From contig OZ253470.1 in NCBI GenBank assembly GCA_965261735.1, positions 4,384,001 to 4,448,000 of the forward strand: a stretch of DNA of 64,000 nucleotides, read 5' to 3'. A model generated the notes under the pieces. It was not told where the DNA came from and did not search any database. It saw nothing but the letters and a program-made list of their open reading frames with translations. How positions within the stretch are numbered: position 1 is the first letter of the stretch; each line of letters begins with the position of its first letter. This stretch comes from Alphaproteobacteria bacterium (GTDB taxonomy: Bacteria > Pseudomonadota > Alphaproteobacteria > SHVV01). Positions 1 through 64,000 of this stretch are shown one piece after another. Position numbers and translations under genes: made by a program.

Positions 1-294
1 CTTCATGCCGCAGGCGACACCGTCGGAGATGTTCGGAATGTGGCTGCCGATGGCGTTGTCGCTCATCGTCGTAGCGGCTTGGCGCTGGCGTGCCGCCGGA
101 ACGTGGTACACGGCGTAACGATCTGTTTTCCGGCCTTCGGGTTACCGATTTTGAGGGCAGGGCGACCATAGCTTTCAATGTAGGCGCGAATACCGTGACG
201 TTCCTCAGAATTGTCGACGGAGGCCGTGATATAGAAGACGCTTCGATGAGTCATAAAGTGCATCACCACTATCGAACGGGTTGCCCGGTAATCA

Positions 295-1983
295 CTACCT
301 CTCCGCCGCGTCGAGGTCCTGATCTATACTGTCTCCGATGCGGGCGGCGGATGCCTTGACGGTGTCGCGGGCAAGATGGGCGTATCGAGCGGTCGTCTGG
401 ACCTGCGTGTGTCCCAGCAATTTGCCGATCATGGGCAAGCCCTCGCCGAGCGCCAACGCGCGGGAAGCGAACGAATGGCGGAGGTCGTGAATTCTCACCC
501 CGTCGAGTCCGGCGCGGGCTCGGATACGCCGCCAGGGGTGCTGCAGGTCGGTGAGGTGCCAGCCCGGCTTGCGGCCCGCGATCACCCATGGATTGTCCTC
601 GTCGCGGGGCAGGGAGGTCAGCAACCGTACGGCGGAGGGCGCAAGCGGGACCGCCCGCCCGCCGGTTTTGGTGTCGGGCAACCTCAGCTCGCCCGCGTCG
701 AGATCGACATGGTCCCAGCGCAGCTTCTGGATCTCCGACAGCCGGCAGCCGGTCAGCATCAGGAGACGGATTGCGGCTACCGCCGAGCGGGTCTCCGATC
801 CGTCCCCCAGAATCTCGTCGAGAACCTGGCCAAGCCGGGTGAACTCCTCCGCGCTCAGGAATCGTTCGCGCTTCTCCTCCTTGTAGCGCTTGACGTGCAG
901 ACAGGGGTTTGAGCCGTCCGGACGCAGACCCCACAACTCGGCCAAGTTGAACATTTTTGAAAGCACCCCGAGGGTCCGGTTGGCCTGATAGGGAGTCTCC
1001 CGCATGCCATGGTGCAGTTCGGCGATGTCGCTCCGCTGAATCTCCGTCACCTTGCGGGTTCCGATCCTGGGGTCGATGAAGAACTTCACCGAACGCTGGT
1101 ACTCGTAGGCCGTGCTCGGCTTGCAATGGACTGGGACATACTCTTCCAGAAAGCGTTTGCCCAGAACCTTCATCGTTGCCGCCTTGCGGCCCTTGTCCCG
1201 AAGGGCGGCCGGATCTTTACCGCCCTTGGCCTCCGAGATCAGCGCCATGGCCCGCCGCCGTGCGGTCTCCGGCGTCACTGCCCCATGACGACCCAGGGTC
1301 ATGCGGCGCAGCCGACCGTTGGCGCGGAACTGGACCACGTAATACTTGCGTCCCGAGGCGCGGACACGCAGGCCGAAACCGGCGAGATCGCCGTCCCAGT
1401 AGAACTTGTCCGATCCGTCGGGGCGTGCTCGCCTGATGTGTGCGACTTCGCTTGCAAGCTGCGCCTTCAGCGTGAGCTTGCCGCTCTCCGGCATGGGGCC
1501 GAGATAGAGGGTCTTCAGGCGCTTGCCCTCGGCGTCGTGGAAGGAGACCGTGCCGCAGGCAGCCTCGCGCCAGGAGGCCTTGGCGCGACCGTCCTCGCCG
1601 GGTCTCAGCGGCACCATGACGCCGTCGAGGGAGACCGAGGCGGTGGTCGCGTCCTGCGGTATGCCCTCGGCCTCACGGATGCTGCCCAGCGTCTCCGGGC
1701 CGAGGCTCTCCCAGCATTCGTGCATGCTCAGGGTCAGGCGCTGCAGGGTGCTCACCGACGGCGTCATGGCGCCGGTCTTCGCAAAGAACGCCGCCGCTTC
1801 CCGGGCCGTGCAGTGACCCATCATCAGCAGACCGAGCTCGGCCGCCGGCCGCGTCAGGTAATCGTCGACGAGGCCCTGGCTCTCGTCGACTGGCACCGGC
1901 GATGCCCCGCTCGCGCCGCTGCGGTAACGCGCTCGCCGGTAGGTCACCGGACCGAGCGAGGTCATGATCGTCTTCGCCGTCAC
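295..1983 (-). pseudogene. In-frame chimera: ISKra4-like transposase fragment (about 1421-1983) fused to a tyrosine integrase lacking its first 17 codons (295-1420)
   Basis: N-part has SLDGVMV and WREAACGTV; from DGSDKFYW onward it matches the 46787-47962 integrase, including HDLRH and LLGH...TTARY. Confidence 0.8.
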
Positions 1984-1994
1984 CGCGACCCGGA

Positions 1995-2482
1995 ACTCGC
2001 TTGCTTACGCACAGGTCAAAGAGAAATTTGTCGGCATGGTTGAAAACCATATCGATGAGTGTGGTGGGTTACCGCCGGAGATCGCCGGTGCGAGAGCGTT
2101 TGTCGATACACTCAAGTCGCATCCCGAGGCTTCCGTCGCCCTGGCAACCGGCGGCTGGAAGGAAACGGCGATGATGAAGCTTCAAGCGATCGGGATAGAC
2201 CCACAGGAACTGTGTCTAGCTTCAAGCTCCGATTCAGTCAGCCGGATTGAAATCATGAAGATCGCTGAACAGCGGGCCTTACTTGGAAGACCCGCGTCAC
2301 GAAGAACCTACTTTGGTGACGGACCCTGGGATAAGACGGCGTGTCAGGAGTTGGGGTACGAGTTCATCGTGATTGGAAGCGGGGTTGAGAATCCAACGCG
2401 GTATGCTGATTTCAGAGACGCTGAAAGAATTCAGGCAGAACTGAGATTGAATACCACGGAACTGAGGACGCCTATTGACTGA
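1995..2482 (+). pseudogene. HAD-family hydrolase, N-terminally truncated
   Basis: ALATGGW and YFGDGPWD motifs are present; N-terminal DxD motif absent; left boundary approximate. Confidence 0.6.
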
Positions 2483-2874
2483 CATGCACATCAAGCCGAT
2501 TCACAGAGCCTCATGCCACTGCGGCGGCGGCAGCGCCATGGGGATCGTTGCGTTGGCCGGCGGCACCGCTACGGGCGTCATGGCCATCAGCGGCGGAAGC
2601 AGCAGAAGCGCGATACCGATCTAGTTCGGCACATCCAGCAGCGTCAGATGCACCGAGTTAGCTGTGCCTCCCCCCTCGCCACCCGGCGGGAGTCCGGGCG
2701 GTGAGGGGTTCAACGCAAGTGCTCGTCGTCGCGGATAGGATCCAGGAACCATCGTTGCCGTTGACCTACGGCAATCACACACTAACGAACAAACCTGACC
2801 ACTCAAATCGGAGGCGGTCATCTGTTCGCTCATAGAGATTTCGGCAAATTGGTCACCAGCCAGGTGCCGAAGAA

Positions 2875-3489
2875 TTGTTCAAGAGAGAAACGATGGCAGA
2901 ATTTAGGATAAATTCTGATCGCTTCGATTGGTTAATAAGACGCATCGAGAAGGGCGACTACATCGACGGTGAGAACCTTGCGGACGCCCTCCGAAACAAG
3001 GACAATCTCCCCTTTCCGAAAATCTTCTTGGACTACTTATGCCGATTCCTCGCCGGGGAAGTCAGGAGACGGAGAGGTCGGCCGAAAGTCCCCAACTCAA
3101 AAAGTCAACACCTCGGAGAGACCCACCGGCGCTACCTGGGGCACATCACGAAACGAATACAGTCGGGCGATTTTATCAGCGGCCCGGAGCTGGCCGACGT
3201 CTTGCGACGTGAAGACGCAGGCGAGATCCCGAATGTTCTTCTGGACTACCTCTGTAAGTTCCTCGCCGGGAATATCAAGCCGCCCCTGGGTCGACAGCCA
3301 CTGCCGCCAATCGACAAGCGTCAGCGCGATATGATCGTCAATGGTCTGTACAGGCGCTACACGGAGAACCTCATCAAGAGGAAAGCCCGTGAAGGTCATG
3401 CCGCCGGCTGGATCCACCTGCGCCTGGCTGGGAGCAGCACATCAAGGAAGGCAAGAACGCGATTGTGTGGACCCGGCTGTCGTACATGA
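2875..3489 (+). CDS. Hypothetical protein with two tandem copies of an approx. 50-aa domain; C-terminus replaced by IS1380 debris
   Basis: RIEKGDYIDGENLADAL...LDYLCRFLAG...RGRP repeats as RIQSGDFISGPELADVL...LDYLCKFLAG...LGRQP. Confidence 0.55.
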   Translation: MFKRETMAEFRINSDRFDWLIRRIEKGDYIDGENLADALRNKDNLPFPKIFLDYLCRFLAGEVRRRRGRPKVPNSKSQHLGETHRRYLGHITKRIQSGDFISGPELADVLRREDAGEIPNVLLDYLCKFLAGNIKPPLGRQPLPPIDKRQRDMIVNGLYRRYTENLIKRKAREGHAAGWIHLRLAGSSTSRKARTRLCGPGCRT

Positions 3490-3573
3490 GGTTCCGCAAC
3501 AACGAGTCGACTGCAGCTTCATGCGCTGGTCTATAATCTCGCCAACTTCATGCGCACCCTGGCTCTGCCGGAG
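3431..3573 (+). mobile_element. IS1380 transposase remnant
   Basis: Reads EQHIKEGKNAIVWTRLS / LQLHALVYNLANFMRTLALP with a frameshift; matches the C-terminus of ORF 21161-22252. Confidence 0.8.
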
Positions 3574-3594
3574 AATAAGGAGGAAGACTCGCAA

Positions 3595-3666
3595 GATGAA
3601 CGTTTGAACTCAGCCGCGTGCGAAAGACGTCGACCGTAGCACGTCGGCTGAAGCGAATGGTTGGTC
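3595..3666 (-). other. Integron attC site
   Basis: Minus strand GACCAAC-cattc-GCTTCAGCCGACGTGC...GCACGCGGCTGAG-ttcaaac-GTTCATC; imperfect palindrome with two unpaired bases, 72 bp, immediately after the HNH stop codon. Confidence 0.8.
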
Positions 3667-3672
3667 GCCTGG

Positions 3673-4194
3673 TTACGCAATGTCGATCCCTGCGGCAAAC
3701 CTCTTGAGGAACTCAAGACCCGCATCAGTTACCCAGTAAGTAAACGTCATTGGAAAACTCTTCCGAAATCCATCGCTACCGATCACATCGAACTCCATGC
3801 CAGCGACATGTTTGTCCTCGAAGAAGCCATCCTTGACAGCGTTGGCGACGAGCAGATCGCCCGCAACGCCCAAGATAAAGACCCGTTCACCGGTCTTCGC
3901 GAGAACTTCGAAGATCCTGCGTTCAAACTCGCCGTAGCGGTTGTTCAAGATTCCAAGGTTGTGCTTGTACATCTTCACCGCAATTCGGTCGATCTCCTTC
4001 TTCTGATCGAACCGCATGTGGCAATTTGGACAAAGGGCGATCAGATTTTCGAACGAGTTGTCCTGGGATTCAGCCCAAGGCACGATATGAGCTATCTCCG
4101 TGGTGGTTGCTCTACACGTGGGTATGGCGCACCTGTGACCGGCTTCTACGAGGACGGCGCGTTTGACCTCAGCGGAAACAGCGTCTCGCTGCAT
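3673..4194 (-). CDS. HNH endonuclease with C-terminal extension (gene cassette)
   Basis: CAIPTC, EIAHIVPW and NLIALCPNCH motifs; lies between two attC-like sites. Confidence 0.85.
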   Translation of the reverse strand: MQRDAVSAEVKRAVLVEAGHRCAIPTCRATTTEIAHIVPWAESQDNSFENLIALCPNCHMRFDQKKEIDRIAVKMYKHNLGILNNRYGEFERRIFEVLAKTGERVFILGVAGDLLVANAVKDGFFEDKHVAGMEFDVIGSDGFRKSFPMTFTYWVTDAGLEFLKRFAAGIDIA

Positions 4195-4222
4195 TGCTAC
4201 CTCGTCGGCTCAGGCGGCTAAT

Positions 4223-4300
4223 ATATGACGTCGTCGTTGAGCGGCCGAGCAAATGAGCGAAGCCCGCTTGTGAAGGTCCGCTTCGATTGGCTTGCTATGC
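4223..4300 (-). other. Degenerate integron attC site
   Basis: Minus strand GCATAGC-aagccaa-TCGAAGCGGACC...GGCCGCTCAA-cgacgac-GTCATAT; upstream TAG stop overlaps the inverse core; both cores are off-consensus. Confidence 0.6.
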
Positions 4301-4570
4301 GTCATTGGCCTGCCTGTGAGCAACGTACTCTTGTATCTGCTGCTCGATCCATTCTTTGGTGATACCGAATGACTCCCAAGCTGTCATCCAGAGCGCATCC
4401 ATTCGCGTATCGACTAACCTGAGGTGTTCCAGGATTTCAATCAGTTCGTCGATCATTTCCCTTCTACCGGACGGAACCATGAGATCGATGTCGTGGATCA
4501 CGAAGAACCGATGAGCGAGATAGTTGCGCTGTTTCAATGCGATGGCGAGATCGGCCTCAAGGTCGCTCGA
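4295..4570 (-). pseudogene. 5-prime truncated cassette gene with HEPN-like RxxxxH motif
   Basis: Frame reads SSDLEADLAIALKQRNYLAHRFF...; helical; ends in the attC. Confidence 0.45.
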
Positions 4571-5115
4571 GGCGGGCCAAGCGGAAATTGTAGCTGACGG
4601 TTATCTCTTCGGAAACCTCATCCGTTTGGAATCTGTGTTGACATGATAAGCCAAGACTCTGTCCCTCACACTTACCTAACTGGTGGTGATTTAGGTGTGG
4701 TATTCTGTTCACCCGGTTATCGTATTGTCGTTCGTATACGCAGCACGGAAGGAAGACACCGGGCCGCTCGGGATGCTGGCTTGGTGGAGTCTATGATTCA
4801 TGTTGCCAGATTAAGCTTCAGAAATGAACGCAATTCTTACTTGCTAGACATCGCATGATCTCTCTGCGATCGAAGCAAATTATTTCTCGCTCCGTCACTG
4901 GCAGACACGAATTGCCTTAGCTGCGCCCGGATGCGCTGAGGTGCGATTTAGCGTCATGGGCTTTGTGCGGCTATCCAGGGACGAGGTGGAGATCGTCGTC
5001 GACCGCTCACCCATGCAGTCAATGGTCGGCGGCTGAACCCTCTACCGAACGGTCCGGGCGAACGTGTCATTGCCCGCAACCTCGCCTATCCGGTTTACAC
5101 CCACACCCACTAGGG

Positions 5116-6213
5116 CTAGTGGATTGATTCCAACGTTTGGAACCCTCTGTTTCGTGCGGCGATGATATGATCGGGGTCGGCTTTCCAGATGAAGGGTTTT
5201 GGGTTTGCGTCATTGTATTCGCGGACAAATCGGTTGATGGCGTCCTGAAGGTCGACGACGGATTGGAAGACGCCGTATTTGAGCCTGCGCCGCGTTAGTT
5301 TGGCGAAGAAGCCCTCGACGGCATTGAGCCACGAGCACGAGGTTGGCGTGAAGTGGAAGGTCCAGCGTGGATGGCGGGCGAGCCAGGCGCGGACCTTGTC
5401 CTTCTTGTGCGCGGCGTAGTTGTCGAGGATGACGTGGACGGCCTTGTCCGTCGGCACCTCGCGCTCGATGCGGTTGAGGAAGCGGATGAACTCCTGATGG
5501 CGGTGGCGCTGCATGTTCTGTGCGATGACCGTACCGTCCAGCACGTTGAGCGCGGCGAACAGCGTCGTCGTGCCATGCCGTTTGTAATCATAGGTCATCG
5601 TACCGGCGCGGCCCTTCTTCATCGGCAAGCCGGGTTGGGTGCGGTCGAGCGCCTGGATCTGTGATTTCTCATCAACCGACAGCACCACGGCATGGGCCGG
5701 CGGATCGACATACAAGCCGACGATATCTGTGAGCTTCTCGGCGAAGGCGGGATCATTGGAGAGCTTGAAGTGCCGCCAGCGGTGCGGGCTGAGGCCATGG
5801 GCCTTCCAGATCGCTTGGACCGTCGACGCCGCGACGCCAGCAACCTTCGCCATCGCGCGCAGCGTCCAGTGGGTCGCCTCGTGCGGCGGCGCTTGCTGGG
5901 TCAGGCGGACGATCTCGGCGACGCGCTCCGGCGGGATCGGCGCTTTGCCAGGCGGACGGGACCTGTCGCGAAGCAAGCCGTTGACACCCTCGTGCATGAA
6001 CCGCTCCTGCCAGCGCCAGACACAGGTCTTGGACTTGCCGGTCTCGGCCATGATCGACGAGTTCCCGAGCCCCTCGTCGCTCTTCAGGATGATCCGCGCC
6101 CGCCAGACATGTTTCTGCGAGCTCTTCGGGTCCGCGACGATAGCTTGCAATCGCTGACGGTCGCCAGACGTGACAGTAAAATAGATGCCGGTGCGCATAG
6201 CACAGACTCGCAT
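5116..6213 (-). CDS. IS630 transposase
   Basis: SVDEKSQIQ, YKRHGTTTL, VILDNYAAHK and SWLNAVE motifs. Confidence 0.95.
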   Translation of the reverse strand: MRVCAMRTGIYFTVTSGDRQRLQAIVADPKSSQKHVWRARIILKSDEGLGNSSIMAETGKSKTCVWRWQERFMHEGVNGLLRDRSRPPGKAPIPPERVAEIVRLTQQAPPHEATHWTLRAMAKVAGVAASTVQAIWKAHGLSPHRWRHFKLSNDPAFAEKLTDIVGLYVDPPAHAVVLSVDEKSQIQALDRTQPGLPMKKGRAGTMTYDYKRHGTTTLFAALNVLDGTVIAQNMQRHRHQEFIRFLNRIEREVPTDKAVHVILDNYAAHKKDKVRAWLARHPRWTFHFTPTSCSWLNAVEGFFAKLTRRRLKYGVFQSVVDLQDAINRFVREYNDANPKPFIWKADPDHIIAARNRGFQTLESIH

Positions 6214-6269
6214 GACACCGCACCATACGGAATCTCAAATCGGACTCTTTCGTTCCGATCAATCCACTA
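5117..6269 (-). mobile_element. IS630-family element inserted at CTAG
   Basis: IRs tagtggattga / tcaatccacta; the empty site gggctagaatggg is visible in the stub at 61383-61514. Confidence 0.9.
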
Positions 6270-6303
6270 GAATGGGCGCAACCCGGATATAGGGGAGCGC
6301 GCC

Positions 6304-7323
6304 ATGGATGTTCTCGACCGCGCCGATCTCCCATTCCCGCATTCGCTACCCGAGTTCCAGCGACTTTTCCCCGATGATGCGGCCTGCGCCGCCTACCTGG
6401 AGAAAGCCCGCTGGGGAGACGGCTTTGCCTGCCCGCACTGCGGCACGGCGGGAGAGCCGTTCCACTTTGAAAACCGCCCTGGCGTCCTGCGCTGCCGCAA
6501 GTGCCGCCAGAACACCGGGCTGACGGTGGGAACAGTGATGGAGCGTAGCCACACTCCGCTGAACGTCTGGTTCTGGGCCGCTTATCTGGTCGCCAGTCAG
6601 ACGCCCGGCATGTCCGCCGTGCAGTTTCAGCGGCAACTTGGTCTTTCGCGCTACGAGACGGCCTTTCAAATTCTCCACAAGCTCCGCTCGGGCATGGTGC
6701 GGCCCAACCAAGATAGGATCGGTGGACAGCCCAAGAACCATGTTGAGGTGGACGAAACCTGGGTTGGCGGGCGAACGCGTGGGGAAGGCCGTGGTGTTCA
6801 CCACAAGGTTCCCGTCTCCTGTGCCATCGAGGTGCGTCATCGAAAGCCGGGCACCAAGCTCGACAACCGGAAAGACGGACGCTATGCCGGACGCGTTCGG
6901 CTCGCCGTCGTGCTCGACCGTAGCGCCGAGTCGCTCTGTGGGTTCGTCGAGAGCACCGTCGCGCCGCGATCGCTGATCGTTACTGACGATTGGAGCGGCT
7001 ATGCTGGCCTCGGGAAGCGCGGCTATGAGCACTTCGCTGTTGCCGAGTGTGGTGATCCAGAGGTTGCCGAGCAATACCTGCCGATCATCCATCTGGTTTT
7101 CGCCAACTTGAAGACGTGGCTGATCGGTATCCACCACGGCGTTAGCCACCAGCACCTACAAGCCTACCTCAACGAGTTCACCTTCCGCTTCAACAGGCGG
7201 TTATACCCGTTCAACGCCTTCCGCTCATTGCTCGGCATCGCGGGCGACACCTCTGCTCCAACCTATGCCGAGCTTTACTCGGGAGAGTGGCGGCACCCTA
7301 CATGTAGCGGTCATCGGCGTTAA
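6304..7323 (+). CDS. IS1595 transposase
   Basis: Zn ribbon CPHC/CRKC, VEVDETW, TDDW and YLNEFTFRFN. Confidence 0.95.
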   Translation: MDVLDRADLPFPHSLPEFQRLFPDDAACAAYLEKARWGDGFACPHCGTAGEPFHFENRPGVLRCRKCRQNTGLTVGTVMERSHTPLNVWFWAAYLVASQTPGMSAVQFQRQLGLSRYETAFQILHKLRSGMVRPNQDRIGGQPKNHVEVDETWVGGRTRGEGRGVHHKVPVSCAIEVRHRKPGTKLDNRKDGRYAGRVRLAVVLDRSAESLCGFVESTVAPRSLIVTDDWSGYAGLGKRGYEHFAVAECGDPEVAEQYLPIIHLVFANLKTWLIGIHHGVSHQHLQAYLNEFTFRFNRRLYPFNAFRSLLGIAGDTSAPTYAELYSGEWRHPTCSGHRR

Positions 7324-7479
7324 CCGGATAGGCAAGCCCGCAACTACCAGGGCTGCCGGCCTGTATTCCTTACATAGCAGCCCCGGCGCCGGCCCACCAA
7401 CGCATTGATTTCGCTTGCCTTGTCGGTTGTAGTGATTCACTCGGAACCAAACCTGTTACTGAAACGGTAGCTGCAAGCT

Positions 7480-7719
7480 TCAGCCTTTGATGTTGCGTGG
7501 ATCATTCCCGTGCGAGTCAGATTGGCTGATCCGACCGTCGCGATTGTGAATCTTGAATTCTGTGCCGGCATTCCGGCTTATCTCCCGGCCACGGTCCACC
7601 GCCTCCTGTTTCGTGTCGAAGAGCCCACTGGCACGTTCGGCACCCCCGCGGCGGACATTCCAGCCCCCGCCGGGATTAGGCACGACGTGATGGGTCCCAG
7701 ATCCTTTGCGCTGTGCCAT
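7480..7719 (-). CDS. DUF2188-family small protein
   Basis: HHVVPNPGGGW...IHNRDGRI...SHGNDP; AGGAGG RBS before the ATG at 7719. Confidence 0.85.
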   Translation of the reverse strand: MAQRKGSGTHHVVPNPGGGWNVRRGGAERASGLFDTKQEAVDRGREISRNAGTEFKIHNRDGRISQSDSHGNDPRNIKG

Positions 7720-7753
7720 ATCGGCCTCCTGCATCGTGTTTGCGATAGTCAAA

Positions 7754-7833
7754 GTTCGTGATCACGAACCGTCGGGCAAGTTAGGTGTTGCAGATATTGT
7801 CTGTCAAGGACTAAAAGTATCGTTATAGCGAAC
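7754..7833. promoter_or_regulatory. Divergent promoter region with two related palindromes (putative operators)
   Basis: Perfect GTTCGTGATCACGAAC at 7754-7769; variant TATCGTTATAGCGAAC at 7818-7833; minus-strand TTGACA at 7802-7807. Confidence 0.55.
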
Positions 7834-7858
7834 CTGGCGATGCAACTGGAGGTCATCC

Positions 7859-8182
7859 GTGCCAACGCCCCTGGGAGAGCGCGTGCGAGAGGTCAGACTG
7901 AAGCGTGGCTTGACCTTGGAAGCTCTGGCCGAGCAGGTCGGATCGAGCAAGAGCTACATGTGGGAGATCGAGAACAAGGCCGTCGCCCGCCCATCGGCCG
8001 AGAAGCTGCACCTGATCGCTGTCGCGCTCGACACGACCGCTGAGTATCTGCTCGCGGCGGATGAGGTGACCGAAGTTGAAGCAGCCGATGTCGCCTTCTT
8101 CCGCAAATATCAGAAGATGAAGCCCAAAGGTAAGGAGCAGCTTCGGGAGATGCTCAAGATATTGGATAACAAGAACGAATGA
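7859..8182 (+). CDS. XRE-family HTH regulator (CapH-like)
   Basis: LTLEALAEQVGSSKSYMWEIE HTH; ATGA overlap with the peptidase gene. Confidence 0.9.
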   Translation: MPTPLGERVREVRLKRGLTLEALAEQVGSSKSYMWEIENKAVARPSAEKLHLIAVALDTTAEYLLAADEVTEVEAADVAFFRKYQKMKPKGKEQLREMLKILDNKNE

Positions 8183-9111
8183 GCCCAAGCGGAGAAAAAT
8201 CGCCCCAACGTGCGGCCAACGACTTGACGGTTCTCCTTCGCACCGTTCTGGGGGAAGACCGGTTCCCCGTGGATGTCGGAGCGCTGGCGCGAGAGGTGTC
8301 GCGCAATCACGAAGATCCGATCACCACGATCCAGGGCGTCGACATTGCCGGCTTCGAAGGCATGCTGCGTGCACGGCGAAGGAAACCCGGCTGGCAAATC
8401 CTCTACAGCACTCAGCCTCGCTATCGTGGACGCGAGCGTTTCACTCTTGCGCACGAATTTGGCCACTACATCCTGCACCGTCGCCGACTGACCGCTGACG
8501 ACTACAAGAACGGCGAACTCGCTGACGATCTCGATTTCGAATGCTTACCTTTGCAGGCCGACCGATGGAGAGCGCCCGAGAAGCAGCGTGAGGAGGAAGC
8601 TGACACGTTCGCCTCATATCTCCTCATGCCGAGCGATGACTATCGGAACCAGGCCGACGGCCACGAAATGACCCGTGACCTGCTCAACCACATCACCCAT
8701 CGCTACGGTGTCTCGCTCTTAGCTGCCGTCCGAAAGTGGATTGAGTTCACCGGCTCGCGGGCCGCGATGGTCGTAGCGCGCGATGGCTTCGCTCTGTGGG
8801 GCCGTGCAAGCGCTTCCGCATACAGGGGCGGTATATTCGTCCCATCGGGTATGGCGCTTCCAGAAGGATCGGTGGCAGCAATGCCGCCCACTTCACGGAA
8901 CGGGAAAGCCAATCGTCCAATTATTCTTCCCGCCGGCGTCTGGACCTTCAGCCGCGGCTCTGAACCGACACGGGAGCTGACCATCTTCTCCACACGGCTC
9001 GGCATTTCCGTCTCCGTACTCCAATTCGACGATGATGCCGGCGACGCTGTGCTCGAAGAGGAAGCCCCTTGGGACAGCTACGACCAGCTCACAACTTGGG
9101 AGCAACGATGA
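8179..9111 (+). CDS. ImmA/IrrE-family Zn metallopeptidase (CapP-like)
   Basis: RFTLAHEFGH (HExxH) and EEEADTFASYLLMP. Confidence 0.9.
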   Translation: MSPSGEKSPQRAANDLTVLLRTVLGEDRFPVDVGALAREVSRNHEDPITTIQGVDIAGFEGMLRARRRKPGWQILYSTQPRYRGRERFTLAHEFGHYILHRRRLTADDYKNGELADDLDFECLPLQADRWRAPEKQREEEADTFASYLLMPSDDYRNQADGHEMTRDLLNHITHRYGVSLLAAVRKWIEFTGSRAAMVVARDGFALWGRASASAYRGGIFVPSGMALPEGSVAAMPPTSRNGKANRPIILPAGVWTFSRGSEPTRELTIFSTRLGISVSVLQFDDDAGDAVLEEEAPWDSYDQLTTWEQR

Positions 9112-9479
9112 TCGACCGGCCATTTCAAATTGGCGCTGTTGGCGAGGTTCTGGAGAGGGCAAAGCAAGCTGCAATTGACTATTACCGCCTGACCGGAAAA
9201 CCACTTGGCATTACCGGCGAAGTCGGCGAATACACCGCTACCCGGCTGCTCGAGCTAACGCTCGCTGATGCAAGGGCTCCCGGATATGACGCGATCGACG
9301 CGCACGGTCGACGCTATCAGATCAAAACCCGAGCATTGTCGCAATCGGCGAGACAGCGCAGCCAGCGTGTGGGCTCGATCAGGCTCGACCACGAATGGGA
9401 CTCGGTTCTCCTCGTACTGTTGGACGAGAAACTTGAGCCACGTGAAATTTGGGAAGCCAATAGACAGTCCGCCGCTGAG
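9108..9479 (+). pseudogene. PD-(D/E)XK-like (DUF6998-like) protein truncated by IS5
   Basis: TGEVGEY...GYDA...YQIKT; ATGA-coupled to the peptidase gene; runs into the IS5 IR at 9480. Confidence 0.6.
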
Positions 9480-10570
9480 GGGCTTTGGTGCATGGACCTG
9501 AGGATTAGTATATCTGGCTCCGCTTCCGTCTTTGAGAGTTTGTCATGCCTTTCAAGTTCCACGCATCGCGTCGCCACCATATCCCCAGAGCCAAGTACCG
9601 GGTCATGAACTGGCCGGATTATGACCGTGGTTTGGTTCGGCGCGGCGACATTCGTTTCTGGATTGATGAGAGCGCCCTGGAGCAATGGGACGCAGCCAAA
9701 CGGCGAACTCCTGGTGGCCAGCGGCGGTTTTCAGAGTTGGCGATTTCCACGACACTGATGCTGGGGATGGTCTTCAGACTGCCGCTGCGCCAGACGGAAG
9801 GCTTTGTGCGTTCCCTCGTGGACTTGATGGGGTGCGATTTGCAGGTGGCGGATCACACCACACTGTCGCGGCGGCGGCGAACGGTGGATGTCGTTGTGGA
9901 AACCAGCACGAACAAATGGCCTACGGATATCGTGCTGGATTCCACGGGCCTGAAATTCTTTGGCGCTGGCGAGTGGGCTCGCGCCAAGCACGGTGAAACG
10001 CGGCGCTCGTGGCGCAAGCTGCATATCTCGGTTGACCCGGCCAGCAGCGAGATCCGGACGCATGAACTGACCGGTGACGACACGGCCGATGCGACGATGG
10101 CGGGACCGCTGGTCGCCGGTTCCGGTGGGATGATCCGGCGCGTGTTTGCCGACGGCGCCTATGACGGGGAGCCCGTGACAAAAGCGATCCGAGAAGCTCG
10201 GCCACCGAATTCACCACCTGAAATCATCATCCCGCCACGCGCCACATCCATTCCTCCCCCGGACACGCCTCATGGCGGATCGGAACGGGAGCACCATGCG
10301 GCGGAGATCGCGTCGAAGGGAAGGATGAACTGGCAGAAACGACAGGGCTACGGATTGAGAGCGCTTGGCGAACCAGCCATGGCTCGCGTCAAGAGGCTCA
10401 ACGGCGGCAAGCTCAACGCTCGCACATTCCAATCCCAACAAACCGAAATCGCCATGCAGATCGACGCACTCAATCGCTCTATCCGTGCGGCGAAACCAAA
10501 CACAATCAGGATCCGCTAACCAACCGGGGAATGGGCGATCACACCATCGCGGCTCCATGCACCAAAGCCC
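9480..10570 (+). mobile_element. IS5-family (IS903-like) element; transposase 9545-10519
   Basis: IRs gggctttggtgcatgga / tccatgcaccaaagccc; LDSTG, WRKLH and ADGAYD motifs. Confidence 0.92.
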
Positions 10571-10589
10571 TAGTGTCATAAAGCAGGAC

Positions 10590-10673
10590 ATGAGCCACCA
10601 CCACCTCCACCTCAACGCGCGCCGCTGGGCTCAGGTCCGGCGGCGCGTCTCCGCGCACGACAGCTGGCGCTAG
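10590..10673 (+). pseudogene. Stub of phage-type HNH endonuclease N-terminus
   Basis: MSHHHLHLNARRWAQVRRRV...DSWR resembles the stub at 14495. Confidence 0.4.
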
Positions 10674-10784
10674 CGGACCCTGCACAAGCGCCTCACGTGG
10701 CACGGCCTGTTCGGGGTTCGGGAGAATGAAAAGGTAGCGTATCGAGGGAAACATGGAACATGTCTACAATATGGATGAAGCCAA

Positions 10785-11444
10785 CATGGAACTAAAAGAC
10801 AGAATCAGAGACAGGGCCGAGGTCTTGTCTCCGCACTTGGCGAGAACGGCGGACAATTGCTGGCAGTGGCCGAGGCGCGCAGCCTCGGGCGCTGCGGGAT
10901 CAAGCTGGTATGGGAGGTCACCGGAGTTACGCTTTCGACTATCGACCAGGGGCTCAGAGAACTCGACGCGACATCGGTGCGGTGGAGGCGGGTGACGGAA
11001 CCACAGCCGAGGCGCCTGGCGGCCCTAGCGGCGCTTGTCGAGCCGGCGACGCGGAGGTGGAGATCCGGAGCGGCCGTTCTTGTGGGTCTCAAAGAGTTGC
11101 CACCATCTTGCGCCCGGCCTGGGGGCACAGGTTTAGTCAGGCTCCCGTTTGCTTGTGGAATAGCTTCCCGGACAACTGGCTACCCGCTGCAGGCAAACGC
11201 GAAGACGCGGGAAAGCGGTGCGCATCCCGACTGCAACAGACAGTTTTCCTATATATGCGTAAGCGGTTGGGGTTTTTTCCGTGCTGCTGGGGCGCCGGAA
11301 ACCTCAGTGGATACCAAAAGAAGCAACGGGTCCGCATCGACGATGCCCAGAGTGAAGACCCTCGACGTCCGATGTGTGGATTTCCGTGGCGAGTGGAGTT
11401 TTATCTTCCTGCCTACACCTCACAACGAACCGGCAAATTCTTGA
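10785..11444 (+). pseudogene. ISAzo13-family transposase remnant
   Basis: AEARSLGRCGI, LVEPATR, GYPLQANAKT...HPDCNRQF, SVDTK and FRGEWSF; frameshifted and internally deleted. Confidence 0.7.
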
Positions 11445-11489
11445 TGAATCCCAACTAGGCACCTAATAACTGACGGAGTAAACGCAGGA

Positions 11490-13138
11490 GTGTGTGCGAC
11501 CTTTTCGTTTTTGGTTCCCACTAAGGAGAAGGTATTGGAAATTAAAATGTCTTCGGGGGGCTCTGTATTTTTCGTCGGCGCCAATGGAGGGGGGAAGACA
11601 CGATTAGCAGTTCATATCGAACGGCAACTGAAACTCAAGGCTCATAGAATTTCGGCGCACAGGGCACTATCGTTGAACCCCGATGTGGCAAAAATAGGCG
11701 AAAAGAAGGCCTTAATGGGTCTACGTACGGGAAATGCTAGTGAAACCTCTAACTTGCAATACAGAGAAGGTCATCGGTGGAACTCTCAGAGTGCAGTGAC
11801 TTTTCTCAATGACTTTGACTTCCTTATTCAGGCGTTGTTCGCTGAACAGTCTAATACATCGCTCGATGCATATAATCATCATAAGTCCGGCGGGAAAAAA
11901 TTAAAGAGAAAATTTCAACTCACAATGTTTGATACGTTGAACAAAATTTGGCATCGATTATTGCCACATAGATCACTTCAGATTACAGGTGACGATATCC
12001 AAGTGTCGATACCCAGACAAACGGGTGCATATAAAGCATCAGAAATGAGTGATGGTGAGAGAGCAATTTTCTATCTGATCGGTCAGGTATTAGTTGCAGA
12101 AAAAGATTCCATGTTGATTATCGATGAGCCTGAATTGCATGTGCACCGCTCCATAGTGGCGAAACTGTGGGATGAATTGGAGGCCGCCCGATCTGATTGT
12201 GCATTCGTGTTCATTACTCATGATCTTGAATTTGCAGCTACGCGTGCTGGGAAGAAATATATTTTGGACGATTATAGACCAGAACCATATTGGGTTATTA
12301 AGGAGGTGCCCGAAGAATCTGAGTTTAATGAGGAACTTATTACACTGATACTTGGAAGTCGTAGGCCAATTCTATTCGTGGAAGGTGATGCTAATAGTTT
12401 GGATATAGCCATATATCGGTGTTGCTATCCCGACTGGACGGTCATACCCCGCGGATCTTGTGCGGACGTAATCCATTCGACTGTCACTATGCGGAGCAAT
12501 GCCTCTTTATCACGGGTGAAGTGTTGTGGAATTGTGGACGCCGACAACTATGACCAAGGGGATAGGGACTACTTAGGTAAGTGCGGTGTCGCAATTCTGC
12601 CAGTGTCGGAGATTGAAAACATTGTGTTGCTCCCAGACGTTGCCCGAGAAATTCTACAATTGGAAGGATATATAGACAAAGAGATTGACAAATCCTTGAA
12701 TATGTTGATCGACGCGGTTTTGAAGAGAGTCAATTCATCAGGAGAAATGGAGAAATTTCGAGTTCGTTATTGCAGGAGACGTATCGATCGAGAATTGAAG
12801 AATAGTGATTTTCAGAAGGCAGCCACCGTTAGCGAGCTTAGAAGGCATATTAAGTCACGAACGGAAACCCTGGATGTACAAGCAATTGCGGATCAGATCA
12901 CAAAGAAATTGCAAACTGCTATAATTGAACGAGATTTGCGAGGAATATTGGCCTATTATGATGATAAGGGTTTTTTTTGGCAATAGCTGCTTCTCATATG
13001 AGAAATTGTCGTAAGGTCGAGTTTATCGAAAGGCTAACCCGAATTTTGCGAAACGGCACCGTTAATCGCTTATCTCGTGCAATCAAGTCGGAGCTGCCAA
13101 CAATACCACCGGTAAATGAAGTGGCAAGTGGCACGTGA
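11490..13138 (+). CDS. Fused ABC-type ATPase + TOPRIM/DUF4435 protein (PARIS-like), frameshifted near the C-terminus
   Basis: GANGGGKT, MSDGER, IIDEPELH, ITHD, then FVEG and GIVDAD; AT-rich; frame breaks at T8 12971-12978 and resumes LAIAASHM... to 13138. Confidence 0.75.
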
Positions 13139-13254
13139 ACTCCATGCCGGGATTCGGTGCGTTGGCGCGGACGTGGGCCCGCCGAGTGCCTGAATTGCCG
13201 GCATATAAATTCAAACCGCCTGCCGCCGTAAGGAGCCACTTCACGCTTGGTCGA

Positions 13255-14304
13255 GCGGCGACCGCTTAGTGTCTATGCGGAGGCGCTGCAATGAACGCTC
13301 CGGCGCCGGCCCGGCGCGACCGGCTGCGGGCAATGCTGGCGGACCTCAAGATGCCGGGCGCGCTGGAGGCCGTCGACGGCATCCTCTCGGACGCCGACGG
13401 CGGCACGATCTCGGCGGCCGAGGCCATCGAGCAGTTGCTGAACGCCCAGATCGTGCTGCGCAACAACCGCCGTCTCCAGACCGCCATGCGCTCTTCGCGG
13501 CTTCCGGCTGTGAAGACGCTCGATCAGTTCGACTTCGCCTTCCAGCCCAGCATCAAGCGCGAGCAGATCGAGAGCTTGCACGAGCTCGGCTTCCTGGACC
13601 GCGGCGAGAACGTGATCCTGCTCGGCCCACCAGGCGTCGGGAAAACGCACTTGGCGATCAGCCTCGCGATCGCGGCGGCCGAGGCCGGCCGGCGCGTCTA
13701 CTACGGCACGCTCGCGGCGCTGATCGAGTCCCTCACCGAGGCCAAGGCCGCCGGCAATCTGACCCGGCGGCTGCGCGTGCTCACCCATCCGGCCCTGCTG
13801 GTGGTCGACGAGATCGGCTACCTGCCGGTCAACCAGGACGGCGCCGTGCTCTTCTTCCAGCTCATCAACGCCCGGCACGAGAGGGCGTCGACTGTGCTGA
13901 CGTCGAACAAGGGTTTCGAGGACTGGGGTGGCGTGCTCGGCGACGAGGTCATGGCGGCGGCTCTCATCGACCGCCTTGTGCACCACTGCCACATCGTCAA
14001 CATCCGGGGCAACAGCTACCGGATGAAGGAGCATCAGAACCTGCTGCAGTCCGGCTCGGATCGACGCAGGAAAAGAGCCGCCGCGTGATCGCCGGCTCAA
14101 ACGGAGACAGGAGCGGTGACACCCGCCCGCTGTGGATAACCGGGTTGTCGCCGCCAGACTCTTGGCGGTCGCTGCGCCAACCCGGTTACCTACAGCTCGA
14201 CCAAGTCCGACACCCCAAACACCGCGTCTGGGGGTACGACCGAACGCTCAAAGTGAGAAATATTTCGATCGACAAAAGTGGGAAATTTTCAGTCGCAATT
14301 GACA
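13255..14304 (+). mobile_element. Right half of an IS21 element
   Basis: istB plus repeated aaagtg.gaaat motifs ending ...aattgaCA at 14304; left boundary approximate. Confidence 0.75.
13291..14088 (+). CDS. istB: IS21 helper ATPase
   Basis: GPPGVGKT, LLVVDEIGY and DRLVHH...GNSYR; preceded by an istA tail (PLSVYAEALQ). Confidence 0.95.
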   Translation: MNAPAPARRDRLRAMLADLKMPGALEAVDGILSDADGGTISAAEAIEQLLNAQIVLRNNRRLQTAMRSSRLPAVKTLDQFDFAFQPSIKREQIESLHELGFLDRGENVILLGPPGVGKTHLAISLAIAAAEAGRRVYYGTLAALIESLTEAKAAGNLTRRLRVLTHPALLVVDEIGYLPVNQDGAVLFFQLINARHERASTVLTSNKGFEDWGGVLGDEVMAAALIDRLVHHCHIVNIRGNSYRMKEHQNLLQSGSDRRRKRAAA

Positions 14305-14635
14305 ACAACCTCGCGCTGGCCACGGCGATCGTCAAATCGACCTTGCGGCGGGACGGCAACGGCAACCCCGGGCTCGACCGGGCCACGTCGCGCGGGCGCA
14401 TCGACGTGCTGTCGGCGGCGGTGATCGCGGCCGGCCTGGCCGAGCCGATGTTCGACCGGCCGCCGCGCCGGCGCTTCCGCTTCGCCGTCGCCGGATGAGC
14501 CGCAATCACGACAAGCTCGACCCGCGCCGCTGGGCCAGGGGTGCGCCGCCAGGCGTTCGATCGCGACGGCTGGCGTTGTCGAGCGTGCGGCCAGGCCGGG
14601 CGGCTTGAAGGACACCATGAGCCGGCCCTGCCGCA
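14305..14635 (+). pseudogene. Phage terminase large-subunit C-terminus followed by a frameshifted HNH stub
   Basis: DGNGNPGLDR...RIDVLSAAVIA, then ATGA-coupled MSRNH...RDGWRCRACG...LEGHH. Confidence 0.6.
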
Positions 14636-14639
14636 GAAA

Positions 14640-14654
14640 GAACATAACGTGAAT
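14640..14654 (+). promoter_or_regulatory. Possible alphaproteobacterial LexA box
   Basis: GAAC-ataacgt-GAAT; one mismatch to GAAC-N7-GAAC. Confidence 0.4.
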
Positions 14655-14810
14655 ACAACGAGCTGTAAGGCCGGGCTGTTGCAGTCGCCGCGTCGTGCAA
14701 GAGCACTGGACTTGCCGGCGCAAAGGAGCGTCAGTGCGACCACGCCCGGCCACCCCGGGCTTGCCCCGGTAGCGGCGCCGATCTGCGCCGCAATACCGGA
14801 GGAGAACACC

Positions 14811-15107
14811 ATGACCATCAAATCATCGAGGAAAAAGTCGGGATCGCGCGCCGCGAAGGCCACCACCCGCAAGAACTCAAAGGCGACAGCTCCGAAGCAG
14901 CCGGGGACCACGAAGCTCGCTCTTCTCGTCGCCCATCTCAGTGCCCCGGGCGGCGCGACCATCGCCGAACTCTGTAAGGCAACGGGCTGGCAGCCCCATT
15001 CGGTTCGAGGCGGGCTCGCCGGTGCGCTGCGACGCAAGGGCCACGTCATCCGGTCCGAGAAAGAAGGGGGCCTGCGCCGCTACCGCATCGAGGAACCGGT
15101 GGTATGA
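14811..15107 (+). CDS. DUF3489-family winged-helix protein
   Basis: GATIAELCKATGWQPHSVRG...RYRI; GGAGGAG RBS. Confidence 0.85.
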   Translation: MTIKSSRKKSGSRAAKATTRKNSKATAPKQPGTTKLALLVAHLSAPGGATIAELCKATGWQPHSVRGGLAGALRRKGHVIRSEKEGGLRRYRIEEPVV

Positions 15108-15517
15108 CCGGCGTGGCGCCGCTTGCGGACCAAATCGAGGCGCTTATGCCCCTTCGTCTCGAAGGGCTTCGAGAGGTTTGGCGCAACCGCTATGGTGCCC
15201 CGCCGAAGCTGCGCTCGGCCGAGCTGTTGCGTCATTGTCTGGCCTGGCGGTTGCAGGCAGAGGCTCTCGGCGGTCTCGATCGTGACACACGGCGCCAGCT
15301 CAAGCGCCGCCAGCGGGTCCAGGCAGAAGGTCTTGAGCTCGGGATCGGGACCACGCTGCGGCGTGATTGGCGAGGGCGGATCGTCCAGGTCACGGTCGAA
15401 GAAGAGGGGTTTCGCCATAAGGGCCAACTCTTCAAGAGCCTCTCCGCCGCCGCGACCGCGATCGCCGGCACGCGCTGGAATGGCCCGCGTTTCTTCGGTC
15501 TTCGATCCGCTAAATGA
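15104..15517 (+). CDS. DUF2924-family protein
   Basis: LAWRLQAEALGGL, GTTLRRDW and SLSAAATAIAGTRWNGPRFFGL. Confidence 0.88.
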   Translation: MTGVAPLADQIEALMPLRLEGLREVWRNRYGAPPKLRSAELLRHCLAWRLQAEALGGLDRDTRRQLKRRQRVQAEGLELGIGTTLRRDWRGRIVQVTVEEEGFRHKGQLFKSLSAAATAIAGTRWNGPRFFGLRSAK

Positions 15518-17102
15518 GCCAACCCCGTCTCCACTCGCCCTCTATACGAGGAAGAGCAGCGAGGAAGGCCTTGAGCAGGCGTTCAACTCCCTCGATGCGC
15601 AGCGCGAAGCCTGCGCGGCGTATGTGAAGAGCCAGGCCGGCGAAGGTTGGAGAGCGGTCCCGACCCGCTACGACGATGGCGGCTTCTCCGGCGCATCCAT
15701 GGAGCGGCCGGCGCTCAAGCGGCTTCTCTGCGACATCGAGGCCGGCAAGGTCGACGTCATCGTCGTCTACAAGATTGACCGCCTGACCCGGTCCTTGGCC
15801 GACTTCGCACGCATGATCGAGATCTTCGATCGCCGTCGGGTCAGCTTCGTCAGCGTCACCCAGGCCTTCAACACCACGACCAGCATGGGCCGCCTGACAC
15901 TGAACGTGCTGTTGTCCTTCGCCCAGTTCGAGCGCGAGGTGACGGGCGAGCGCATCCGCGACAAGATCGCGGCCTCCAAGGCCAAGGGCATGTGGATGGG
16001 CGGCATTGTGCCGCTTGGCTACGAGCCGCCTGAGAATGACGCGCGCGCCCTGGCGGTCAACCAGGAAGAAGCCGAGATCGTGCGCACCATCTTCCGAGCC
16101 TATATCGACCTCGGCTCGGTGCACGCGCTGCAGCGATGGCTTGAGGATCGGGGCATCCGTTCGAAGCGGCGCGTGACGCGGGCGGGTCGACTATCCGGCG
16201 GCGGGCCGTTCAGCCGTGGCGCGCTCTTTCAACTGCTGCGCAACAGAGTCTATCGCGGCATGATCGTCCACAAGGGGAGGGCGCATCCCGGCCGGCACCA
16301 GGCCATCATCGATGGCGATCTTTTCGCGGCCGTCCAGGCGCGGCTCGACGCGAACACCCGCCGCCGGGCATCGAATCGCGAGCAAAAGGCGAATGCCCCT
16401 CTGGCCGGGCGCCTCTTCGATGCGGATGGTCGGCCGATGTCGCCGACCTTCTCTTATGGGCGGGGTGGCAGGCTCTATCGCTACTATGTCTCGGCACCGC
16501 TGCAGCAAGGGGCAAGGCGCGATCCATCCGACACAGCCATCCGGCGCATATCCGCCCCACCGCTCGAAGTCGCCCTCGCGACCGTGCTGCGTCGCCTGAT
16601 CGCGGGATGTCCGGACGATCCCATCACGCTTGTTGTCCGCGCCGAGCTCCACGATCAGTCGCTGCACTGCTTGCTGCCGATCGACCGGATCGTCGCGATG
16701 CGCGAGCGCCTCGAGCCCCACGAACGGGTCGAGCCGGATCCGGCCGATGCACGTCTCGCCAGGCTGCATCTTCCCCTTGTCCGGCGTCGCGGCGAGACCT
16801 GGGTTCTTAAGGGCCAAAGTCCGGGACACATGCCGGACCCTGTTCTGGTCAAGGCGCTCCGCTCCGCACACGCCATGCTGCACCACGATGATGCCGGATT
16901 GCCCGTGCTCGTCACAGCGCCGGATACGCCCTATCGCCGCCGCCTCGTCCGCCTGGCCTTTCTGGCGCCGGAGATCCAAAGAGCGATTGTTGAAGGTCGC
17001 CAATCCGCAGGCCTGACACTGGCACAGCTCCTCAAGGGCCCGATGCCGCTCGACTGGCCGCAACAGGCCGTCCGAATCGGCATTGCGGCATCGCTGGAAT
17101 AG
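15514..17102 (+). CDS. Large serine recombinase; apparent 1-bp deletion near codon 8
   Basis: ALYTRKSSEEG, YKIDRLTRS and FAQFERE...ERI; the ATG at 15514 is out of frame by one base (cactcgccctc). Confidence 0.85.
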
Positions 17103-17154
17103 GGATCAGCACCCACATCCCGCTCACTCGACTACGGCAAGACGGGCCGGATTA

Positions 17155-17748
17155 TTTCCTGTTCCCTTCATTTGCTTCCCTGATATCGACTGCCCTTCCC
17201 CCTGTTTTGCAGAAAAGAACCCCTGTTCTGCAGAAAAACAGGAAAGTTCAGAAGTCATTGATAAAAAAGATAATTTCTTCATTTTGGTCGGCAGTTCGCT
17301 ACAATCTCCCTGTTTTGAGGCCGTAATCGCAAAAATTCCCTGTTGCCACCAAACTCACCCTTGCATCGCGCTCGCGGAGACCGCACGCCGGGAAGCCCGG
17401 CAATGGCCGGAAATGCTCCCGCGTTCGGGAGCTCCGAATTGAGATTGACCGCGAAACATGCCCTGTTTTCCGTGGCTTGGCCGCGACATGCGATGAAGAG
17501 ACAGCTGCGCCGGGGTGGCTGGCTGTGGGCGCAGTCTGCTGCGAACCTGTCTCCGCGCCAATTCCCTGATAATCAGGGAAAATACAGGGAATTTTCACGA
17601 AAATGGGCGAATTCAGCCCAGTGATCGGCGGTAACCCACTGGAAACAAGTGGTTTTCCGGTGAATTCCCTACAAAACATAACAGAGAAACTTAAAACCCG
17701 AACAGGGACATTAATGCGAGGATCAGGGAATTTGAAACTGCGAACAGT
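17155..17748. repeat. Two mirrored arrays of short TCCCTGWT-like motifs
   Basis: About a dozen CCCTG/CAGGG-core copies at 17155-17345 and 17560-17748, including the palindrome ttccctgataatcagggaa. Confidence 0.7.
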
Positions 17749-17753
17749 AAGCG

Positions 17754-17890
17754 ATGGAGTGGTCCCCCTCCCGCCGGCATCGCGATGTGCCAGGTTGGCG
17801 GTGTTGTCAACACCGAGATGAGGAAAGGGGCGTCCATGGAACAAGTTATCATCATCGGGATCGATCTGGCGAAGAACAGCTTTCAGCTGA
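17754..17890 (+). mobile_element. IS110-family left end and first codons
   Basis: MEQVIIIGIDLAKNSFQL from 17836. Confidence 0.7.
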
Positions 17891-18075
17891 GCTGGTCCGC
17901 GGTGCGGCCCTGGCGTCCGGCGTGGAGTTTGGCCTCGAGGTGGTTGACCAGGTCGACGACGTTGTAGCAGCGGCCACGGGTGCCCATTCGGATGCAAGCG
18001 CGGGCGATAGCGACGGCGAGATGGGTCTTGCCGGTGCCGGTGCCGCCGGCGAGCTCCTGGATCAGGGGATCGTTG
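17890..18075 (-). pseudogene. IstB fragment
   Basis: GGTGTGKTHLAVAIARACIR...YNVVDLVN. Confidence 0.7.
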
Positions 18076-18316
18076 ACCGGTGAGCGGGTCAACGAGATCG
18101 TCGCCAACCATGTCGGTCACCCTGTTAGTGTGACAACGCCGCCGTTGCTGTCTTCGGGAAGAGACGGGCGGGTTGGAGTGTTATTCGGCGCGCAAGTTTG
18201 CCGCCACAGAATCGCGCGTCATCAAGGTCTTGGCGCGCCGATCGGCGTCGAACCCTCGCGCCGAACAACACCTGGGTAACGCCCGGAGCGCCGCGAAGCC
18301 GGATGACCGAGGCGTC

Positions 18317-20782
18317 TCAGCGTGGTCGCAGGATCAACGTGCCGAGGGCATTTTCCTCTACGCGGACGCGGTCGGTGAGCATCGGCAGATAGCGGCCATC
18401 ACGCCAAGCTTCGGCGAAATCATCATAGTGGACCGAGAGCGGGTTCCCGGACTGGCCGGTGCTCTGGATGAAGACAGAGCGCTCGGGCTCGCCAAGGTCG
18501 TAGACGGCCCGATAGCCGGCGCCATGATCCTGGACGAACGGGTGGTCGGGGTTGCTCACCGTGAAGCCGCCGGCCTTCACCGTCGCCCTCTCGCCCCCGC
18601 TCGGCAGCCAGACCTCGAACCAGGAGCCGATGACGGGGATCTCTCCCAGAACCCGGTGCTTCATCCACACGGCATGGGCCTCGCCCCACCGCCATTCCGC
18701 CAAATCGGTGCCGTAGTGGCGCGCGAGGTTCGCAATCGCGTCGCTGAGCGCGGCGGCAGCAGCGGTGGCGCAACTCTCCCGCTCATCGGTGGTCGCCACG
18801 TCGCACCAGTCGGTCCTCTTGGTGAGCACGCGGTGCATCACCTCGGTACGGATCTCCCAATAGTCCTCGAATGCCTCGCCGAGCTCGTCCGCGAACAGTT
18901 CGCGCATCAGTTCCCTGAGCCACGCCATGTAGATCAACGGCTCGGGACGGTCCCGGCCCATTCGGTGATCCCACGCGGCAAGCAGATCCAAGGCCTGGCT
19001 CGTGGCGTCGTCCGAGGGCGCCGTCAGCTCAAGGAGCACGGGCAGGAGGCGTGCCGCGGCGAGAGAGACCACATCCTGCTGGATGGCGGTAAAGCTCTCG
19101 ACGCCGTGCGCCGGGCGGGCATCGAGCAGGGCTTCGATCCGCCGGGCGCGATAGGGAGGCGTCCAGTCGTCGGTCAGATAGAACGGATAGTCAAGCCCAA
19201 CCAGCCTGTCGTTGGCGGCGACGATGCGGCCCTCGTCAGGATTGTCGGCGCGCGGCAAAGCCTCGAAAGGAATGCGATCCACCCAGTCGTGGGTCCCGGT
19301 CCAGCCCGGCGCGGGCATGTGTCCCTGGCCGGAGGCGCGGATCGGGATCCGCCCGGGCGCGACGTAGCCGATGTTCCCGGACCGGTCTGCGAATACGATG
19401 GTCTGCTGGGGCACGGCCATGTCGCGGAGTGCCGTGACGAAAGCGTCCCGATCCGCGGCGGCGACGGCACGCACCAGCGCCTCGGCGGTTCGGTCGTCAT
19501 CGTCGAGGGCGGTCCAGGAAAAGGCCAGGGTGTGGCCAGCCTCGAGAAACGACCCGCTGTCCTCGATCACGTCGGAGACGACCGGCCCGTGGCGGGTCTC
19601 GCGCACCGTGATCTCCACGGCTTCGGCCCCTGCGACACGGATCGTCTCGGTCCGAACCTCGAAGGGCAGACTGCCGTCGGGCGTCAAATAGCGAGCAGGG
19701 TCGTGCGGGTCGATGCGCTCGATGAACAGGTCCTGGACATCGGGTCCGGTGTTGGTGAAACCCCACGCGAAGTTCCGTGTGCGGCCGAGCACCGGGAAAG
19801 GCAACCCGGGCAGGGTGCCGCCCACGGCCTCGAACTCGGGGGTGCTGATATGGGCAAGATACCAGAGGCTGGGCATCTCGAGCCTCAGATGCGGATCGTT
19901 GGCGAGAAGCGGCTTGCCTGATTCGGTGTGGGCGCCGGAGAGAACCCAGCTGTTGGAGCCGAGCCCGGACACCCTCTGTTTTGGCACGGCCGCGGCGATC
20001 GCCTCGAAGTCGATATCGGCGGGGTCGAAGGATGGCCAACGCGCGGCCGGGGGCGGCGAGGCATCTCCCGGGTAGGGAGCCCAGAGATCCCGCAGCTGGT
20101 CCGGGTCAAGGCGACTGGCGAGCCTGGCACGAAGGAGTTCGTCCTCGAAATTATCGCCGAGGTCCCACGCCATCATCTTGAGCCAGACCAGGCTGTCGGC
20201 GGGCTGCCACGGTTCGGGCTCGTGCCCGAGCACCACGAACTCCAACGGAAGCAACCCGGATCGGGTCTCCAGATAGGCGTTCACACCGGCGGCATAGGCA
20301 TGGTAGATCGCCCGCGTCTCGGGCGAAAGCATCGAGAAGTTGCGCTCGGCGACCCGATAGACGCCCAGCGTCCGGAGGAACCGGTCCGTATTGAGGGAAC
20401 GGTCGCCGAAGATCTCGGAGAGCCGCGCCGCACCGACCCTACGCTGCATTTCCATCTGCCAGAGCCGATCCTGTGCGTGGACGAAGCCCATCGCGAAGGC
20501 GCCGTCCCGCGGCGACTGTGCATAGATGTGCGGGATTGCATGGGTATCGCGGACAATCTCCACGGGAGCGTCGAGCCCGGTCACGCTTTGGGTGCCGTCA
20601 TAAGAAGGCAGTGACAGCCACGAACAGGCGCCGAGGACGACCAGAAGCGCGAATATCGGAAGGGCACCGAGGCCCGCGCGGAGCCGCGGGAGCCGAAAGC
20701 CCCGCCGGATTTCCCTTCCGCCGGCTGTCCCACCAGGGGCGGAAGCGACGGGCAACGAAGGGCCGTGAGGTGGTGTTGTCAC
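18317..20782 (-). CDS. Penicillin acylase family (S45) Ntn hydrolase
   Basis: GFVHAQDRLWQM, GSNSW nucleophile, LANDPHL and GQSGNPLSVHY; N-terminal hydrophobic segment. Confidence 0.93.
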   Translation of the reverse strand: MTTPPHGPSLPVASAPGGTAGGREIRRGFRLPRLRAGLGALPIFALLVVLGACSWLSLPSYDGTQSVTGLDAPVEIVRDTHAIPHIYAQSPRDGAFAMGFVHAQDRLWQMEMQRRVGAARLSEIFGDRSLNTDRFLRTLGVYRVAERNFSMLSPETRAIYHAYAAGVNAYLETRSGLLPLEFVVLGHEPEPWQPADSLVWLKMMAWDLGDNFEDELLRARLASRLDPDQLRDLWAPYPGDASPPPAARWPSFDPADIDFEAIAAAVPKQRVSGLGSNSWVLSGAHTESGKPLLANDPHLRLEMPSLWYLAHISTPEFEAVGGTLPGLPFPVLGRTRNFAWGFTNTGPDVQDLFIERIDPHDPARYLTPDGSLPFEVRTETIRVAGAEAVEITVRETRHGPVVSDVIEDSGSFLEAGHTLAFSWTALDDDDRTAEALVRAVAAADRDAFVTALRDMAVPQQTIVFADRSGNIGYVAPGRIPIRASGQGHMPAPGWTGTHDWVDRIPFEALPRADNPDEGRIVAANDRLVGLDYPFYLTDDWTPPYRARRIEALLDARPAHGVESFTAIQQDVVSLAAARLLPVLLELTAPSDDATSQALDLLAAWDHRMGRDRPEPLIYMAWLRELMRELFADELGEAFEDYWEIRTEVMHRVLTKRTDWCDVATTDERESCATAAAAALSDAIANLARHYGTDLAEWRWGEAHAVWMKHRVLGEIPVIGSWFEVWLPSGGERATVKAGGFTVSNPDHPFVQDHGAGYRAVYDLGEPERSVFIQSTGQSGNPLSVHYDDFAEAWRDGRYLPMLTDRVRVEENALGTLILRPR

Positions 20783-20948
20783 GTTATTGAACGGTCGTGC
20801 CGCGAATTGGCATAGAACTCAAGCTCAAGCGGCAGCGGTGGCAGTTTGCCACAGGCCCATTGCCTGGTTGCGAAACTGGCGCAATGATTTTCGGGAAATC
20901 AGATGGCGTTGGACGTTGAAGGTGTTGTAGACGGTTGTCCCTTCTATT

Positions 20949-22318
20949 TATCTGGGATTCCCCATGTTGGAACCGATCCACGCGGGAAAGCGTGCCAAAA
21001 TCGTTCCGGATTGGCAAGCCGCTTGCTGCTGACGGTCGGCGTTGGCCACGTGCGCGATAGAGGGGGCTGGGGGCCCTGGCGGCGTCCGATATTGGGTTCG
21101 ACACGACATTCGAGACGCACCGGTCCCGTGATCGGCCAGCGGTGATCGGTCTGCCGACGGTCATGCCGGACTTGGATTCGGTCTGAGCCGGTCGATGCGG
21201 CGCAGGATATCGGCGAACAGGTCACGGGGGATGGCGACCTCGGCCATCTGGAACGTGACGTAGCGCCCGTGGCGGACGATCTTCGCGCCGATCTTGATGA
21301 GCTTCTCCCGCAGGCTGGTCAGTGACCACTGTTCCACGGCATCGGGCAACGCCAGGGTGCGCATGAAATTACCGAGGTTGTAGGCCAGCGCGTGAAGCTG
21401 CAGCCGGACGGCGTTGTGGTCGAACCTGCGGCACGACAGCCGGGTCCACTTGATGGCGTTCTTGCCTTCCTTGATGTGCTGTTCCGCCGTGCCGCGCTGA
21501 TTGTAAAAGGCGACGACGCGCTCAGCACGGCGCGAGAGGTTGGTCACGATAAAGCCGACGCGCGGGTACAGCTCACCTGGATGCCACTCGACCTTGGCGA
21601 CGACCCGACGGGGCTTCGTCCAAGTGGCAGCCCGATAGCTGAAGCTGGCGTAATACCGGCGCACGTCCTTGGGCGGTCTGCCGACGGGACGCTTGAGCAG
21701 ATGGCCGATGCTGTCCTGGAGCACTCTGTTAGCCGGCAGGCGGATCGCGTACCTGAAGCCTTCGGCTTCGAGGAACTCGTAAATCCCGGGCAATGCAAAC
21801 GCAGCATCTCCTCGGAAGTAGCGCCGAAGCAGCCTGTCTCGATAACGAGCGACAACCGGCTCGAGCACGTCGCGCCATTCGTGGGCGCTGTGCACGTTGC
21901 CGGGGCGAAGCGCGCAGCGCTCCAGATCGCCAAACTGGTTGAACACGAACAGCGGATGATAGCAGGTGCAGCCGAAATGGCCGTTGTAGGCCGTGCCTTC
22001 CTGCTCGCCATGGGTCGGGCTAACGGAGCTGTCCATGTCGAGCACGATGATCTTCAGCCGGTTCCGTGCATGCACTCGGTCGATCCAGACTCCCGGAAGA
22101 GCGGTGAGCGCGGCGAGGTTGTCGTCGATTGTCAGCAACTCAGTCTCGAACCGGCCCATCTGGCTGGTCGATGCGCCGCCGCGCTCGACAGCCTTGCCGC
22201 CGACGACCCACCGCATCGCGGGATCGCGCCCGAGCCGGTCGGCGTCGTTCACATCCTCGTATCCGGCGAGCCGTCCAAAGACGGATTGGCGAAGCAGACC
22301 GACGACACCGTGCCAACC
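20949..22318 (-). mobile_element. IS1380-family element, 5-prime truncated; transposase 21161 to about 22317
   Basis: LDMDSS, FRGDAAF, YNQRGTAEQHIKEGK; start removed by the IS3 insertion. Confidence 0.85.
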
Positions 22319-22735
22319 TGAGGTGGCCCCGGAAAATCGGGCAGGTGTTTAAGGTGTATTCCCCCGACTGAGGAGGGATACGCGATGAGTAAGAGACGCA
22401 GGTTTTCCGGGGAGCTGAAGGCGAAGATCGCGCTTGAGGCGCTTCGTGGCGACCGGACGCTTCAGGAGATCGCCTCGAAGCACCAGGTTCATCCGAACCA
22501 AGTGAGCACATGGAAGCGCCAGGCGATCGATGGTCTTGGCGAAGTGTTTTCGAACGGGGGGCGAGCGCCGCCGTCGGGACCATGAGAGCGAGATCCGTGA
22601 TCTTCACGCGAAGATCGGCGAGTTGACGGTGGAGCGGGATTTTTTGTCTCGAGGGTCCGGTCGATGAGCCGGGCCGAGAGGCGAACGATGGTGATACGCG
22701 CTCACCCGGCGCTGAGCTTGAGCCGTCAATGCCTT
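22319..22735 (+). mobile_element. IS3-family remnant (left end, frameshifted orfA, start of orfB)
   Basis: TG-start end; KAKIALEALRG...HPNQVSTWK; LHAKIGELTVERDFL in the shifted frame. Confidence 0.8.
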
Positions 22736-22736
22736 A

Positions 22737-23762
22737 CCTGCTTATCCCTGAAAGTCATCCGGCGATGAGGAGGCGATAGGGCATGGGCTGGTTTCGTGCG
22801 GCGCTATGGACGAAACGCGGGATCATTGTCTGGAGTTGATAGCGCCGGTTGTAGCGCCAGGCGAAGCTGGCGAGATAGCGTCCGGCATGGTCGGGGCCGA
22901 GCTTGCGATAAGTCCCGGTGATCGCGCTCTTGATGTTGCCGAGCGTCGTGTTCACCCATTTGAACGATGCCATGCGGGCCGCCTGGCGGCCCGACCCGGT
23001 GCGGATCGCCTGGTGGCTGCAGGCGGCTTCTTCGAGTGCGCTCCAGCAGCCCAGGCCGTCCGTCACAACCGCCGCTCCGGGGGCCAGCCAGTGCTTGGCG
23101 CCGCGCGCGATCTCGCGCTTGCGGAAGCCCTTGACCGGCGCCAGCTTCAGCTTGCGCGGGCGCCCCTCGGGACTGGTCGAGACCGCCGCCACGAAGGGCG
23201 TTTTGCCCGCCGCGCCGCGGCCCCGCTTGCCGCCGGAGCGCACCCCGCCGAGATAGGCGTCGTCCATCTCGACCCGCCCCGTAAGCGCCGTCTCCCCCTC
23301 GCGCCGCGCCATCACCGCCATGATCTTGTGCTTCACGGCCCAGGCCGTCGGCTGCTTGACCCCGAGACGGCGGCCGAGTTCCACCGACGAGATGCCGTTC
23401 TTCGCCGTCACGATCAGGTGGATGGCGGCAAACCAGACTGTCAGCGGCAGCTTGGTCGCGTGGAAGATCGTGCCCGCCGTGGGCGATGTCTGCTTCTTGC
23501 ACCGGTTGCATTGATAGAGACCCCGACCCGCCAACACGCAATGCTCCCGATGGCCGCAGCAGGGGCAGACGAAGCCGCCCGGCCAGCGCAGCCGGACCAG
23601 CGCCGCGCGGCACTGCTCCTTGGTGCCGAAGGCCTCCCGAAACGCCTCGTCGTTCAGACCACGCACGCGCGATGCAACCTTGAACCCCATAACCGTGACG
23701 CCCTCATACAGAACATATTGAGAACATACATCCCCACAGGCAGAGTGTCACGGATAAGCAGG
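22737..23762 (-). mobile_element. IS1595-family element; transposase 22755-23690
   Basis: IRs cctgcttatcc / ggataagcagg; CPCC Zn ribbon, VEMDDAY, TDG and YLASFAWRYN. Confidence 0.92.
23711..23725 (-). promoter_or_regulatory. Alphaproteobacterial LexA box upstream of the IS1595 transposase
   Basis: Exact GAAC-atattga-GAAC, 20 bp before the ATG at 23690. Confidence 0.65.
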
Positions 23763-24266
23763 AACAACGATGGTCGAAGTCTGTTCCGCATGGAACCGTG
23801 CAACGGGGGTTCGGGTAACATGGACCGGCCTCCGAGCCTTCCTGACTTGCCGCGCCGTTTTACGCGTGATAACGCCAGTTATCGAGCGCAATAACGGGGG
23901 GCTGACGATGCGCTATTCCGGGCGTGATCAACAGACGGGCGGTCGCCGGGTGGCGGCGTCCACCGCACAGTGGCTGGTGGATGGTTTGGTCCCGGCGTGG
24001 TGTCGCCGGGCATGGGCGTGGGCGCGTTGGAGCGTGGCCGGGGCCGGGCTGCCGGTCTCTCCCGAGCGAAGAGAGCGCCGGGAGTCCTCTTCAGCTTCGC
24101 CGGCGGCATCTGCCTGCCCCGGCCCGGACGGCGGTGCGGCGGGACGCGGCTTGTCCGCGCGCGCCGCGTGATGCGGACGGCCGAGGAGTGTGCCGTACCC
24201 CGGCCGAGCCAGATAGTGAATGCGACCTAGGAGCTTGCGTCGCAGAACGCTTTTGGGCACCTTCGG

Positions 24267-24314
24267 ACACCATATGTAGTGGTAAGGAAGATCTGATATA
24301 GCTATATATGGTAA
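24267..24314. promoter_or_regulatory. Tandem NrdR-box-like sites
   Basis: acaCcAtATgTaGtgg (24267) and tagCtAtATaTgGtaa (24299), 32 bp apart. Confidence 0.45.
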
Positions 24315-24373
24315 CCAATTTTTCTACGGCGCAGGCTCCTAGAGGTCAGCCTACCGTCGGCCGCCGCTAATCA

Positions 24374-27300
24374 TCACGCCGCCCTCGCAAATTGGTCGTT
24401 GACGGCCTGCTGCCAGACATGGGCGTAGACCTCATCCGCGACCGCCCCCTTTTCCTCGTTTGTGAAAGGCGGTGTTGGCAGGCTGGCGTAGTCTTGGTCG
24501 AGGATGAACATCTTGACCTCCGCCTTGGTCTGTTCCTTCTCCCAAAAGCGGTCGAGCTCAGAGAGGCGCGCCTTGATCGTATCCAAGAGGTCCCGGCTCG
24601 CCTGCTTGACTCGCTCTCTTTCGCCTGTGGCGAGATTATCCTTCTTCAACAGGTCGAACAGGGCGAGCTCGTCCTCGCTGAGCCCTTCCTCGACTGCGCG
24701 CTTCTCCTCCGCGTCCAGCTCTTCAACCAAGTCGACCAAACGCTGGAAGGTCTCCTCGATGGTGGCGCGGTCCTTCTCGCGGTTGTAGTCGGCGACGATC
24801 TCTTCGTACTTCTGCTGATAGTCCATGCGCGACGGGTTGCGCGCCAGCATCTCGGCCAGCTTCTGCTCGATGATCTCGCGGATGTCCTGGAGCGCGGTCG
24901 CCTGGTGGCGGACCTTGTTCGCGAACTCGTTACGTAGCTTTTCCATGTCGATCTGGCTGAGGTCAAAGGTCAGCCCCTCGGCCTGGTCGTCACCTGGCGT
25001 CTGCGTGCGGATCGCCTCGTTGACGATCCGGTGCAGCTCCTTGAGCAGCGCCGTCACGTCTGCGGTGTCGCGCCGCTCTGTCAGCTTCTTGTAGATCGCT
25101 TCGATGTTGTCGTGCCGCTCGGCATACGCATAAACGCTGGGCTCCATCAGAAGTGCCTTGAAGCGCGTGAACACCTGCCGTGCCAGCAGCTCGAACCGGC
25201 GCTTCGCCTCATCGCTCGAATAGACGGCCTCGACCGCGTCCTTCAGCCCCTTGATGCGGGCGAAACCGGTCGAGCCGACGAGCGTCGCCGGGTCGAACCC
25301 GAGGTCACGCAAGTGCGCCTCCGTCGCCTCGATGGCCTCGATCAGGGCCTGCACGCGCTCTTCTACCGGTTCGACAATCTCCCCGTCGCCGTCGCCGTCG
25401 CCGTCGTCGCCCAACGCATATTGCGCCAGCGCCTCGCGCAGGCTCTTCAGCATGCCGTTGTAGTCGACGATCAGGCCGAAATCCTTGCCGGGATAGACCC
25501 TGTTCGCCCGCGCGATCGCCTGCATCAGCGTGTGCGCCTTCATCGGCTTGTCGATGTAGAGAGTGGACAGGCATTCCACGTCGAAGCCCGTCATCCACAT
25601 CGCGCACACGATGGCGACACGGAAGGGATGCTCTGGATTCTTGAACGCGCTCTCTACATCGACGCGCTCCCCATCTGTGGTCTCGAAACCCCGCTTCATC
25701 ACGGCGCGATGAGGGATGATGTCGAAGCCCCATCTCGCGAAGTCTTTGACCTCGTTCTGCGCCTCGCTGATGATGATCTCGACGACGGTCTCATCCATCC
25801 AGGCAGCCTGAGCCGCCAGCTTGTCAGCCTCCTCCATAAGCTTGGCGCGGCCGATCTCGTCGCCCGCTGTCGCGGCTTCCGCTCGTTTCGCGTCTGCAGC
25901 CTCGCGGACCTCTGTCGCCTTCTCCTTCCATCTCGGTTGGATTAGCTGGAGCATCCGGGCACACGTGATCTTGTCGATGCAAACCAGCATCGACTTGCCC
26001 GACTCCCACCGGGTCGCGCAGTGTTCGACGAAATCGACGGCGATCTTGTCCAGCCGTTCGTCGGCAGTGATGACTTCGTAATCTTGGCCCAGCAGCTTCT
26101 CGAGCAGCGCCTCCTGATCGGGATTGAGTTCGGCATACGCGATCGTTGCCGCGATGATTTCGTTCAGGTCGGTGCGCGCCACGCCCAGCTTCTCGCCGCG
26201 ATTCTCGTAGACCAGCTTGACGGTCGCGCCGTCCTCCTCGGACCGCTTGAAGTCGTAGCGCGAGACGTAATCGCCGAAGATGCGTTTGGTAAGCTCATCC
26301 TGCTTGAACAGCGGCGTGCCGGTGAAGCCGATGAAAGCCGCGTTCGGCAACGCGAGCCGCATGTTGCGCGCCAGCCGCCCTGCCTGCGTGCGATGCGCCT
26401 CGTCGGAGATCACGATGATGTCGTCGCGCTCGCTGTAGGGCTGCTTCGGGTTCACGTCCTTGTTGAACTTGTGAATCAGGCTGAACACGTAGCGGCGGTT
26501 CTCCTTCAGAAGCCGCTCCAGATCGTGACCGGACGCTGCTCGTGGCGTCTTTTCGTCCGCGACGCCGCAGCCGACGAAGGTCCTGTAGATCTGGCTGCTC
26601 AGATCGTTGCGGTCGGTCATCAGCAGGAAGGTGAAGTTGCCTTCCAGTTTCCGCCGCACCTTCTGGGCGAAGAAGGCCATGGAGTATGACTTGCCGCTGC
26701 CCTGCGTGTGCCAGAACACGCCAAGCCGGCCCAGATCGGGATGCGCCCTCTCGATGATATCGACCGGCCCCTCGGGGATGAACGGCGAGGCCGCTTCGGT
26801 CAAAGCCTGTGCCGGCAGCGTCCTTGCCGAGGCGCGGGACTCGAGCGGCAGTTCGACGACGCGGTGCCTAAGGCGCTGCTCTGGCGGGAACTCCAGCTTC
26901 AGCGCCTCCTGCTTCGCCACCGATGCCACCGCCCTGTTGACTCCCAGCACCTGGTGGTTGCGCGCGATCACCTTCCGCGTCGTGCCGGGCTTGCTGTCAT
27001 CGAACAGGATGAAGTTTTCGACGATATCGAGCAGCCGGTCGTGTGCCAGCATGCCGTTCAGCAGCACTCTGGCCGCCAGGTCGCCACTGTCGGCCTCGTC
27101 GTGCCGTTTCCACTCGGCAAAGTGCTCCCACTCGCTGGTGATGGAGCCGTAGCGGGCGCGGTCGCCGTTCGAGACGATCAGGAAGGCGTTGTGATGGAAG
27201 GCTTGCGCAATGACGCTCTCGTCCATGTAGTCGGAGAGGTTGTTGTCGAAACCCTCGCGGATGTTCTTGTGGACGGCCTTCAGCTCGATGAAGACCAGCG

Positions 27301-27808
27301 GCAGCCCGTTGATGAAACAGACCAGATCAGCGCGGCGGTTGTAGTTGGGCGTGCGGATGCCGGTGAGCGTCAGCTCACGCACGGCGAGGAAGCGGTTGGA
27401 ACCCAGCGCGTTGTCGAAATCGATCACTCGGGCACGGGCGGACTTCCGGTGGCCTTGAGTATCCCGATATTCAACGGGCACGCCGCCACGGAGCAGGCGG
27501 TAGAAGTCCCGGTTGTGCTGCAACATTGAGCGGCTAACGTTGTATTCCGTCAGCGCCCTTAGCGCGTCCTCGATGGCGCTGACGGGCAGATCTGGATTGA
27601 GCCGTTCCAGCGCCGCCCTTAGGTCGCGGGTCAGCAGCGCGTCTTTGGTGTCGGAACGGCCGAGAGTGCCGTCCGGCCCGAAGATCTCCTGGTTCCAGGC
27701 ATAGACGCTGTCCCAGTCCAGCACCCGCTCCAAATGCTCGGCGAAGGTCGCCTGCACCAGCCGATCCTCGCTGTTGACGGGCGTCACCGCCATGGCGCAC
27801 ACGCGCAT
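24374..27808 (-). CDS. hsdR: Type I restriction endonuclease subunit R
   Basis: ADLVCFINGLPLVFIELK, HTQGSGKS, DEAHR, GFTGTP and QAIARANR. Confidence 0.96.
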   Translation of the reverse strand: MRVCAMAVTPVNSEDRLVQATFAEHLERVLDWDSVYAWNQEIFGPDGTLGRSDTKDALLTRDLRAALERLNPDLPVSAIEDALRALTEYNVSRSMLQHNRDFYRLLRGGVPVEYRDTQGHRKSARARVIDFDNALGSNRFLAVRELTLTGIRTPNYNRRADLVCFINGLPLVFIELKAVHKNIREGFDNNLSDYMDESVIAQAFHHNAFLIVSNGDRARYGSITSEWEHFAEWKRHDEADSGDLAARVLLNGMLAHDRLLDIVENFILFDDSKPGTTRKVIARNHQVLGVNRAVASVAKQEALKLEFPPEQRLRHRVVELPLESRASARTLPAQALTEAASPFIPEGPVDIIERAHPDLGRLGVFWHTQGSGKSYSMAFFAQKVRRKLEGNFTFLLMTDRNDLSSQIYRTFVGCGVADEKTPRAASGHDLERLLKENRRYVFSLIHKFNKDVNPKQPYSERDDIIVISDEAHRTQAGRLARNMRLALPNAAFIGFTGTPLFKQDELTKRIFGDYVSRYDFKRSEEDGATVKLVYENRGEKLGVARTDLNEIIAATIAYAELNPDQEALLEKLLGQDYEVITADERLDKIAVDFVEHCATRWESGKSMLVCIDKITCARMLQLIQPRWKEKATEVREAADAKRAEAATAGDEIGRAKLMEEADKLAAQAAWMDETVVEIIISEAQNEVKDFARWGFDIIPHRAVMKRGFETTDGERVDVESAFKNPEHPFRVAIVCAMWMTGFDVECLSTLYIDKPMKAHTLMQAIARANRVYPGKDFGLIVDYNGMLKSLREALAQYALGDDGDGDGDGEIVEPVEERVQALIEAIEATEAHLRDLGFDPATLVGSTGFARIKGLKDAVEAVYSSDEAKRRFELLARQVFTRFKALLMEPSVYAYAERHDNIEAIYKKLTERRDTADVTALLKELHRIVNEAIRTQTPGDDQAEGLTFDLSQIDMEKLRNEFANKVRHQATALQDIREIIEQKLAEMLARNPSRMDYQQKYEEIVADYNREKDRATIEETFQRLVDLVEELDAEEKRAVEEGLSEDELALFDLLKKDNLATGERERVKQASRDLLDTIKARLSELDRFWEKEQTKAEVKMFILDQDYASLPTPPFTNEEKGAVADEVYAHVWQQAVNDQFARAA

Positions 27809-27830
27809 GTGCCGGTGATCTGCGTCAGCA

Positions 27831-29024
27831 TCAGACCGCGATCTCCCCGTCCATCAGGCGCGGGAGGAGAAGGTCGCGGGCTTGGGCCAACTTCTCGTTC
27901 TGATTAGTGAGGCATAAGACTTGTTCGTCAAAGGAATTCGCTTGACATTCAAACTCCTTCAGCAGTCGTGGCGTGGGTCCAATAAGCGCTTGGCTTTCAA
28001 GCTCTTTCTTGTTTGTTGCTGCGTAGATTGATCCTGAACCGATGATGTCCTCTGCATGGAAATGGTTCTTCAACGCATAGAACAAGAAAGATTGCTGTGC
28101 AGCCCGCGAGCGGATTGCGGCAAGGCCCCTTCCCAGCACAATGTTGTTTCGGGTAATATTGATCCGCCCCACAGGAGCACGAACGCTCACAAGAATGTCG
28201 CCCGCCGCAGCGACTTTAGTCACCGCAGAAGAGTAAATTTGGTCTGTGAGGAAGCGTCGTCCGTAGCCTGTAACGCCTTGATGAAAGGGAAAGCCTTCAC
28301 CGATTTCATTGTAAAAAATTGACTTAGGGCTTTGCCCCATCACCACTTCAGCAATCTCAATCAGGGGCTTCCACCCCCACCCCTCAGGAAGGCCATCGTC
28401 GAACTTGACGTGTTCGTGACCGGGAAAGCGGAAGTGGACGAACCATTCGCGGTACAGAAGCCGCGCCGCCTCTTCCAGCAACGCAATCCGCCGCCGGTTA
28501 TTTTGGATCAAGTCATCGTAGGCAGAGAGGATATCACATATTTTTCGCTGAATAGCGACCGGGGGAGCTTCTACCCTAATTGCGTAAATGCGTTTCGGAG
28601 CTGTGTGCTTGACTTTCGTTCCTGAGGCGGTAGCTCGAATTTGTCCTCTTACCTGCGGAGTGTTGAACAGCCGATACAAATATCCTTTGTTCAGCTTGCG
28701 CTCGTCAAGATTTTGAATTAACCCGATACGCTGGTTATGTAAATAACTCCCGTCTTCAGGGATCAGGGCGCTGCTACCTAGCAAGCCCTCTCCTTGTTCC
28801 GTCATTGCAATCACTAGATCACCGGGTTGCAATACAAACTCGTCGGGCGGCTCGATGGTATAGAAGCGGTCCTTGCCAGGCCGGGAGCGGAAGCCACCCG
28901 GCTCAAAGAAATTACCTGGTGTCAAAACGATGTGTTCGCCACTGTTTCCAAAGTACCGACTCTTGAACGCCGAACCATGTTTGATTGTGAAACACTCGCC
29001 TAGAGCAATCTCCTGCCAGCTCAC
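27831..29024 (-). CDS. hsdS: Type I specificity subunit S
   Basis: Two TRDs with conserved QRKICDILSAYDDLI and LAQARDLLLPRLM helices. Confidence 0.95.
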   Translation of the reverse strand: MSWQEIALGECFTIKHGSAFKSRYFGNSGEHIVLTPGNFFEPGGFRSRPGKDRFYTIEPPDEFVLQPGDLVIAMTEQGEGLLGSSALIPEDGSYLHNQRIGLIQNLDERKLNKGYLYRLFNTPQVRGQIRATASGTKVKHTAPKRIYAIRVEAPPVAIQRKICDILSAYDDLIQNNRRRIALLEEAARLLYREWFVHFRFPGHEHVKFDDGLPEGWGWKPLIEIAEVVMGQSPKSIFYNEIGEGFPFHQGVTGYGRRFLTDQIYSSAVTKVAAAGDILVSVRAPVGRINITRNNIVLGRGLAAIRSRAAQQSFLFYALKNHFHAEDIIGSGSIYAATNKKELESQALIGPTPRLLKEFECQANSFDEQVLCLTNQNEKLAQARDLLLPRLMDGEIAV

Positions 29025-31135
29025 GCCACCAACTCCTTAAATTTCTGAGCGATCCGCTCAGCGAGTTCCGCCGCTTCATCATTCAGCCCCTTGATATCGA
29101 TGTGGATCGACCGCAGCGCCTCCGCGAAGTCGAAGTCCTCGTCCTTCTCTTCGGGCGCCACGCCAACATAGCGGCCCGGTGTCAGGCTCCAGTCGTGCGC
29201 CTCGATCTCGGCGCGGTCGACCAGCTTCACCAGCCCCTCGACATCCCGCAGCTCGGCATCGGGGAAGCGCTCGTGCAGCCAGTCCGCCTGTCTCACGAAA
29301 TACCGTGCCCGGCGCAATGCCTCCACGGCCCCAGCCCGCGCGCCCTCCAGTGCCTTGCGCGCCTTGTTGATGTCCGTATTGGCCCAGAGTTCGGATCCCC
29401 GTGCATCGAGTTCCTTCACGGCGGTATCGATCGCGCGCCCCGCGAGTTTCGCGGCGAGGTCGATTTGCCTGGTCAGGTCCCGGCAGCGGTCGGCCGTGTC
29501 GTGCAAGCCTTCGCGCGCCTTGTGCAGCGCGGCATTGTCCCGACTCGGTCCGTTGCCGCCCTTCGCCCAGTCGGCAGTCCGGGCGGTGACCTCGCCTTCG
29601 AACGCCTCGATGTCAGCCGACAGGGTGGCCTGCACGGAAGTCAGCTCCTCCCAGGTGCCTGCCATCGGGTCGGGATCGTGCCTCTGGGTCGCGTAGGGTT
29701 CGGCCAGATCGATCAGCGCGCCCAGCGCCTCCTCGAACGTCCCCAGCGACTCGTCGGTCGTCTGGCCTTCCGCCAGGGCCTGTGAGAGGTAGGTCTCCAC
29801 CAGTTGGAGGAACCGCTCCGTCTGCCCCCGATAGAGCCAGACGATGGCGGCGATGTTCTTTTGCTGCTCCGGGCTGAAGTCGAAGATGGCGCGCGTGACC
29901 TTGCGGTAGATGTTGCGCGCATCGAGCATCAGCACATGGTCGCGCCGGGCCTCGTCCCGTTCTTTCGCGCGGTCAAGGAACCAGAGCTGGCAGGGCACCG
30001 TGCGCGTGTAGAAGAAGTTGCCACGGATATCGATCATTACGTCGACCGCGCCGGTCTCGATCAGCTTCTGGCGGACCTTCGCCTCGTCCCGACCGGCGCT
30101 GGAGGCCTGCGACGACATCACGATACCGGCGCGGCCGCCCTCGTTCAGATAGCTGTAAAAATACTGAAGCCACAGGTAGTTGGCGTTCGAGACCTTCTTG
30201 GCCTTGTTCACGCCAGGCAGGCCGAAGGGAAGGCGCTTGTCGCCCTTGACCTTCTCGGCGTCGACCTCGTCCACATTGAACGGCGGATTGGCCATCACGA
30301 AGTCGCACGCGTCGACCAGCTCATGCGGGTCCTTGTAGTAGGTAATGGCCTCGTTCCCAGCCCGAATGGTGCCCTGCAGGCCGTGAACGGCGAGGTTGAT
30401 CTGGGCGAGCTTCGCGGTCGTCTCGTTCTTCTCGTGACCGTAGAAGGTCACCCGCTCCATGGTGTTCTCGCCTTCACCCTCGATGAAGTGGCTCGACTGC
30501 ACGAACATACCCCCCGAGCCGCAGGCGGGATCGAAGATCACGCCGTGATCGGGCTCGATCACGTTGACGATGGTCTGGACGATGGAGGGCGGGGTGAAGA
30601 ACTCGCCGTTGTCGTGCGCACCCTGCTTCGAGAACTCGACAAGGAAGTACTCGTAGATGCGGCCGAACACGTCGCCCGAGGCCGTGCGCAGCGCCTCGGA
30701 ATCGAAGGCCCGCATCATGCCTTCGAGAACATCGTCCTCAAAGTGCGTGTAGTCCTTCGGCAACTGCCCGGCAAGCGGAGGGAAGTGGTCTTCCACGGCC
30801 TCCATGGCGGCTGTCACGGCGGCGCCGAGATTGCCGTCCTTCGGCCTCTCCAGCTGCACGTCAAAGCGGGCCGCCTCGGGCAGCATCAGGGCACGGCGGC
30901 TCTTGAAATCATCCTCCACGAGAGGCCGGTCGGGCATACCTCCGGCAGCCTTGTCGGCTTCGATTGCCTTCAGCGTCGCGTAATAGCGGTTCGTCGCATG
31001 GCGCAGGAAGATCAGGCCCAGGATGGGCATGAAGTACTCGTTCGATGCGAGGTTCGAATTGGCCCGCAGGCCATCAGCGACCTTCCAGAGGTCCGCCTCG
31101 AATCGTTCGATGCCGGTAAGGTGGTCAGCAATCAT
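29021..31135 (-). CDS. hsdM: Type I methyltransferase subunit M (long form)
   Basis: GEFFTP, DPACGSGG, NPPF and WSLTPGRYV. Confidence 0.96.
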   Translation of the reverse strand: MIADHLTGIERFEADLWKVADGLRANSNLASNEYFMPILGLIFLRHATNRYYATLKAIEADKAAGGMPDRPLVEDDFKSRRALMLPEAARFDVQLERPKDGNLGAAVTAAMEAVEDHFPPLAGQLPKDYTHFEDDVLEGMMRAFDSEALRTASGDVFGRIYEYFLVEFSKQGAHDNGEFFTPPSIVQTIVNVIEPDHGVIFDPACGSGGMFVQSSHFIEGEGENTMERVTFYGHEKNETTAKLAQINLAVHGLQGTIRAGNEAITYYKDPHELVDACDFVMANPPFNVDEVDAEKVKGDKRLPFGLPGVNKAKKVSNANYLWLQYFYSYLNEGGRAGIVMSSQASSAGRDEAKVRQKLIETGAVDVMIDIRGNFFYTRTVPCQLWFLDRAKERDEARRDHVLMLDARNIYRKVTRAIFDFSPEQQKNIAAIVWLYRGQTERFLQLVETYLSQALAEGQTTDESLGTFEEALGALIDLAEPYATQRHDPDPMAGTWEELTSVQATLSADIEAFEGEVTARTADWAKGGNGPSRDNAALHKAREGLHDTADRCRDLTRQIDLAAKLAGRAIDTAVKELDARGSELWANTDINKARKALEGARAGAVEALRRARYFVRQADWLHERFPDAELRDVEGLVKLVDRAEIEAHDWSLTPGRYVGVAPEEKDEDFDFAEALRSIHIDIKGLNDEAAELAERIAQKFKELVA

Positions 31136-31239
31136 TCTTCCGTCGTCTTTCTCATGTTCTTCTCCATCGAGGCCGTACCGGTCGCCTGCGGCACCCTCAG
31201 CCGCTCATACTCCTCGACCGCCAACACGACGACAAGCGG
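31132..31239 (-). pseudogene. Phd/YefM antitoxin C-terminal half
   Basis: PLVVVLAVEEYERL...; stop overlaps the hsdM ATG. Confidence 0.55.
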
Positions 31240-31600
31240 GCGTGTCGACCCGCTCGGTCGACGACCTGGTGCAGGCCATGGGCATGTCGGGCGTCTCCAA
31301 GAGCCAGGTCTCCAGGCTGTGCGGCGAGATCGACGATAAGGTCAACGGCTTCCTCGATCGATCGCTGGAGGGCGACTGGCCCTATCTGTGGCTCGACGCA
31401 ACCTATGTGAAGGTGCGTGAGGCCGGGCGCATCGTCTCGGTCGCGGTGACCGTGGCTGTGGCCGTCAACGACCAGGGCCGTCGCGAGGTCCTGGGCATGG
31501 CGATCGGCGCGTCTGAGGCCGAGACCTTCTGGACCGAGTTCCTGCGCTCGCTGGCCCGGCGCGGTCTGCGCGGCGTCCAGCTCGTGATCTCCGACGACCG
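31238..31600 (+). mobile_element. Internal IS256 transposase fragment
   Basis: GVSTRSV...SKSQVS...YLWLDATY...GLRGVQLVISD. Confidence 0.85.
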
Positions 31601-33841
31601 GCGCTGGCGCCGCTCGCGGCGGGCTTCGTGTCGGTGCCGGCGGAGCATGACGGGGAGACGGAGTTCTGGCTGGAGCTCAGCTTCGGCGCGGCGGTCGAGC
31701 AGGGCTCGAAGTCGCACATCTGGGCGCTGCTCGGGGTGACCGGAGGCACAGTGAAGGCGATCCGCCGCAAGGACGACCGGCTCGACCAGTGGCGGATCAA
31801 GATTCAGCCCTCCTCGCACGAGGCGGTGACGGTGACGCTGTCGCCGTCCCCGGCCTGCGGGGCGACGGGCGCGGTATGCACGGAGGACGGGCGCACGTTC
31901 ACGACCGCCCTCGCGACGCAAATCCAGGGCCCGCCGGGCCTCGCGGTCGCGGATGCGGAGGTCGAGGAAGCGCCGGGCGCGCGGCTGGTGTTCACGGTCA
32001 CGCTGAACCGGGCGGCATCGGGGACGGTGACGGTGACGGCGGCGACCTCGGACGGCACGGCGGTGGCAGGCGAGGACTATGTCGCGAAGACGAAGACGGT
32101 GACCTTCGCCGCGGGCGAGACCTCGCAGATCGTCCGGGTGCGGGTGCTCGACGATGCGCATGACGAGGGGGCGGAGACGATGACGCTCACGCTCTCGAGC
32201 CCGTCGGGGGCGTATCTCGCCGACGGCACGGCGACGGGGACGATCACCAACACGGACCACATGCCGCAGGCGTGGATGGCGCGGTTCGGGCGCACGGTGG
32301 CGGACCAGGTTCTGGATGCAGTGGAAGGCCGCATGACGGCGCCGAGGGCTCCGGGGACGGAGCTGAGCGTTGCGGGGCAGCGGGTCGGCGGCGGCAGCGC
32401 CGCCGCGCCCGTGGCGGTCGATACGGGCGAGGCGGAGGCCGGTCTCGAAGTGCTTGCGGAGTGGCTGCGCGACGAGGAGGACGAGGACCGCACGGGCTTC
32501 GAATCGCGACCGGTGGCAGGCCGCGACATCCTGACCGGCAGCTCCTTCGCATTCACCGAGGGCTCGGCCGAGGGCGGCTTCGGCGCGGTGTGGGGCCGGG
32601 GCGCGATCTCGCGCTTCGACGGGCGCGAGGGCGACCTCACCCTCGACGGCGAGGTCGCGAGCGCGATGGTGGGCGCCGACTGGACGGGCGGTCGCGGCAG
32701 TGCGGGGCTGGCGGTGGCGCATTCGCGCGGCGAGGGCGACTATCGCTCGCCGGCCGGCGGCGGCGCGGTGGAGAGCACGCTCACCGGCGTCTATCCCTAC
32801 GGCCGCTATGACGTGAGCGAGCGGCTGTCGTTATGGGGCGTTGTGGGCTACGGCACGGGCACGCTCACGCTGACGCCGGAGGGCCAGGCGCCGATCGAGA
32901 CCGACATGGACCTCAGCATGGCAGCCGTGGGCGGGCGCAGCGTGGTGGTGAGGCCGCCCGCCGACGGCGGGCTCGAGCTCGCGGCGACCGCGGACGCGAT
33001 GGTTGTACAGACCGCGTCCGACGAGGTGCGTGGGAGCGCGGGCAGAAGCCTCGCGGCCTCGGAGGCGGAGGTCACAAGGGTCCGCTTCGGTTTCGATGGG
33101 ACGTGGCGCGGGATCGAGACGGAGGGCGGCGGTTCGCTCGTGCCGGGCTTCGAGATCGGGGTACGCCAGGCCGGCGGCGACGCGGAGACCGGCTTCGGGG
33201 CCGATATCGGCGCAGGCCTCGCCTGGTCGGACCCCGCGCATGGGATCGCAGCGGATGTGATAGCCAGGGGCCTGCTGACCCATGAGGACGGAAGCTTCCG
33301 CGAGCACGGCTTCGCGGGCTCCTTCGCCTGGGATCCGGCCCCGTCCTCGGATCGAGGGCCGAGGTTCACGCTGAGCCAGACGGTGGGGGCGTCTGCGACG
33401 GGCGGCATGGACGCGCTGTTCGGGCCCGAGACCGCGCCGGCGCTGGATACGGCGAACGACGAGGGCGACGATCTGCTGCAGCGCCGGCTCGAGACGCGGT
33501 TCGGCTACGGGTTCCCGCTGTTCGGCGGTCGCTACACGGGCACGCCGGAGATCGGCTTTGGCCTTACGGAGACCGGCCGCGAATACATCCACAAGTGGCG
33601 TCTTGCAGAGGCGCGGAGCGAAGGCTTCGTGTTCGGCCTCGATGTAGAGGGCACGCGGCGCGAGAGCGTGACGGACAACAGCGGGACGGAGCACGTGATC
33701 GGGTTCGGGCTCGGCTGGCGGCTCGAAGGCGCGCGGCGCGAGGGCTTCGAGCTCAGGCTGGAGGGATCGCGGCTCGATGCCGCGAACGACGACCGCGCGC
33801 CTGAGGACCGGATCGGGTTGAGGATGTCAGCGCGCTGGTAG
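31600..33841 (+). pseudogene. C-terminal part of a Calx-beta / autotransporter-like surface protein
   Basis: SDGTAVAGEDY...DDAHDEGAET (Calx-beta), WMARFGRTVA helix, beta-barrel ending in W; no signal peptide or true start. Confidence 0.75.
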
Positions 33842-34188
33842 GGCGTGCTGCGGTGGGTTTCCGTTCGGGGACCGGCGGCGGGGACGGACGGCCCCGTGTC
33901 TAGAGTCGCAACGCGATGAATGGGCGAAGCTTGCTGGCGACAGGAACCGCGTTCCGGGCGCAAAGCCAGTCTTGGACTCACGCATCTTTGGCTGCCTGGG
34001 GCCGGGGGTGGCGGTCGCCTGTTGTTAAGCGTCGAAGGCTGACCCCTCAGAGTCTAGCTTACTCAATAGGTTATCGCGCCGATCGGCGTCATTCCACCGT
34101 GCCGAACAACAGCGGCCCTTCCCTGCGGTCGTGGACGTTGTTTTGGAGTTCGCGCGCGCGTGCCCCCGAGCCGTCGACCGCTTACGAG

Positions 34189-35145
34189 CTACAAGCCCAT
34201 GACCGCTGCGATAGATTGCCCGACCCGCTCGGCCGCGGCCTCGATCTCGCGATCTCCCAGATGGGCGTAACGCAGCGTCGACCGCACATCGGAATGACCA
34301 AGCAGCCGGGAGACGACCGGAACCGGCACGCCGTTCATCACCGCGTGACTGGCATGGGTATGGCGCAGATCGTGAAGGCGAACGTCCTCGATGCCCGCCT
34401 CGCGCCGGGCGCGGTACCAGAACGGAAGGTTTCGGCTGCGGGGCCGGGCGGGATCTCTCGGGGACGGAAAGACGAACGGGCTTCCGCCGCGCGGCCGGCG
34501 TTCGAGAATGCGCCGGGCCGGGGTATTGAGGGGAACGATCCTGGGGCCCGTCTTGCTGTCGGCGAGGACCAGCCTGTCGCGATCGACTTCCGACCAGCGC
34601 AGCCGAAGGATTTCGCTCCTGCGGCATCCGGTCAGAAGCAGGAGCCGGATGATGTCCGCCTGCTCTCGCCTGTTGTCGCGGGTCTGCCTGTCCAGGACGC
34701 GATGGAGCCGAGCGGCCTCTTCGCGGGACAGAAAGCGCGAGAGGATCCGTCTCGGGTTCCTTTTCACGTCCCGCGCCGGGTTGGTTTCGAGGTGACCGCG
34801 GGCGATCGCGAAGTTGATAATCTGCGTGAGAAGGTCGAGCGCGTGATTGGCATTGCCGGGAGCGGTCCGGCTGAACCGGTCGAACCATCGCCCGACCTGG
34901 GCCGGGGCAATGCGGTCGAGCGGCTTCGAGCCGAAGGCGGGCAGCAGCTGGCGGTCGAGCAGGGACTGGACGCCCTTTCTCGTGGACGGCTTGTATCCGT
35001 CGAAATGGGCTTTCTTCCACGCACCCTCGACGAAGTCCCGGAACAGCGGAGCCGCGCGACTGGGCGTGCCAGTCGCTTGCGGCTCAGGGCTTGCCTTTCG
35101 CGCATGGCATTCGCGGCGGGCCTCGGCGACGGACTTCAGCGACAC
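34189..35145 (-). pseudogene. Tyrosine integrase, N-terminus truncated
   Basis: TGCRRSE, SKTG, HDLRH and LLGH...LRYAH. Confidence 0.85.
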
Positions 35146-35714
35146 CCGAAGCGCTCGTTGACGTACTGCATGATGGGCGCACAGGAGCGGAAATTCGTGG
35201 AGATCGGCAGGACACCATCCGGTGCATGCCCAAGAAAAGCATCTCGCGCCTGCAGGTAGGCGGCGATATCAGCGCCGCGGAAGCGATAGATCGCCTGTTT
35301 GGGATCGCCCACGAGGAACAGGGCGCCCTGACGGAGCTCGAAAGATGTCCAGTCACCGGTATCCGCGTTTGCCGGCAGGTCGCCGCAGAGACGCCAGAAT
35401 ATCTCGGTTTGCAGCGGATCCGTGTCCTGAAACTCATCGACGAGAACGTGGGTGTAGCGGGCCGCCAGCGCCCGGCGCACCTCGTCGTGATCGCGCAACA
35501 GATCGCGCGCGGCGAATATCAGGTCGTCGAAATCGAGAAGGGCGGCAGACCGCTTATGCTCGCGGAAGTGCTCCATAACCGGCCGCACGAGTTGGATCAA
35601 ATCGGCGAGGACGCGTGACGCAGCAGCTTGCACCAATGCAGTCCAAGTCTCACAGCACCGGTCGTAGTGAGTGCTAGCCACGGCATTCAGCCGATCGCCA
35701 TCGGCTTTCGCCAA
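35145..35714 (-). pseudogene. UvrD/AddA-type helicase internal fragment
   Basis: LVDEFQDT, VGDPKQAIYRFRGAD and TNFRS. Confidence 0.8.
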
Positions 35715-35715
35715 G

Positions 35716-35832
35716 CCTTATGTTCGATAAAAGTCCAACATGTATGTTTTTTTCTTTACCAGAATTGGTGTTGATAACATCCAGAGGAAGGGCAACTTCA
35801 ATCAATTTTTTCCGATATTCATCTTCAGCCAT
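35716..35832 (-). pseudogene. DUF1156 DNA methyltransferase N-terminal stub
   Basis: MAEDEYRKKLIEVALPLDVIN...KEKNI, with a GAGGA RBS. Confidence 0.7.
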
Positions 35833-35846
35833 TGGGTCCTCTTTTT

Positions 35847-37531
35847 TTATGTAATTCGCGTATCGAGATGGGAAGGGAGCCAGCCGACAACGACATGCTG
35901 TTCCTCGTCATCCCAGAAAAGTAAAGCCGGAAGCAGCGTCGGTTGTCGTTATGCCCCGTGCCTTTCTTCAGATGCCGGTCTAATAGGACCCGGCGACCAC
36001 CGTAGCGAACGAAATACGTTTCGCCTTTTTCTCCATAACGCGTTCCGTGGAATGTCGGCTGTTCATCAAGACCTAGTTCGCGACATGCGTTCTCAAAGGT
36101 CTGTTTCTTCTCAAACCCACCTTCGCGCCGCATGGGCGCGTAATGATCACGCAGAACCAAAAGCGATTTGTAGATCAGGAACACATCTTCGTACTCTGAC
36201 TTCGCGACGCCCCGAAACGCGCGGTTGTGTAGTGCGACTGCCCCTGAAAGGTTTTCTTGGCACCATTCCTCGAAACCATCTAAATGGTTCGGGATTTCGG
36301 GCGTGGTTGAGTGGCCAGAGGCCTTCAGTTGGTTCTCAAGGCTCTCAATACGATGAAGAAGATGGATATTTCGGACGCGAGCCTGTTGAGCGGCTTCTTG
36401 CGCTTGGTTCCGTTCCTGCTCGGCCACGGAAAGTAGCCCATCGTGCTCCTTTTCCAAAACATCAAAGGAGTCCGTCATCTCCTCGATTTCCAGTTCGGCG
36501 AGTTCGAGAAGGTCGGCGTCAGATGAACCTTCTTCTTTTGCAGCATCTCTTCTCAACTCAGTCGCGATGCGACGAACTTCCATAAACGGTGGGAGCCTTC
36601 GTTCAAGCTCCTGATCGAATATAGATCGGATCAGTGCTTGTGAGATCAGAAGACGCTCGTAGGCGGCAGGACCGCCGCCTGGCCATTCGGCAATTCGACC
36701 GGGGAGACCAAGAGGGTGGGAGAAGAGTTCGTCCTTCCCGGGATCAAATCCAGGTCGATATGTCCGAGCTGCCTGCCGATAGACTGAGAACTCCTTCCCG
36801 ACGTGATCCGACAATGCGTAGCTCGCTGTCCCGCTGATCACGGCAACATGGGCCGCCCCGACGGTTCGCCTTGCAACTTCAACAGAGGAGGCGATTGTCT
36901 CGTCTTGATCAGAGGAGCCTTCCGGCAACGAGAACACAATTACGTCGCAGCGCCGATTGGGGTCGAGAAGTAAGCCGACAAGCTCTTCTATCTCCTCCTC
37001 GGATTCGATGAACCACGGCTCGACCGAGATCGTCCGGCCTTCGAGTTCCACCGAGTGCTGCTCGACGATATCCCGGACGAAACGCGGAATCGATCGGTCG
37101 AAGGCAATGTCGTCTCCGCGTGTGACGCACTGCAAACGGCAGCCCAACAAGGCTGTTCCGTCTTTCTGCTCGCCGATGCCTATTTCGGTTGTCCAGACTC
37201 GCTGTGCCACGCTCTTGTCGGCGTCGTCAAGCCGCGCGGCCCAATAGCGCGGGGTCGGAATGGCGACAGCCTCCGTTCTTTGGGCGCCGACATCATCCAG
37301 CGAGAATGACTCGCCGTGATGCGCTTCGTCAGGGAGACGCTTCCCCGCGCGCCGGGCCATCCATTCGAGGACGGTGCCGCGCGCGGCTTCGAAAGGCGGG
37401 CATTCATCTTCGGGCCGTAATCGAAGGATCACCTGACTAACGGGTCGCACCAGTCCTTCGCGTTGACGGCGCCGGGTCGCAACAGGCGCGAGATCTTGGG
37501 CGAATGGCGCGTTCCACGTGGTCCTTGTCAT
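35847..37531 (-). CDS. Hypothetical protein: N-terminal domain, coiled coil and RelE-like C-terminal domain; frameshift near the end
   Basis: ATGA-coupled to the helicase; HLKKG...CFRLYF continues as FWDDEEQHVVVGWLPSHL in another frame at 35917-35920. Confidence 0.6.
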
Positions 37532-40130
37532 GACGGCTCCTCCGCCCGCGCAAGCAGGTCCGCCATTTTGTAGGTTACGCTGGTCGCGCCGAAGTCCGGC
37601 TCTTTCCCGAAGGGCTTGCGGACATAGCACGGCTGCTGCGAAAAGCCGTTTGCGACCGCTACAATGGCAAGGATGAAGCCATTCGGCGCATTCAGCGCCG
37701 TCAGGATTTCATTACGTGTGACGGTTACGGTGTCCGCGCCGGCGACCCGGCCCTTGACCTCGATGAACCGGAGATTGCCCGAGTTTGGATCGTGGCTTTC
37801 TATGTCGTAACCGATGCGCTCCCGGCTTACATCACGCGGCTTGAAACCAAGCAGACGTTCGGCAGCGAATACAGCTTCCATGGCAAGAAGTTCGATCGCG
37901 GCCCGTGCGTCCGCTGATGCTTCAACAAAACCGCTGACACTTGCCGATTGCTCGTTCTGCGTTTTCTTCAGAAGTCCGCCCGGAACCACCAGCGCACCGC
38001 CATGCACGGACGGCGGCAGCGCAGAAATCTCGCGCTCGCGCTGAAGCTCCGCAAGGCGACGTTTTAGGCGGTCGGCCAGTTCATTTGCGCGCGCCTCGGC
38101 CTGACGGGCGTTGAAACGCCCGCCCCCCTTGCCGGCGCGCTCCTGTGCCTTCAGGTCCTCGGCGCGGTGATCCCAATATACGATCTCCCTCTTGAGCCTA
38201 GCAGTAACCTCTTGTTCGACCTTTGCAATTTCCGCAAGGCGGCGCTTTTTCACCTCCTCCACATGCGACGGCACCAGAGTAGTGATGGCGTGCGCTATGA
38301 CGTGACTCTCCAGATCGCCCGTGAGCCAGTCTGCCTTCAGATGATCCTCAAGAAGGGCTCTCTCTTCGTCGCGTAGCGGTCGGTAATCGAGATAGGGCGC
38401 CGGGCCGCCGTCTCGCGTCGCGCCGTCTGCGTCGATTTCAATGAACTGGAGCCGCTGCGAGACAACCTGTTGCTGGCCGGTGCCGGTCATCCGACCATCC
38501 TGAACCCTGTGCTTAAGATAGAACAGCGCGCGGATGTCCTCGCTCTCATCGGTTTCGTTCAAGAGAACCGCTCCACGTTTCATTATGTCACGGTAGCGTT
38601 CAAGAACAAGATCCACTGTGGCATCCAGCAACGGATGTCCGGGACAAAGGTAGGCGGCAAGCGGTGGGCCACTGATGAATTCCTTTTCAAAGCAGGCGCG
38701 CTCGTAGCGTTCCAGCACAGGCTCGGTACGGCCGATCTGACGGTCGCGCTCGCGTATCGAGCCGGGCACGCGGGTGATCTCCCAGCGCCCGGTCTCGCGC
38801 CGGTGTATCTGGCCGCCAAACTGTTTGAACGCAGCCAGAAAGAAGCTCTGAATGTAATGGGGCTGAAGTCGCCGCGCCTCGGCCCGTTCCATTTCCTCGC
38901 GGATCGCCGCGACACTCGCGGCGGTCATGCTGTCGCGCACCAGTGCGCGTTGTTCCAGAAGGTCGAGTAGGTGTTTGTGATCTACCGCTTGATCTACCGC
39001 TTCGAACAACCGCTGCTTTACGTCGGGGCGTTCGCCGTAGCGGATCGCCTCGACAAGCAGATCACGCAACTCCGTACCCTGAAACAGGCGGCCCAGAACA
39101 TTATAGACGCGACCACCTAGGGTCGTACGTGCTGTTTCAAGCTTTTCGAGTAGGCGGGAATAAACCTCGCCCTCGCGAGTATCGCTGGCGACAAGGTTCC
39201 AAAGATGGCAAACCTCGGTTTGTCCGATGCGGTGAATACGCCCGAAGCGTTGCTCAAGTCTGTTCGGATTCCAGGGCAGATCGTAGTTCACCATCAGATG
39301 GGCGCGCTGAAGATTGATGCCTTCGCCCGCCGCGTCATTCGCGACCATGACCACCACGTCCTTGTCGTGGGTGAAAGACTCGACCGCCTTGCGCCGATCC
39401 TTGCGTCCAACGCCACCATGGATCACGACAACGGCTTCATGGCGTCCGAGCCGCGTTCGGATTTTGTCGGCAAGGTAATCCAACGTGTCGCGCGGCTCGG
39501 TGAAGATGATCAGCTTACGGCGGTTGCGAGCCTCATCAATCATAAGTGGATGATCGAGAATGGTGTTGAGCTGCGTCCATTTCGTGTCCACACCGGAACG
39601 GCGAAGGTCGCGCGCCTGTGTTTCAAGCTGGCGCAGCATCTCGATCTCGGTTTCCAGCTCGGGGATCGTGCGTGCCGCCGTCGCGCGGTCGAGTACGGCT
39701 TCTTCGCTCACCTCGACCTCTTCCTCGGTCGCCTCCTCGAGCTCTTTAGGATCGTATGCGACCTGCGAGTCGTCGGTCAGTTCACCCTGCGCGCCCGCAA
39801 CAGTCTGTCCGCGCGATACGAGACGAGCCTCGGCAAGGCGCTTCTCAAGGCGCTCCCGCCTGCGGCGCAGGCTCTCGTGAATAGCGGCGGGAGAGGATGC
39901 CAGCCGACGTTGCAGAATCTGGAGGGCGAAGCCGACATTCATTCTCTGCTTGTCATCGCCTTCCGCGAAGCGCTCGGCGCGGTTCATCTCTTCTCGAACG
40001 TAAGTAGTCACGGCAGCGTAGAGCGCGGCCTCCTGATCCGACAACTCGTATTCAGCGGTGTAAGCCCGCCGTTCCGGGAAAAGCGGACGTCCGTCGAACT
40101 TCAGAAGCTCTTCCTTCGTGAGGCGGCGCA
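37528..40130 (-). pseudogene. SNF2-type helicase with C-terminal DUF3883 nuclease domain, N-terminal half lost
   Basis: AAGEGINLQ, YDLPWNPNRLEQRFGRIHRIG and GYDIES...FIEVKG; 5-prime part replaced by IS256. Confidence 0.85.
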
Positions 40131-41515
40131 TCGAAAGTGGTGGAAATTTGAGGATGGCGTAATCTCCGGGTGACAAGACAACCACCCAATCGGCGGCTAG
40201 CACCGCCAAGGAGATCACGCCATGAAGAACACTACCGAGACTTCCGCGCTTTCGCTACTGGCCAATGACGCCGGCTATGATCCGCTCGAGGACCGGCTGC
40301 GGGAGAACATCAGATCCACGATCGAGGCCGTTTTTGAGGAGGAACTTGCGCAGTTTCTCGGGCGCTGCCGATACGGTCGAGAGGACGCGCTTCGGCAAGG
40401 GTATCGGAACGGGCACCGGGAGCGGCAACTGACGGGGACATTCGGGACCGAGAGGGTGAGCGTGCCGCGTGCGCGGATCGTTGAGGAAGACGGTCGGGCG
40501 TCGGAATGGCGTTCGCGGGCGCTGCCGCGCTACCAGCGGCTGACCAGAAAGGCCGAGGCGCTGATCGCTTCGGTGTATCTGTCCGGAACCAACACGCGGC
40601 GGGTGAAACGCGCGCTGTTCGGGCTCTTCCGGGGTGCTGTGAGCAAGGACGTTGTGAGCCGGGCGTGGCGCAAGGTGAAGGTCGATTGGGACGCCTGGTG
40701 CAGCCGTGGCCTCGCGGATGAGGATATCGTTCGGCTGATCCTTGACGGCACTGTGATCAAGATCCGACTGGACCGCAAGGCCACCAACATCTCGGTTCTC
40801 GCGGCTATAGGGGTGCGCCGGGATGGCCAGAAGGTCTTGCTTTCGATCGGGAATATGGGCGGAGAAAGCCAGGCGGCGTGGCGCCAGTTCCTCGACGACC
40901 TTGATGCGCGTGGACTGAAACGGCCCGGGTTTGTCATCGTCGATGGCGCGCCGGGACTGGAGGCGGCTCTGTCGGCGCTTTGGGGCGATGACCTTCCCGT
41001 TCAACGCTGCACCGTGCACAAGCACCGCAACCTTCTGGGTCATGCTCCCAAACACATGCATGACGAGCTGAGCGAAGATTACCGCGATATGATCTATGCC
41101 GACACTGCCTCCGAGGTGGAAACCCGCCGCAAGGTGTTTGTCCGCAAGTGGCGGCTGAAATGCAGGGCCGTCGCGGACAGCCTCGCAGAAGCGGGCGACA
41201 AGCTCTTTACCTTCACGCGCCTGTCCAAGAGCCAATGGAAATCAGCCCGAACGACCAACGCCATTGAGCGTCTCAACGAGGAGTTCAAGCGCCGGATCAA
41301 AACACAGACCGTGCTGCCGTGTCCCGAAACAGTGCCGATGCTCCTCTGGGCGCTCCTCGCTTCCGGCCAAATCCAGATGCGCAAAGTCGATGGATGGGAA
41401 ACCCTCGATCAGCTAATCGCCGACGAAACCCTTGACCGCGCGGCCTGACCGCCGCAAAACTCAACCCGCTCGGAGAGGCGCCAAAACCAATTTCCACCAC
41501 TTTCGAGACACAACC
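40131..41515 (+). mobile_element. IS256-family element; transposase 40222-41448 intact, left IR clipped
   Basis: YRNG, LDG, VDG, QRCTVH and TTNAIERLN; right IR ccactttcgagacacaacc. Confidence 0.93.
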
Positions 41516-42598
41516 GTGCATGGAGCCGCGATGGTGTGATCGCCCATTCCCCGGTTGGTTAACGGATCCTGATTGTGTTTGGTTTCGCCGCACGGATAGA
41601 GCGATTGAGTACGTCGATCTGCATGGCGATTTCGGTTTGTTGGGATTGGAATGTGCGAGCGTTGAGCTTGCCGCCGTTGAGCCTCTTGACGCGAGCCATG
41701 GCTGTTTCGCCAAGCGCTCTCAATCCGTAGCCCTGTCGTTTCTGCCAGTTCATCCTTCCCTTCGACGCGATCTCCGCCGCATGGTGCTCCCGTTCCGATC
41801 CGCCATGAGGCGTGTCCGGGGGAGGAATGGATGTGGCGCGTGGCGGGATGATGATTTCAGGTGGTGAATTCGGTGGCCGAGCTTCTCGGATCGCTTTTGT
41901 CACGGGCTCCCCGTCATAGGCGCCGTCGGCAAACACGCGCCGGATCATCCCACCGGAACCGGCGACCAGCGGTCCCGCCATCGTCGCATCGGCCGTGTCG
42001 TCACCGGTCAGTTCATGCGTCCGGATCTCGCTGCTGGCCGGGTCAACCGAGATATGCAGCTTGCGCCACGAGCGCCGCGTTTCACCGTGCTTGGCGCGAG
42101 CCCACTCGCCAGTGCCAAAGAATTTCAGGCCCGTGGAATCCAGCACGATATCCGTAGACCGCTTGTTCGTGCTGGTTTCCACAACGACATCCACCGTTCG
42201 CCGCCGCCGCGACAGCGTGGTGTGATCCGGCACCGGCAGATCGCACCCCATCAAGTCCACGAGGGAACGCACAAAGCCTTCCGTCTGGCGCAGCGGCAGT
42301 CTGAAGACCACCCCCAGCATCAGTGTCGTGGAAATCGCCAACTCTGAAAACTGCCGCTGGCCACCAGGAGTTCGCCGCTTGGCTGCGTCCCATTGCTCCA
42401 GGGCGCTCTCATCAATCCAGAAACGAATGTCGCCGCGCCGAACCAAACCACGGTCATAATCCGGCCAGTTCATGACCCGGTACTTGGCTCTGGGGATATG
42501 GTGGCGACGCGATGCGTGGAACTTGAAAGGCATGACAAACTCTCAAAGACGGAAGCGGAGCCAGATATACTAATCCTTAGGTCCATGCACCAAAGCCC
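41516..42598 (-). mobile_element. IS5-family element, second copy; transposase 41559-42533
   Basis: Near-identical to 9480-10570; 8 bp of one IR lost at the IS256 junction. Confidence 0.93.
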
Positions 42599-43605
42599 TC
42601 GAGAACCCCTTCATCCTTCTGCATGAAAAGAAGCTCTCGGGCCTCCAGTCGATGCTGCCGCTGCTCGAAGCGATCGTGAAGTCGGGTCGGCCTCTGCTGA
42701 TCATTGCCGAGGATATCGAGGGCGAGGCGCTGGCGACGCTGGTGGTCAACCGCCTGCGCGGCGGGCTCAAGATCGCCGCGGTCAAGGCTCCCGGCTTCGG
42801 CGATCCCCGCAAGGCGATGCTGGAAGACATCGCCATCCTCACCGGCGGCCAGGTGGTCTCGGAAGATCTCGGGATCAAGCTGGAGAATGTCACCCTCGAC
42901 ATGCTCGGGAACGCGAAGAAAATCGCGATCACCAAGGACGAGACCACCATCGTCGATGGCGCCGGCAAGAAGGCCGACATCTCGGGCCGCTGCAGCCAGA
43001 TCCGGGCGCAGGTCGAGGAGACTTCCTCGGACTACGACCGCGAGAAGCTGCAGGAGCGGCTTGCCAAGCTCGCCGGCGGCGTTGCGGTGATCCGCGTCGG
43101 CGGGGCGACCGAGGTCGAGGTGAAGGAGAAGCGCGACCGCGTCGAGGATGCGATGAACTCGACCCGCGCCGCGGTCGAGGAAGGCATCGTCGCCGGCGGC
43201 GGCACCGCGCTGCTGTTCGCCTCGCAGGGGCTCGCGAAGATCAAGCTCGACAACCCTGACCAGCAGGCGGGCGTCGAAATCGTGCGCCGTGCCCTGCAGT
43301 CGCCGGTCCGGCAGATCGCCGAGAACTCCGGTTTCGAGGGCTCGATCGTGGTCGGCAAGATTCTGGAATCGAAGGCCGCCAATTACGGGTTCGACGCCGC
43401 GGCGTGCGAGTACACCGACCTGGTCAAGGCCGGCATCATCGACCCGACCAAGGTGGTCCTGGCGACGATCCAGGACGCGGCGTCGATCGCCGGGCTGCTG
43501 ATCACCACTGAGGCGATGGTGGCCGAGAAGCCCGAGAACAAGACCGCTCCGGGCATGCCCCCGGGCGGCATGGGCGACATGGGCGGCATGGGCGGCATGA
43601 TGTAG
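42599..43605 (+). pseudogene. groEL: Chaperonin GroEL, C-terminal part only
   Basis: [28 protein letters not shown] and GGM tail; 5-prime end removed at IS5. Confidence 0.92.
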
Positions 43606-43651
43606 CCATCGGCCGCAACCGGCCGCGGATCGCGGCCGGCGGTAGAGTAGG

Positions 43652-43680
43652 GAAGGGCCGCCTCCGGGCGGCCCTTCTTT
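43652..43680 (+). terminator. Rho-independent terminator of groEL
   Basis: gaagggccgcc-tccg-ggcggcccttc-ttt. Confidence 0.8.
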
Positions 43681-43684
43681 ATTC

Positions 43685-44070
43685 GCCTGCCAGAAGGGCC
43701 TCGGCGTGCGCTTCGCCACCGCCCCCACCTGTTCCACGAGCTGATCGAGGCGCGCGACGAGAAGAGGCTGCTCCGCCTCCAGGACCAGCTCGCCAGGGTG
43801 AACCTGCTGATCGTCGACGAACTCGGCTACGTGCCCCTGTCGCAGACCGGAAGCGAGCTGCTGTTCGACGTCTTCAGCCGGCGCTACGAGAACGGCGCCA
43901 CCATCGTGACCTCAAACCTGCCCTTCCAGGAATGGACGACGGTGTTCGCCAGCGAGCGCCTCACCGGCGCGCTGCTCGGCCGCATCACTCACCATGTCCA
44001 TATCCTGGAGATGAACGGCGAGAGCTACCGGCTCAAGCAGAGCCGGTCACGACGCCGGCAACCGTCCGAA
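43685..44070 (+). pseudogene. IstB C-terminal fragment
   Basis: HELIEARDEKRL, LLIVDELGYVP and NGESYRL. Confidence 0.85.
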
Positions 44071-44152
44071 TACCTGTCCCTCCCATTTATTCCATCTATC
44101 GCAGAAACCTTGGAATTTTGCATCACCACCGGATACCCTTTCCGGCATGCAT

Positions 44153-45317
44153 AATACCAACGGCACTAATTATTGACCTGAAATCGCCCAATCTCTCATT
44201 CCGATGGACATGATCGTCTCGGGCTGGTCGATTAGTTTGTTCCAGGCTTGGCAACCGGCCTCGATGATGGCGTCGTAATCTTCGAAGACGCGGTTAGAGA
44301 GCCAATTCTGGCGGAGGTATTGCCAGATGTTCTCGACCGGGTTCAGCTCGGGCGAGCGCGATGGCAGCAGGATGATGGTGAGGTTCTTGGGGACCTTGAG
44401 CTGGTCGGTGCTGTGCCACCCGGCGCGGTCCATCAGGACGACGCCATGGGCCTTGGCGGCGACGTTGCAGCTGATCTCGTCGAGATGCATCTGCATGGCG
44501 GCTGTGTTGGCGAAGGGGAGCATGAGAGCGGCACCCTTGGCTCCCATGGGACAGATTGCGCCAAAGAGGTAGGCGTTCGTGTAGCGCTGATCGGCGGGCA
44601 GGCGTGGCCTTGTTCCCTTCTTCGCCCAAATGCGCACACGCCCGTTCTTCTGTCCCAGCCTGGCCTCGTCTTGGAACCAGATCTCGACCCGCTTGGTCTT
44701 GGGCAGACCGGCTAGGTGGGCAGCGAGCGTGCGGGGGAAGTTTTTTTGAACGCCTCGATCACCCGCTGGTCCTGCTTGGGGTGCTGCGGCCGGGCGCTGA
44801 TGTGGGAGAAGGACAGCGCGACGAGAAGGTCGGAGATCGCCCGCTCGCTATAGATCACGCCAAAGCGTTCTTCGATCACCCGTTTCAGGTCAACCCGCCG
44901 CCAGCGAACCACACCGTCAATCTCTGGATCGGGGCCCGTTTCGACGATCACCGACAGTTCGCCCATCTGCTCGTCGGTCAAGAGCCGGGGGCGGCCCGCA
45001 CAGGGACGGTTCTTCAAGCCGTCTGCCCCTTCATCGTTGAAGCGGTGCGCCCAGTCTCTCAGCGTCTGGCGATCCATGCCGCCGACCTTAGCGGCTTCCG
45101 CTCGGCTCATGCCGTCGTAAACCGCCGCCAAGGCCAAAAGCCGGCGAACTTGGCGGGGATCGCGACTGTGCTTGGCCAAACACCGGAGCTCAATGCTGTC
45201 GTAGTCGTCCCGAAGAGCAATGCATACTGACATGGCGAATCTCCTTCGCCAGCCTTGAATCACATCCAGCCCAAAAAGGGAATCCCTTGCGAGTCAGAAT
45301 TTTGCGCCGTTGGTATA
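44153..45317 (-). mobile_element. IS630-family element with split transposase (orfA 44712-45233, orfB ending 44170)
   Basis: IRs taccaacggc / gccgttggta; A7C slippery site at about 44740-44747; WFQDEAR, MDRAGWH and SPELNPVE. Confidence 0.88.
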
Positions 45318-46532
45318 AGATCATCGAAATCTTCGCGGACCGCGCGGCGCTCCACACAGAAATCCTTGCCCTGCGACAGCAGGTAGCTGTCCTGAAACGG
45401 AAAAGGCCCCGGCCATCGCTTCGGAAGGCAGATAGGGTTTTCTGGGTCATCCTGTCTTGCCTATGGCCTGGCTGGCGCCACGCCCTGGTAATCGTCAGGC
45501 CCGAGACCGTCATCGGTTGGCACCGCAAGGGGTTCAGGCTTTTCTGGACATGGAAGTCGCGGCGGAGAAAGCCGGGCCGACCACCGGTGTCGAGGGAGAT
45601 CCGCCATCTGGTCCGACGGATGTCGCGGGAGAACACACGGTGGGGCGCACCTCGGATCCATGGCGAGCTTTTGAAGCTTGGCTTTTCCATCTCCCAGGCC
45701 GCCGTCTCGAAATACATGGTCCGTTACCCATCGCCGCCATCGCAGTCGTGGCGGACATTCCTTACAAATCACGCCAATTGCCTGGCGTCGATCGATTTCT
45801 TCGTGGTCCCCACGGCCACGTTCCACCTCCTGTTCGGGTTCATCGTGCTCCACCACGAGCGCCGCCAGATCGTGCATTTCGGTGTAACGGCGAACCCGAC
45901 GATGGCGTGGGTCGCACAGCAGATCCGAGAGGCATTCCCGTGGGGCACGGCGCCGCGGTACCTGATCCGCGACCGGGACGGCGCATACGGGCAATCGTTC
46001 CGCTCGACCGTGACGGCGATGGGCGTGGAAGAGGTCGTTACGGCGCCACGGAGCCCGTGGCAAAATCCGTATGTGGAACGCCTGATCGGCAGCGTGAGGC
46101 GCGAATGCCTGGACCATTCGATCATCCTCAACGAGCGGCATTTGCGGCGCATTCTTGGCTCATACCTCGACTATTATCACGGTTCAAGGACCCACTTGTC
46201 GCTCGGCAAGGACACACCGGATGGACGACCCGTTCAGCCGGCCGGGTCCGGAACGGTCGTTTCCTTGCCCAAGGTCGGCGGTCTGCATCATCGTTACGAA
46301 CGCCTCGCGGCCTGACCACTCCCGCTCGGATTCGATCAATTCCTCTCTGTGGCAACGTGGACGCTGCCGGCATCCGCATGCCCTTGCATAGGTTCGCTGG
46401 CACGATCCGGCGGAATAAGCATCGTGATGACCGCGCCCATGGTCGATTACAAAATCCACTGGCTCAAAATGATGTCCGTGCCGGAGAGCCGAGCCGTCGT
46501 TGGGAGGCACGATGGAATAAATGGAAGGGACA
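45318..46532 (+). mobile_element. Integrase-core (rve) DDE transposase, N-truncated, CDS to 46315, element end about 46532
   Basis: WGAPRIHGEL, IDFF, IRDRD and PWQNPYVER; terminal ...gaagggaCA. Confidence 0.8.
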
Positions 46533-46566
46533 GGTTGGATTTGAACCAACGACCTTCAGGTTATGA
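46533..46566 (-). tRNA. 3-prime fragment of initiator tRNA-Met (att-site remnant, not a functional gene)
   Basis: Minus strand TCATAACCTGAAGGTCGTTGGTTCAAATCCAACC = anticodon loop, variable region and T-arm. Confidence 0.85.
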
Positions 46567-46721
46567 ATTTGCGTAAAAGTTAAGCCGACAATTGCAGTCA
46601 TGCGCGCGCAAGGATGCGCTGATGTGTGATAATTGCCTATTTTACAAGGCGTTTGTGGACGGTGCAAGAGCCGATTACCATGACAACCGTGCGCACGGAT
46701 GCGCAGAGTTTGTAATCCTGA

Positions 46722-46741
46722 TGATTCCCATGTGATTCCCA
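46722..46741. repeat. Direct repeat TGATTCCCA x2, putative integrase arm-type sites
   Basis: Copies at 46722-46730 and 46733-46741, between the att fragment and the integrase start. Confidence 0.5.
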
Positions 46742-46786
46742 GTATGATATGGTGCTTCCCATTGCCGAACACACCGGGGATCCGCC

Positions 46787-47962
46787 ATGCCCGCTCAGAT
46801 CAAGATCACCAAGCGAATCGTCGACAGGATCACCGGCGACGGATCGGACAAGTTCTATTGGGACGACGATCTCCCCGGTTTCGGCCTGCGTGTCCGCGCC
46901 TCGGGGCGCAAGTACTATGTTGTCCAATTCCGCGCCAACGGTCGGCTACGTCGCATGACCCTGGGCCGCCATGGGGCGGTGACGCCGGAGACCGCACGGC
47001 GGCGTGCCATGGCGCTGATCTCGGAGGCCAAGGGCGGTAAGGATCCGGCCGCCCTCCGAGACAAGGGCCGCAAGGCGGCAACGATGAAGGTTCTGGGCAA
47101 GCGGTTTTTGGAAGAGTATGTCCCGGTCCATTGCAAGCCGAGCACGGCCTACGAGTACCAGCGTTCGGTGAAGTTCTTCATCGACCCCAGGATCGGAACC
47201 CGCAAGGTGACGGAGATTCAGCGGAGCGACATCGCCGAACTGCACCATGGCATGCGGGAGACTCCCTATCAGGCCAACCGGACCCTCGGGGTGCTTTCAA
47301 AAATGTTCAACTTGGCCGAGTTGTGGGGTCTGCGTCCGGACGGCTCAAACCCCTGTCTGCACGTCAAGCGCTACAAGGAGGAGAAGCGCGAACGATTCCT
47401 GAGCGCGGAGGAGTTCACCCGGCTTGGCCAGGTTCTCGACGAGATTCTGGGGGACGGATCGGAGACCCGCTCGGCGGTAGCCGCAATCCGTCTCCTGATG
47501 CTGACCGGCTGCCGGCTGTCGGAGATCCAGAAGCTGCGCTGGGACCATGTCGATCTCGACGCGGGCGAGCTGAGGTTGCCCGACACCAAAACCGGCGGGC
47601 GGGCGGTCCCGCTTGCGCCCTCCGCCGTACGGTTGCTGACCTCCCTGCCCCGCGACGAGGACAATCCATGGGTGATCGCGGGCCGCAAGCCGGGCTGGCA
47701 CCTCACCGACCTGCAGCACCCCTGGCGGCGTATCCGAGCCCGCGCCGGACTCGACGGGGTGAGAATTCACGACCTCCGCCATTCGTTCGCTTCCCGCGCG
47801 TTGGCGCTCGGCGAGGGCTTGCCCATGATCGGCAAATTGCTGGGACACACGCAGGTCCAGACGACCGCTCGATACGCCCATCTTGCCCGCGACACCGTCA
47901 AGGCATCCGCCGCCCGCATCGGAGACAGTATAGATCAGGACCTCGACGCGGCGGAGAGGTAG
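46787..47962 (+). CDS. Tyrosine integrase with arm-binding domain
   Basis: YWDDDLPGFGLRV; catalytic R, K, HxxR, H and Y all present. Confidence 0.95.
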   Translation: MPAQIKITKRIVDRITGDGSDKFYWDDDLPGFGLRVRASGRKYYVVQFRANGRLRRMTLGRHGAVTPETARRRAMALISEAKGGKDPAALRDKGRKAATMKVLGKRFLEEYVPVHCKPSTAYEYQRSVKFFIDPRIGTRKVTEIQRSDIAELHHGMRETPYQANRTLGVLSKMFNLAELWGLRPDGSNPCLHVKRYKEEKRERFLSAEEFTRLGQVLDEILGDGSETRSAVAAIRLLMLTGCRLSEIQKLRWDHVDLDAGELRLPDTKTGGRAVPLAPSAVRLLTSLPRDEDNPWVIAGRKPGWHLTDLQHPWRRIRARAGLDGVRIHDLRHSFASRALALGEGLPMIGKLLGHTQVQTTARYAHLARDTVKASAARIGDSIDQDLDAAER

Positions 47963-48153
47963 TGATTACCGGGCAACCCGCGGGTGCGGCTCACGTGGTT
48001 GTATCTGGCCCGGTCGCGAACACGCGTGGTCATTGTGCGGCAGCTCGCACGCTTGACGGCGGTTCGATTGAACTGTGTTCTCGCACGGTCGAAATCGCGC
48101 CGCTTGCTCTTCACCTGAAGCGGCACTGCTCGAGCTGAGGAGGGATTACCCTG

Positions 48154-49665
48154 GTGGCGCGGATTGCGATAGGCGGGTTTCAGCACGAGACCAACACGTT
48201 CGCGCCGGTCAATGCCACATTCGACGATTTCGCGCGAGCTGACGGCTGGCCCCCGTTGCTAATGGATGCCGGATTGGAAGGCGCCGTGGCCGGAATGAAC
48301 TTGCCGATCGCAGGCTTCATCAAAGCCGCGCGCGACCTCGGCCACCAACTGATTCCTCTCGTTTGGTGCTCGGCGACCCCGTCAGGGCCAGTTACCGAGA
48401 GCGCATTCGAGCGTATCGCCGAAATGCTGCAGTCCGGCCTGGCCGCGGCCTCGAATGTCGACGCGGTCTACCTCGACCTCCACGGCGCGATGGTCACGAC
48501 GGTTCACGCCGATGGCGAGGGCGAGCTGTTGCGCCGCATCCGGACCGTGCTGCCTCGGGACTTGCCGGTCGTAGCCAGTCTCGATCTTCACGCCAACATC
48601 ACGCCGGCCATGGTCGAGCGAGCGACGGCGCTGGTCGCCTATCGCACCTACCCCCACGTCGATATGTCGGACACCGGGCGCCGGGCCGCGGCTCTGCTGG
48701 ATCGCATCCTCGCGCGGGGCCGCCCACCGGCACGCGCCTTCCGCCAGCTCGATTATCTGATACCCATCGTGAGTCAATGTACCCTGAGCGAGCCCGCCGC
48801 GGGTCTCTACCGTGTGCTCGAGAAGCTTCAGGGCGGCGCCGTCCATTCCGTCGACTTGGCTCTCGGCTTCCCCGCCGCCGATGTCGCCGATTGCGGGCCC
48901 TCCGTCGTGGCCTACGGGTCGGACGATGGGGCGGTGAGGCAGGCCGCGGACGCGCTGTCGGACGCCATCAGCGCTGCCGAGCCAGCGTTCCGGCTCGATG
49001 TATGTTCCCCGGACGAGGGCGTCGCGCGGGCCATCGCGCATGCGGGGGAAGCCGCCCGGGGTCCGGTGATACTCGCCGACACCCAGGACAACCCCGGTGG
49101 TGGCGCCGAGAGCGACGGAGTCACGATTCTAAAGACGCTATTGCGCCACCGCGCCCAAGGGGCCGCGGTGGGTATCCTTTATGACCCTGAGGCGGCGCGT
49201 GCGGCGCACGCCGCGGGGCGAGGCGCGGAGATCAACCTCTCTGTCGGCGCGCGCTCCGGATACGGGGACGAAACACCGCTTGCCGCCCCGTTCCGGGTAG
49301 AGGCGCTGGGTGAGGGTCGGTTTTCCTGTTCCGGCCCCTACTACAAGGGATGCCGCATGGACCTTGGCCCGATGGCACGGCTTCGCACCGGCGGCATCGA
49401 CATCATCGTCGCGAGCCGTAAACAGCAGGCCGCCGATCAGGCCATGTTCCGCCACGTTGGCGTGGACCCTGCCGCCCAGAGAATACTCGCGCTCAAGAGC
49501 TCGGTGCATTTCCGAGCCGACTTCGGCCCCATCGCGCGGGAAATCCTCGTGATCGCCGCGCCCGGCCCTAATCTCGTGGATCCCGCGCAACACCGCTTCC
49601 GGCGGTTGCGCAAGGGAGTCCGCTTGCGCCCTCTCGGCCCCGCCTTCGCTGGTGCCGCCGACTGA
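48154..49665 (+). CDS. M81 (MlrC-family) metallopeptidase
   Basis: HETNTF, LDLHGAM, DLHAN, YPHVD, DNPGGG and KSSVHFRA. Confidence 0.92.
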   Translation: MARIAIGGFQHETNTFAPVNATFDDFARADGWPPLLMDAGLEGAVAGMNLPIAGFIKAARDLGHQLIPLVWCSATPSGPVTESAFERIAEMLQSGLAAASNVDAVYLDLHGAMVTTVHADGEGELLRRIRTVLPRDLPVVASLDLHANITPAMVERATALVAYRTYPHVDMSDTGRRAAALLDRILARGRPPARAFRQLDYLIPIVSQCTLSEPAAGLYRVLEKLQGGAVHSVDLALGFPAADVADCGPSVVAYGSDDGAVRQAADALSDAISAAEPAFRLDVCSPDEGVARAIAHAGEAARGPVILADTQDNPGGGAESDGVTILKTLLRHRAQGAAVGILYDPEAARAAHAAGRGAEINLSVGARSGYGDETPLAAPFRVEALGEGRFSCSGPYYKGCRMDLGPMARLRTGGIDIIVASRKQQAADQAMFRHVGVDPAAQRILALKSSVHFRADFGPIAREILVIAAPGPNLVDPAQHRFRRLRKGVRLRPLGPAFAGAAD

Positions 49666-49688
49666 GCGGCGCCGGTAACGGAGCTCGA

Positions 49689-50393
49689 CTAGCGCTCGCT
49701 CTCGCTTTCAGCTGGACCCGGCCGCGCACTGGAGCGTTTGATATCGGACTGGGTTTCCTGGACGTTTTGCAGATGCTCGAACACGACTTGCTCGGCACGC
49801 GCGCCATCGCCGGCGCGCAGCGCGGCGACGATCTCGCGGTGCTGACTCTGATGCTGACGAACCAGCTCCGTATCGTAGAGCGGGAGCGTCTGCTCGGTGA
49901 CCGAGTAGTCGTAGTACTCCTCTATCAACTTAACGAGTAGTGCGCTGTGCGATCCCTTGGCGAGGAGGAGGTGGAAGCGAAAATTGATCTCGCGCCTCTC
50001 CACTAGGGACATTCGCTCGACCGCCGCTCCGCCGGCATCGCACGCGGCCTGTAGGGCATCGAGCTCGCGCGCGCCCATGCGCTCAGCCGCGAGGCGCGCC
50101 GCGAACCCCTCGAGGCGCTGGCGAATCCCGAGGATAACCGCCCCATCGGCGACCACATCGCCGACGACGAGGCCACCGCCGCGAACGCGGTGCACGAGCC
50201 CCTCCGCCTCGAGGCGCGACAACGCCTCGCGAATCGGGGTCCGGCTAACGCCGAGCATGTCGGCGAGCTGGGTCTCGATCAACCGAGCCCCGGGTGCGAG
50301 CCGCCCCTGGACGATCGCCTGGCGCAGCTCGCGGTGAGCCTGATTCACCGCCGTCACTGGCGTCACGATCTTGGCGAGGATCTGATCCGTCAC
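49689..50393 (-). CDS. GntR/FCD transcriptional regulator
   Basis: GVSRTPIREAL and FHLLL...HREIV. Confidence 0.92.
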   Translation of the reverse strand: MTDQILAKIVTPVTAVNQAHRELRQAIVQGRLAPGARLIETQLADMLGVSRTPIREALSRLEAEGLVHRVRGGGLVVGDVVADGAVILGIRQRLEGFAARLAAERMGARELDALQAACDAGGAAVERMSLVERREINFRFHLLLAKGSHSALLVKLIEEYYDYSVTEQTLPLYDTELVRQHQSQHREIVAALRAGDGARAEQVVFEHLQNVQETQSDIKRSSARPGPAESESER

Positions 50394-50408
50394 CGGCCCC
50401 CCCCCCTC

Positions 50409-51584
50409 TCAGCGGACGAACAAGCGGCGCTCGACGCTGGTCAGGCGCTCGCACCCGTCGGCCGCTACCAGGATCGTATCGCTGAACGCCATCCCCCGCG
50501 CCGCACCATACATGTGGAACACCATGCCCTCCTCCAGGACCCACTCGGCGCTCGGTAGAAAGCAGCGCGTGAAGTCGCTCGTTCTCGGCGTTCCCAGAAA
50601 GCCGATCGTGTAACCGGTGGTGTTGTCGTAGCGCTCGCGCAGCCCGGCCGCTATTGCTCCCTCGCGCAGGATGCGGTCGACCTCGCGCGCCCGCGCGCCG
50701 GGCCGCATCGCGGCGAATTGCCTCTCCTGGAGGTCGATCAGGCGCTCCGCGGCGCCCACCGTCTCGGGCGCCGGATCGCCAATGATGGCCGAGCGCATCA
50801 GCCGCGCGCTATAGCCGCGATAGGCCGGGATAGACTCGACGTGCAGGATATCGCCGGCCTCGAGAACGTGATGACCAAGGGCGCCATGAAGCGAGTCCGA
50901 ACGCCTCCCGCTGGCGATCAACGCCATGCGGCCGTTGTCGGCCCCCTCTCTGATCGCCGTGGCATATAGCGCGGCCGCCGCCTCGCGCTCGCCCTTACCA
51001 GGCCCGGCGGCGTCGATCGCCGCGAGCATGGCCGCATCGGCAATCCGTGCGGCTTCACGCAAGTAAGCGATTTCTTGGGCCGACTTCCTGATGCGCATCT
51101 CCCAAAGGACACGGGAGAAGTCAATGAAACGCGCGTGTGGCAGAGCCGCCTTGATCGATTCGTGTCGCCACACCGGCAAGTAGTGCGAGTCCGTTTCGAC
51201 CGCAAACGTTTGGTGCTCCCAACCGCGGCGCGTGATTTCTCGCCGCAACACTTCTGTGGGATCCTCCGAGTCGGTGAAGCACGTGTAGTCGCGTACCCAC
51301 GATTGCTCGAGGAACGTCGGCTCGTCGAGCCCGCGCAGGACCATCACTGGCGTGCCGGCGGCCGGAATGATGGCGACCTGATACATCGATCCGCCCGGCA
51401 TGAAGCCCGTGACGTAACCGAGATGCTCGAAGGAGTCGGCGAGCAGGAAGTCGGCGCCGCGCTCACTCAGCTTGGCCTGCACTGCGTCCAACCTGGCGCG
51501 ATACTCGCCGTCGCTGAACGCGCGGGGCCCGGCGGGCCGATCCGCAGACGGCCGATGCTCCATCCCGCTGCTCGCGTCGTTCAT
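50409..51584 (-). CDS. M24-fold enzyme lacking canonical metal ligands (agropine synthase / mannopine cyclase-like)
   Basis: KSAQEI, YSARLMR, TGYTIG, PRTSDF and GMVFHMY. Confidence 0.75.
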   Translation of the reverse strand: MNDASSGMEHRPSADRPAGPRAFSDGEYRARLDAVQAKLSERGADFLLADSFEHLGYVTGFMPGGSMYQVAIIPAAGTPVMVLRGLDEPTFLEQSWVRDYTCFTDSEDPTEVLRREITRRGWEHQTFAVETDSHYLPVWRHESIKAALPHARFIDFSRVLWEMRIRKSAQEIAYLREAARIADAAMLAAIDAAGPGKGEREAAAALYATAIREGADNGRMALIASGRRSDSLHGALGHHVLEAGDILHVESIPAYRGYSARLMRSAIIGDPAPETVGAAERLIDLQERQFAAMRPGARAREVDRILREGAIAAGLRERYDNTTGYTIGFLGTPRTSDFTRCFLPSAEWVLEEGMVFHMYGAARGMAFSDTILVAADGCERLTSVERRLFVR

Positions 51585-51606
51585 GGGCCTCCTCGATCGA
51601 GAGGGC

Positions 51607-52734
51607 CTAGCATAGGCTGATTAACTCCTTAGGCGCCGTACTGAAGACCTCGCAGCCGTCCTGCGTGACCGCCGTGATGTTCTCGATGCGCACGCCCCAG
51701 CGCCCCGGAATGTAGATACCCGGCTCGTTCGAGAACGTCATGCCCGGCTCGAGCGGCGTCTCATTGCCCTCGACGATGTAGGGGTGCTCGTGCGCGTCGA
51801 TGCCGATGCCGTGCCCCACCCGATGGATGAAGTAGGAGCCGTAGCCCGCATCCGCGATCACGCGTCGCGCGGCGCGATCGATCTCCTGGCAGCTTACGCC
51901 GGGGCGTATGGCGGCTTGCGCGGCCTCGTGCGCGGCCCGGTCGATATCGTAGATTTCGACGAAGGCCGGGTCCGGTTCTCCGGCCACCGGCGTGCGGCAC
52001 GTGTCGGCCCAATAGCCGTCGAGCGAGGCCGCGAAATCGATGACCACCGGATCGCCGGGCTCGACGACGCGATGCGACCAATGATGCAGCGGAGAGGCGC
52101 CGTTGGGGCCGCTGCCGACGTCGCACCAGCCGATCTCCTCCATCCCGTGTGCCGTCATGAGTTCGCGCAGCCTTGTCTGAATGTCGAACTCGGTGCGCCC
52201 GATGAGGGTGTCGGTGGTGCAGAACTCGCCCCATAGAGCGTCGAAGCGCCGCGTGGCCTCGCGCAAGCCCGCGATCTCGCTGTCGTCCTTGACGCGGCGC
52301 AGGCGCGACAGCACCTCGGCACCATCGCGATACTGCGCATCCGGCACAGCCTGCTGTAGGCGCAGTAGAAAGCCGCTCCACAGATGGTCGTTGACCGCCA
52401 GCGACCGTGCCCCGTGGCGTCGGGCGAGCTCGGCGACCAATGCGATCGGGTCCTGCGTCTCGTCCCAATCGATTACTTTCGCATCGATCGGCAGGCCGTC
52501 GAGCAATGGCCGCTGCAGCTTCGGGACGATCATGGTCGGCGGCCCCTCGACCGGGATCGCCAGGGCCGAGAGCCGCTCGGTCAGGGGCATGCGACGGCCA
52601 AGGAGGTAGAACTGGTCAGCCGAGGGGGCGATGATCAGGAGGTCGAGCTCGTGCTCCGCCATTACCATAGTGGTGCGTTCCAGGCGACCGGCGGCGACGG
52701 CGCGTTGGGCCTCGGTTGGCGTTGGCGCAGGCAT
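51607..52734 (-). CDS. M24 Xaa-Pro peptidase family
   Basis: IDF...YWADTCRT, HRVGHGIG..HE and NEPGIY...RIEN. Confidence 0.92.
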   Translation of the reverse strand: MPAPTPTEAQRAVAAGRLERTTMVMAEHELDLLIIAPSADQFYLLGRRMPLTERLSALAIPVEGPPTMIVPKLQRPLLDGLPIDAKVIDWDETQDPIALVAELARRHGARSLAVNDHLWSGFLLRLQQAVPDAQYRDGAEVLSRLRRVKDDSEIAGLREATRRFDALWGEFCTTDTLIGRTEFDIQTRLRELMTAHGMEEIGWCDVGSGPNGASPLHHWSHRVVEPGDPVVIDFAASLDGYWADTCRTPVAGEPDPAFVEIYDIDRAAHEAAQAAIRPGVSCQEIDRAARRVIADAGYGSYFIHRVGHGIGIDAHEHPYIVEGNETPLEPGMTFSNEPGIYIPGRWGVRIENITAVTQDGCEVFSTAPKELISLC

Positions 52735-52749
52735 CGGGCCCTCCCCGTC

Positions 52750-53592
52750 TTAGTTCGCGCGCGCCGTTGGCTGGACATAGCCGCGCGCGCGCCTCAGCAA
52801 ACCCAGCGAAATAAGGACCAACAGAGCGACGCCAATCAGGAAGGAGCTGACGGCTGCGATGGTTGGCTCGATCTCGAGAAGGACGCTATTCCAGATCCGG
52901 ACCGCAAGGGTTTGCGCATTGGGGCCGCCGAGGAAAAGCGGAATGATGAGCTCATCGAATGAGGTCAGGAATGCGAACAGGGCTCCTGACATAATGCCCG
53001 GCGCGATCATCGGCAGAGTGACGCGGCGAAACGCGGTGGCCGGTCCTGCACCTAGACTGATCGCGGCCTGCTCGATGCGCTCGTCGAACCCCTGCAGCGT
53101 CGCCGAGACGATGATGACCACGATCGGCAGGGCGACGATCGTGTGGCCGAGGGCAATGGCGAGGACCGTTCCGACAATGCCGAGCCGCGCGAAGAAGAAG
53201 AAGGTGCCAATCGCCGTGACGATGACTGGGACGATCATGGGCGAAAGGATCACCGCATAAATCAGCGTTTTGCCACGAAAGCGGCCGCGCACCAGCGATA
53301 GCGACGCGAGCAACCCGAGCACCGAGGTTAGCACCATTGACAGCGTGGCGACTTCGATACTAACCCAGACCGATTCCAGCCATTCGGGCCGGCTGAAGAA
53401 TCGCTCGTACCATTGCAGGGAGATGCCGGTGGGCGGGAAAGTGAGGTACTGCGCCGGGCTGAAGGACACCGGCACGATGACGAGAAGGGGCCCGATCAGG
53501 AACAGGATGCCGAGACCCGCGGCGAGGTAAAGAGCGAGCAGCTTGCCGGCACGCCGCCAGCTCTGGAGGAGATGGCCAACGAAGGCCATCAC
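52750..53592 (-). CDS. ABC permease (PotC-like)
   Basis: EQAAISLGA loop and SFDE motif. Confidence 0.92.
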   Translation of the reverse strand: MMAFVGHLLQSWRRAGKLLALYLAAGLGILFLIGPLLVIVPVSFSPAQYLTFPPTGISLQWYERFFSRPEWLESVWVSIEVATLSMVLTSVLGLLASLSLVRGRFRGKTLIYAVILSPMIVPVIVTAIGTFFFFARLGIVGTVLAIALGHTIVALPIVVIIVSATLQGFDERIEQAAISLGAGPATAFRRVTLPMIAPGIMSGALFAFLTSFDELIIPLFLGGPNAQTLAVRIWNSVLLEIEPTIAAVSSFLIGVALLVLISLGLLRRARGYVQPTARAN

Positions 53593-54497
53593 GCCCGGCT
53601 CTCGAACAGCGTGCGCAACCCGACCAGCCAGGCGTAGAGCCCGAACCCGACCAGCGTGATGATGAGCAGGATCGCGGCCAGGGCGGAAGCGAAGTTCCAG
53701 TTGAGCAGAAGGTCGACCTGGTAGTCGATGATCGTCGCCATCATCTGGTCTCGGTTGCCACCCATCAGGCGCGGCGTGATGTAGTAGCCGACGGCGAGGA
53801 TGAACACGAGCAGGCTGCCGCCGACGACGCCCGGCATCGAATGCGGCAACAGAATGCGCCGAAACACGTTCCAGTCACTGGCGCCCAGGCTATACGCCGC
53901 CCTGACCAGCTGAAAGTCGATACCCCGCATGACGCTGTAGAGCGTGAGCACCATGTAGGGGAGCAGCGTGTAGGTCATGCCGATGAGCACGCTGGTACGG
54001 TTGTAGAGAAGCTTCACCGGATCGATTCCGAGGCCACCCAGCATCTGATTGAGAAGCCCCTCGGGGCCGAGGATCACCATCCAGGCATAAGTGCGGACAA
54101 GAATGCTGGTGAAGAACGGAATCAGCACCATCGCCATCAGGATGGCCGCCGTGCGGCCCGACGCGGTCGCTAGGACGAAGGCCAGCGGATAGGCAATGAT
54201 GAGCGCGAGAACCGTCACCGAGCCGGCGATTTCGAACGTAATCAGCAGAACGCGCAAGTAGATGGAGCGGTTGAAGAAGCGGCCGTAATGTTCGAGGGTG
54301 AACCCCTGGTCGCTGTCAAAGCTGCGCATCAGGATGTCGATCATGGGGTAGGCGAAGAAGACGGCCAGGAACCCGAGTGCCGGCAACAGCAGCAGGATCA
54401 GTGTCCATCCGCGCGGGCCCTGCCGGGCCAGGTGCATCGGCAGGGCGAGCACATCTCCCTCGGCGAGCCCGTCGTGCACCTGGCGCTGCGTACTCAT
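53589..54497 (-). CDS. ABC permease (PotB-like)
   Basis: PFFTSILVRTYAW and RAAYSLGA. Confidence 0.92.
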   Translation of the reverse strand: MSTQRQVHDGLAEGDVLALPMHLARQGPRGWTLILLLLPALGFLAVFFAYPMIDILMRSFDSDQGFTLEHYGRFFNRSIYLRVLLITFEIAGSVTVLALIIAYPLAFVLATASGRTAAILMAMVLIPFFTSILVRTYAWMVILGPEGLLNQMLGGLGIDPVKLLYNRTSVLIGMTYTLLPYMVLTLYSVMRGIDFQLVRAAYSLGASDWNVFRRILLPHSMPGVVGGSLLVFILAVGYYITPRLMGGNRDQMMATIIDYQVDLLLNWNFASALAAILLIITLVGFGLYAWLVGLRTLFESRA

Positions 54498-54506
54498 GCG
54501 TCGGCT

Positions 54507-55682
54507 CTAGCCGCGTGAATCGGGCGCGAGGATTTTCGTGTACTCCGGCGCCCACGTCACCGTGACGGCGTCGCCAGCCGAAAAGCGCTGGGCGCCATCG
54601 CGCCGGTACTCCTTGACGACCAGTGTTTGGGCGAGGGTCGGCCGCGTCTCGCCGACCACCACCGCGTATTTGACGGCATCGCCGAGAAAGGTGACTTCGC
54701 TGACCCGCCCCTGCCATGAATTGCCGTCCGAGGGCGCTTCCCCATTCGTTAGCGCCAGTCGCTCCAAGTGCACCGATGCCCGGACTTGGTCGCCGTGCCG
54801 GGCATCGCCGCGGCGCAGCGCGCGAAAGACGCGACCCGCCGGATGCTGGACCACCACCGCGCGCTCGTCGATGTCGGTAACCGTACCTTCAAGCAAGTTG
54901 CTCTCGCCGACGAAGTTGGCCACGAACACGGTCAACGGCTCCTCGTACACCTGCTCCGGCGTGCCCGCCTGCTCGATCTTGCCATCACGCATGACGACGA
55001 TCTGATCGGACATCGTGAGCGCCTCTTCCTGGTCGTGGGTGACATACACCACGGTCACGTTCAGGCGCTGCTGTAGGTGCTTGATCTCGAGCTGAAGCGC
55101 GCTCCGCAGCTTCTTGTCGAGGGCGCCGAGCGGCTCGTCCATGAGCAGGACACGGGGCTCGAACACGATCGCCCGGGCGAGCGCGACGCGCTGCTGCTGC
55201 CCGCCGGAGAGTTGGCCCGGATAGCGGGCTTCCAGTCCGGTAAGCTCGACGATCTCCAGCACGCGCTTGACTCGCTCACGCACCTCGGCGCGCGTGCTGC
55301 GCCGCATCTGCAATGGGAACGCGACGTTCTCGAACACCGTCATGCGCGGGAACAGGGCGTAGTTCTGAAAGACCACGCCGAGATCGCGCTTTTGCGGCGG
55401 CAATTTGGTGATCGGACGTTCGTCGACGAAGATCTCGCCGCGGTCGGGCTGCGCGAACCCGGCCAGCATCATCAGGGTCGTCGTCTTGCCCGATCCGCTG
55501 GGACCGAGCAGCGTGCAGAATTCACCCGCCGCGATGGTCAGGTCGCAACCGGCAACCGCAATCGTGTCGCCGTAGGTTTTCCATAGGTCCGAAAGGCGAA
55601 TCGCCGCCCCTCCAACGGAGCCGGCACGCGGGGTGCCGGCGGGAGGAGGGGCGGCGATTTCCTCAGAAGCCGATCGAGCCAT
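54507..55682 (-). CDS. ABC ATPase (PotA-like)
   Basis: [16 protein letters not shown] and MDEP. Confidence 0.95.
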
Positions 55683-55685
55683 GCG

Positions 55686-56795
55686 CTAGGTAAGTAGGAA
55701 CTCCTGCCAGCGCTCGAGCACTTCTGCCCTGTGCTCTACCCACCATGCGCCACTGTTGTCGAAGCCGATCTCGCGGTTTTTCGGTGCCGTTGGCAGGGTT
55801 GCCGCCACCTTCGCGTCGATGAAGTTGAAGGCTTTCTTGTTGGCGGGACTGAGCAGCACTTTCGGCAGGGTATTGGCTTGCGGCTCGGGGGAAAGCTCGA
55901 AATCGAGCAGACGGTATGCGTTGTCGAGATTCTTCGCGGACTTCAGAATGGCGCCCGCTTCGAGCATGCGCATACCCTCGTTCCACTCGATACCAAGAGG
56001 CGCACCCTTGTCGATCAGAACCTGCGCGCGGTTTGCCCACAGGCTCGTGGCCACGACCGTCTTCTCTGCGATCATAGACGCACCGAGCGCGCCGCTATCG
56101 AAAAACTTGGGGATGTGCGGCTTGATCTCGGTCAACTTCTTGAACGCGCGGTCGACGTCAATGGGGTACAGGTTGGCTCGGGACACGCCGTCGGCGAGTA
56201 GCGCGAACTCGAGATTGGGAGCGATCGCCTTGGCGTCCTGCAACGACCGCGGCCCCGGAAATGTGTCGATGTCCCAGAATTCCTTCCAACTGCCGGGATG
56301 CCGACTGGGGAACGCCTCCTTGTTGTAGACGAGCACCTCGGCGAACACAGAGTAGCCGAGATAGTAGTCGGTAACGGGCGTAATGTCGGCAAGGTCGGTG
56401 AACTCGAACTTCGACTTGTCGAGCTTCTCCAGCGCACCTTGATTGCGTAGCGTTATGGTCGCGGGCTCGTTGCCGGCGATCAGATCGAGACCGCCCTCAC
56501 CGGCTTGGACCATGGCCAGCATTTTCGCCGTGTTGGCGGCGACGGGAACAACCCGTATCCCGGTCTTCGCTTCGAAGACGGACCAAGTGCCTTTCTGAAG
56601 CGCGTCCTGGTACGATCCTCCGGACGTCCGTACGTAGACCTCTCCCCCCTTCTGGGCGCGCACGATGTTCGGGAACCCGAGCGCGGCGACTCCGGCGCCC
56701 ACCGCCAGACCCTTAAGGACCTTACGCCGGCCGTGGTCCTGGCTCGACGTGGCTCCCTCATGAGCGGCGATTCGCCCTTGTGAAACTTTCGTCAT
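55686..56795 (-). CDS. ABC substrate-binding protein (PotD-like) with Tat signal
   Basis: GRRKVLKG signal; EFALLADGV...DVDRAF. Confidence 0.9.
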   Translation of the reverse strand: MTKVSQGRIAAHEGATSSQDHGRRKVLKGLAVGAGVAALGFPNIVRAQKGGEVYVRTSGGSYQDALQKGTWSVFEAKTGIRVVPVAANTAKMLAMVQAGEGGLDLIAGNEPATITLRNQGALEKLDKSKFEFTDLADITPVTDYYLGYSVFAEVLVYNKEAFPSRHPGSWKEFWDIDTFPGPRSLQDAKAIAPNLEFALLADGVSRANLYPIDVDRAFKKLTEIKPHIPKFFDSGALGASMIAEKTVVATSLWANRAQVLIDKGAPLGIEWNEGMRMLEAGAILKSAKNLDNAYRLLDFELSPEPQANTLPKVLLSPANKKAFNFIDAKVAATLPTAPKNREIGFDNSGAWWVEHRAEVLERWQEFLLT

Positions 56796-56924
56796 TACCC
56801 TGTCTCCCTTTGATTGTTGTCCTCTGTCACGTGCGATACCGCCGCGCTCCCAGTCGTCGGCTCACGCGGTATCATCCCCCACAAATGCTCGACTACACCT
56901 TGGGCCGCGCCCGCGCCCCGGCAC

Positions 56925-58250
56925 TCAGGCCCGTGCCTGAACCGGCTGCTTCGTCGACGACAGCCCGAGGTCTTCCCAGGTGGGCGTCTTGTCGAACTTT
57001 TCGCCGTACTTGATCTTTGAGAATTGTTTGCCGCCATCGAGTATCCCGTCGGCGAGGAGGCGCATGAGTTGCGTGTCCCTGGTGTGCAGAGAGCTGGTCC
57101 GAATCTCGCGCCACATACGCTCGATGGGATGGAACTTGAAGAGCGCACGCGTGCCGCAAATCTCGAAGGCCTTCGTCGCGCCCGATATCGCGGCCAGCTT
57201 CGCGGTGTGGAGCGCGCGGATCGAGGCGAGCCCGGCTTCGTCGTAGCGGTGTTCACTCCAAAGCCAGATCGCGTACCACATCGAAGTGCGCACAGACTGC
57301 AGCGCAGCATCCATCTCCGCCAGAGCGAACATCAGCACGTCATCCTCGTTGAGGTAGGGCCGCTCGTGGATGAAGTCGACGACAAAATCGAGGATGCCTT
57401 CGGCGGCACCAAGCAGATGCGCCGTGTGTGACACTTCGTACGTGTGTGGATCCTTCTGCACGAAGTCACCGGGCTGGCCAATGACGTTTTCCCAGGGGAC
57501 GAAGACATCTTCGAGCTTCGCGCTCCAGCTCACCGAGCCCCGCAGGCCGGTGATCTCATCCCAGCCATTGTCGAAGAAGATGAGGCCTTTGCTGTCCTTG
57601 GGTATGATCGCCTGCGTCAGACCCTCGCCGTTGTTAGTCGTCCCGGGCGCGAGCGCCCACAGCAGCAGGTAGTCCGAGACCGGACCCATCGAGCAAAAGT
57701 GCTTGGTGCCGTTGGCCAGGAAGCCGCCTTCGACGGGCTTGAACTGGGACTCGAACACAAGCCGGGTTTGAACGTTCAATCCTTTGAGCTGCGCCGGATT
57801 CACCTCGCTTCCCAGCGACCCCGTAAGGGCGCCGTTGTCGACGACGTCGGCGAACACGCGGCTCTTCTGCTCGTCGCTCGCGAGCCGCGCCATGACGCCG
57901 ACCTGATGGAAGTGAATGAGGAGATTCCAGGACGTGGTCGGGCACGCACGGGCAAGCACCTGGGCTACCGTGTACTGCAACAGCCCGACATTGCCGGCTG
58001 GTCCCGCGTAGCCGCCATACTCTCTCGGGACGGCAAGCTTGTGAAATCCCTCGGCCTTGAGCTCCTCAAAGTTTTCGGCTGGGTAGGCTGCGGCCTCATC
58101 GTACTGGCGCGCCCGTTCGGCGAATTTCTTGGCCACGCGTTCCGTTTTTTCCACCCATGCCTGCTCTTCTTTACCGAGTGCGAAGTCCATAAACGAATCT
58201 CCGTGCGCGGGGAGCGGTCCCTCCAGCGCTATCAGGGGCCGCTCTTGCAT
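56925..58250 (-). CDS. Acyl-CoA dehydrogenase-fold flavin-dependent monooxygenase (start probably 58190)
   Basis: NGTKHFCSMG, GLRGSVS and IERMWREIRT..LH. Confidence 0.8.
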   Translation of the reverse strand: MQERPLIALEGPLPAHGDSFMDFALGKEEQAWVEKTERVAKKFAERARQYDEAAAYPAENFEELKAEGFHKLAVPREYGGYAGPAGNVGLLQYTVAQVLARACPTTSWNLLIHFHQVGVMARLASDEQKSRVFADVVDNGALTGSLGSEVNPAQLKGLNVQTRLVFESQFKPVEGGFLANGTKHFCSMGPVSDYLLLWALAPGTTNNGEGLTQAIIPKDSKGLIFFDNGWDEITGLRGSVSWSAKLEDVFVPWENVIGQPGDFVQKDPHTYEVSHTAHLLGAAEGILDFVVDFIHERPYLNEDDVLMFALAEMDAALQSVRTSMWYAIWLWSEHRYDEAGLASIRALHTAKLAAISGATKAFEICGTRALFKFHPIERMWREIRTSSLHTRDTQLMRLLADGILDGGKQFSKIKYGEKFDKTPTWEDLGLSSTKQPVQARA

Positions 58251-58326
58251 GCAGCATGCAGTGCATCGTATTCTCCGAGGGCGCCCGCGTCAAAGCTGTT
58301 CTTCAGAGCATCGAAAGTCGACCCGA

Positions 58327-58614
58327 ATGACCGCGTACTTCATAGCCGAAGTGACCGTTACCGACCCGGCCGGATACGACGCCTATAGGGTTCAGGTTCC
58401 GCCAACGATCGAAAAGTATGGTGGCCGTGTGGTGGCGCGCGCCGCCAACGTGACCCTCCTAGAAGGGTCGCAGGCGCCGGAGCGACTGGTGATCATCGAG
58501 TTCGACGATCTCGACGCGCTAAGGCGCTGGTATGACTCGCCCGAGGCGCAACCGTTGAATTCACTTCGCCAACGAGTTTCCAAGTCCCGTGCCATCGCCT
58601 TCGAAGGCGCCTGA
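58327..58614 (+). CDS. DUF1330-family protein
   Basis: YGGRVVAR...LEG...VIIEF...WYDSPE. Confidence 0.88.
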   Translation: MTAYFIAEVTVTDPAGYDAYRVQVPPTIEKYGGRVVARAANVTLLEGSQAPERLVIIEFDDLDALRRWYDSPEAQPLNSLRQRVSKSRAIAFEGA

Positions 58615-59200
58615 CGTGGGGTGGCGGCAAGCGGACGCGGTTTCGGCACTGCGGTTCGACGACGTGGGAAAGCCTCGACAGAGAGCGCGCACGAAGGTTG
58701 TCGAGCCACCATCGCCGGAGCCCCGCGTCCTTCGAGAGGCCTTAGGGTGCTTCGCCACGGGGGTTACCGTCATCACCTGCAGCGACGAAGCGTCGCGGCC
58801 CTGCGGCGTTACCGCGAACTCATTCAGCTCGGTCTCGCTCGAACCGCCGCTGATCCTGTTCAGCCTGGCACGGTCGCTCAATAGTATCGGCGCATTTCAA
58901 CGGGCGTCCCACTTTGCCGTCAACGTCCTGGGCACCCACCACAGAGACCTGTCCGAGCGATTCGCGACCGCGTTGAGCGACAAATGGCGGGGAGTGCCCC
59001 ATCGGCCGGGTATGCGGGGTTGCCCGATTCTCACAGACGCGCTAGCGGTACTCGAGTGTGAGGACTGGCACCAGTATGACGGCGGTGACCACGTGATCTT
59101 TGTATCCCGCGTGATGAGGGTCTCGTGGGATACGCGCCGCGAGCCGTTGCTCTTCTTCCGCGGGGCGTACACCTCCGCGGCGCTTCCTCGCCAGCGATAG
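58589..59200 (+). CDS. Flavin reductase (HpaC/DIM6-NTAB family)
   Basis: FATGVTVIT, SFSSVSLEPPL and GGDH. Confidence 0.92.
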   Translation: MPSPSKAPDVGWRQADAVSALRFDDVGKPRQRARTKVVEPPSPEPRVLREALGCFATGVTVITCSDEASRPCGVTANSFSSVSLEPPLILFSLARSLNSIGAFQRASHFAVNVLGTHHRDLSERFATALSDKWRGVPHRPGMRGCPILTDALAVLECEDWHQYDGGDHVIFVSRVMRVSWDTRREPLLFFRGAYTSAALPRQR

Positions 59201-59748
59201 CCGCTCCCGGCGGGCGCAGGCCCGCTCACCCACGAATCGGGTATTGTTCCGCCAAGTTGACCCCCCGATTCGGCGGCAGGACTTGAAGAGCTGTGGCGGC
59301 CAAATCGTGAGCGCGCGCCTCTACCCCTCAAATCAAGTCTGCTTTGTCATCCCAAACCTGACGAACCAGTGCGATGACCGAGATGACGGCTAGGGGTCAC
59401 AAGCCGACTCGGCGCTACCGATCTTGCTTGGTCCGATAAGAGCCGCTAAGCCGACGCGGCAGGTATTTTCGGGAAACCGGCTTCCGCCAATGTTTGCAAT
59501 CCGTATGCAAACGCCCCCGAGTTCGCTTTTGTTCTCGGCGCGCCTAGCTGCTAACCTCTTGAAAAAACGGGCGGATGGGGTGGCGAGCGCCTGCCGCGCG
59601 CCATCCCGCCACTCGGCATAGCCGGGGCGGCGGCAGGCTGACCGGGTTGCCATGGATGAATACCAACGCGGCAACGACGCCGAGCGGCGCACGTTAAACG
59701 GGGTGGGGAGCGGACGCAGGTCGGCGGAGGAGTTCAGCAAACTTACCA

Positions 59749-60020
59749 TTGTCCTTGACTGGGGTGGCCAAGCTGCTCGGCCACGCCCTGGTCGAGACCA
59801 CCGCGCGATATAGGCCTCTCTCGGACCAGTCGATATCCGACGCCGCCGACCGCGTGTCGGGCCGCATCCGGGCGGCCCTGGCCGGAAGCGGCGCGGGGCA
59901 GGAGGGGAGGAGCAGTCATGCCGACAATTGAGTTCACGCCACGCCGCGCCCGCGAGGCCCGGCCCGGCATGAAGGACACCATCCTGTTCGACCGCGCGCT
60001 GCCCTTCGGGCGCGTTTGAT
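59749..60020 (+). pseudogene. End of one integrase overlapping the start of the next
   Basis: VAKLLGHALVETTARY..., then MPTIEFTPRRAREARPGMKDTILFDRALP at 59918. Confidence 0.65.
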
Positions 60021-60084
60021 CGCGCCGTCTTGCGGGAAGTGCGGCTGCGGTAATGGCGAAGGAGACGAGCCGGATTAGATCAGC

Positions 60085-60360
60085 GGAACGATAAGCCGCA
60101 TCAGTTGGCTGGCAGTCAGCACGGTCATGCCAAACATGAGGTGGGCGAGAACCTTGTCGTATCCACGCACGCGGACATGGCGGCCGCCGAACGCATCCTT
60201 GAGCCGCCCATTGACCCGTTCGGACCCTCAACGCTCGACGTAGCGACCCTCTTCGGGAAAGACGAGAGCGAGCGTCCGCCGCGCCTTCTTCTCTCGCCTC
60301 AACGCCTCTTGCATGTCGACCGAGCTGCGGGGGTTTACGTCGATGATCGGCTTGTGGCCA
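60085..60360 (-). mobile_element. DDE transposase C-terminal remnant
   Basis: GHKPIIDVNPR...ERVNGRLKDAFGGRHVRVRG, with an internal stop. Confidence 0.6.
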
Positions 60361-60821
60361 CCGGACGCCGCCGGAACGAAGTGCTGAATCTGCGCTGGCG
60401 GAACGTCGGCGGCGACGCGTTGAACCTCGATGACTCCAAGACCGGCCCGCGCGCAGTGCCGCTCGGCGAAGCCGCGCGGGCGCACATCACTGCGCCTCCC
60501 GATGCTCGCGGCCCCGGCGCGTTCCTGTTCCCGCGCTACGCCGAAGGCCGGGGCGCCTACAACCTTGAAACTTGCTGGCGGACAGTTTGCGAAGACGCGA
60601 AGCTCGGGAGCCTTCGCCTGCACGACCTGCGGCATACCGCCCCTAGCCAGGCCATCATGGCGGGCGAGAGTCTGCCCCTGGTCGGCAAGCTGCTCGGGCA
60701 CCGGCGCCACCGCACAACGGCGGGCTACGCCCACCTTGCCGACGCGTATCTTGTCGAGGCGGCGGAAAAGGTCGGAAGCATCATCACCGAGGCGATGGAG
60801 TTAAAAGTCCGTTTGCGTTAG
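60360..60821 (+). pseudogene. Tyrosine integrase catalytic-domain fragment
   Basis: DSKTGPR, LHDLRH and LLGHRRHRTTAGYAHL. Confidence 0.8.
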
Positions 60822-60856
60822 CCTCGGTCATTCATTCTCATCCAGGCAAGAGGACC

Positions 60857-61382
60857 TTGGGGGTGGCGTCCGTAAGCATCACAAAGCCCTCAGCAGCTCA
60901 GCGGCAGATTGATGCGGCTATACGAATCCTGTTTTCGGGGGAAGACATTCTGGCCGTGCATACTGTTGTTGCGGCCGCACATCGTATTGTTTTGGATTTG
61001 GCGGAGAAGCGCAACTTGGCCCCCTATACTGAGTCCATTAGAACAACCATCGCTACCCTATATCGCCAACAGTTTGAGGAAACAATTCCGAACCACAAAT
61101 TGCAAAATTGGGCAGCACAATTCGAGAAAAAGTATTTTCGTCCATATTTGAACCGTCCTGCCAACTTCCTTAAGCACGCTGACCAAGATGCTGGCAAGGT
61201 ATTGGATCATGATAGACCGACACACTCTTGCTGGCCTCGTGCGTTAGGTATGCGGAACTCGGGCTAGGGTACACGCCCGAGATGAAAGCCTTTTTCCTAT
61301 GGCATCTCGCCGTTTATCCTCACGAAGATGGCGACGAGATTAAGACCGCTTCTGGTTACGTACATGACCTTTCACGTGCTCA
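60857..61382 (+). pseudogene. AT-rich hypothetical gene, frameshifted and cut by an IS1595 end
   Basis: AAQRQIDAAI...NRPANFLKHAD; frame shift near 61215. Confidence 0.45.
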
Positions 61383-61514
61383 TCGCTGGAACTCGGGTAG
61401 CGAATGCGGGAATGGGAGATCGGCGCGGTCGAGAACATCCATGGCGCGCTCCCCTATATCCGGTTTGCGCCCATTCTAGCCCTAGTGGGCGTGGGTGTAA
61501 ACCGGATAGGCAAG
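61383..61514 (-). mobile_element. Left-end stub of the IS1595 seen at 5081
   Basis: Reverse complement matches 5081-5119 joined to 6271-6363. Confidence 0.9.
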
Positions 61515-61921
61515 TTTCAATTGATGATGTTTACGTTAGTTTGATGGACGTAAAACTCGGTGAGTCGGACGAGAATGTCGCTCTGGCTGCAATGAATACC
61601 AAGCTGTCGTTTGTTGGTGCCGTTTTATTCGCTCTTTCAAATAGAACGGTGAGGATGATTTACGCAGTGCCCAGAGAATACAATCCGTTGTATTGCGAAG
61701 GCGTCGGTAAATCTATGCGTATTGACATCACCGCGCTGGTACGCGGGGCCAATACATGAAAGAGGGCGTTGATCGTTAGCCACAACATCGAGAATAACTC
61801 CTCCACAAACTACATGTATATAATCTCGACTTCATCTGGCGAGCCCTCATGTTGCTTTTCTCCCCGAGGTCTGTCAGCGTCCCAGACGTGTGATCGTACA
61901 CTTGGGAGCGTGCCGCCGCAG

Positions 61922-63316
61922 GGCTGTGTCTCGAAAGTGGTGGAAATTTGAGGATGGCGTAATCTCCGGGTGACAAGACAACCACCCAATCGGCGGCTAG
62001 CACCGCCAAGGAGATCACGCCATGAAGAACACTACCGAGACTTCCGCGCTTTCGCTACTGGCCAATGACGCCGGCTATGATCCGATCGAGGACCGGCTGC
62101 GGGAGAACATCAGATCCACGATCGAGGCCGTTTTTGAGGAGGAACTTGCGCAGTTTCTCGGGCGCTGCCGATACGGTCGAGAGGACGCGCTTCGGCAAGG
62201 GTATCGGAACGGGCACCGGGAGCGGCAACTGACGGGGACATTCGGGACCGAGAGGGTGAGCGTGCCGCGTGCGCGGATCGTTGAGGAAGACGGTCGGGCG
62301 TCGGAATGGCGTTCGCGGGCGCTGCCGCGCTACCAGCGGCTGACCAGAAAGGCCGAGGCGCTGATCGCTTCGGTGTATCTGTCCGGAACCAACACGCGGC
62401 GGGTGAAACGCGCGCTGTTCGGGCTCTTCCGGGGTGCTGTGAGCAAGGACGTTGTGAGCCGGGCGTAGCGCAAGGTGAAGGTCGATTGGGACGCCTGGTG
62501 CAGCCGTGGCCTCGCGGATGAGGATATCGTTCGGCTGATCCTTGACGGCACTGTGATCAAGACCCGACTGGACCGCAAGGCCACCAACATCTCGGTTCTC
62601 GCGGCTATAGGGGTGCGCCGGGATGGCCAGAAGGTCTTGCTTTCGATCGGGAATATGGGCGGAGAAAGCCAGGCGGCGTGGCGCCAGTTCCTCGACGACC
62701 TTGATGCGCGTGGACTGAAACGGCCCGGGTTTGTCATCGTCGATGGCGCGCCGGGACTGGAGGCGGCTCTGTCGGCGCTTTGGGGCGATGACCTTCCCGT
62801 TCAACGCTGCACCGTGCACAAGCACCGCAACCTTCTGGGTCATGCTCCCAAACACATGCATGACGAGCTGAGCGAAGATTACCGCGATATGATCTATGCT
62901 GACACTGCCTCCGAGGTGGAAACCCGCCGCAAGGCGTTTGTCCGCAAGTGGCGGCTGAAATGCAGGGCCGTCGCGGACAGCCTCGCAGAAGCGGGCGACA
63001 AGCTCTTTACCTTCAACGCGCCTGTCCAAGAGCCAATGGAAATCAGCCCGAACGACCAACGCCATTGAGCGTCTCAACGAGGAGTTCAAGCGCCGGATCA
63101 AAACACAGACCGTGCTGCCGTGTCCCGAAACAGTGCCGATGCTCCTCTGGGCACTCCTCGCTTCCGGCCAAATCCAGATGCGCAAAGTCGATGGATGGGA
63201 AACCCTCGATCAGCTAATCGCCGACGAAACCCTTGACCGCGCAGCCTGACCGCCGCAAAACTCAACCCGCTCGGAGAGGCGCCAAAACCAATTTCCACCA
63301 CTTTCGAGACACAACC
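61922..63316 (+). mobile_element. IS256 second copy, full IRs, transposase inactivated
   Basis: 9-bp target duplication ccgccgcag (61913-61921, 63317-63325); TGG>TAG at 62466-62468; +1 base near 63015. Confidence 0.93.
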
Positions 63317-63596
63317 CCGCCGCAGGCATTATCAGGTTAACTGATTGTGGGCGATTTTCGGCATTTTCCATGATGCTAAGCCATTGAAATTGCGTAAAGC
63401 CGTCGACAATTTACCAAAATTTCGGAGTGAATCCGGTTAACTTCACAAAGCCCCTAGAAGACTGGTTCAGGGACTCGATAGTCGAGCGCTGGCGCGACGG
63501 CACTGCGCTTGCTCCCCGATTGTGCCTGCGAGATTGAGGCGTGCGGCACAGACTTAGGCACTCATCGGCAACCAGAGATTTTGGAGAACATGAAAA

Positions 63597-63727
63597 TGCC
63601 GATCGACTTTTCTGATATGCTGGGTGACGACCACGAAGTCGCTCTTCATCCTCGCGACATCTTCTTTACGCTTAATCGTGCTCCAAGTTTCTCATTTCCT
63701 CGGGACATACAGACCGAAGTCATGAAC
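63597..63727 (+). pseudogene. Probable N-terminal stub of a DEAD/DEAH helicase
   Basis: MPIDFSDML...HPRDIFFTL...PRDIQTEVM resembles the Q-motif region; no Walker A follows. Confidence 0.4.
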
Positions 63728-64000
63728 GTCGCGGAGCAAGAATGGCGTCAGAACCTTGGCTCACGGGAAGTTTGAGCTCCTGCCGGACCGCGGAAGCGGG
63801 GGGACGGCGCATAGTTCAGTGACCGAAGGCGGAGCGAGAAACTTGTGCCGAATACCACCGTTTGGCGTACCTCCAGTCGTTTCTTCTGGAGAAAGGCCTG
63901 GGTGATGGGGTTCTGGCCGAAGTATCACAACACTGAAGGCACGGGTACGGACTCCGTTGGCGACGAGCGAGACGGAATTATTGGGACCTTCACCAAATCT

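Follow-up and report, generated by a model that had tools for sequence, protein, structure and literature searches.

Large serine integrases are valued as genome-engineering tools that act on short sites and need no helpers. In the textbook members of this class, a zinc-ribbon and coiled-coil region sets partner choice and direction, the latter together with a protein factor. Excerpts of the literature on Bxb1 give its attachment sites as under 50 bp (PMC1470463). Among alphaproteobacteria, Paracoccus phage phiPam-6 is a functional phage reported to have a serine-family recombinase and a tRNA-Met site, for which the excerpted papers describe 17-bp direct repeats and, in those excerpts, no arm repeats (PMC3925955, PMC6536676). 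The excerpted report on the Wolbachia phage WO region notes that a recombinase directly follows a DUF2924 protein (PMC10299305).

The locus analysed here lies in a 64-kb stretch of DNA (the window, meaning the whole stretch), where genes for a DUF3489 protein, a DUF2924 protein and a serine recombinase follow one another (Table 1). We consider it probable, with some caution, that the 650 bp after the recombinase gene constitute an attP-type site of an alphaproteobacterial phage-like integrative element. The arrays of short motifs in this segment are best read as phased sites for accessory proteins that would shape the recombination complex, and the two mirror arrays as the left and right arms of a predicted attachment site that is unusually elaborate for this enzyme class. 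Literature searches on serine integrases with tRNA targets, accessory sites or arm sites returned no description of such an arrangement, and those on DUF2924 and DUF3489 returned no paper on the function of either family.

Table 1. Features of the recombinase operon and of the predicted attachment site (window coordinates).
Feature	Position	Strand or orientation	Basis and remarks
DUF3489 gene	14811..15107	+	98 aa, first gene of the operon; Pfam PF11994, E 1.8e-21
DUF2924 gene	15104..15517	+	137 aa; ATGA overlap with neighbours at both ends; Pfam PF11149, E 4.3e-38
Serine recombinase gene	15514..17102	+	Resolvase and Recombinase domains (Pfam)
Predicted P arm (recombinase side, 395 bp)	17103..17497	+	S1-S8, IHF-like sequence, conserved motifs; alignment A2 with 8 relatives
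S1-S4 forward (cores 17157, 17178, 17200, 17221), S5 inverted (17243)	17150..17250	+	CCTGTT/CCCTGWT cores, weight matrix
Putative IHF-like sequence GAAGTCATTGATA	17251..17263	-	minus-strand reading TATCAATGACTTC; TAA and TGA columns invariant in A2
S6 and S7 forward, 30 bp apart (cores 17308, 17338)	17301..17347	+	weight matrix
AAACTCACCC (17351-17360) and GGAGACC (17376-17382)	17351..17382	+	conserved blocks in A2
S8 forward (core 17461)	17454..17470	+	37 bp before core GAGAC
Predicted crossover core, 56 bp	17498..17553	.	GAGAC...TGGCTGGCTG...GCAGTC...GTCTC, imperfect inverted repeat
Predicted P' arm (about 195 bp)	17554..17748	-	S9-S14; aligned with L044, L074, L038, L006 (A4)
S9	17564	forward	palindrome with S10
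S10, S11, S12 (weak), S13, S14	17578, 17589, 17686, 17707, 17728	reverse	weight matrix
IstB (IS21 helper ATPase) fragment	17883..18107	-	Pfam IstB_IS21, E 1.6e-12, profile 97-151 of 238; outside the system

A sequence-only reading of the window had reported two arrays of CCCTG-core motifs, largely forward on the left and largely reverse on the right, and this description was confirmed. A 17-column weight matrix finds 14 matches in 17157-17728 as compared to 11 in the other 63.4 kb; seven of the eight sites left of the core are forward and five of the six right of it are reverse. Successive distances among the first five sites are 21, 22, 21 and 22 bp. The motif, aaaTTCCCTGTT, occurs in eight copies in the P arm and six in the P' arm, pointing toward the core from both sides, and CCCTGTT is not present within the 56-bp core. 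Exact matches to TCCCTGWT number seven in the 64 kb, all of them inside 17177-17729 (shuffled windows hold a mean of 3.04, and 3 of 100 shuffles reached seven or more). The shorter CCCTGWT occurs 25 times, with 12.5 expected and none of 100 shuffles reaching 25, and 10 of these 25 matches fall in 17178-17728. The proposed mirror-image layout held as well, in the form of a weak inverted copy: nhmmer with the left-arm profile picks out 17756-17570 of the minus strand at E 0.0079. GC content is 0.43 in the left array (17157-17345), 0.45 in the right array and 0.62-0.70 between them. Promoter and terminator scans of the region gave one weak promoter-like and two terminator-like sites, near the shuffle expectation. 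A known RNA was rejected as the identity of the arrays, as Rfam yielded no match at E<=1 in 16900-18000, and 17103-17760 had no blastn match in the plasmid collection.

For comparison with relatives we scored 8000 recombinase protein matches and confirmed 596 of 603 genome stretches, among the matches listed. Protein relatives reach 87-96% identity; the genome flanks compared belong to the best relatives among the matches listed, at 53-66% identity and none above 66%. In 9 of the 10 best of these the left array comes at once behind the stop codon of the recombinase, so that the refuting outcome named in the sequence-only reading, arrays not conserved beside homologous operons or a motif count within chance, did not occur. 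Array zones of close relatives hold 4-8 matrix matches per 450 bp as compared to 0.09 expected, and L002, L006, L008 and L010, which took no part in building the matrix, hold 7, 4, 5 and 5, respectively. A P-arm profile scored its training loci at E 1.6e-99 to 3.4e-124 and L009 at E 1.3e-24 (nhmmer). Across the wider family, 70 of the 80 sequences examined have only 0-2 matrix matches in the zone after the recombinase.

What is conserved in the close relatives is the order of the array, its 21-22 bp phasing and the spacing of its landmarks, whereas the sequence in between has diverged. Three to four forward sites followed by an inverted one occur in the same order in L001, L003, L004 and L007 (two forward sites in L005); the S6-S7 pair stands 30-32 bp apart in L001, L002, L003, L006, L007 and L008; and L003, L007 and L008 share with the window a site 37 bp before the core GAGAC. 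From site 7 to the first GAGAC the distance is 39-40 bp, or 50-51 bp (about one helical turn more) where an extra inverted site is inserted. The P-arm GAGAC (17377-17381) is separated from the core GAGAC by 120-124 bp in all nine loci compared, with varying sequence in between; the GGAGACC that contains it may be an extra recombinase half-site. The sequence at 17251..17263 is called IHF-like by comparison with the IHF consensus WATCAANNNNTTR.

The stretch between the arrays had been regarded as a GC-rich spacer, which proved wrong: it holds the conserved eighth site, the GAGAC motif and a 56-bp inverted repeat of normal size for a serine recombinase, which we predict to be the crossover core. 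The core is kept in L006, L044, L074 and L038, with GCAGTC and GTCTC invariant, and we place it inside the GC-rich stretch because elements integrated at tRNA-Ser lose their similarity there. In L002, L003, L007, L008 and L009 similarity stops at the core sequence GGGGTGGCTGGCG, which abuts the 3' end of a minus-strand tRNA-Ser gene; in L001 and L005 a tRNA-Ser 3' remnant precedes an island that carries a tyrosine integrase. More widely, a minus-strand tRNA gene lies 166-451 bp after the recombinase match in 29 of 79 loci, among the matches listed. The neighbouring tRNA in L041 and L043 is tRNA-Met, as for phiPam-6. The sequence-only reading had noted that serine integrase sites of about 50 bp do not explain the arrays; a core of normal size is in fact present, and the arrays appear to be its flanking arms.

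On the far side of the core, the P' arm matches the far-side arms of L044, L074, L038 and L006, loci whose cores are likewise unrecombined (nhmmer, E 6e-56 to 6.4e-36), and where reverse CCCTGTT-type sites occupy matching positions. In L044, L074 and L038 arrays are found on the P' side only, and a search up to 10 kb upstream of L005-L009 found no reverse arrays. None of the fetched loci shows both ends of one integrated close-clade element, so in this set the P' arm was unseen at a true attL. A direct-repeat search of the tRNA junction gave a result in L032 alone, where a second P-arm copy and a tRNA-Gln fragment represent tandem remnants. Unrecombined cores also occur in megabase-sized chromosomal contigs (L006, L074 and L016), for which tandem elements or mixed assemblies are the only explanation that we can offer.

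The window itself would accordingly present an unrecombined, attP-like site in which an arm stands on each side of the core; this may be a genuine attP, or else two elements in tandem may meet here. The earlier suggestion of a mobile-element end is retained in that the segment adjoins an element end, but the two arrays would flank one unrecombined site as its arms and would not mark the termini of an integrated element. On the right, insertion-sequence debris cuts off whatever adjoined the P' arm; the IstB fragment found there has blastn matches to istB in plasmid records, and the right-hand neighbour was destroyed by such insertions. Tyrosine integrase genes of the window are far from the arrays, at 295-1983 and 46787-47962.

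The three genes had been described as coupled through ATGA, and the overlaps (read in the sequence at 15104-15107 and 15514-15517) and the domains are indeed present, but codon 7 is the last before a break in the recombinase frame. Translation from the coupled ATG at 15514 begins MSQPRLH and agrees over these seven residues with the start of the homologues P0001 and P0002 (95-96% identical); the window frame then departs from theirs and stops after 37 codons. The body of the recombinase is read in another frame, open from 15123 and with an in-frame ATG at 15480. The gene therefore looks frameshifted, and because it is broken the window copy of the recombination module is probably inactive. This copy is a decayed module, and the island around it abounds in defence genes and insertion sequences. 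A small ORF that seemed to diverge from the operon was rejected, being the antisense frame of DUF3489.

The recombinase carries a catalytic domain (Pfam Resolvase, E 1.7e-38, residues 10-162) followed by a Recombinase domain (PF07508, E 1.7e-16, residues 186-281). Its PDB matches include the catalytic domain of TP901-1 integrase (E 1.8e-25), and its best Foldseek matches are the Bxb1, SPbeta and PhiC31 integrases. The last 240 aa match no Pfam family even at E<=10, PDB and Pfam searches with the C-terminus gave no informative match, and no zinc-ribbon family appears in the precomputed Pfam annotation of 120 recombinase homologues. In the AF2 model, beta hairpins are placed at 309-328 and no helix exceeds 15 residues after residue 300. 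A zinc-ribbon with its inserted coiled coil was therefore not detected; a degenerate, cysteine-free ribbon may be present. The phage collection holds only distant relatives: the best full-length match is the recombinase of Wolbachia phage WO (33% identity over 94% of the protein), AcaML1 matches the N-terminal 58% at 52% identity, and no Paracoccus phage was among the listed matches. The plasmid collection gave one weak match to the C-terminal half.

As to the protein that would occupy the arms, DUF2924, which accompanies the recombinase throughout, is the likeliest candidate. Its gene precedes that of the recombinase in 76 of the 79 loci among the matches listed; in the three others no more than 110 bp of DNA is available on that side, so all 76 loci that have upstream DNA carry it. 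Its AF2 model (pLDDT 85.5) has four helices at the N-terminus, then a beta domain and a further helix at the C-terminus. A similarity to the RAMA DNA-binding domain is sub-threshold (about 16 bits, for a Pfam cut-off of 35.2) and was absent at E<=0.05 in three re-scanned close-clade members (L001, L003 and L007); solved RAMA domains, in the excerpted account, touch the DNA backbone without base specificity (PMC9963953). Foldseek returned no significant PDB match to the fold, the best being at E 0.23 and an MPND-DNA complex reaching a probability of only 0.47; a PDB profile search was empty and the protein atlas gave no usable match. DUF3489, in turn, precedes the recombinase in 48 of the 79 loci (tblastn, among the matches listed). 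It may be a winged-helix protein, as a profile from 40 homologues matched MecI/BlaI repressors weakly in a PDB search (E 0.027). Its suggested role as a binder of the arrays was not upheld: L007 and L010 keep full arrays and lack the DUF3489 gene, and it is therefore an unlikely arm binder.

Under the attachment-site reading, the recombinase would cut and exchange strands within the 56-bp core, whose right half resembles the tRNA-Ser 3' end, and on integration the core would recombine where a tRNA-Ser gene has its 3' end. This would leave the P arm next to the recombinase gene and carry the P' arm to the opposite end of the element. An element-encoded protein, with DUF2924 as the top candidate and the unclassified C-terminal region of the recombinase as the alternative, would bind the arm sites cooperatively and bend or wrap both arms, its sites being phased at two helical turns, with the IHF-like sequence in one gap and the putative GAGAC half-site about 122 bp from the core. 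The recombinase would act inside a defined nucleoprotein complex that distinguishes attP from attL and attR, and it would be this complex that sets direction and partner choice. A more specific version, which we put forward only tentatively, is a two-part integrase: a recombinase that has lost zinc-ribbon and coiled coil would be joined by DUF2924, which would polymerise with IHF on the phased CCCTGTT sites of both arms and so set direction and partner choice. The result would be a lambda-like intasome around a serine-recombinase core, reached by convergence in a large and so far undescribed family of serine integrases that target tRNA genes in alphaproteobacterial phage-like elements. In a bolder extension, a RAMA-like domain of DUF2924 would sense adenine methylation laid down by the ParB-methylase of the element, tying the methylation of the arms to excision.

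Not all members of the family seem to use such arms. Relatives at 43-49% identity have P arms of about 200 bp that carry no CCCTGTT arrays, and the recombinase family can therefore evidently work without them. More distant relatives have GAGAC-N35-41-GTCTC pairs, and these, like the P-arm GAGAC, could be accessory recombinase sites. In the window, only the single GAGAC at 17377-17381 resembles the outer motif of the core.

Two other functions for the arrays appear unlikely to about the same degree. In the first, they would belong to a packaging or late-gene module, as small-terminase repeats of a cosB- or pac-like kind with IHF, or as the operator of an operon of ParB-methylase, DUF5681 and terminase, and they would adjoin the core merely because that operon starts at the element end. 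The repeats and IHF site of lambda cosB do resemble the arrays. A ParB_N/N6_N4 methylase gene with DUF5681 behind it stands 165-540 bp downstream of the P' arrays in L038 and L074, where the arrays may thus have a role in the ParB-methylase and terminase operon; the arrays of L044 come before TetR-like, DUF5681-like and terminase-like genes, and in L006 a methylase and a Terminase_6C gene come after the P' arm. Yet in L005, L006 and L007 the ParB-methylase and DUF5681 are on the other side of the recombinase operon, pointing away and at least 2.4 kb from the P-arm array, and the array still keeps its position and spacing relative to the core. The arrays are moreover symmetric about the core and not about any gene start, and the window has them without a methylase or terminase gene.

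In the second, the arrays would form an iteron replication origin or a partition site of the excised circle, made up of four direct repeats with an inverted one and of an AT-rich stretch that includes an IHF site. Iteron origins do combine closely spaced repeats with a segment of lower GC content, and the window shows direct repeats 21, 22 and 21 bp apart next to the stretch of GC 0.43; many of these elements also encode ParB_N-domain proteins. The ParB_N domain is, however, fused to the methylase and varies in position relative to the arrays, and an origin would leave the mirrored second array and the fixed distances of 120-124 bp and 37 bp to the core unexplained. No DnaA box with at most one mismatch was found in 17103-17760, and the conserved module (DUF3489, DUF2924 and recombinase only) includes no initiator or partition ATPase gene. 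The earlier idea of a multi-site platform is consequently narrowed: the conserved phasing fits a platform for several proteins, but the origin or centromere offered as its function finds no rep or par gene to go with it.

It is more doubtful still that a host nucleoid or regulatory factor silences or insulates the element ends, with no direct role in recombination. Such a factor would account for a CCCTGTT core common to elements whose recombinases are only about 45% identical to that of the window (L044, L074 and L038). The motif nevertheless differs by lineage, being CCTGTTA in L002 and L006 and TCCCTGC in L009, and in L021 a different repeat, ACGGGAAA, takes the same position, a change that would fit a co-evolving, element-encoded reader over a universal host factor. 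Outside the arms the matrix is at background, with 0.2 matches per kb over 1.25 Mb of related genomes, and we know of no alphaproteobacterial factor with a CCCTGTT site. Finally, a separate miniature Tn7- or Mu-like transposon landed after the operon was rejected as highly improbable: despite outer bases TGTTC...GAACA and the presence of TTCCCTGAT 17 bases inside either terminus, the array keeps its place after the operon in 9 of the 10 close relatives, similarity continues through to the core and tRNA junction, the flanks (tttcc and gtaag) show no target duplication, and no other copy exists in the window, in the 1.25 Mb of loci or, by match, in the plasmid collection.

The recombinase family is widespread, and in one clade the conserved, phased repeats of the arms span about 600 bp. 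If these arms control the reaction, they would represent a natural, architecture-based control grafted onto a large-serine-type enzyme, would assign a job to DUF2924 and DUF3489, and would supply island-finding software with a new element-end signature. If they serve replication or packaging instead, their strict linkage to the core would still need explaining.

The predicted site shares features with several known systems. With the res sites of Tn3/gamma-delta and Sin and with the invertase enhancer it would share a serine recombinase whose outcome is controlled by an accessory DNA complex. In res, the accessory sites repeat the motif bound by the recombinase, stand to one side only and act in intramolecular resolution, whereas the CCCTGTT repeat of the window is absent from the core and occurs on both sides of it, and the predicted reaction is chromosomal integration. 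The Wolbachia phage WO module, for its part, is distant in sequence from the window recombinase.

The predicted layout would match that of the lambda-type attP, a core with P and P' arms that carry arm-type, Xis and IHF sites: there too a core stands between arms of oriented short sites, a tRNA 3' end is the target and the arms separate into attL and attR, and the putative IHF-like sequence of the window would take the place of an IHF site between clusters. Lambda-type sites, however, are used by a tyrosine integrase and not a serine recombinase, differ in the number of arm sites and in phasing from the 21-22 bp seen here, and are read by the N-terminal domain of the integrase, whereas in the window the candidate reader is a separate small protein or the C-terminal region.

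The enzyme itself resembles the large serine integrases (Bxb1, PhiC31, SPbeta SprA and TP901-1), which have the same catalytic and Recombinase domains and are its best structural matches; a (here predicted) core in the form of an imperfect inverted repeat of roughly 50 bp and a gene at the end of a phage-like element are common to both. It departs from them in having no detected zinc-ribbon, no long helices, a tRNA target and an always coupled DUF2924, and where their sites are small, the predicted core of the window is flanked by conserved, phased arms of about 395 and 195 bp.

The exact sequence TCCCTGWT occurs seven times in the 64 kb window, and all seven copies lie within 17177-17729. The shorter CCCTGWT was found 25 times as compared to 12.5 expected, with 10 of the 25 inside the array region, and a 17-column weight matrix trained on 40 sites gave 14 matches in 17157-17728 versus 11 across the remaining window. 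These counts bear out the clustered, oriented arrays described in the sequence-only reading. In the left array (the P arm, on the recombinase side) sites 1 to 5 are spaced by 21, 22, 21 and 22 bp, the fifth being inverted, and the next two forward sites are 30 bp apart; the right array (the P' arm) has one forward and five reverse sites by the weight matrix. Searched with the left-arm profile, the right arm gives a reverse-strand match both in the window (E 0.0079) and in the homologous locus L074 (E 0.0032); the right-arm profile in turn finds, in inverted orientation, the left arms of the homologous loci L005, L004 and L010 (E 2e-6 to 2e-4). These reciprocal matches indicate that the mirror image is real, with the right array being roughly an inverted copy of the left, as had been proposed. 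The stretch between the arrays is GC-rich, as was also noted, but is not a mere spacer, since it holds the eighth forward site and the core, a 56-bp imperfect inverted repeat (GAGAC...GTCTC) directly followed by the right array. The DNA 3' of the recombinase stop has a lower GC content than its surroundings, and no Rfam family matched the stretch after this stop.

Pfam agrees on all three genes of the preceding operon, which had been described as ATGA-coupled, and both ATGA overlaps were found in the sequence. The window recombinase gene is damaged and frameshifted. The first seven residues from its coupled ATG are those of P0001 and P0002, two homologues that are 95-96% identical to it; past residue 7 the coupled frame departs from theirs and reaches a stop after 37 codons, and a different frame carries the open body of the recombinase. 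Antisense to DUF3489, homologous loci L001-L006 and L009 share a conserved open frame, which we ascribe to high GC content and codon bias and do not count as a gene.

Features of the window and of homologous loci
Sequence	Feature	Position	Strand	Remark
Window	P4-like tyrosine integrase	295-1983
Window	CapP-like IrrE-family protease	8179-9111	+
Window	AriAB-like protein	11490-12986	+	Pfam AAA_21 and DUF4435
Window	DUF3489 gene	14811-15107		Pfam
Window	DUF2924 gene	15104-15517		Pfam
Window	Recombinase, coupled frame	15514-15625		ATG at 15514
Window	Serine recombinase, open body	to 17102		in-frame ATG at 15480; Pfam Resolvase and Recombinase domains
Window	P arm	17103-17497
Window	Core	17498-17553
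Window	P' arm	17554-17748
Window	Insertion-sequence debris	17748-18107		right of P' arm
Window	Short frame	17837		resembles IS110-family transposase start
Window	Penicillin amidase gene	18317-20782		Pfam
Window	Type I restriction-modification set (R, S, M)	24374-31135	-	complete-looking
Window	HmaA-like SNF2 helicase with adjoining transposase	37528-41448		helicase: E 0, lacks first ~306 profile positions
Window	Mutator-family transposase	40222-41448		adjoins helicase
Window	P4-like tyrosine integrase	46787-47962
L005	Frame antisense to DUF3489	9160-9519		example
L006	Five reverse CCTGAT sites	12215-12265		P' arm
L021	Three copies of ACGGGAAA	11900-12035		P' arm
L032	Second P-arm copy	2100-2370		followed by tRNA-Gln fragment
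L041	Putative small element	2910-11800		adjoins tRNA-Met

To follow the arrays in other genomes, the window recombinase was aligned with 19 homologues (alignment A1) and genomes were scanned, one per species. The matches listed comprise 79 loci with a top identity of 66%, the homologues at 87-96% identity being outside this set. Within 450 bp past the recombinase match, L001-L008 and L010, at 53-66% identity, contain 4-8 matrix matches per locus versus 0.09 expected; L002, L006, L008 and L010 were outside the matrix training and still gave 7, 4, 5 and 5 matches, respectively. L009 has the layout of its close relatives with a variant motif, TCCCTGC. The array is conserved after the recombinase in nine of these ten loci, so that the refuting condition named in the sequence-only reading, a lack of such conservation, did not hold. 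In 70 of the 80 sequences examined, the same 450-bp zone holds 0-2 matches.

Alignment of the close relatives (A2) reveals a fixed order of elements. Three or four phased forward sites are followed by one inverted site, a gap with a conserved TAA-N5-TGA, which fits the IHF consensus, and two forward sites 30-32 bp apart; then come AAACTCACCC, GGAGACC, a GC-rich variable stretch, the eighth site and AGAGAC...GGGGTGGCTGGCG. The distance from GAGAC to GAGAC is 120-124 bp in 9/9 loci; the first GAGAC follows site 7 at 39-40 bp, a distance that grows to 50-51 bp in loci with an extra inverted site. P-arm distances are maintained even where the sequence diverges.

Similarity between loci breaks off directly past GGGGTGGCTGGCG. 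In L002, L003 and L007-L009 the 3' end of an opposite-strand tRNA-Ser gene begins at exactly this point; L001 and L005 have a short 3' remnant of tRNA-Ser there, with an island encoding a tyrosine integrase behind it, and in L005 an intact tRNA-Ser lies 7.9 kb beyond the remnant. Across the family, a tRNA gene on the minus strand is found 166-451 bp past the recombinase match in 29 of the 79 loci listed, its type being Ser, Gln, Leu, Met, Cys, Phe, Tyr, Lys or Arg. The similarity break together with these neighbours indicates that the recombinase family integrates at tRNA 3' ends, and, given the break at the tRNA junction, the left array has the recombinase gene on one side and the crossover point on the other. 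The 64 kb window itself contains no tRNA gene. In L032, the intact junction is preceded, 9.5 kb upstream, by a second P-arm copy with a ~30-nt tRNA-Gln 3' fragment after it, which is evidence for tandem or successive insertions into one tRNA gene.

On the far side, four loci share the core continuation GCAGTC...GAACCGGTCTC with the window and carry reverse CCCTGTT-type sites behind it at corresponding positions: L006, a close-clade member (53-66% recombinase identity), and L044, L074 and L038. The recombinases of the latter three show ~45% identity to that of the window over the full length (45-58% in the best segment), and their P' arms match with nhmmer E values of 1e-36 to 1e-46. The core and P' arm shared by these four loci indicate that the window preserves an unrecombined P-core-P' arrangement. 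P' arms differ from lineage to lineage: the five sites of L006 form an 11-bp tandem (ATCAGGCTCAT), and in L021 the copies of ACGGGAAA stand where other P' arms have the CCCTGTT motif. The P' arm is known here from unrecombined sites, not from the distal junction of an integrated close-clade element, and the window site is either a true attP or the junction of two tandem elements. A minus-strand IstB fragment and other insertion-sequence debris start within ~140 bp of the last site; the short frame in this debris, which in our reading resembles the start of an IS110-family transposase, contains stops. Neither ParB-methylase nor terminase genes are found in the window, where the copy of the recombination module is a remnant.

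Defence genes occur in the first ~48 kb of the window alongside numerous transposases and a pair of P4-like tyrosine integrases, so that this part reads as an island with abundant defence genes and insertion sequences. A 498-aa protein encoded 1.8 kb upstream of the recombinase operon matches, with E 1.4e-133, the model for fused AriAB of the anti-phage system PARIS; its gene may belong to the cargo of the decayed element that includes the operon. The truncated HmaA-like helicase looks like a defence gene cut by an insertion sequence.

DUF2924 lies upstream of the recombinase in 76 of the 79 loci listed, the other three having no upstream DNA, and DUF3489 was found by tblastn in 48 of the 79; L007 and L010 have full arrays without DUF3489. 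Phage-like neighbours include ParB_N fused to an N6/N4 methylase, DUF5681 and a large terminase. Their place relative to the arrays changes between clades, whereas the array-to-core position is constant. In L041, a ParB-methylase, DUF5681, large terminase, ~3 kb of unknown genes, DUF3489, DUF2924 and the recombinase are flanked by GACTGGC at both putative ends, possibly delimiting a small element of ~8.6 kb; if real, some family members would be satellite-sized and not full prophages.

Taken together, the arrays are shown to be conserved attachment-site arms of a tRNA-Ser-targeting serine-recombinase element. The earlier proposal of a nucleoprotein platform at an element end is thus partly supported, narrowed to a repeat-armed attP-type site. 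At the level of mechanism, we infer that the arm repeats may be binding sites for accessory proteins that would shape the recombination complex. This reading draws on the mirror symmetry of the arms about the core, the two-turn phasing of sites, length differences that are whole helical turns, the constant loop of ~122 bp, the IHF-like sequence and the lack of the zinc-ribbon and coiled-coil region that is usual in such enzymes. Against it, more distant relatives do without P-arm arrays, arrays are one-sided in some loci, and P' arrays lie near the packaging operon in others. In relatives at 43-49% identity the P arm is just ~200 bp long, without the CCCTGTT motif. A GAGAC-N35-41-GTCTC pair (45-51 bp overall) occurs 1-158 bp past the recombinase match end, between the gene and the tRNA junction, in 14 loci (L015, L016, L019-L022, L024, L034, L035, L055, L057, L068, L077 and L078; 44-47% identity, plus 60% over a partial match in L020), as compared to a rough estimate of about 2-3 by chance in the 79 loci listed. 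These pairs could be accessory recombinase-binding sites.

DUF2924 is the top candidate for reading the arms because it is always present. In its model (pLDDT 85.5), a helical N-terminal half precedes a small beta domain with a helix; at the beta domain, 26 of 61 members have weak, sub-threshold matches to the RAMA domain, and the MPND-DNA complex is a low-probability structural match. RAMA domains bind DNA chiefly via the backbone, according to the parts of the source consulted (PMC9963953). For DUF3489, the profile shows weak similarity to winged-helix repressors of the MecI/BlaI type (E 0.027). We regard these likenesses as leads, not proof. The recombinase C-terminal region is the alternative candidate arm reader. 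For the final 240 residues of the recombinase, Pfam gave no match at E<=10, and the recombinase model (pLDDT 78.6) contains no long helices able to form a coiled coil. A replication origin in the arm is a less likely alternative and is unsupported, because there is neither a DnaA box nor an initiator gene.

The literature searched, which did not extend to subscription journals, gave no account of a serine-integrase site with arm repeats and no function for DUF2924 or DUF3489. For other Paracoccus prophages with serine recombinases, the portion consulted reports that the site was not identified for most (PMC6536676). The structures most similar to the recombinase model are the Bxb1, SPbeta and PhiC31 integrases. 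As far as the consulted parts of these reports go, a Wolbachia recombinase is encoded directly 3' of a DUF2924 protein (PMC10299305), and the functional Paracoccus phage phiPam-6, which has a serine recombinase, is integrated at tRNA-Met with 17-bp flanking repeats (PMC3925955).
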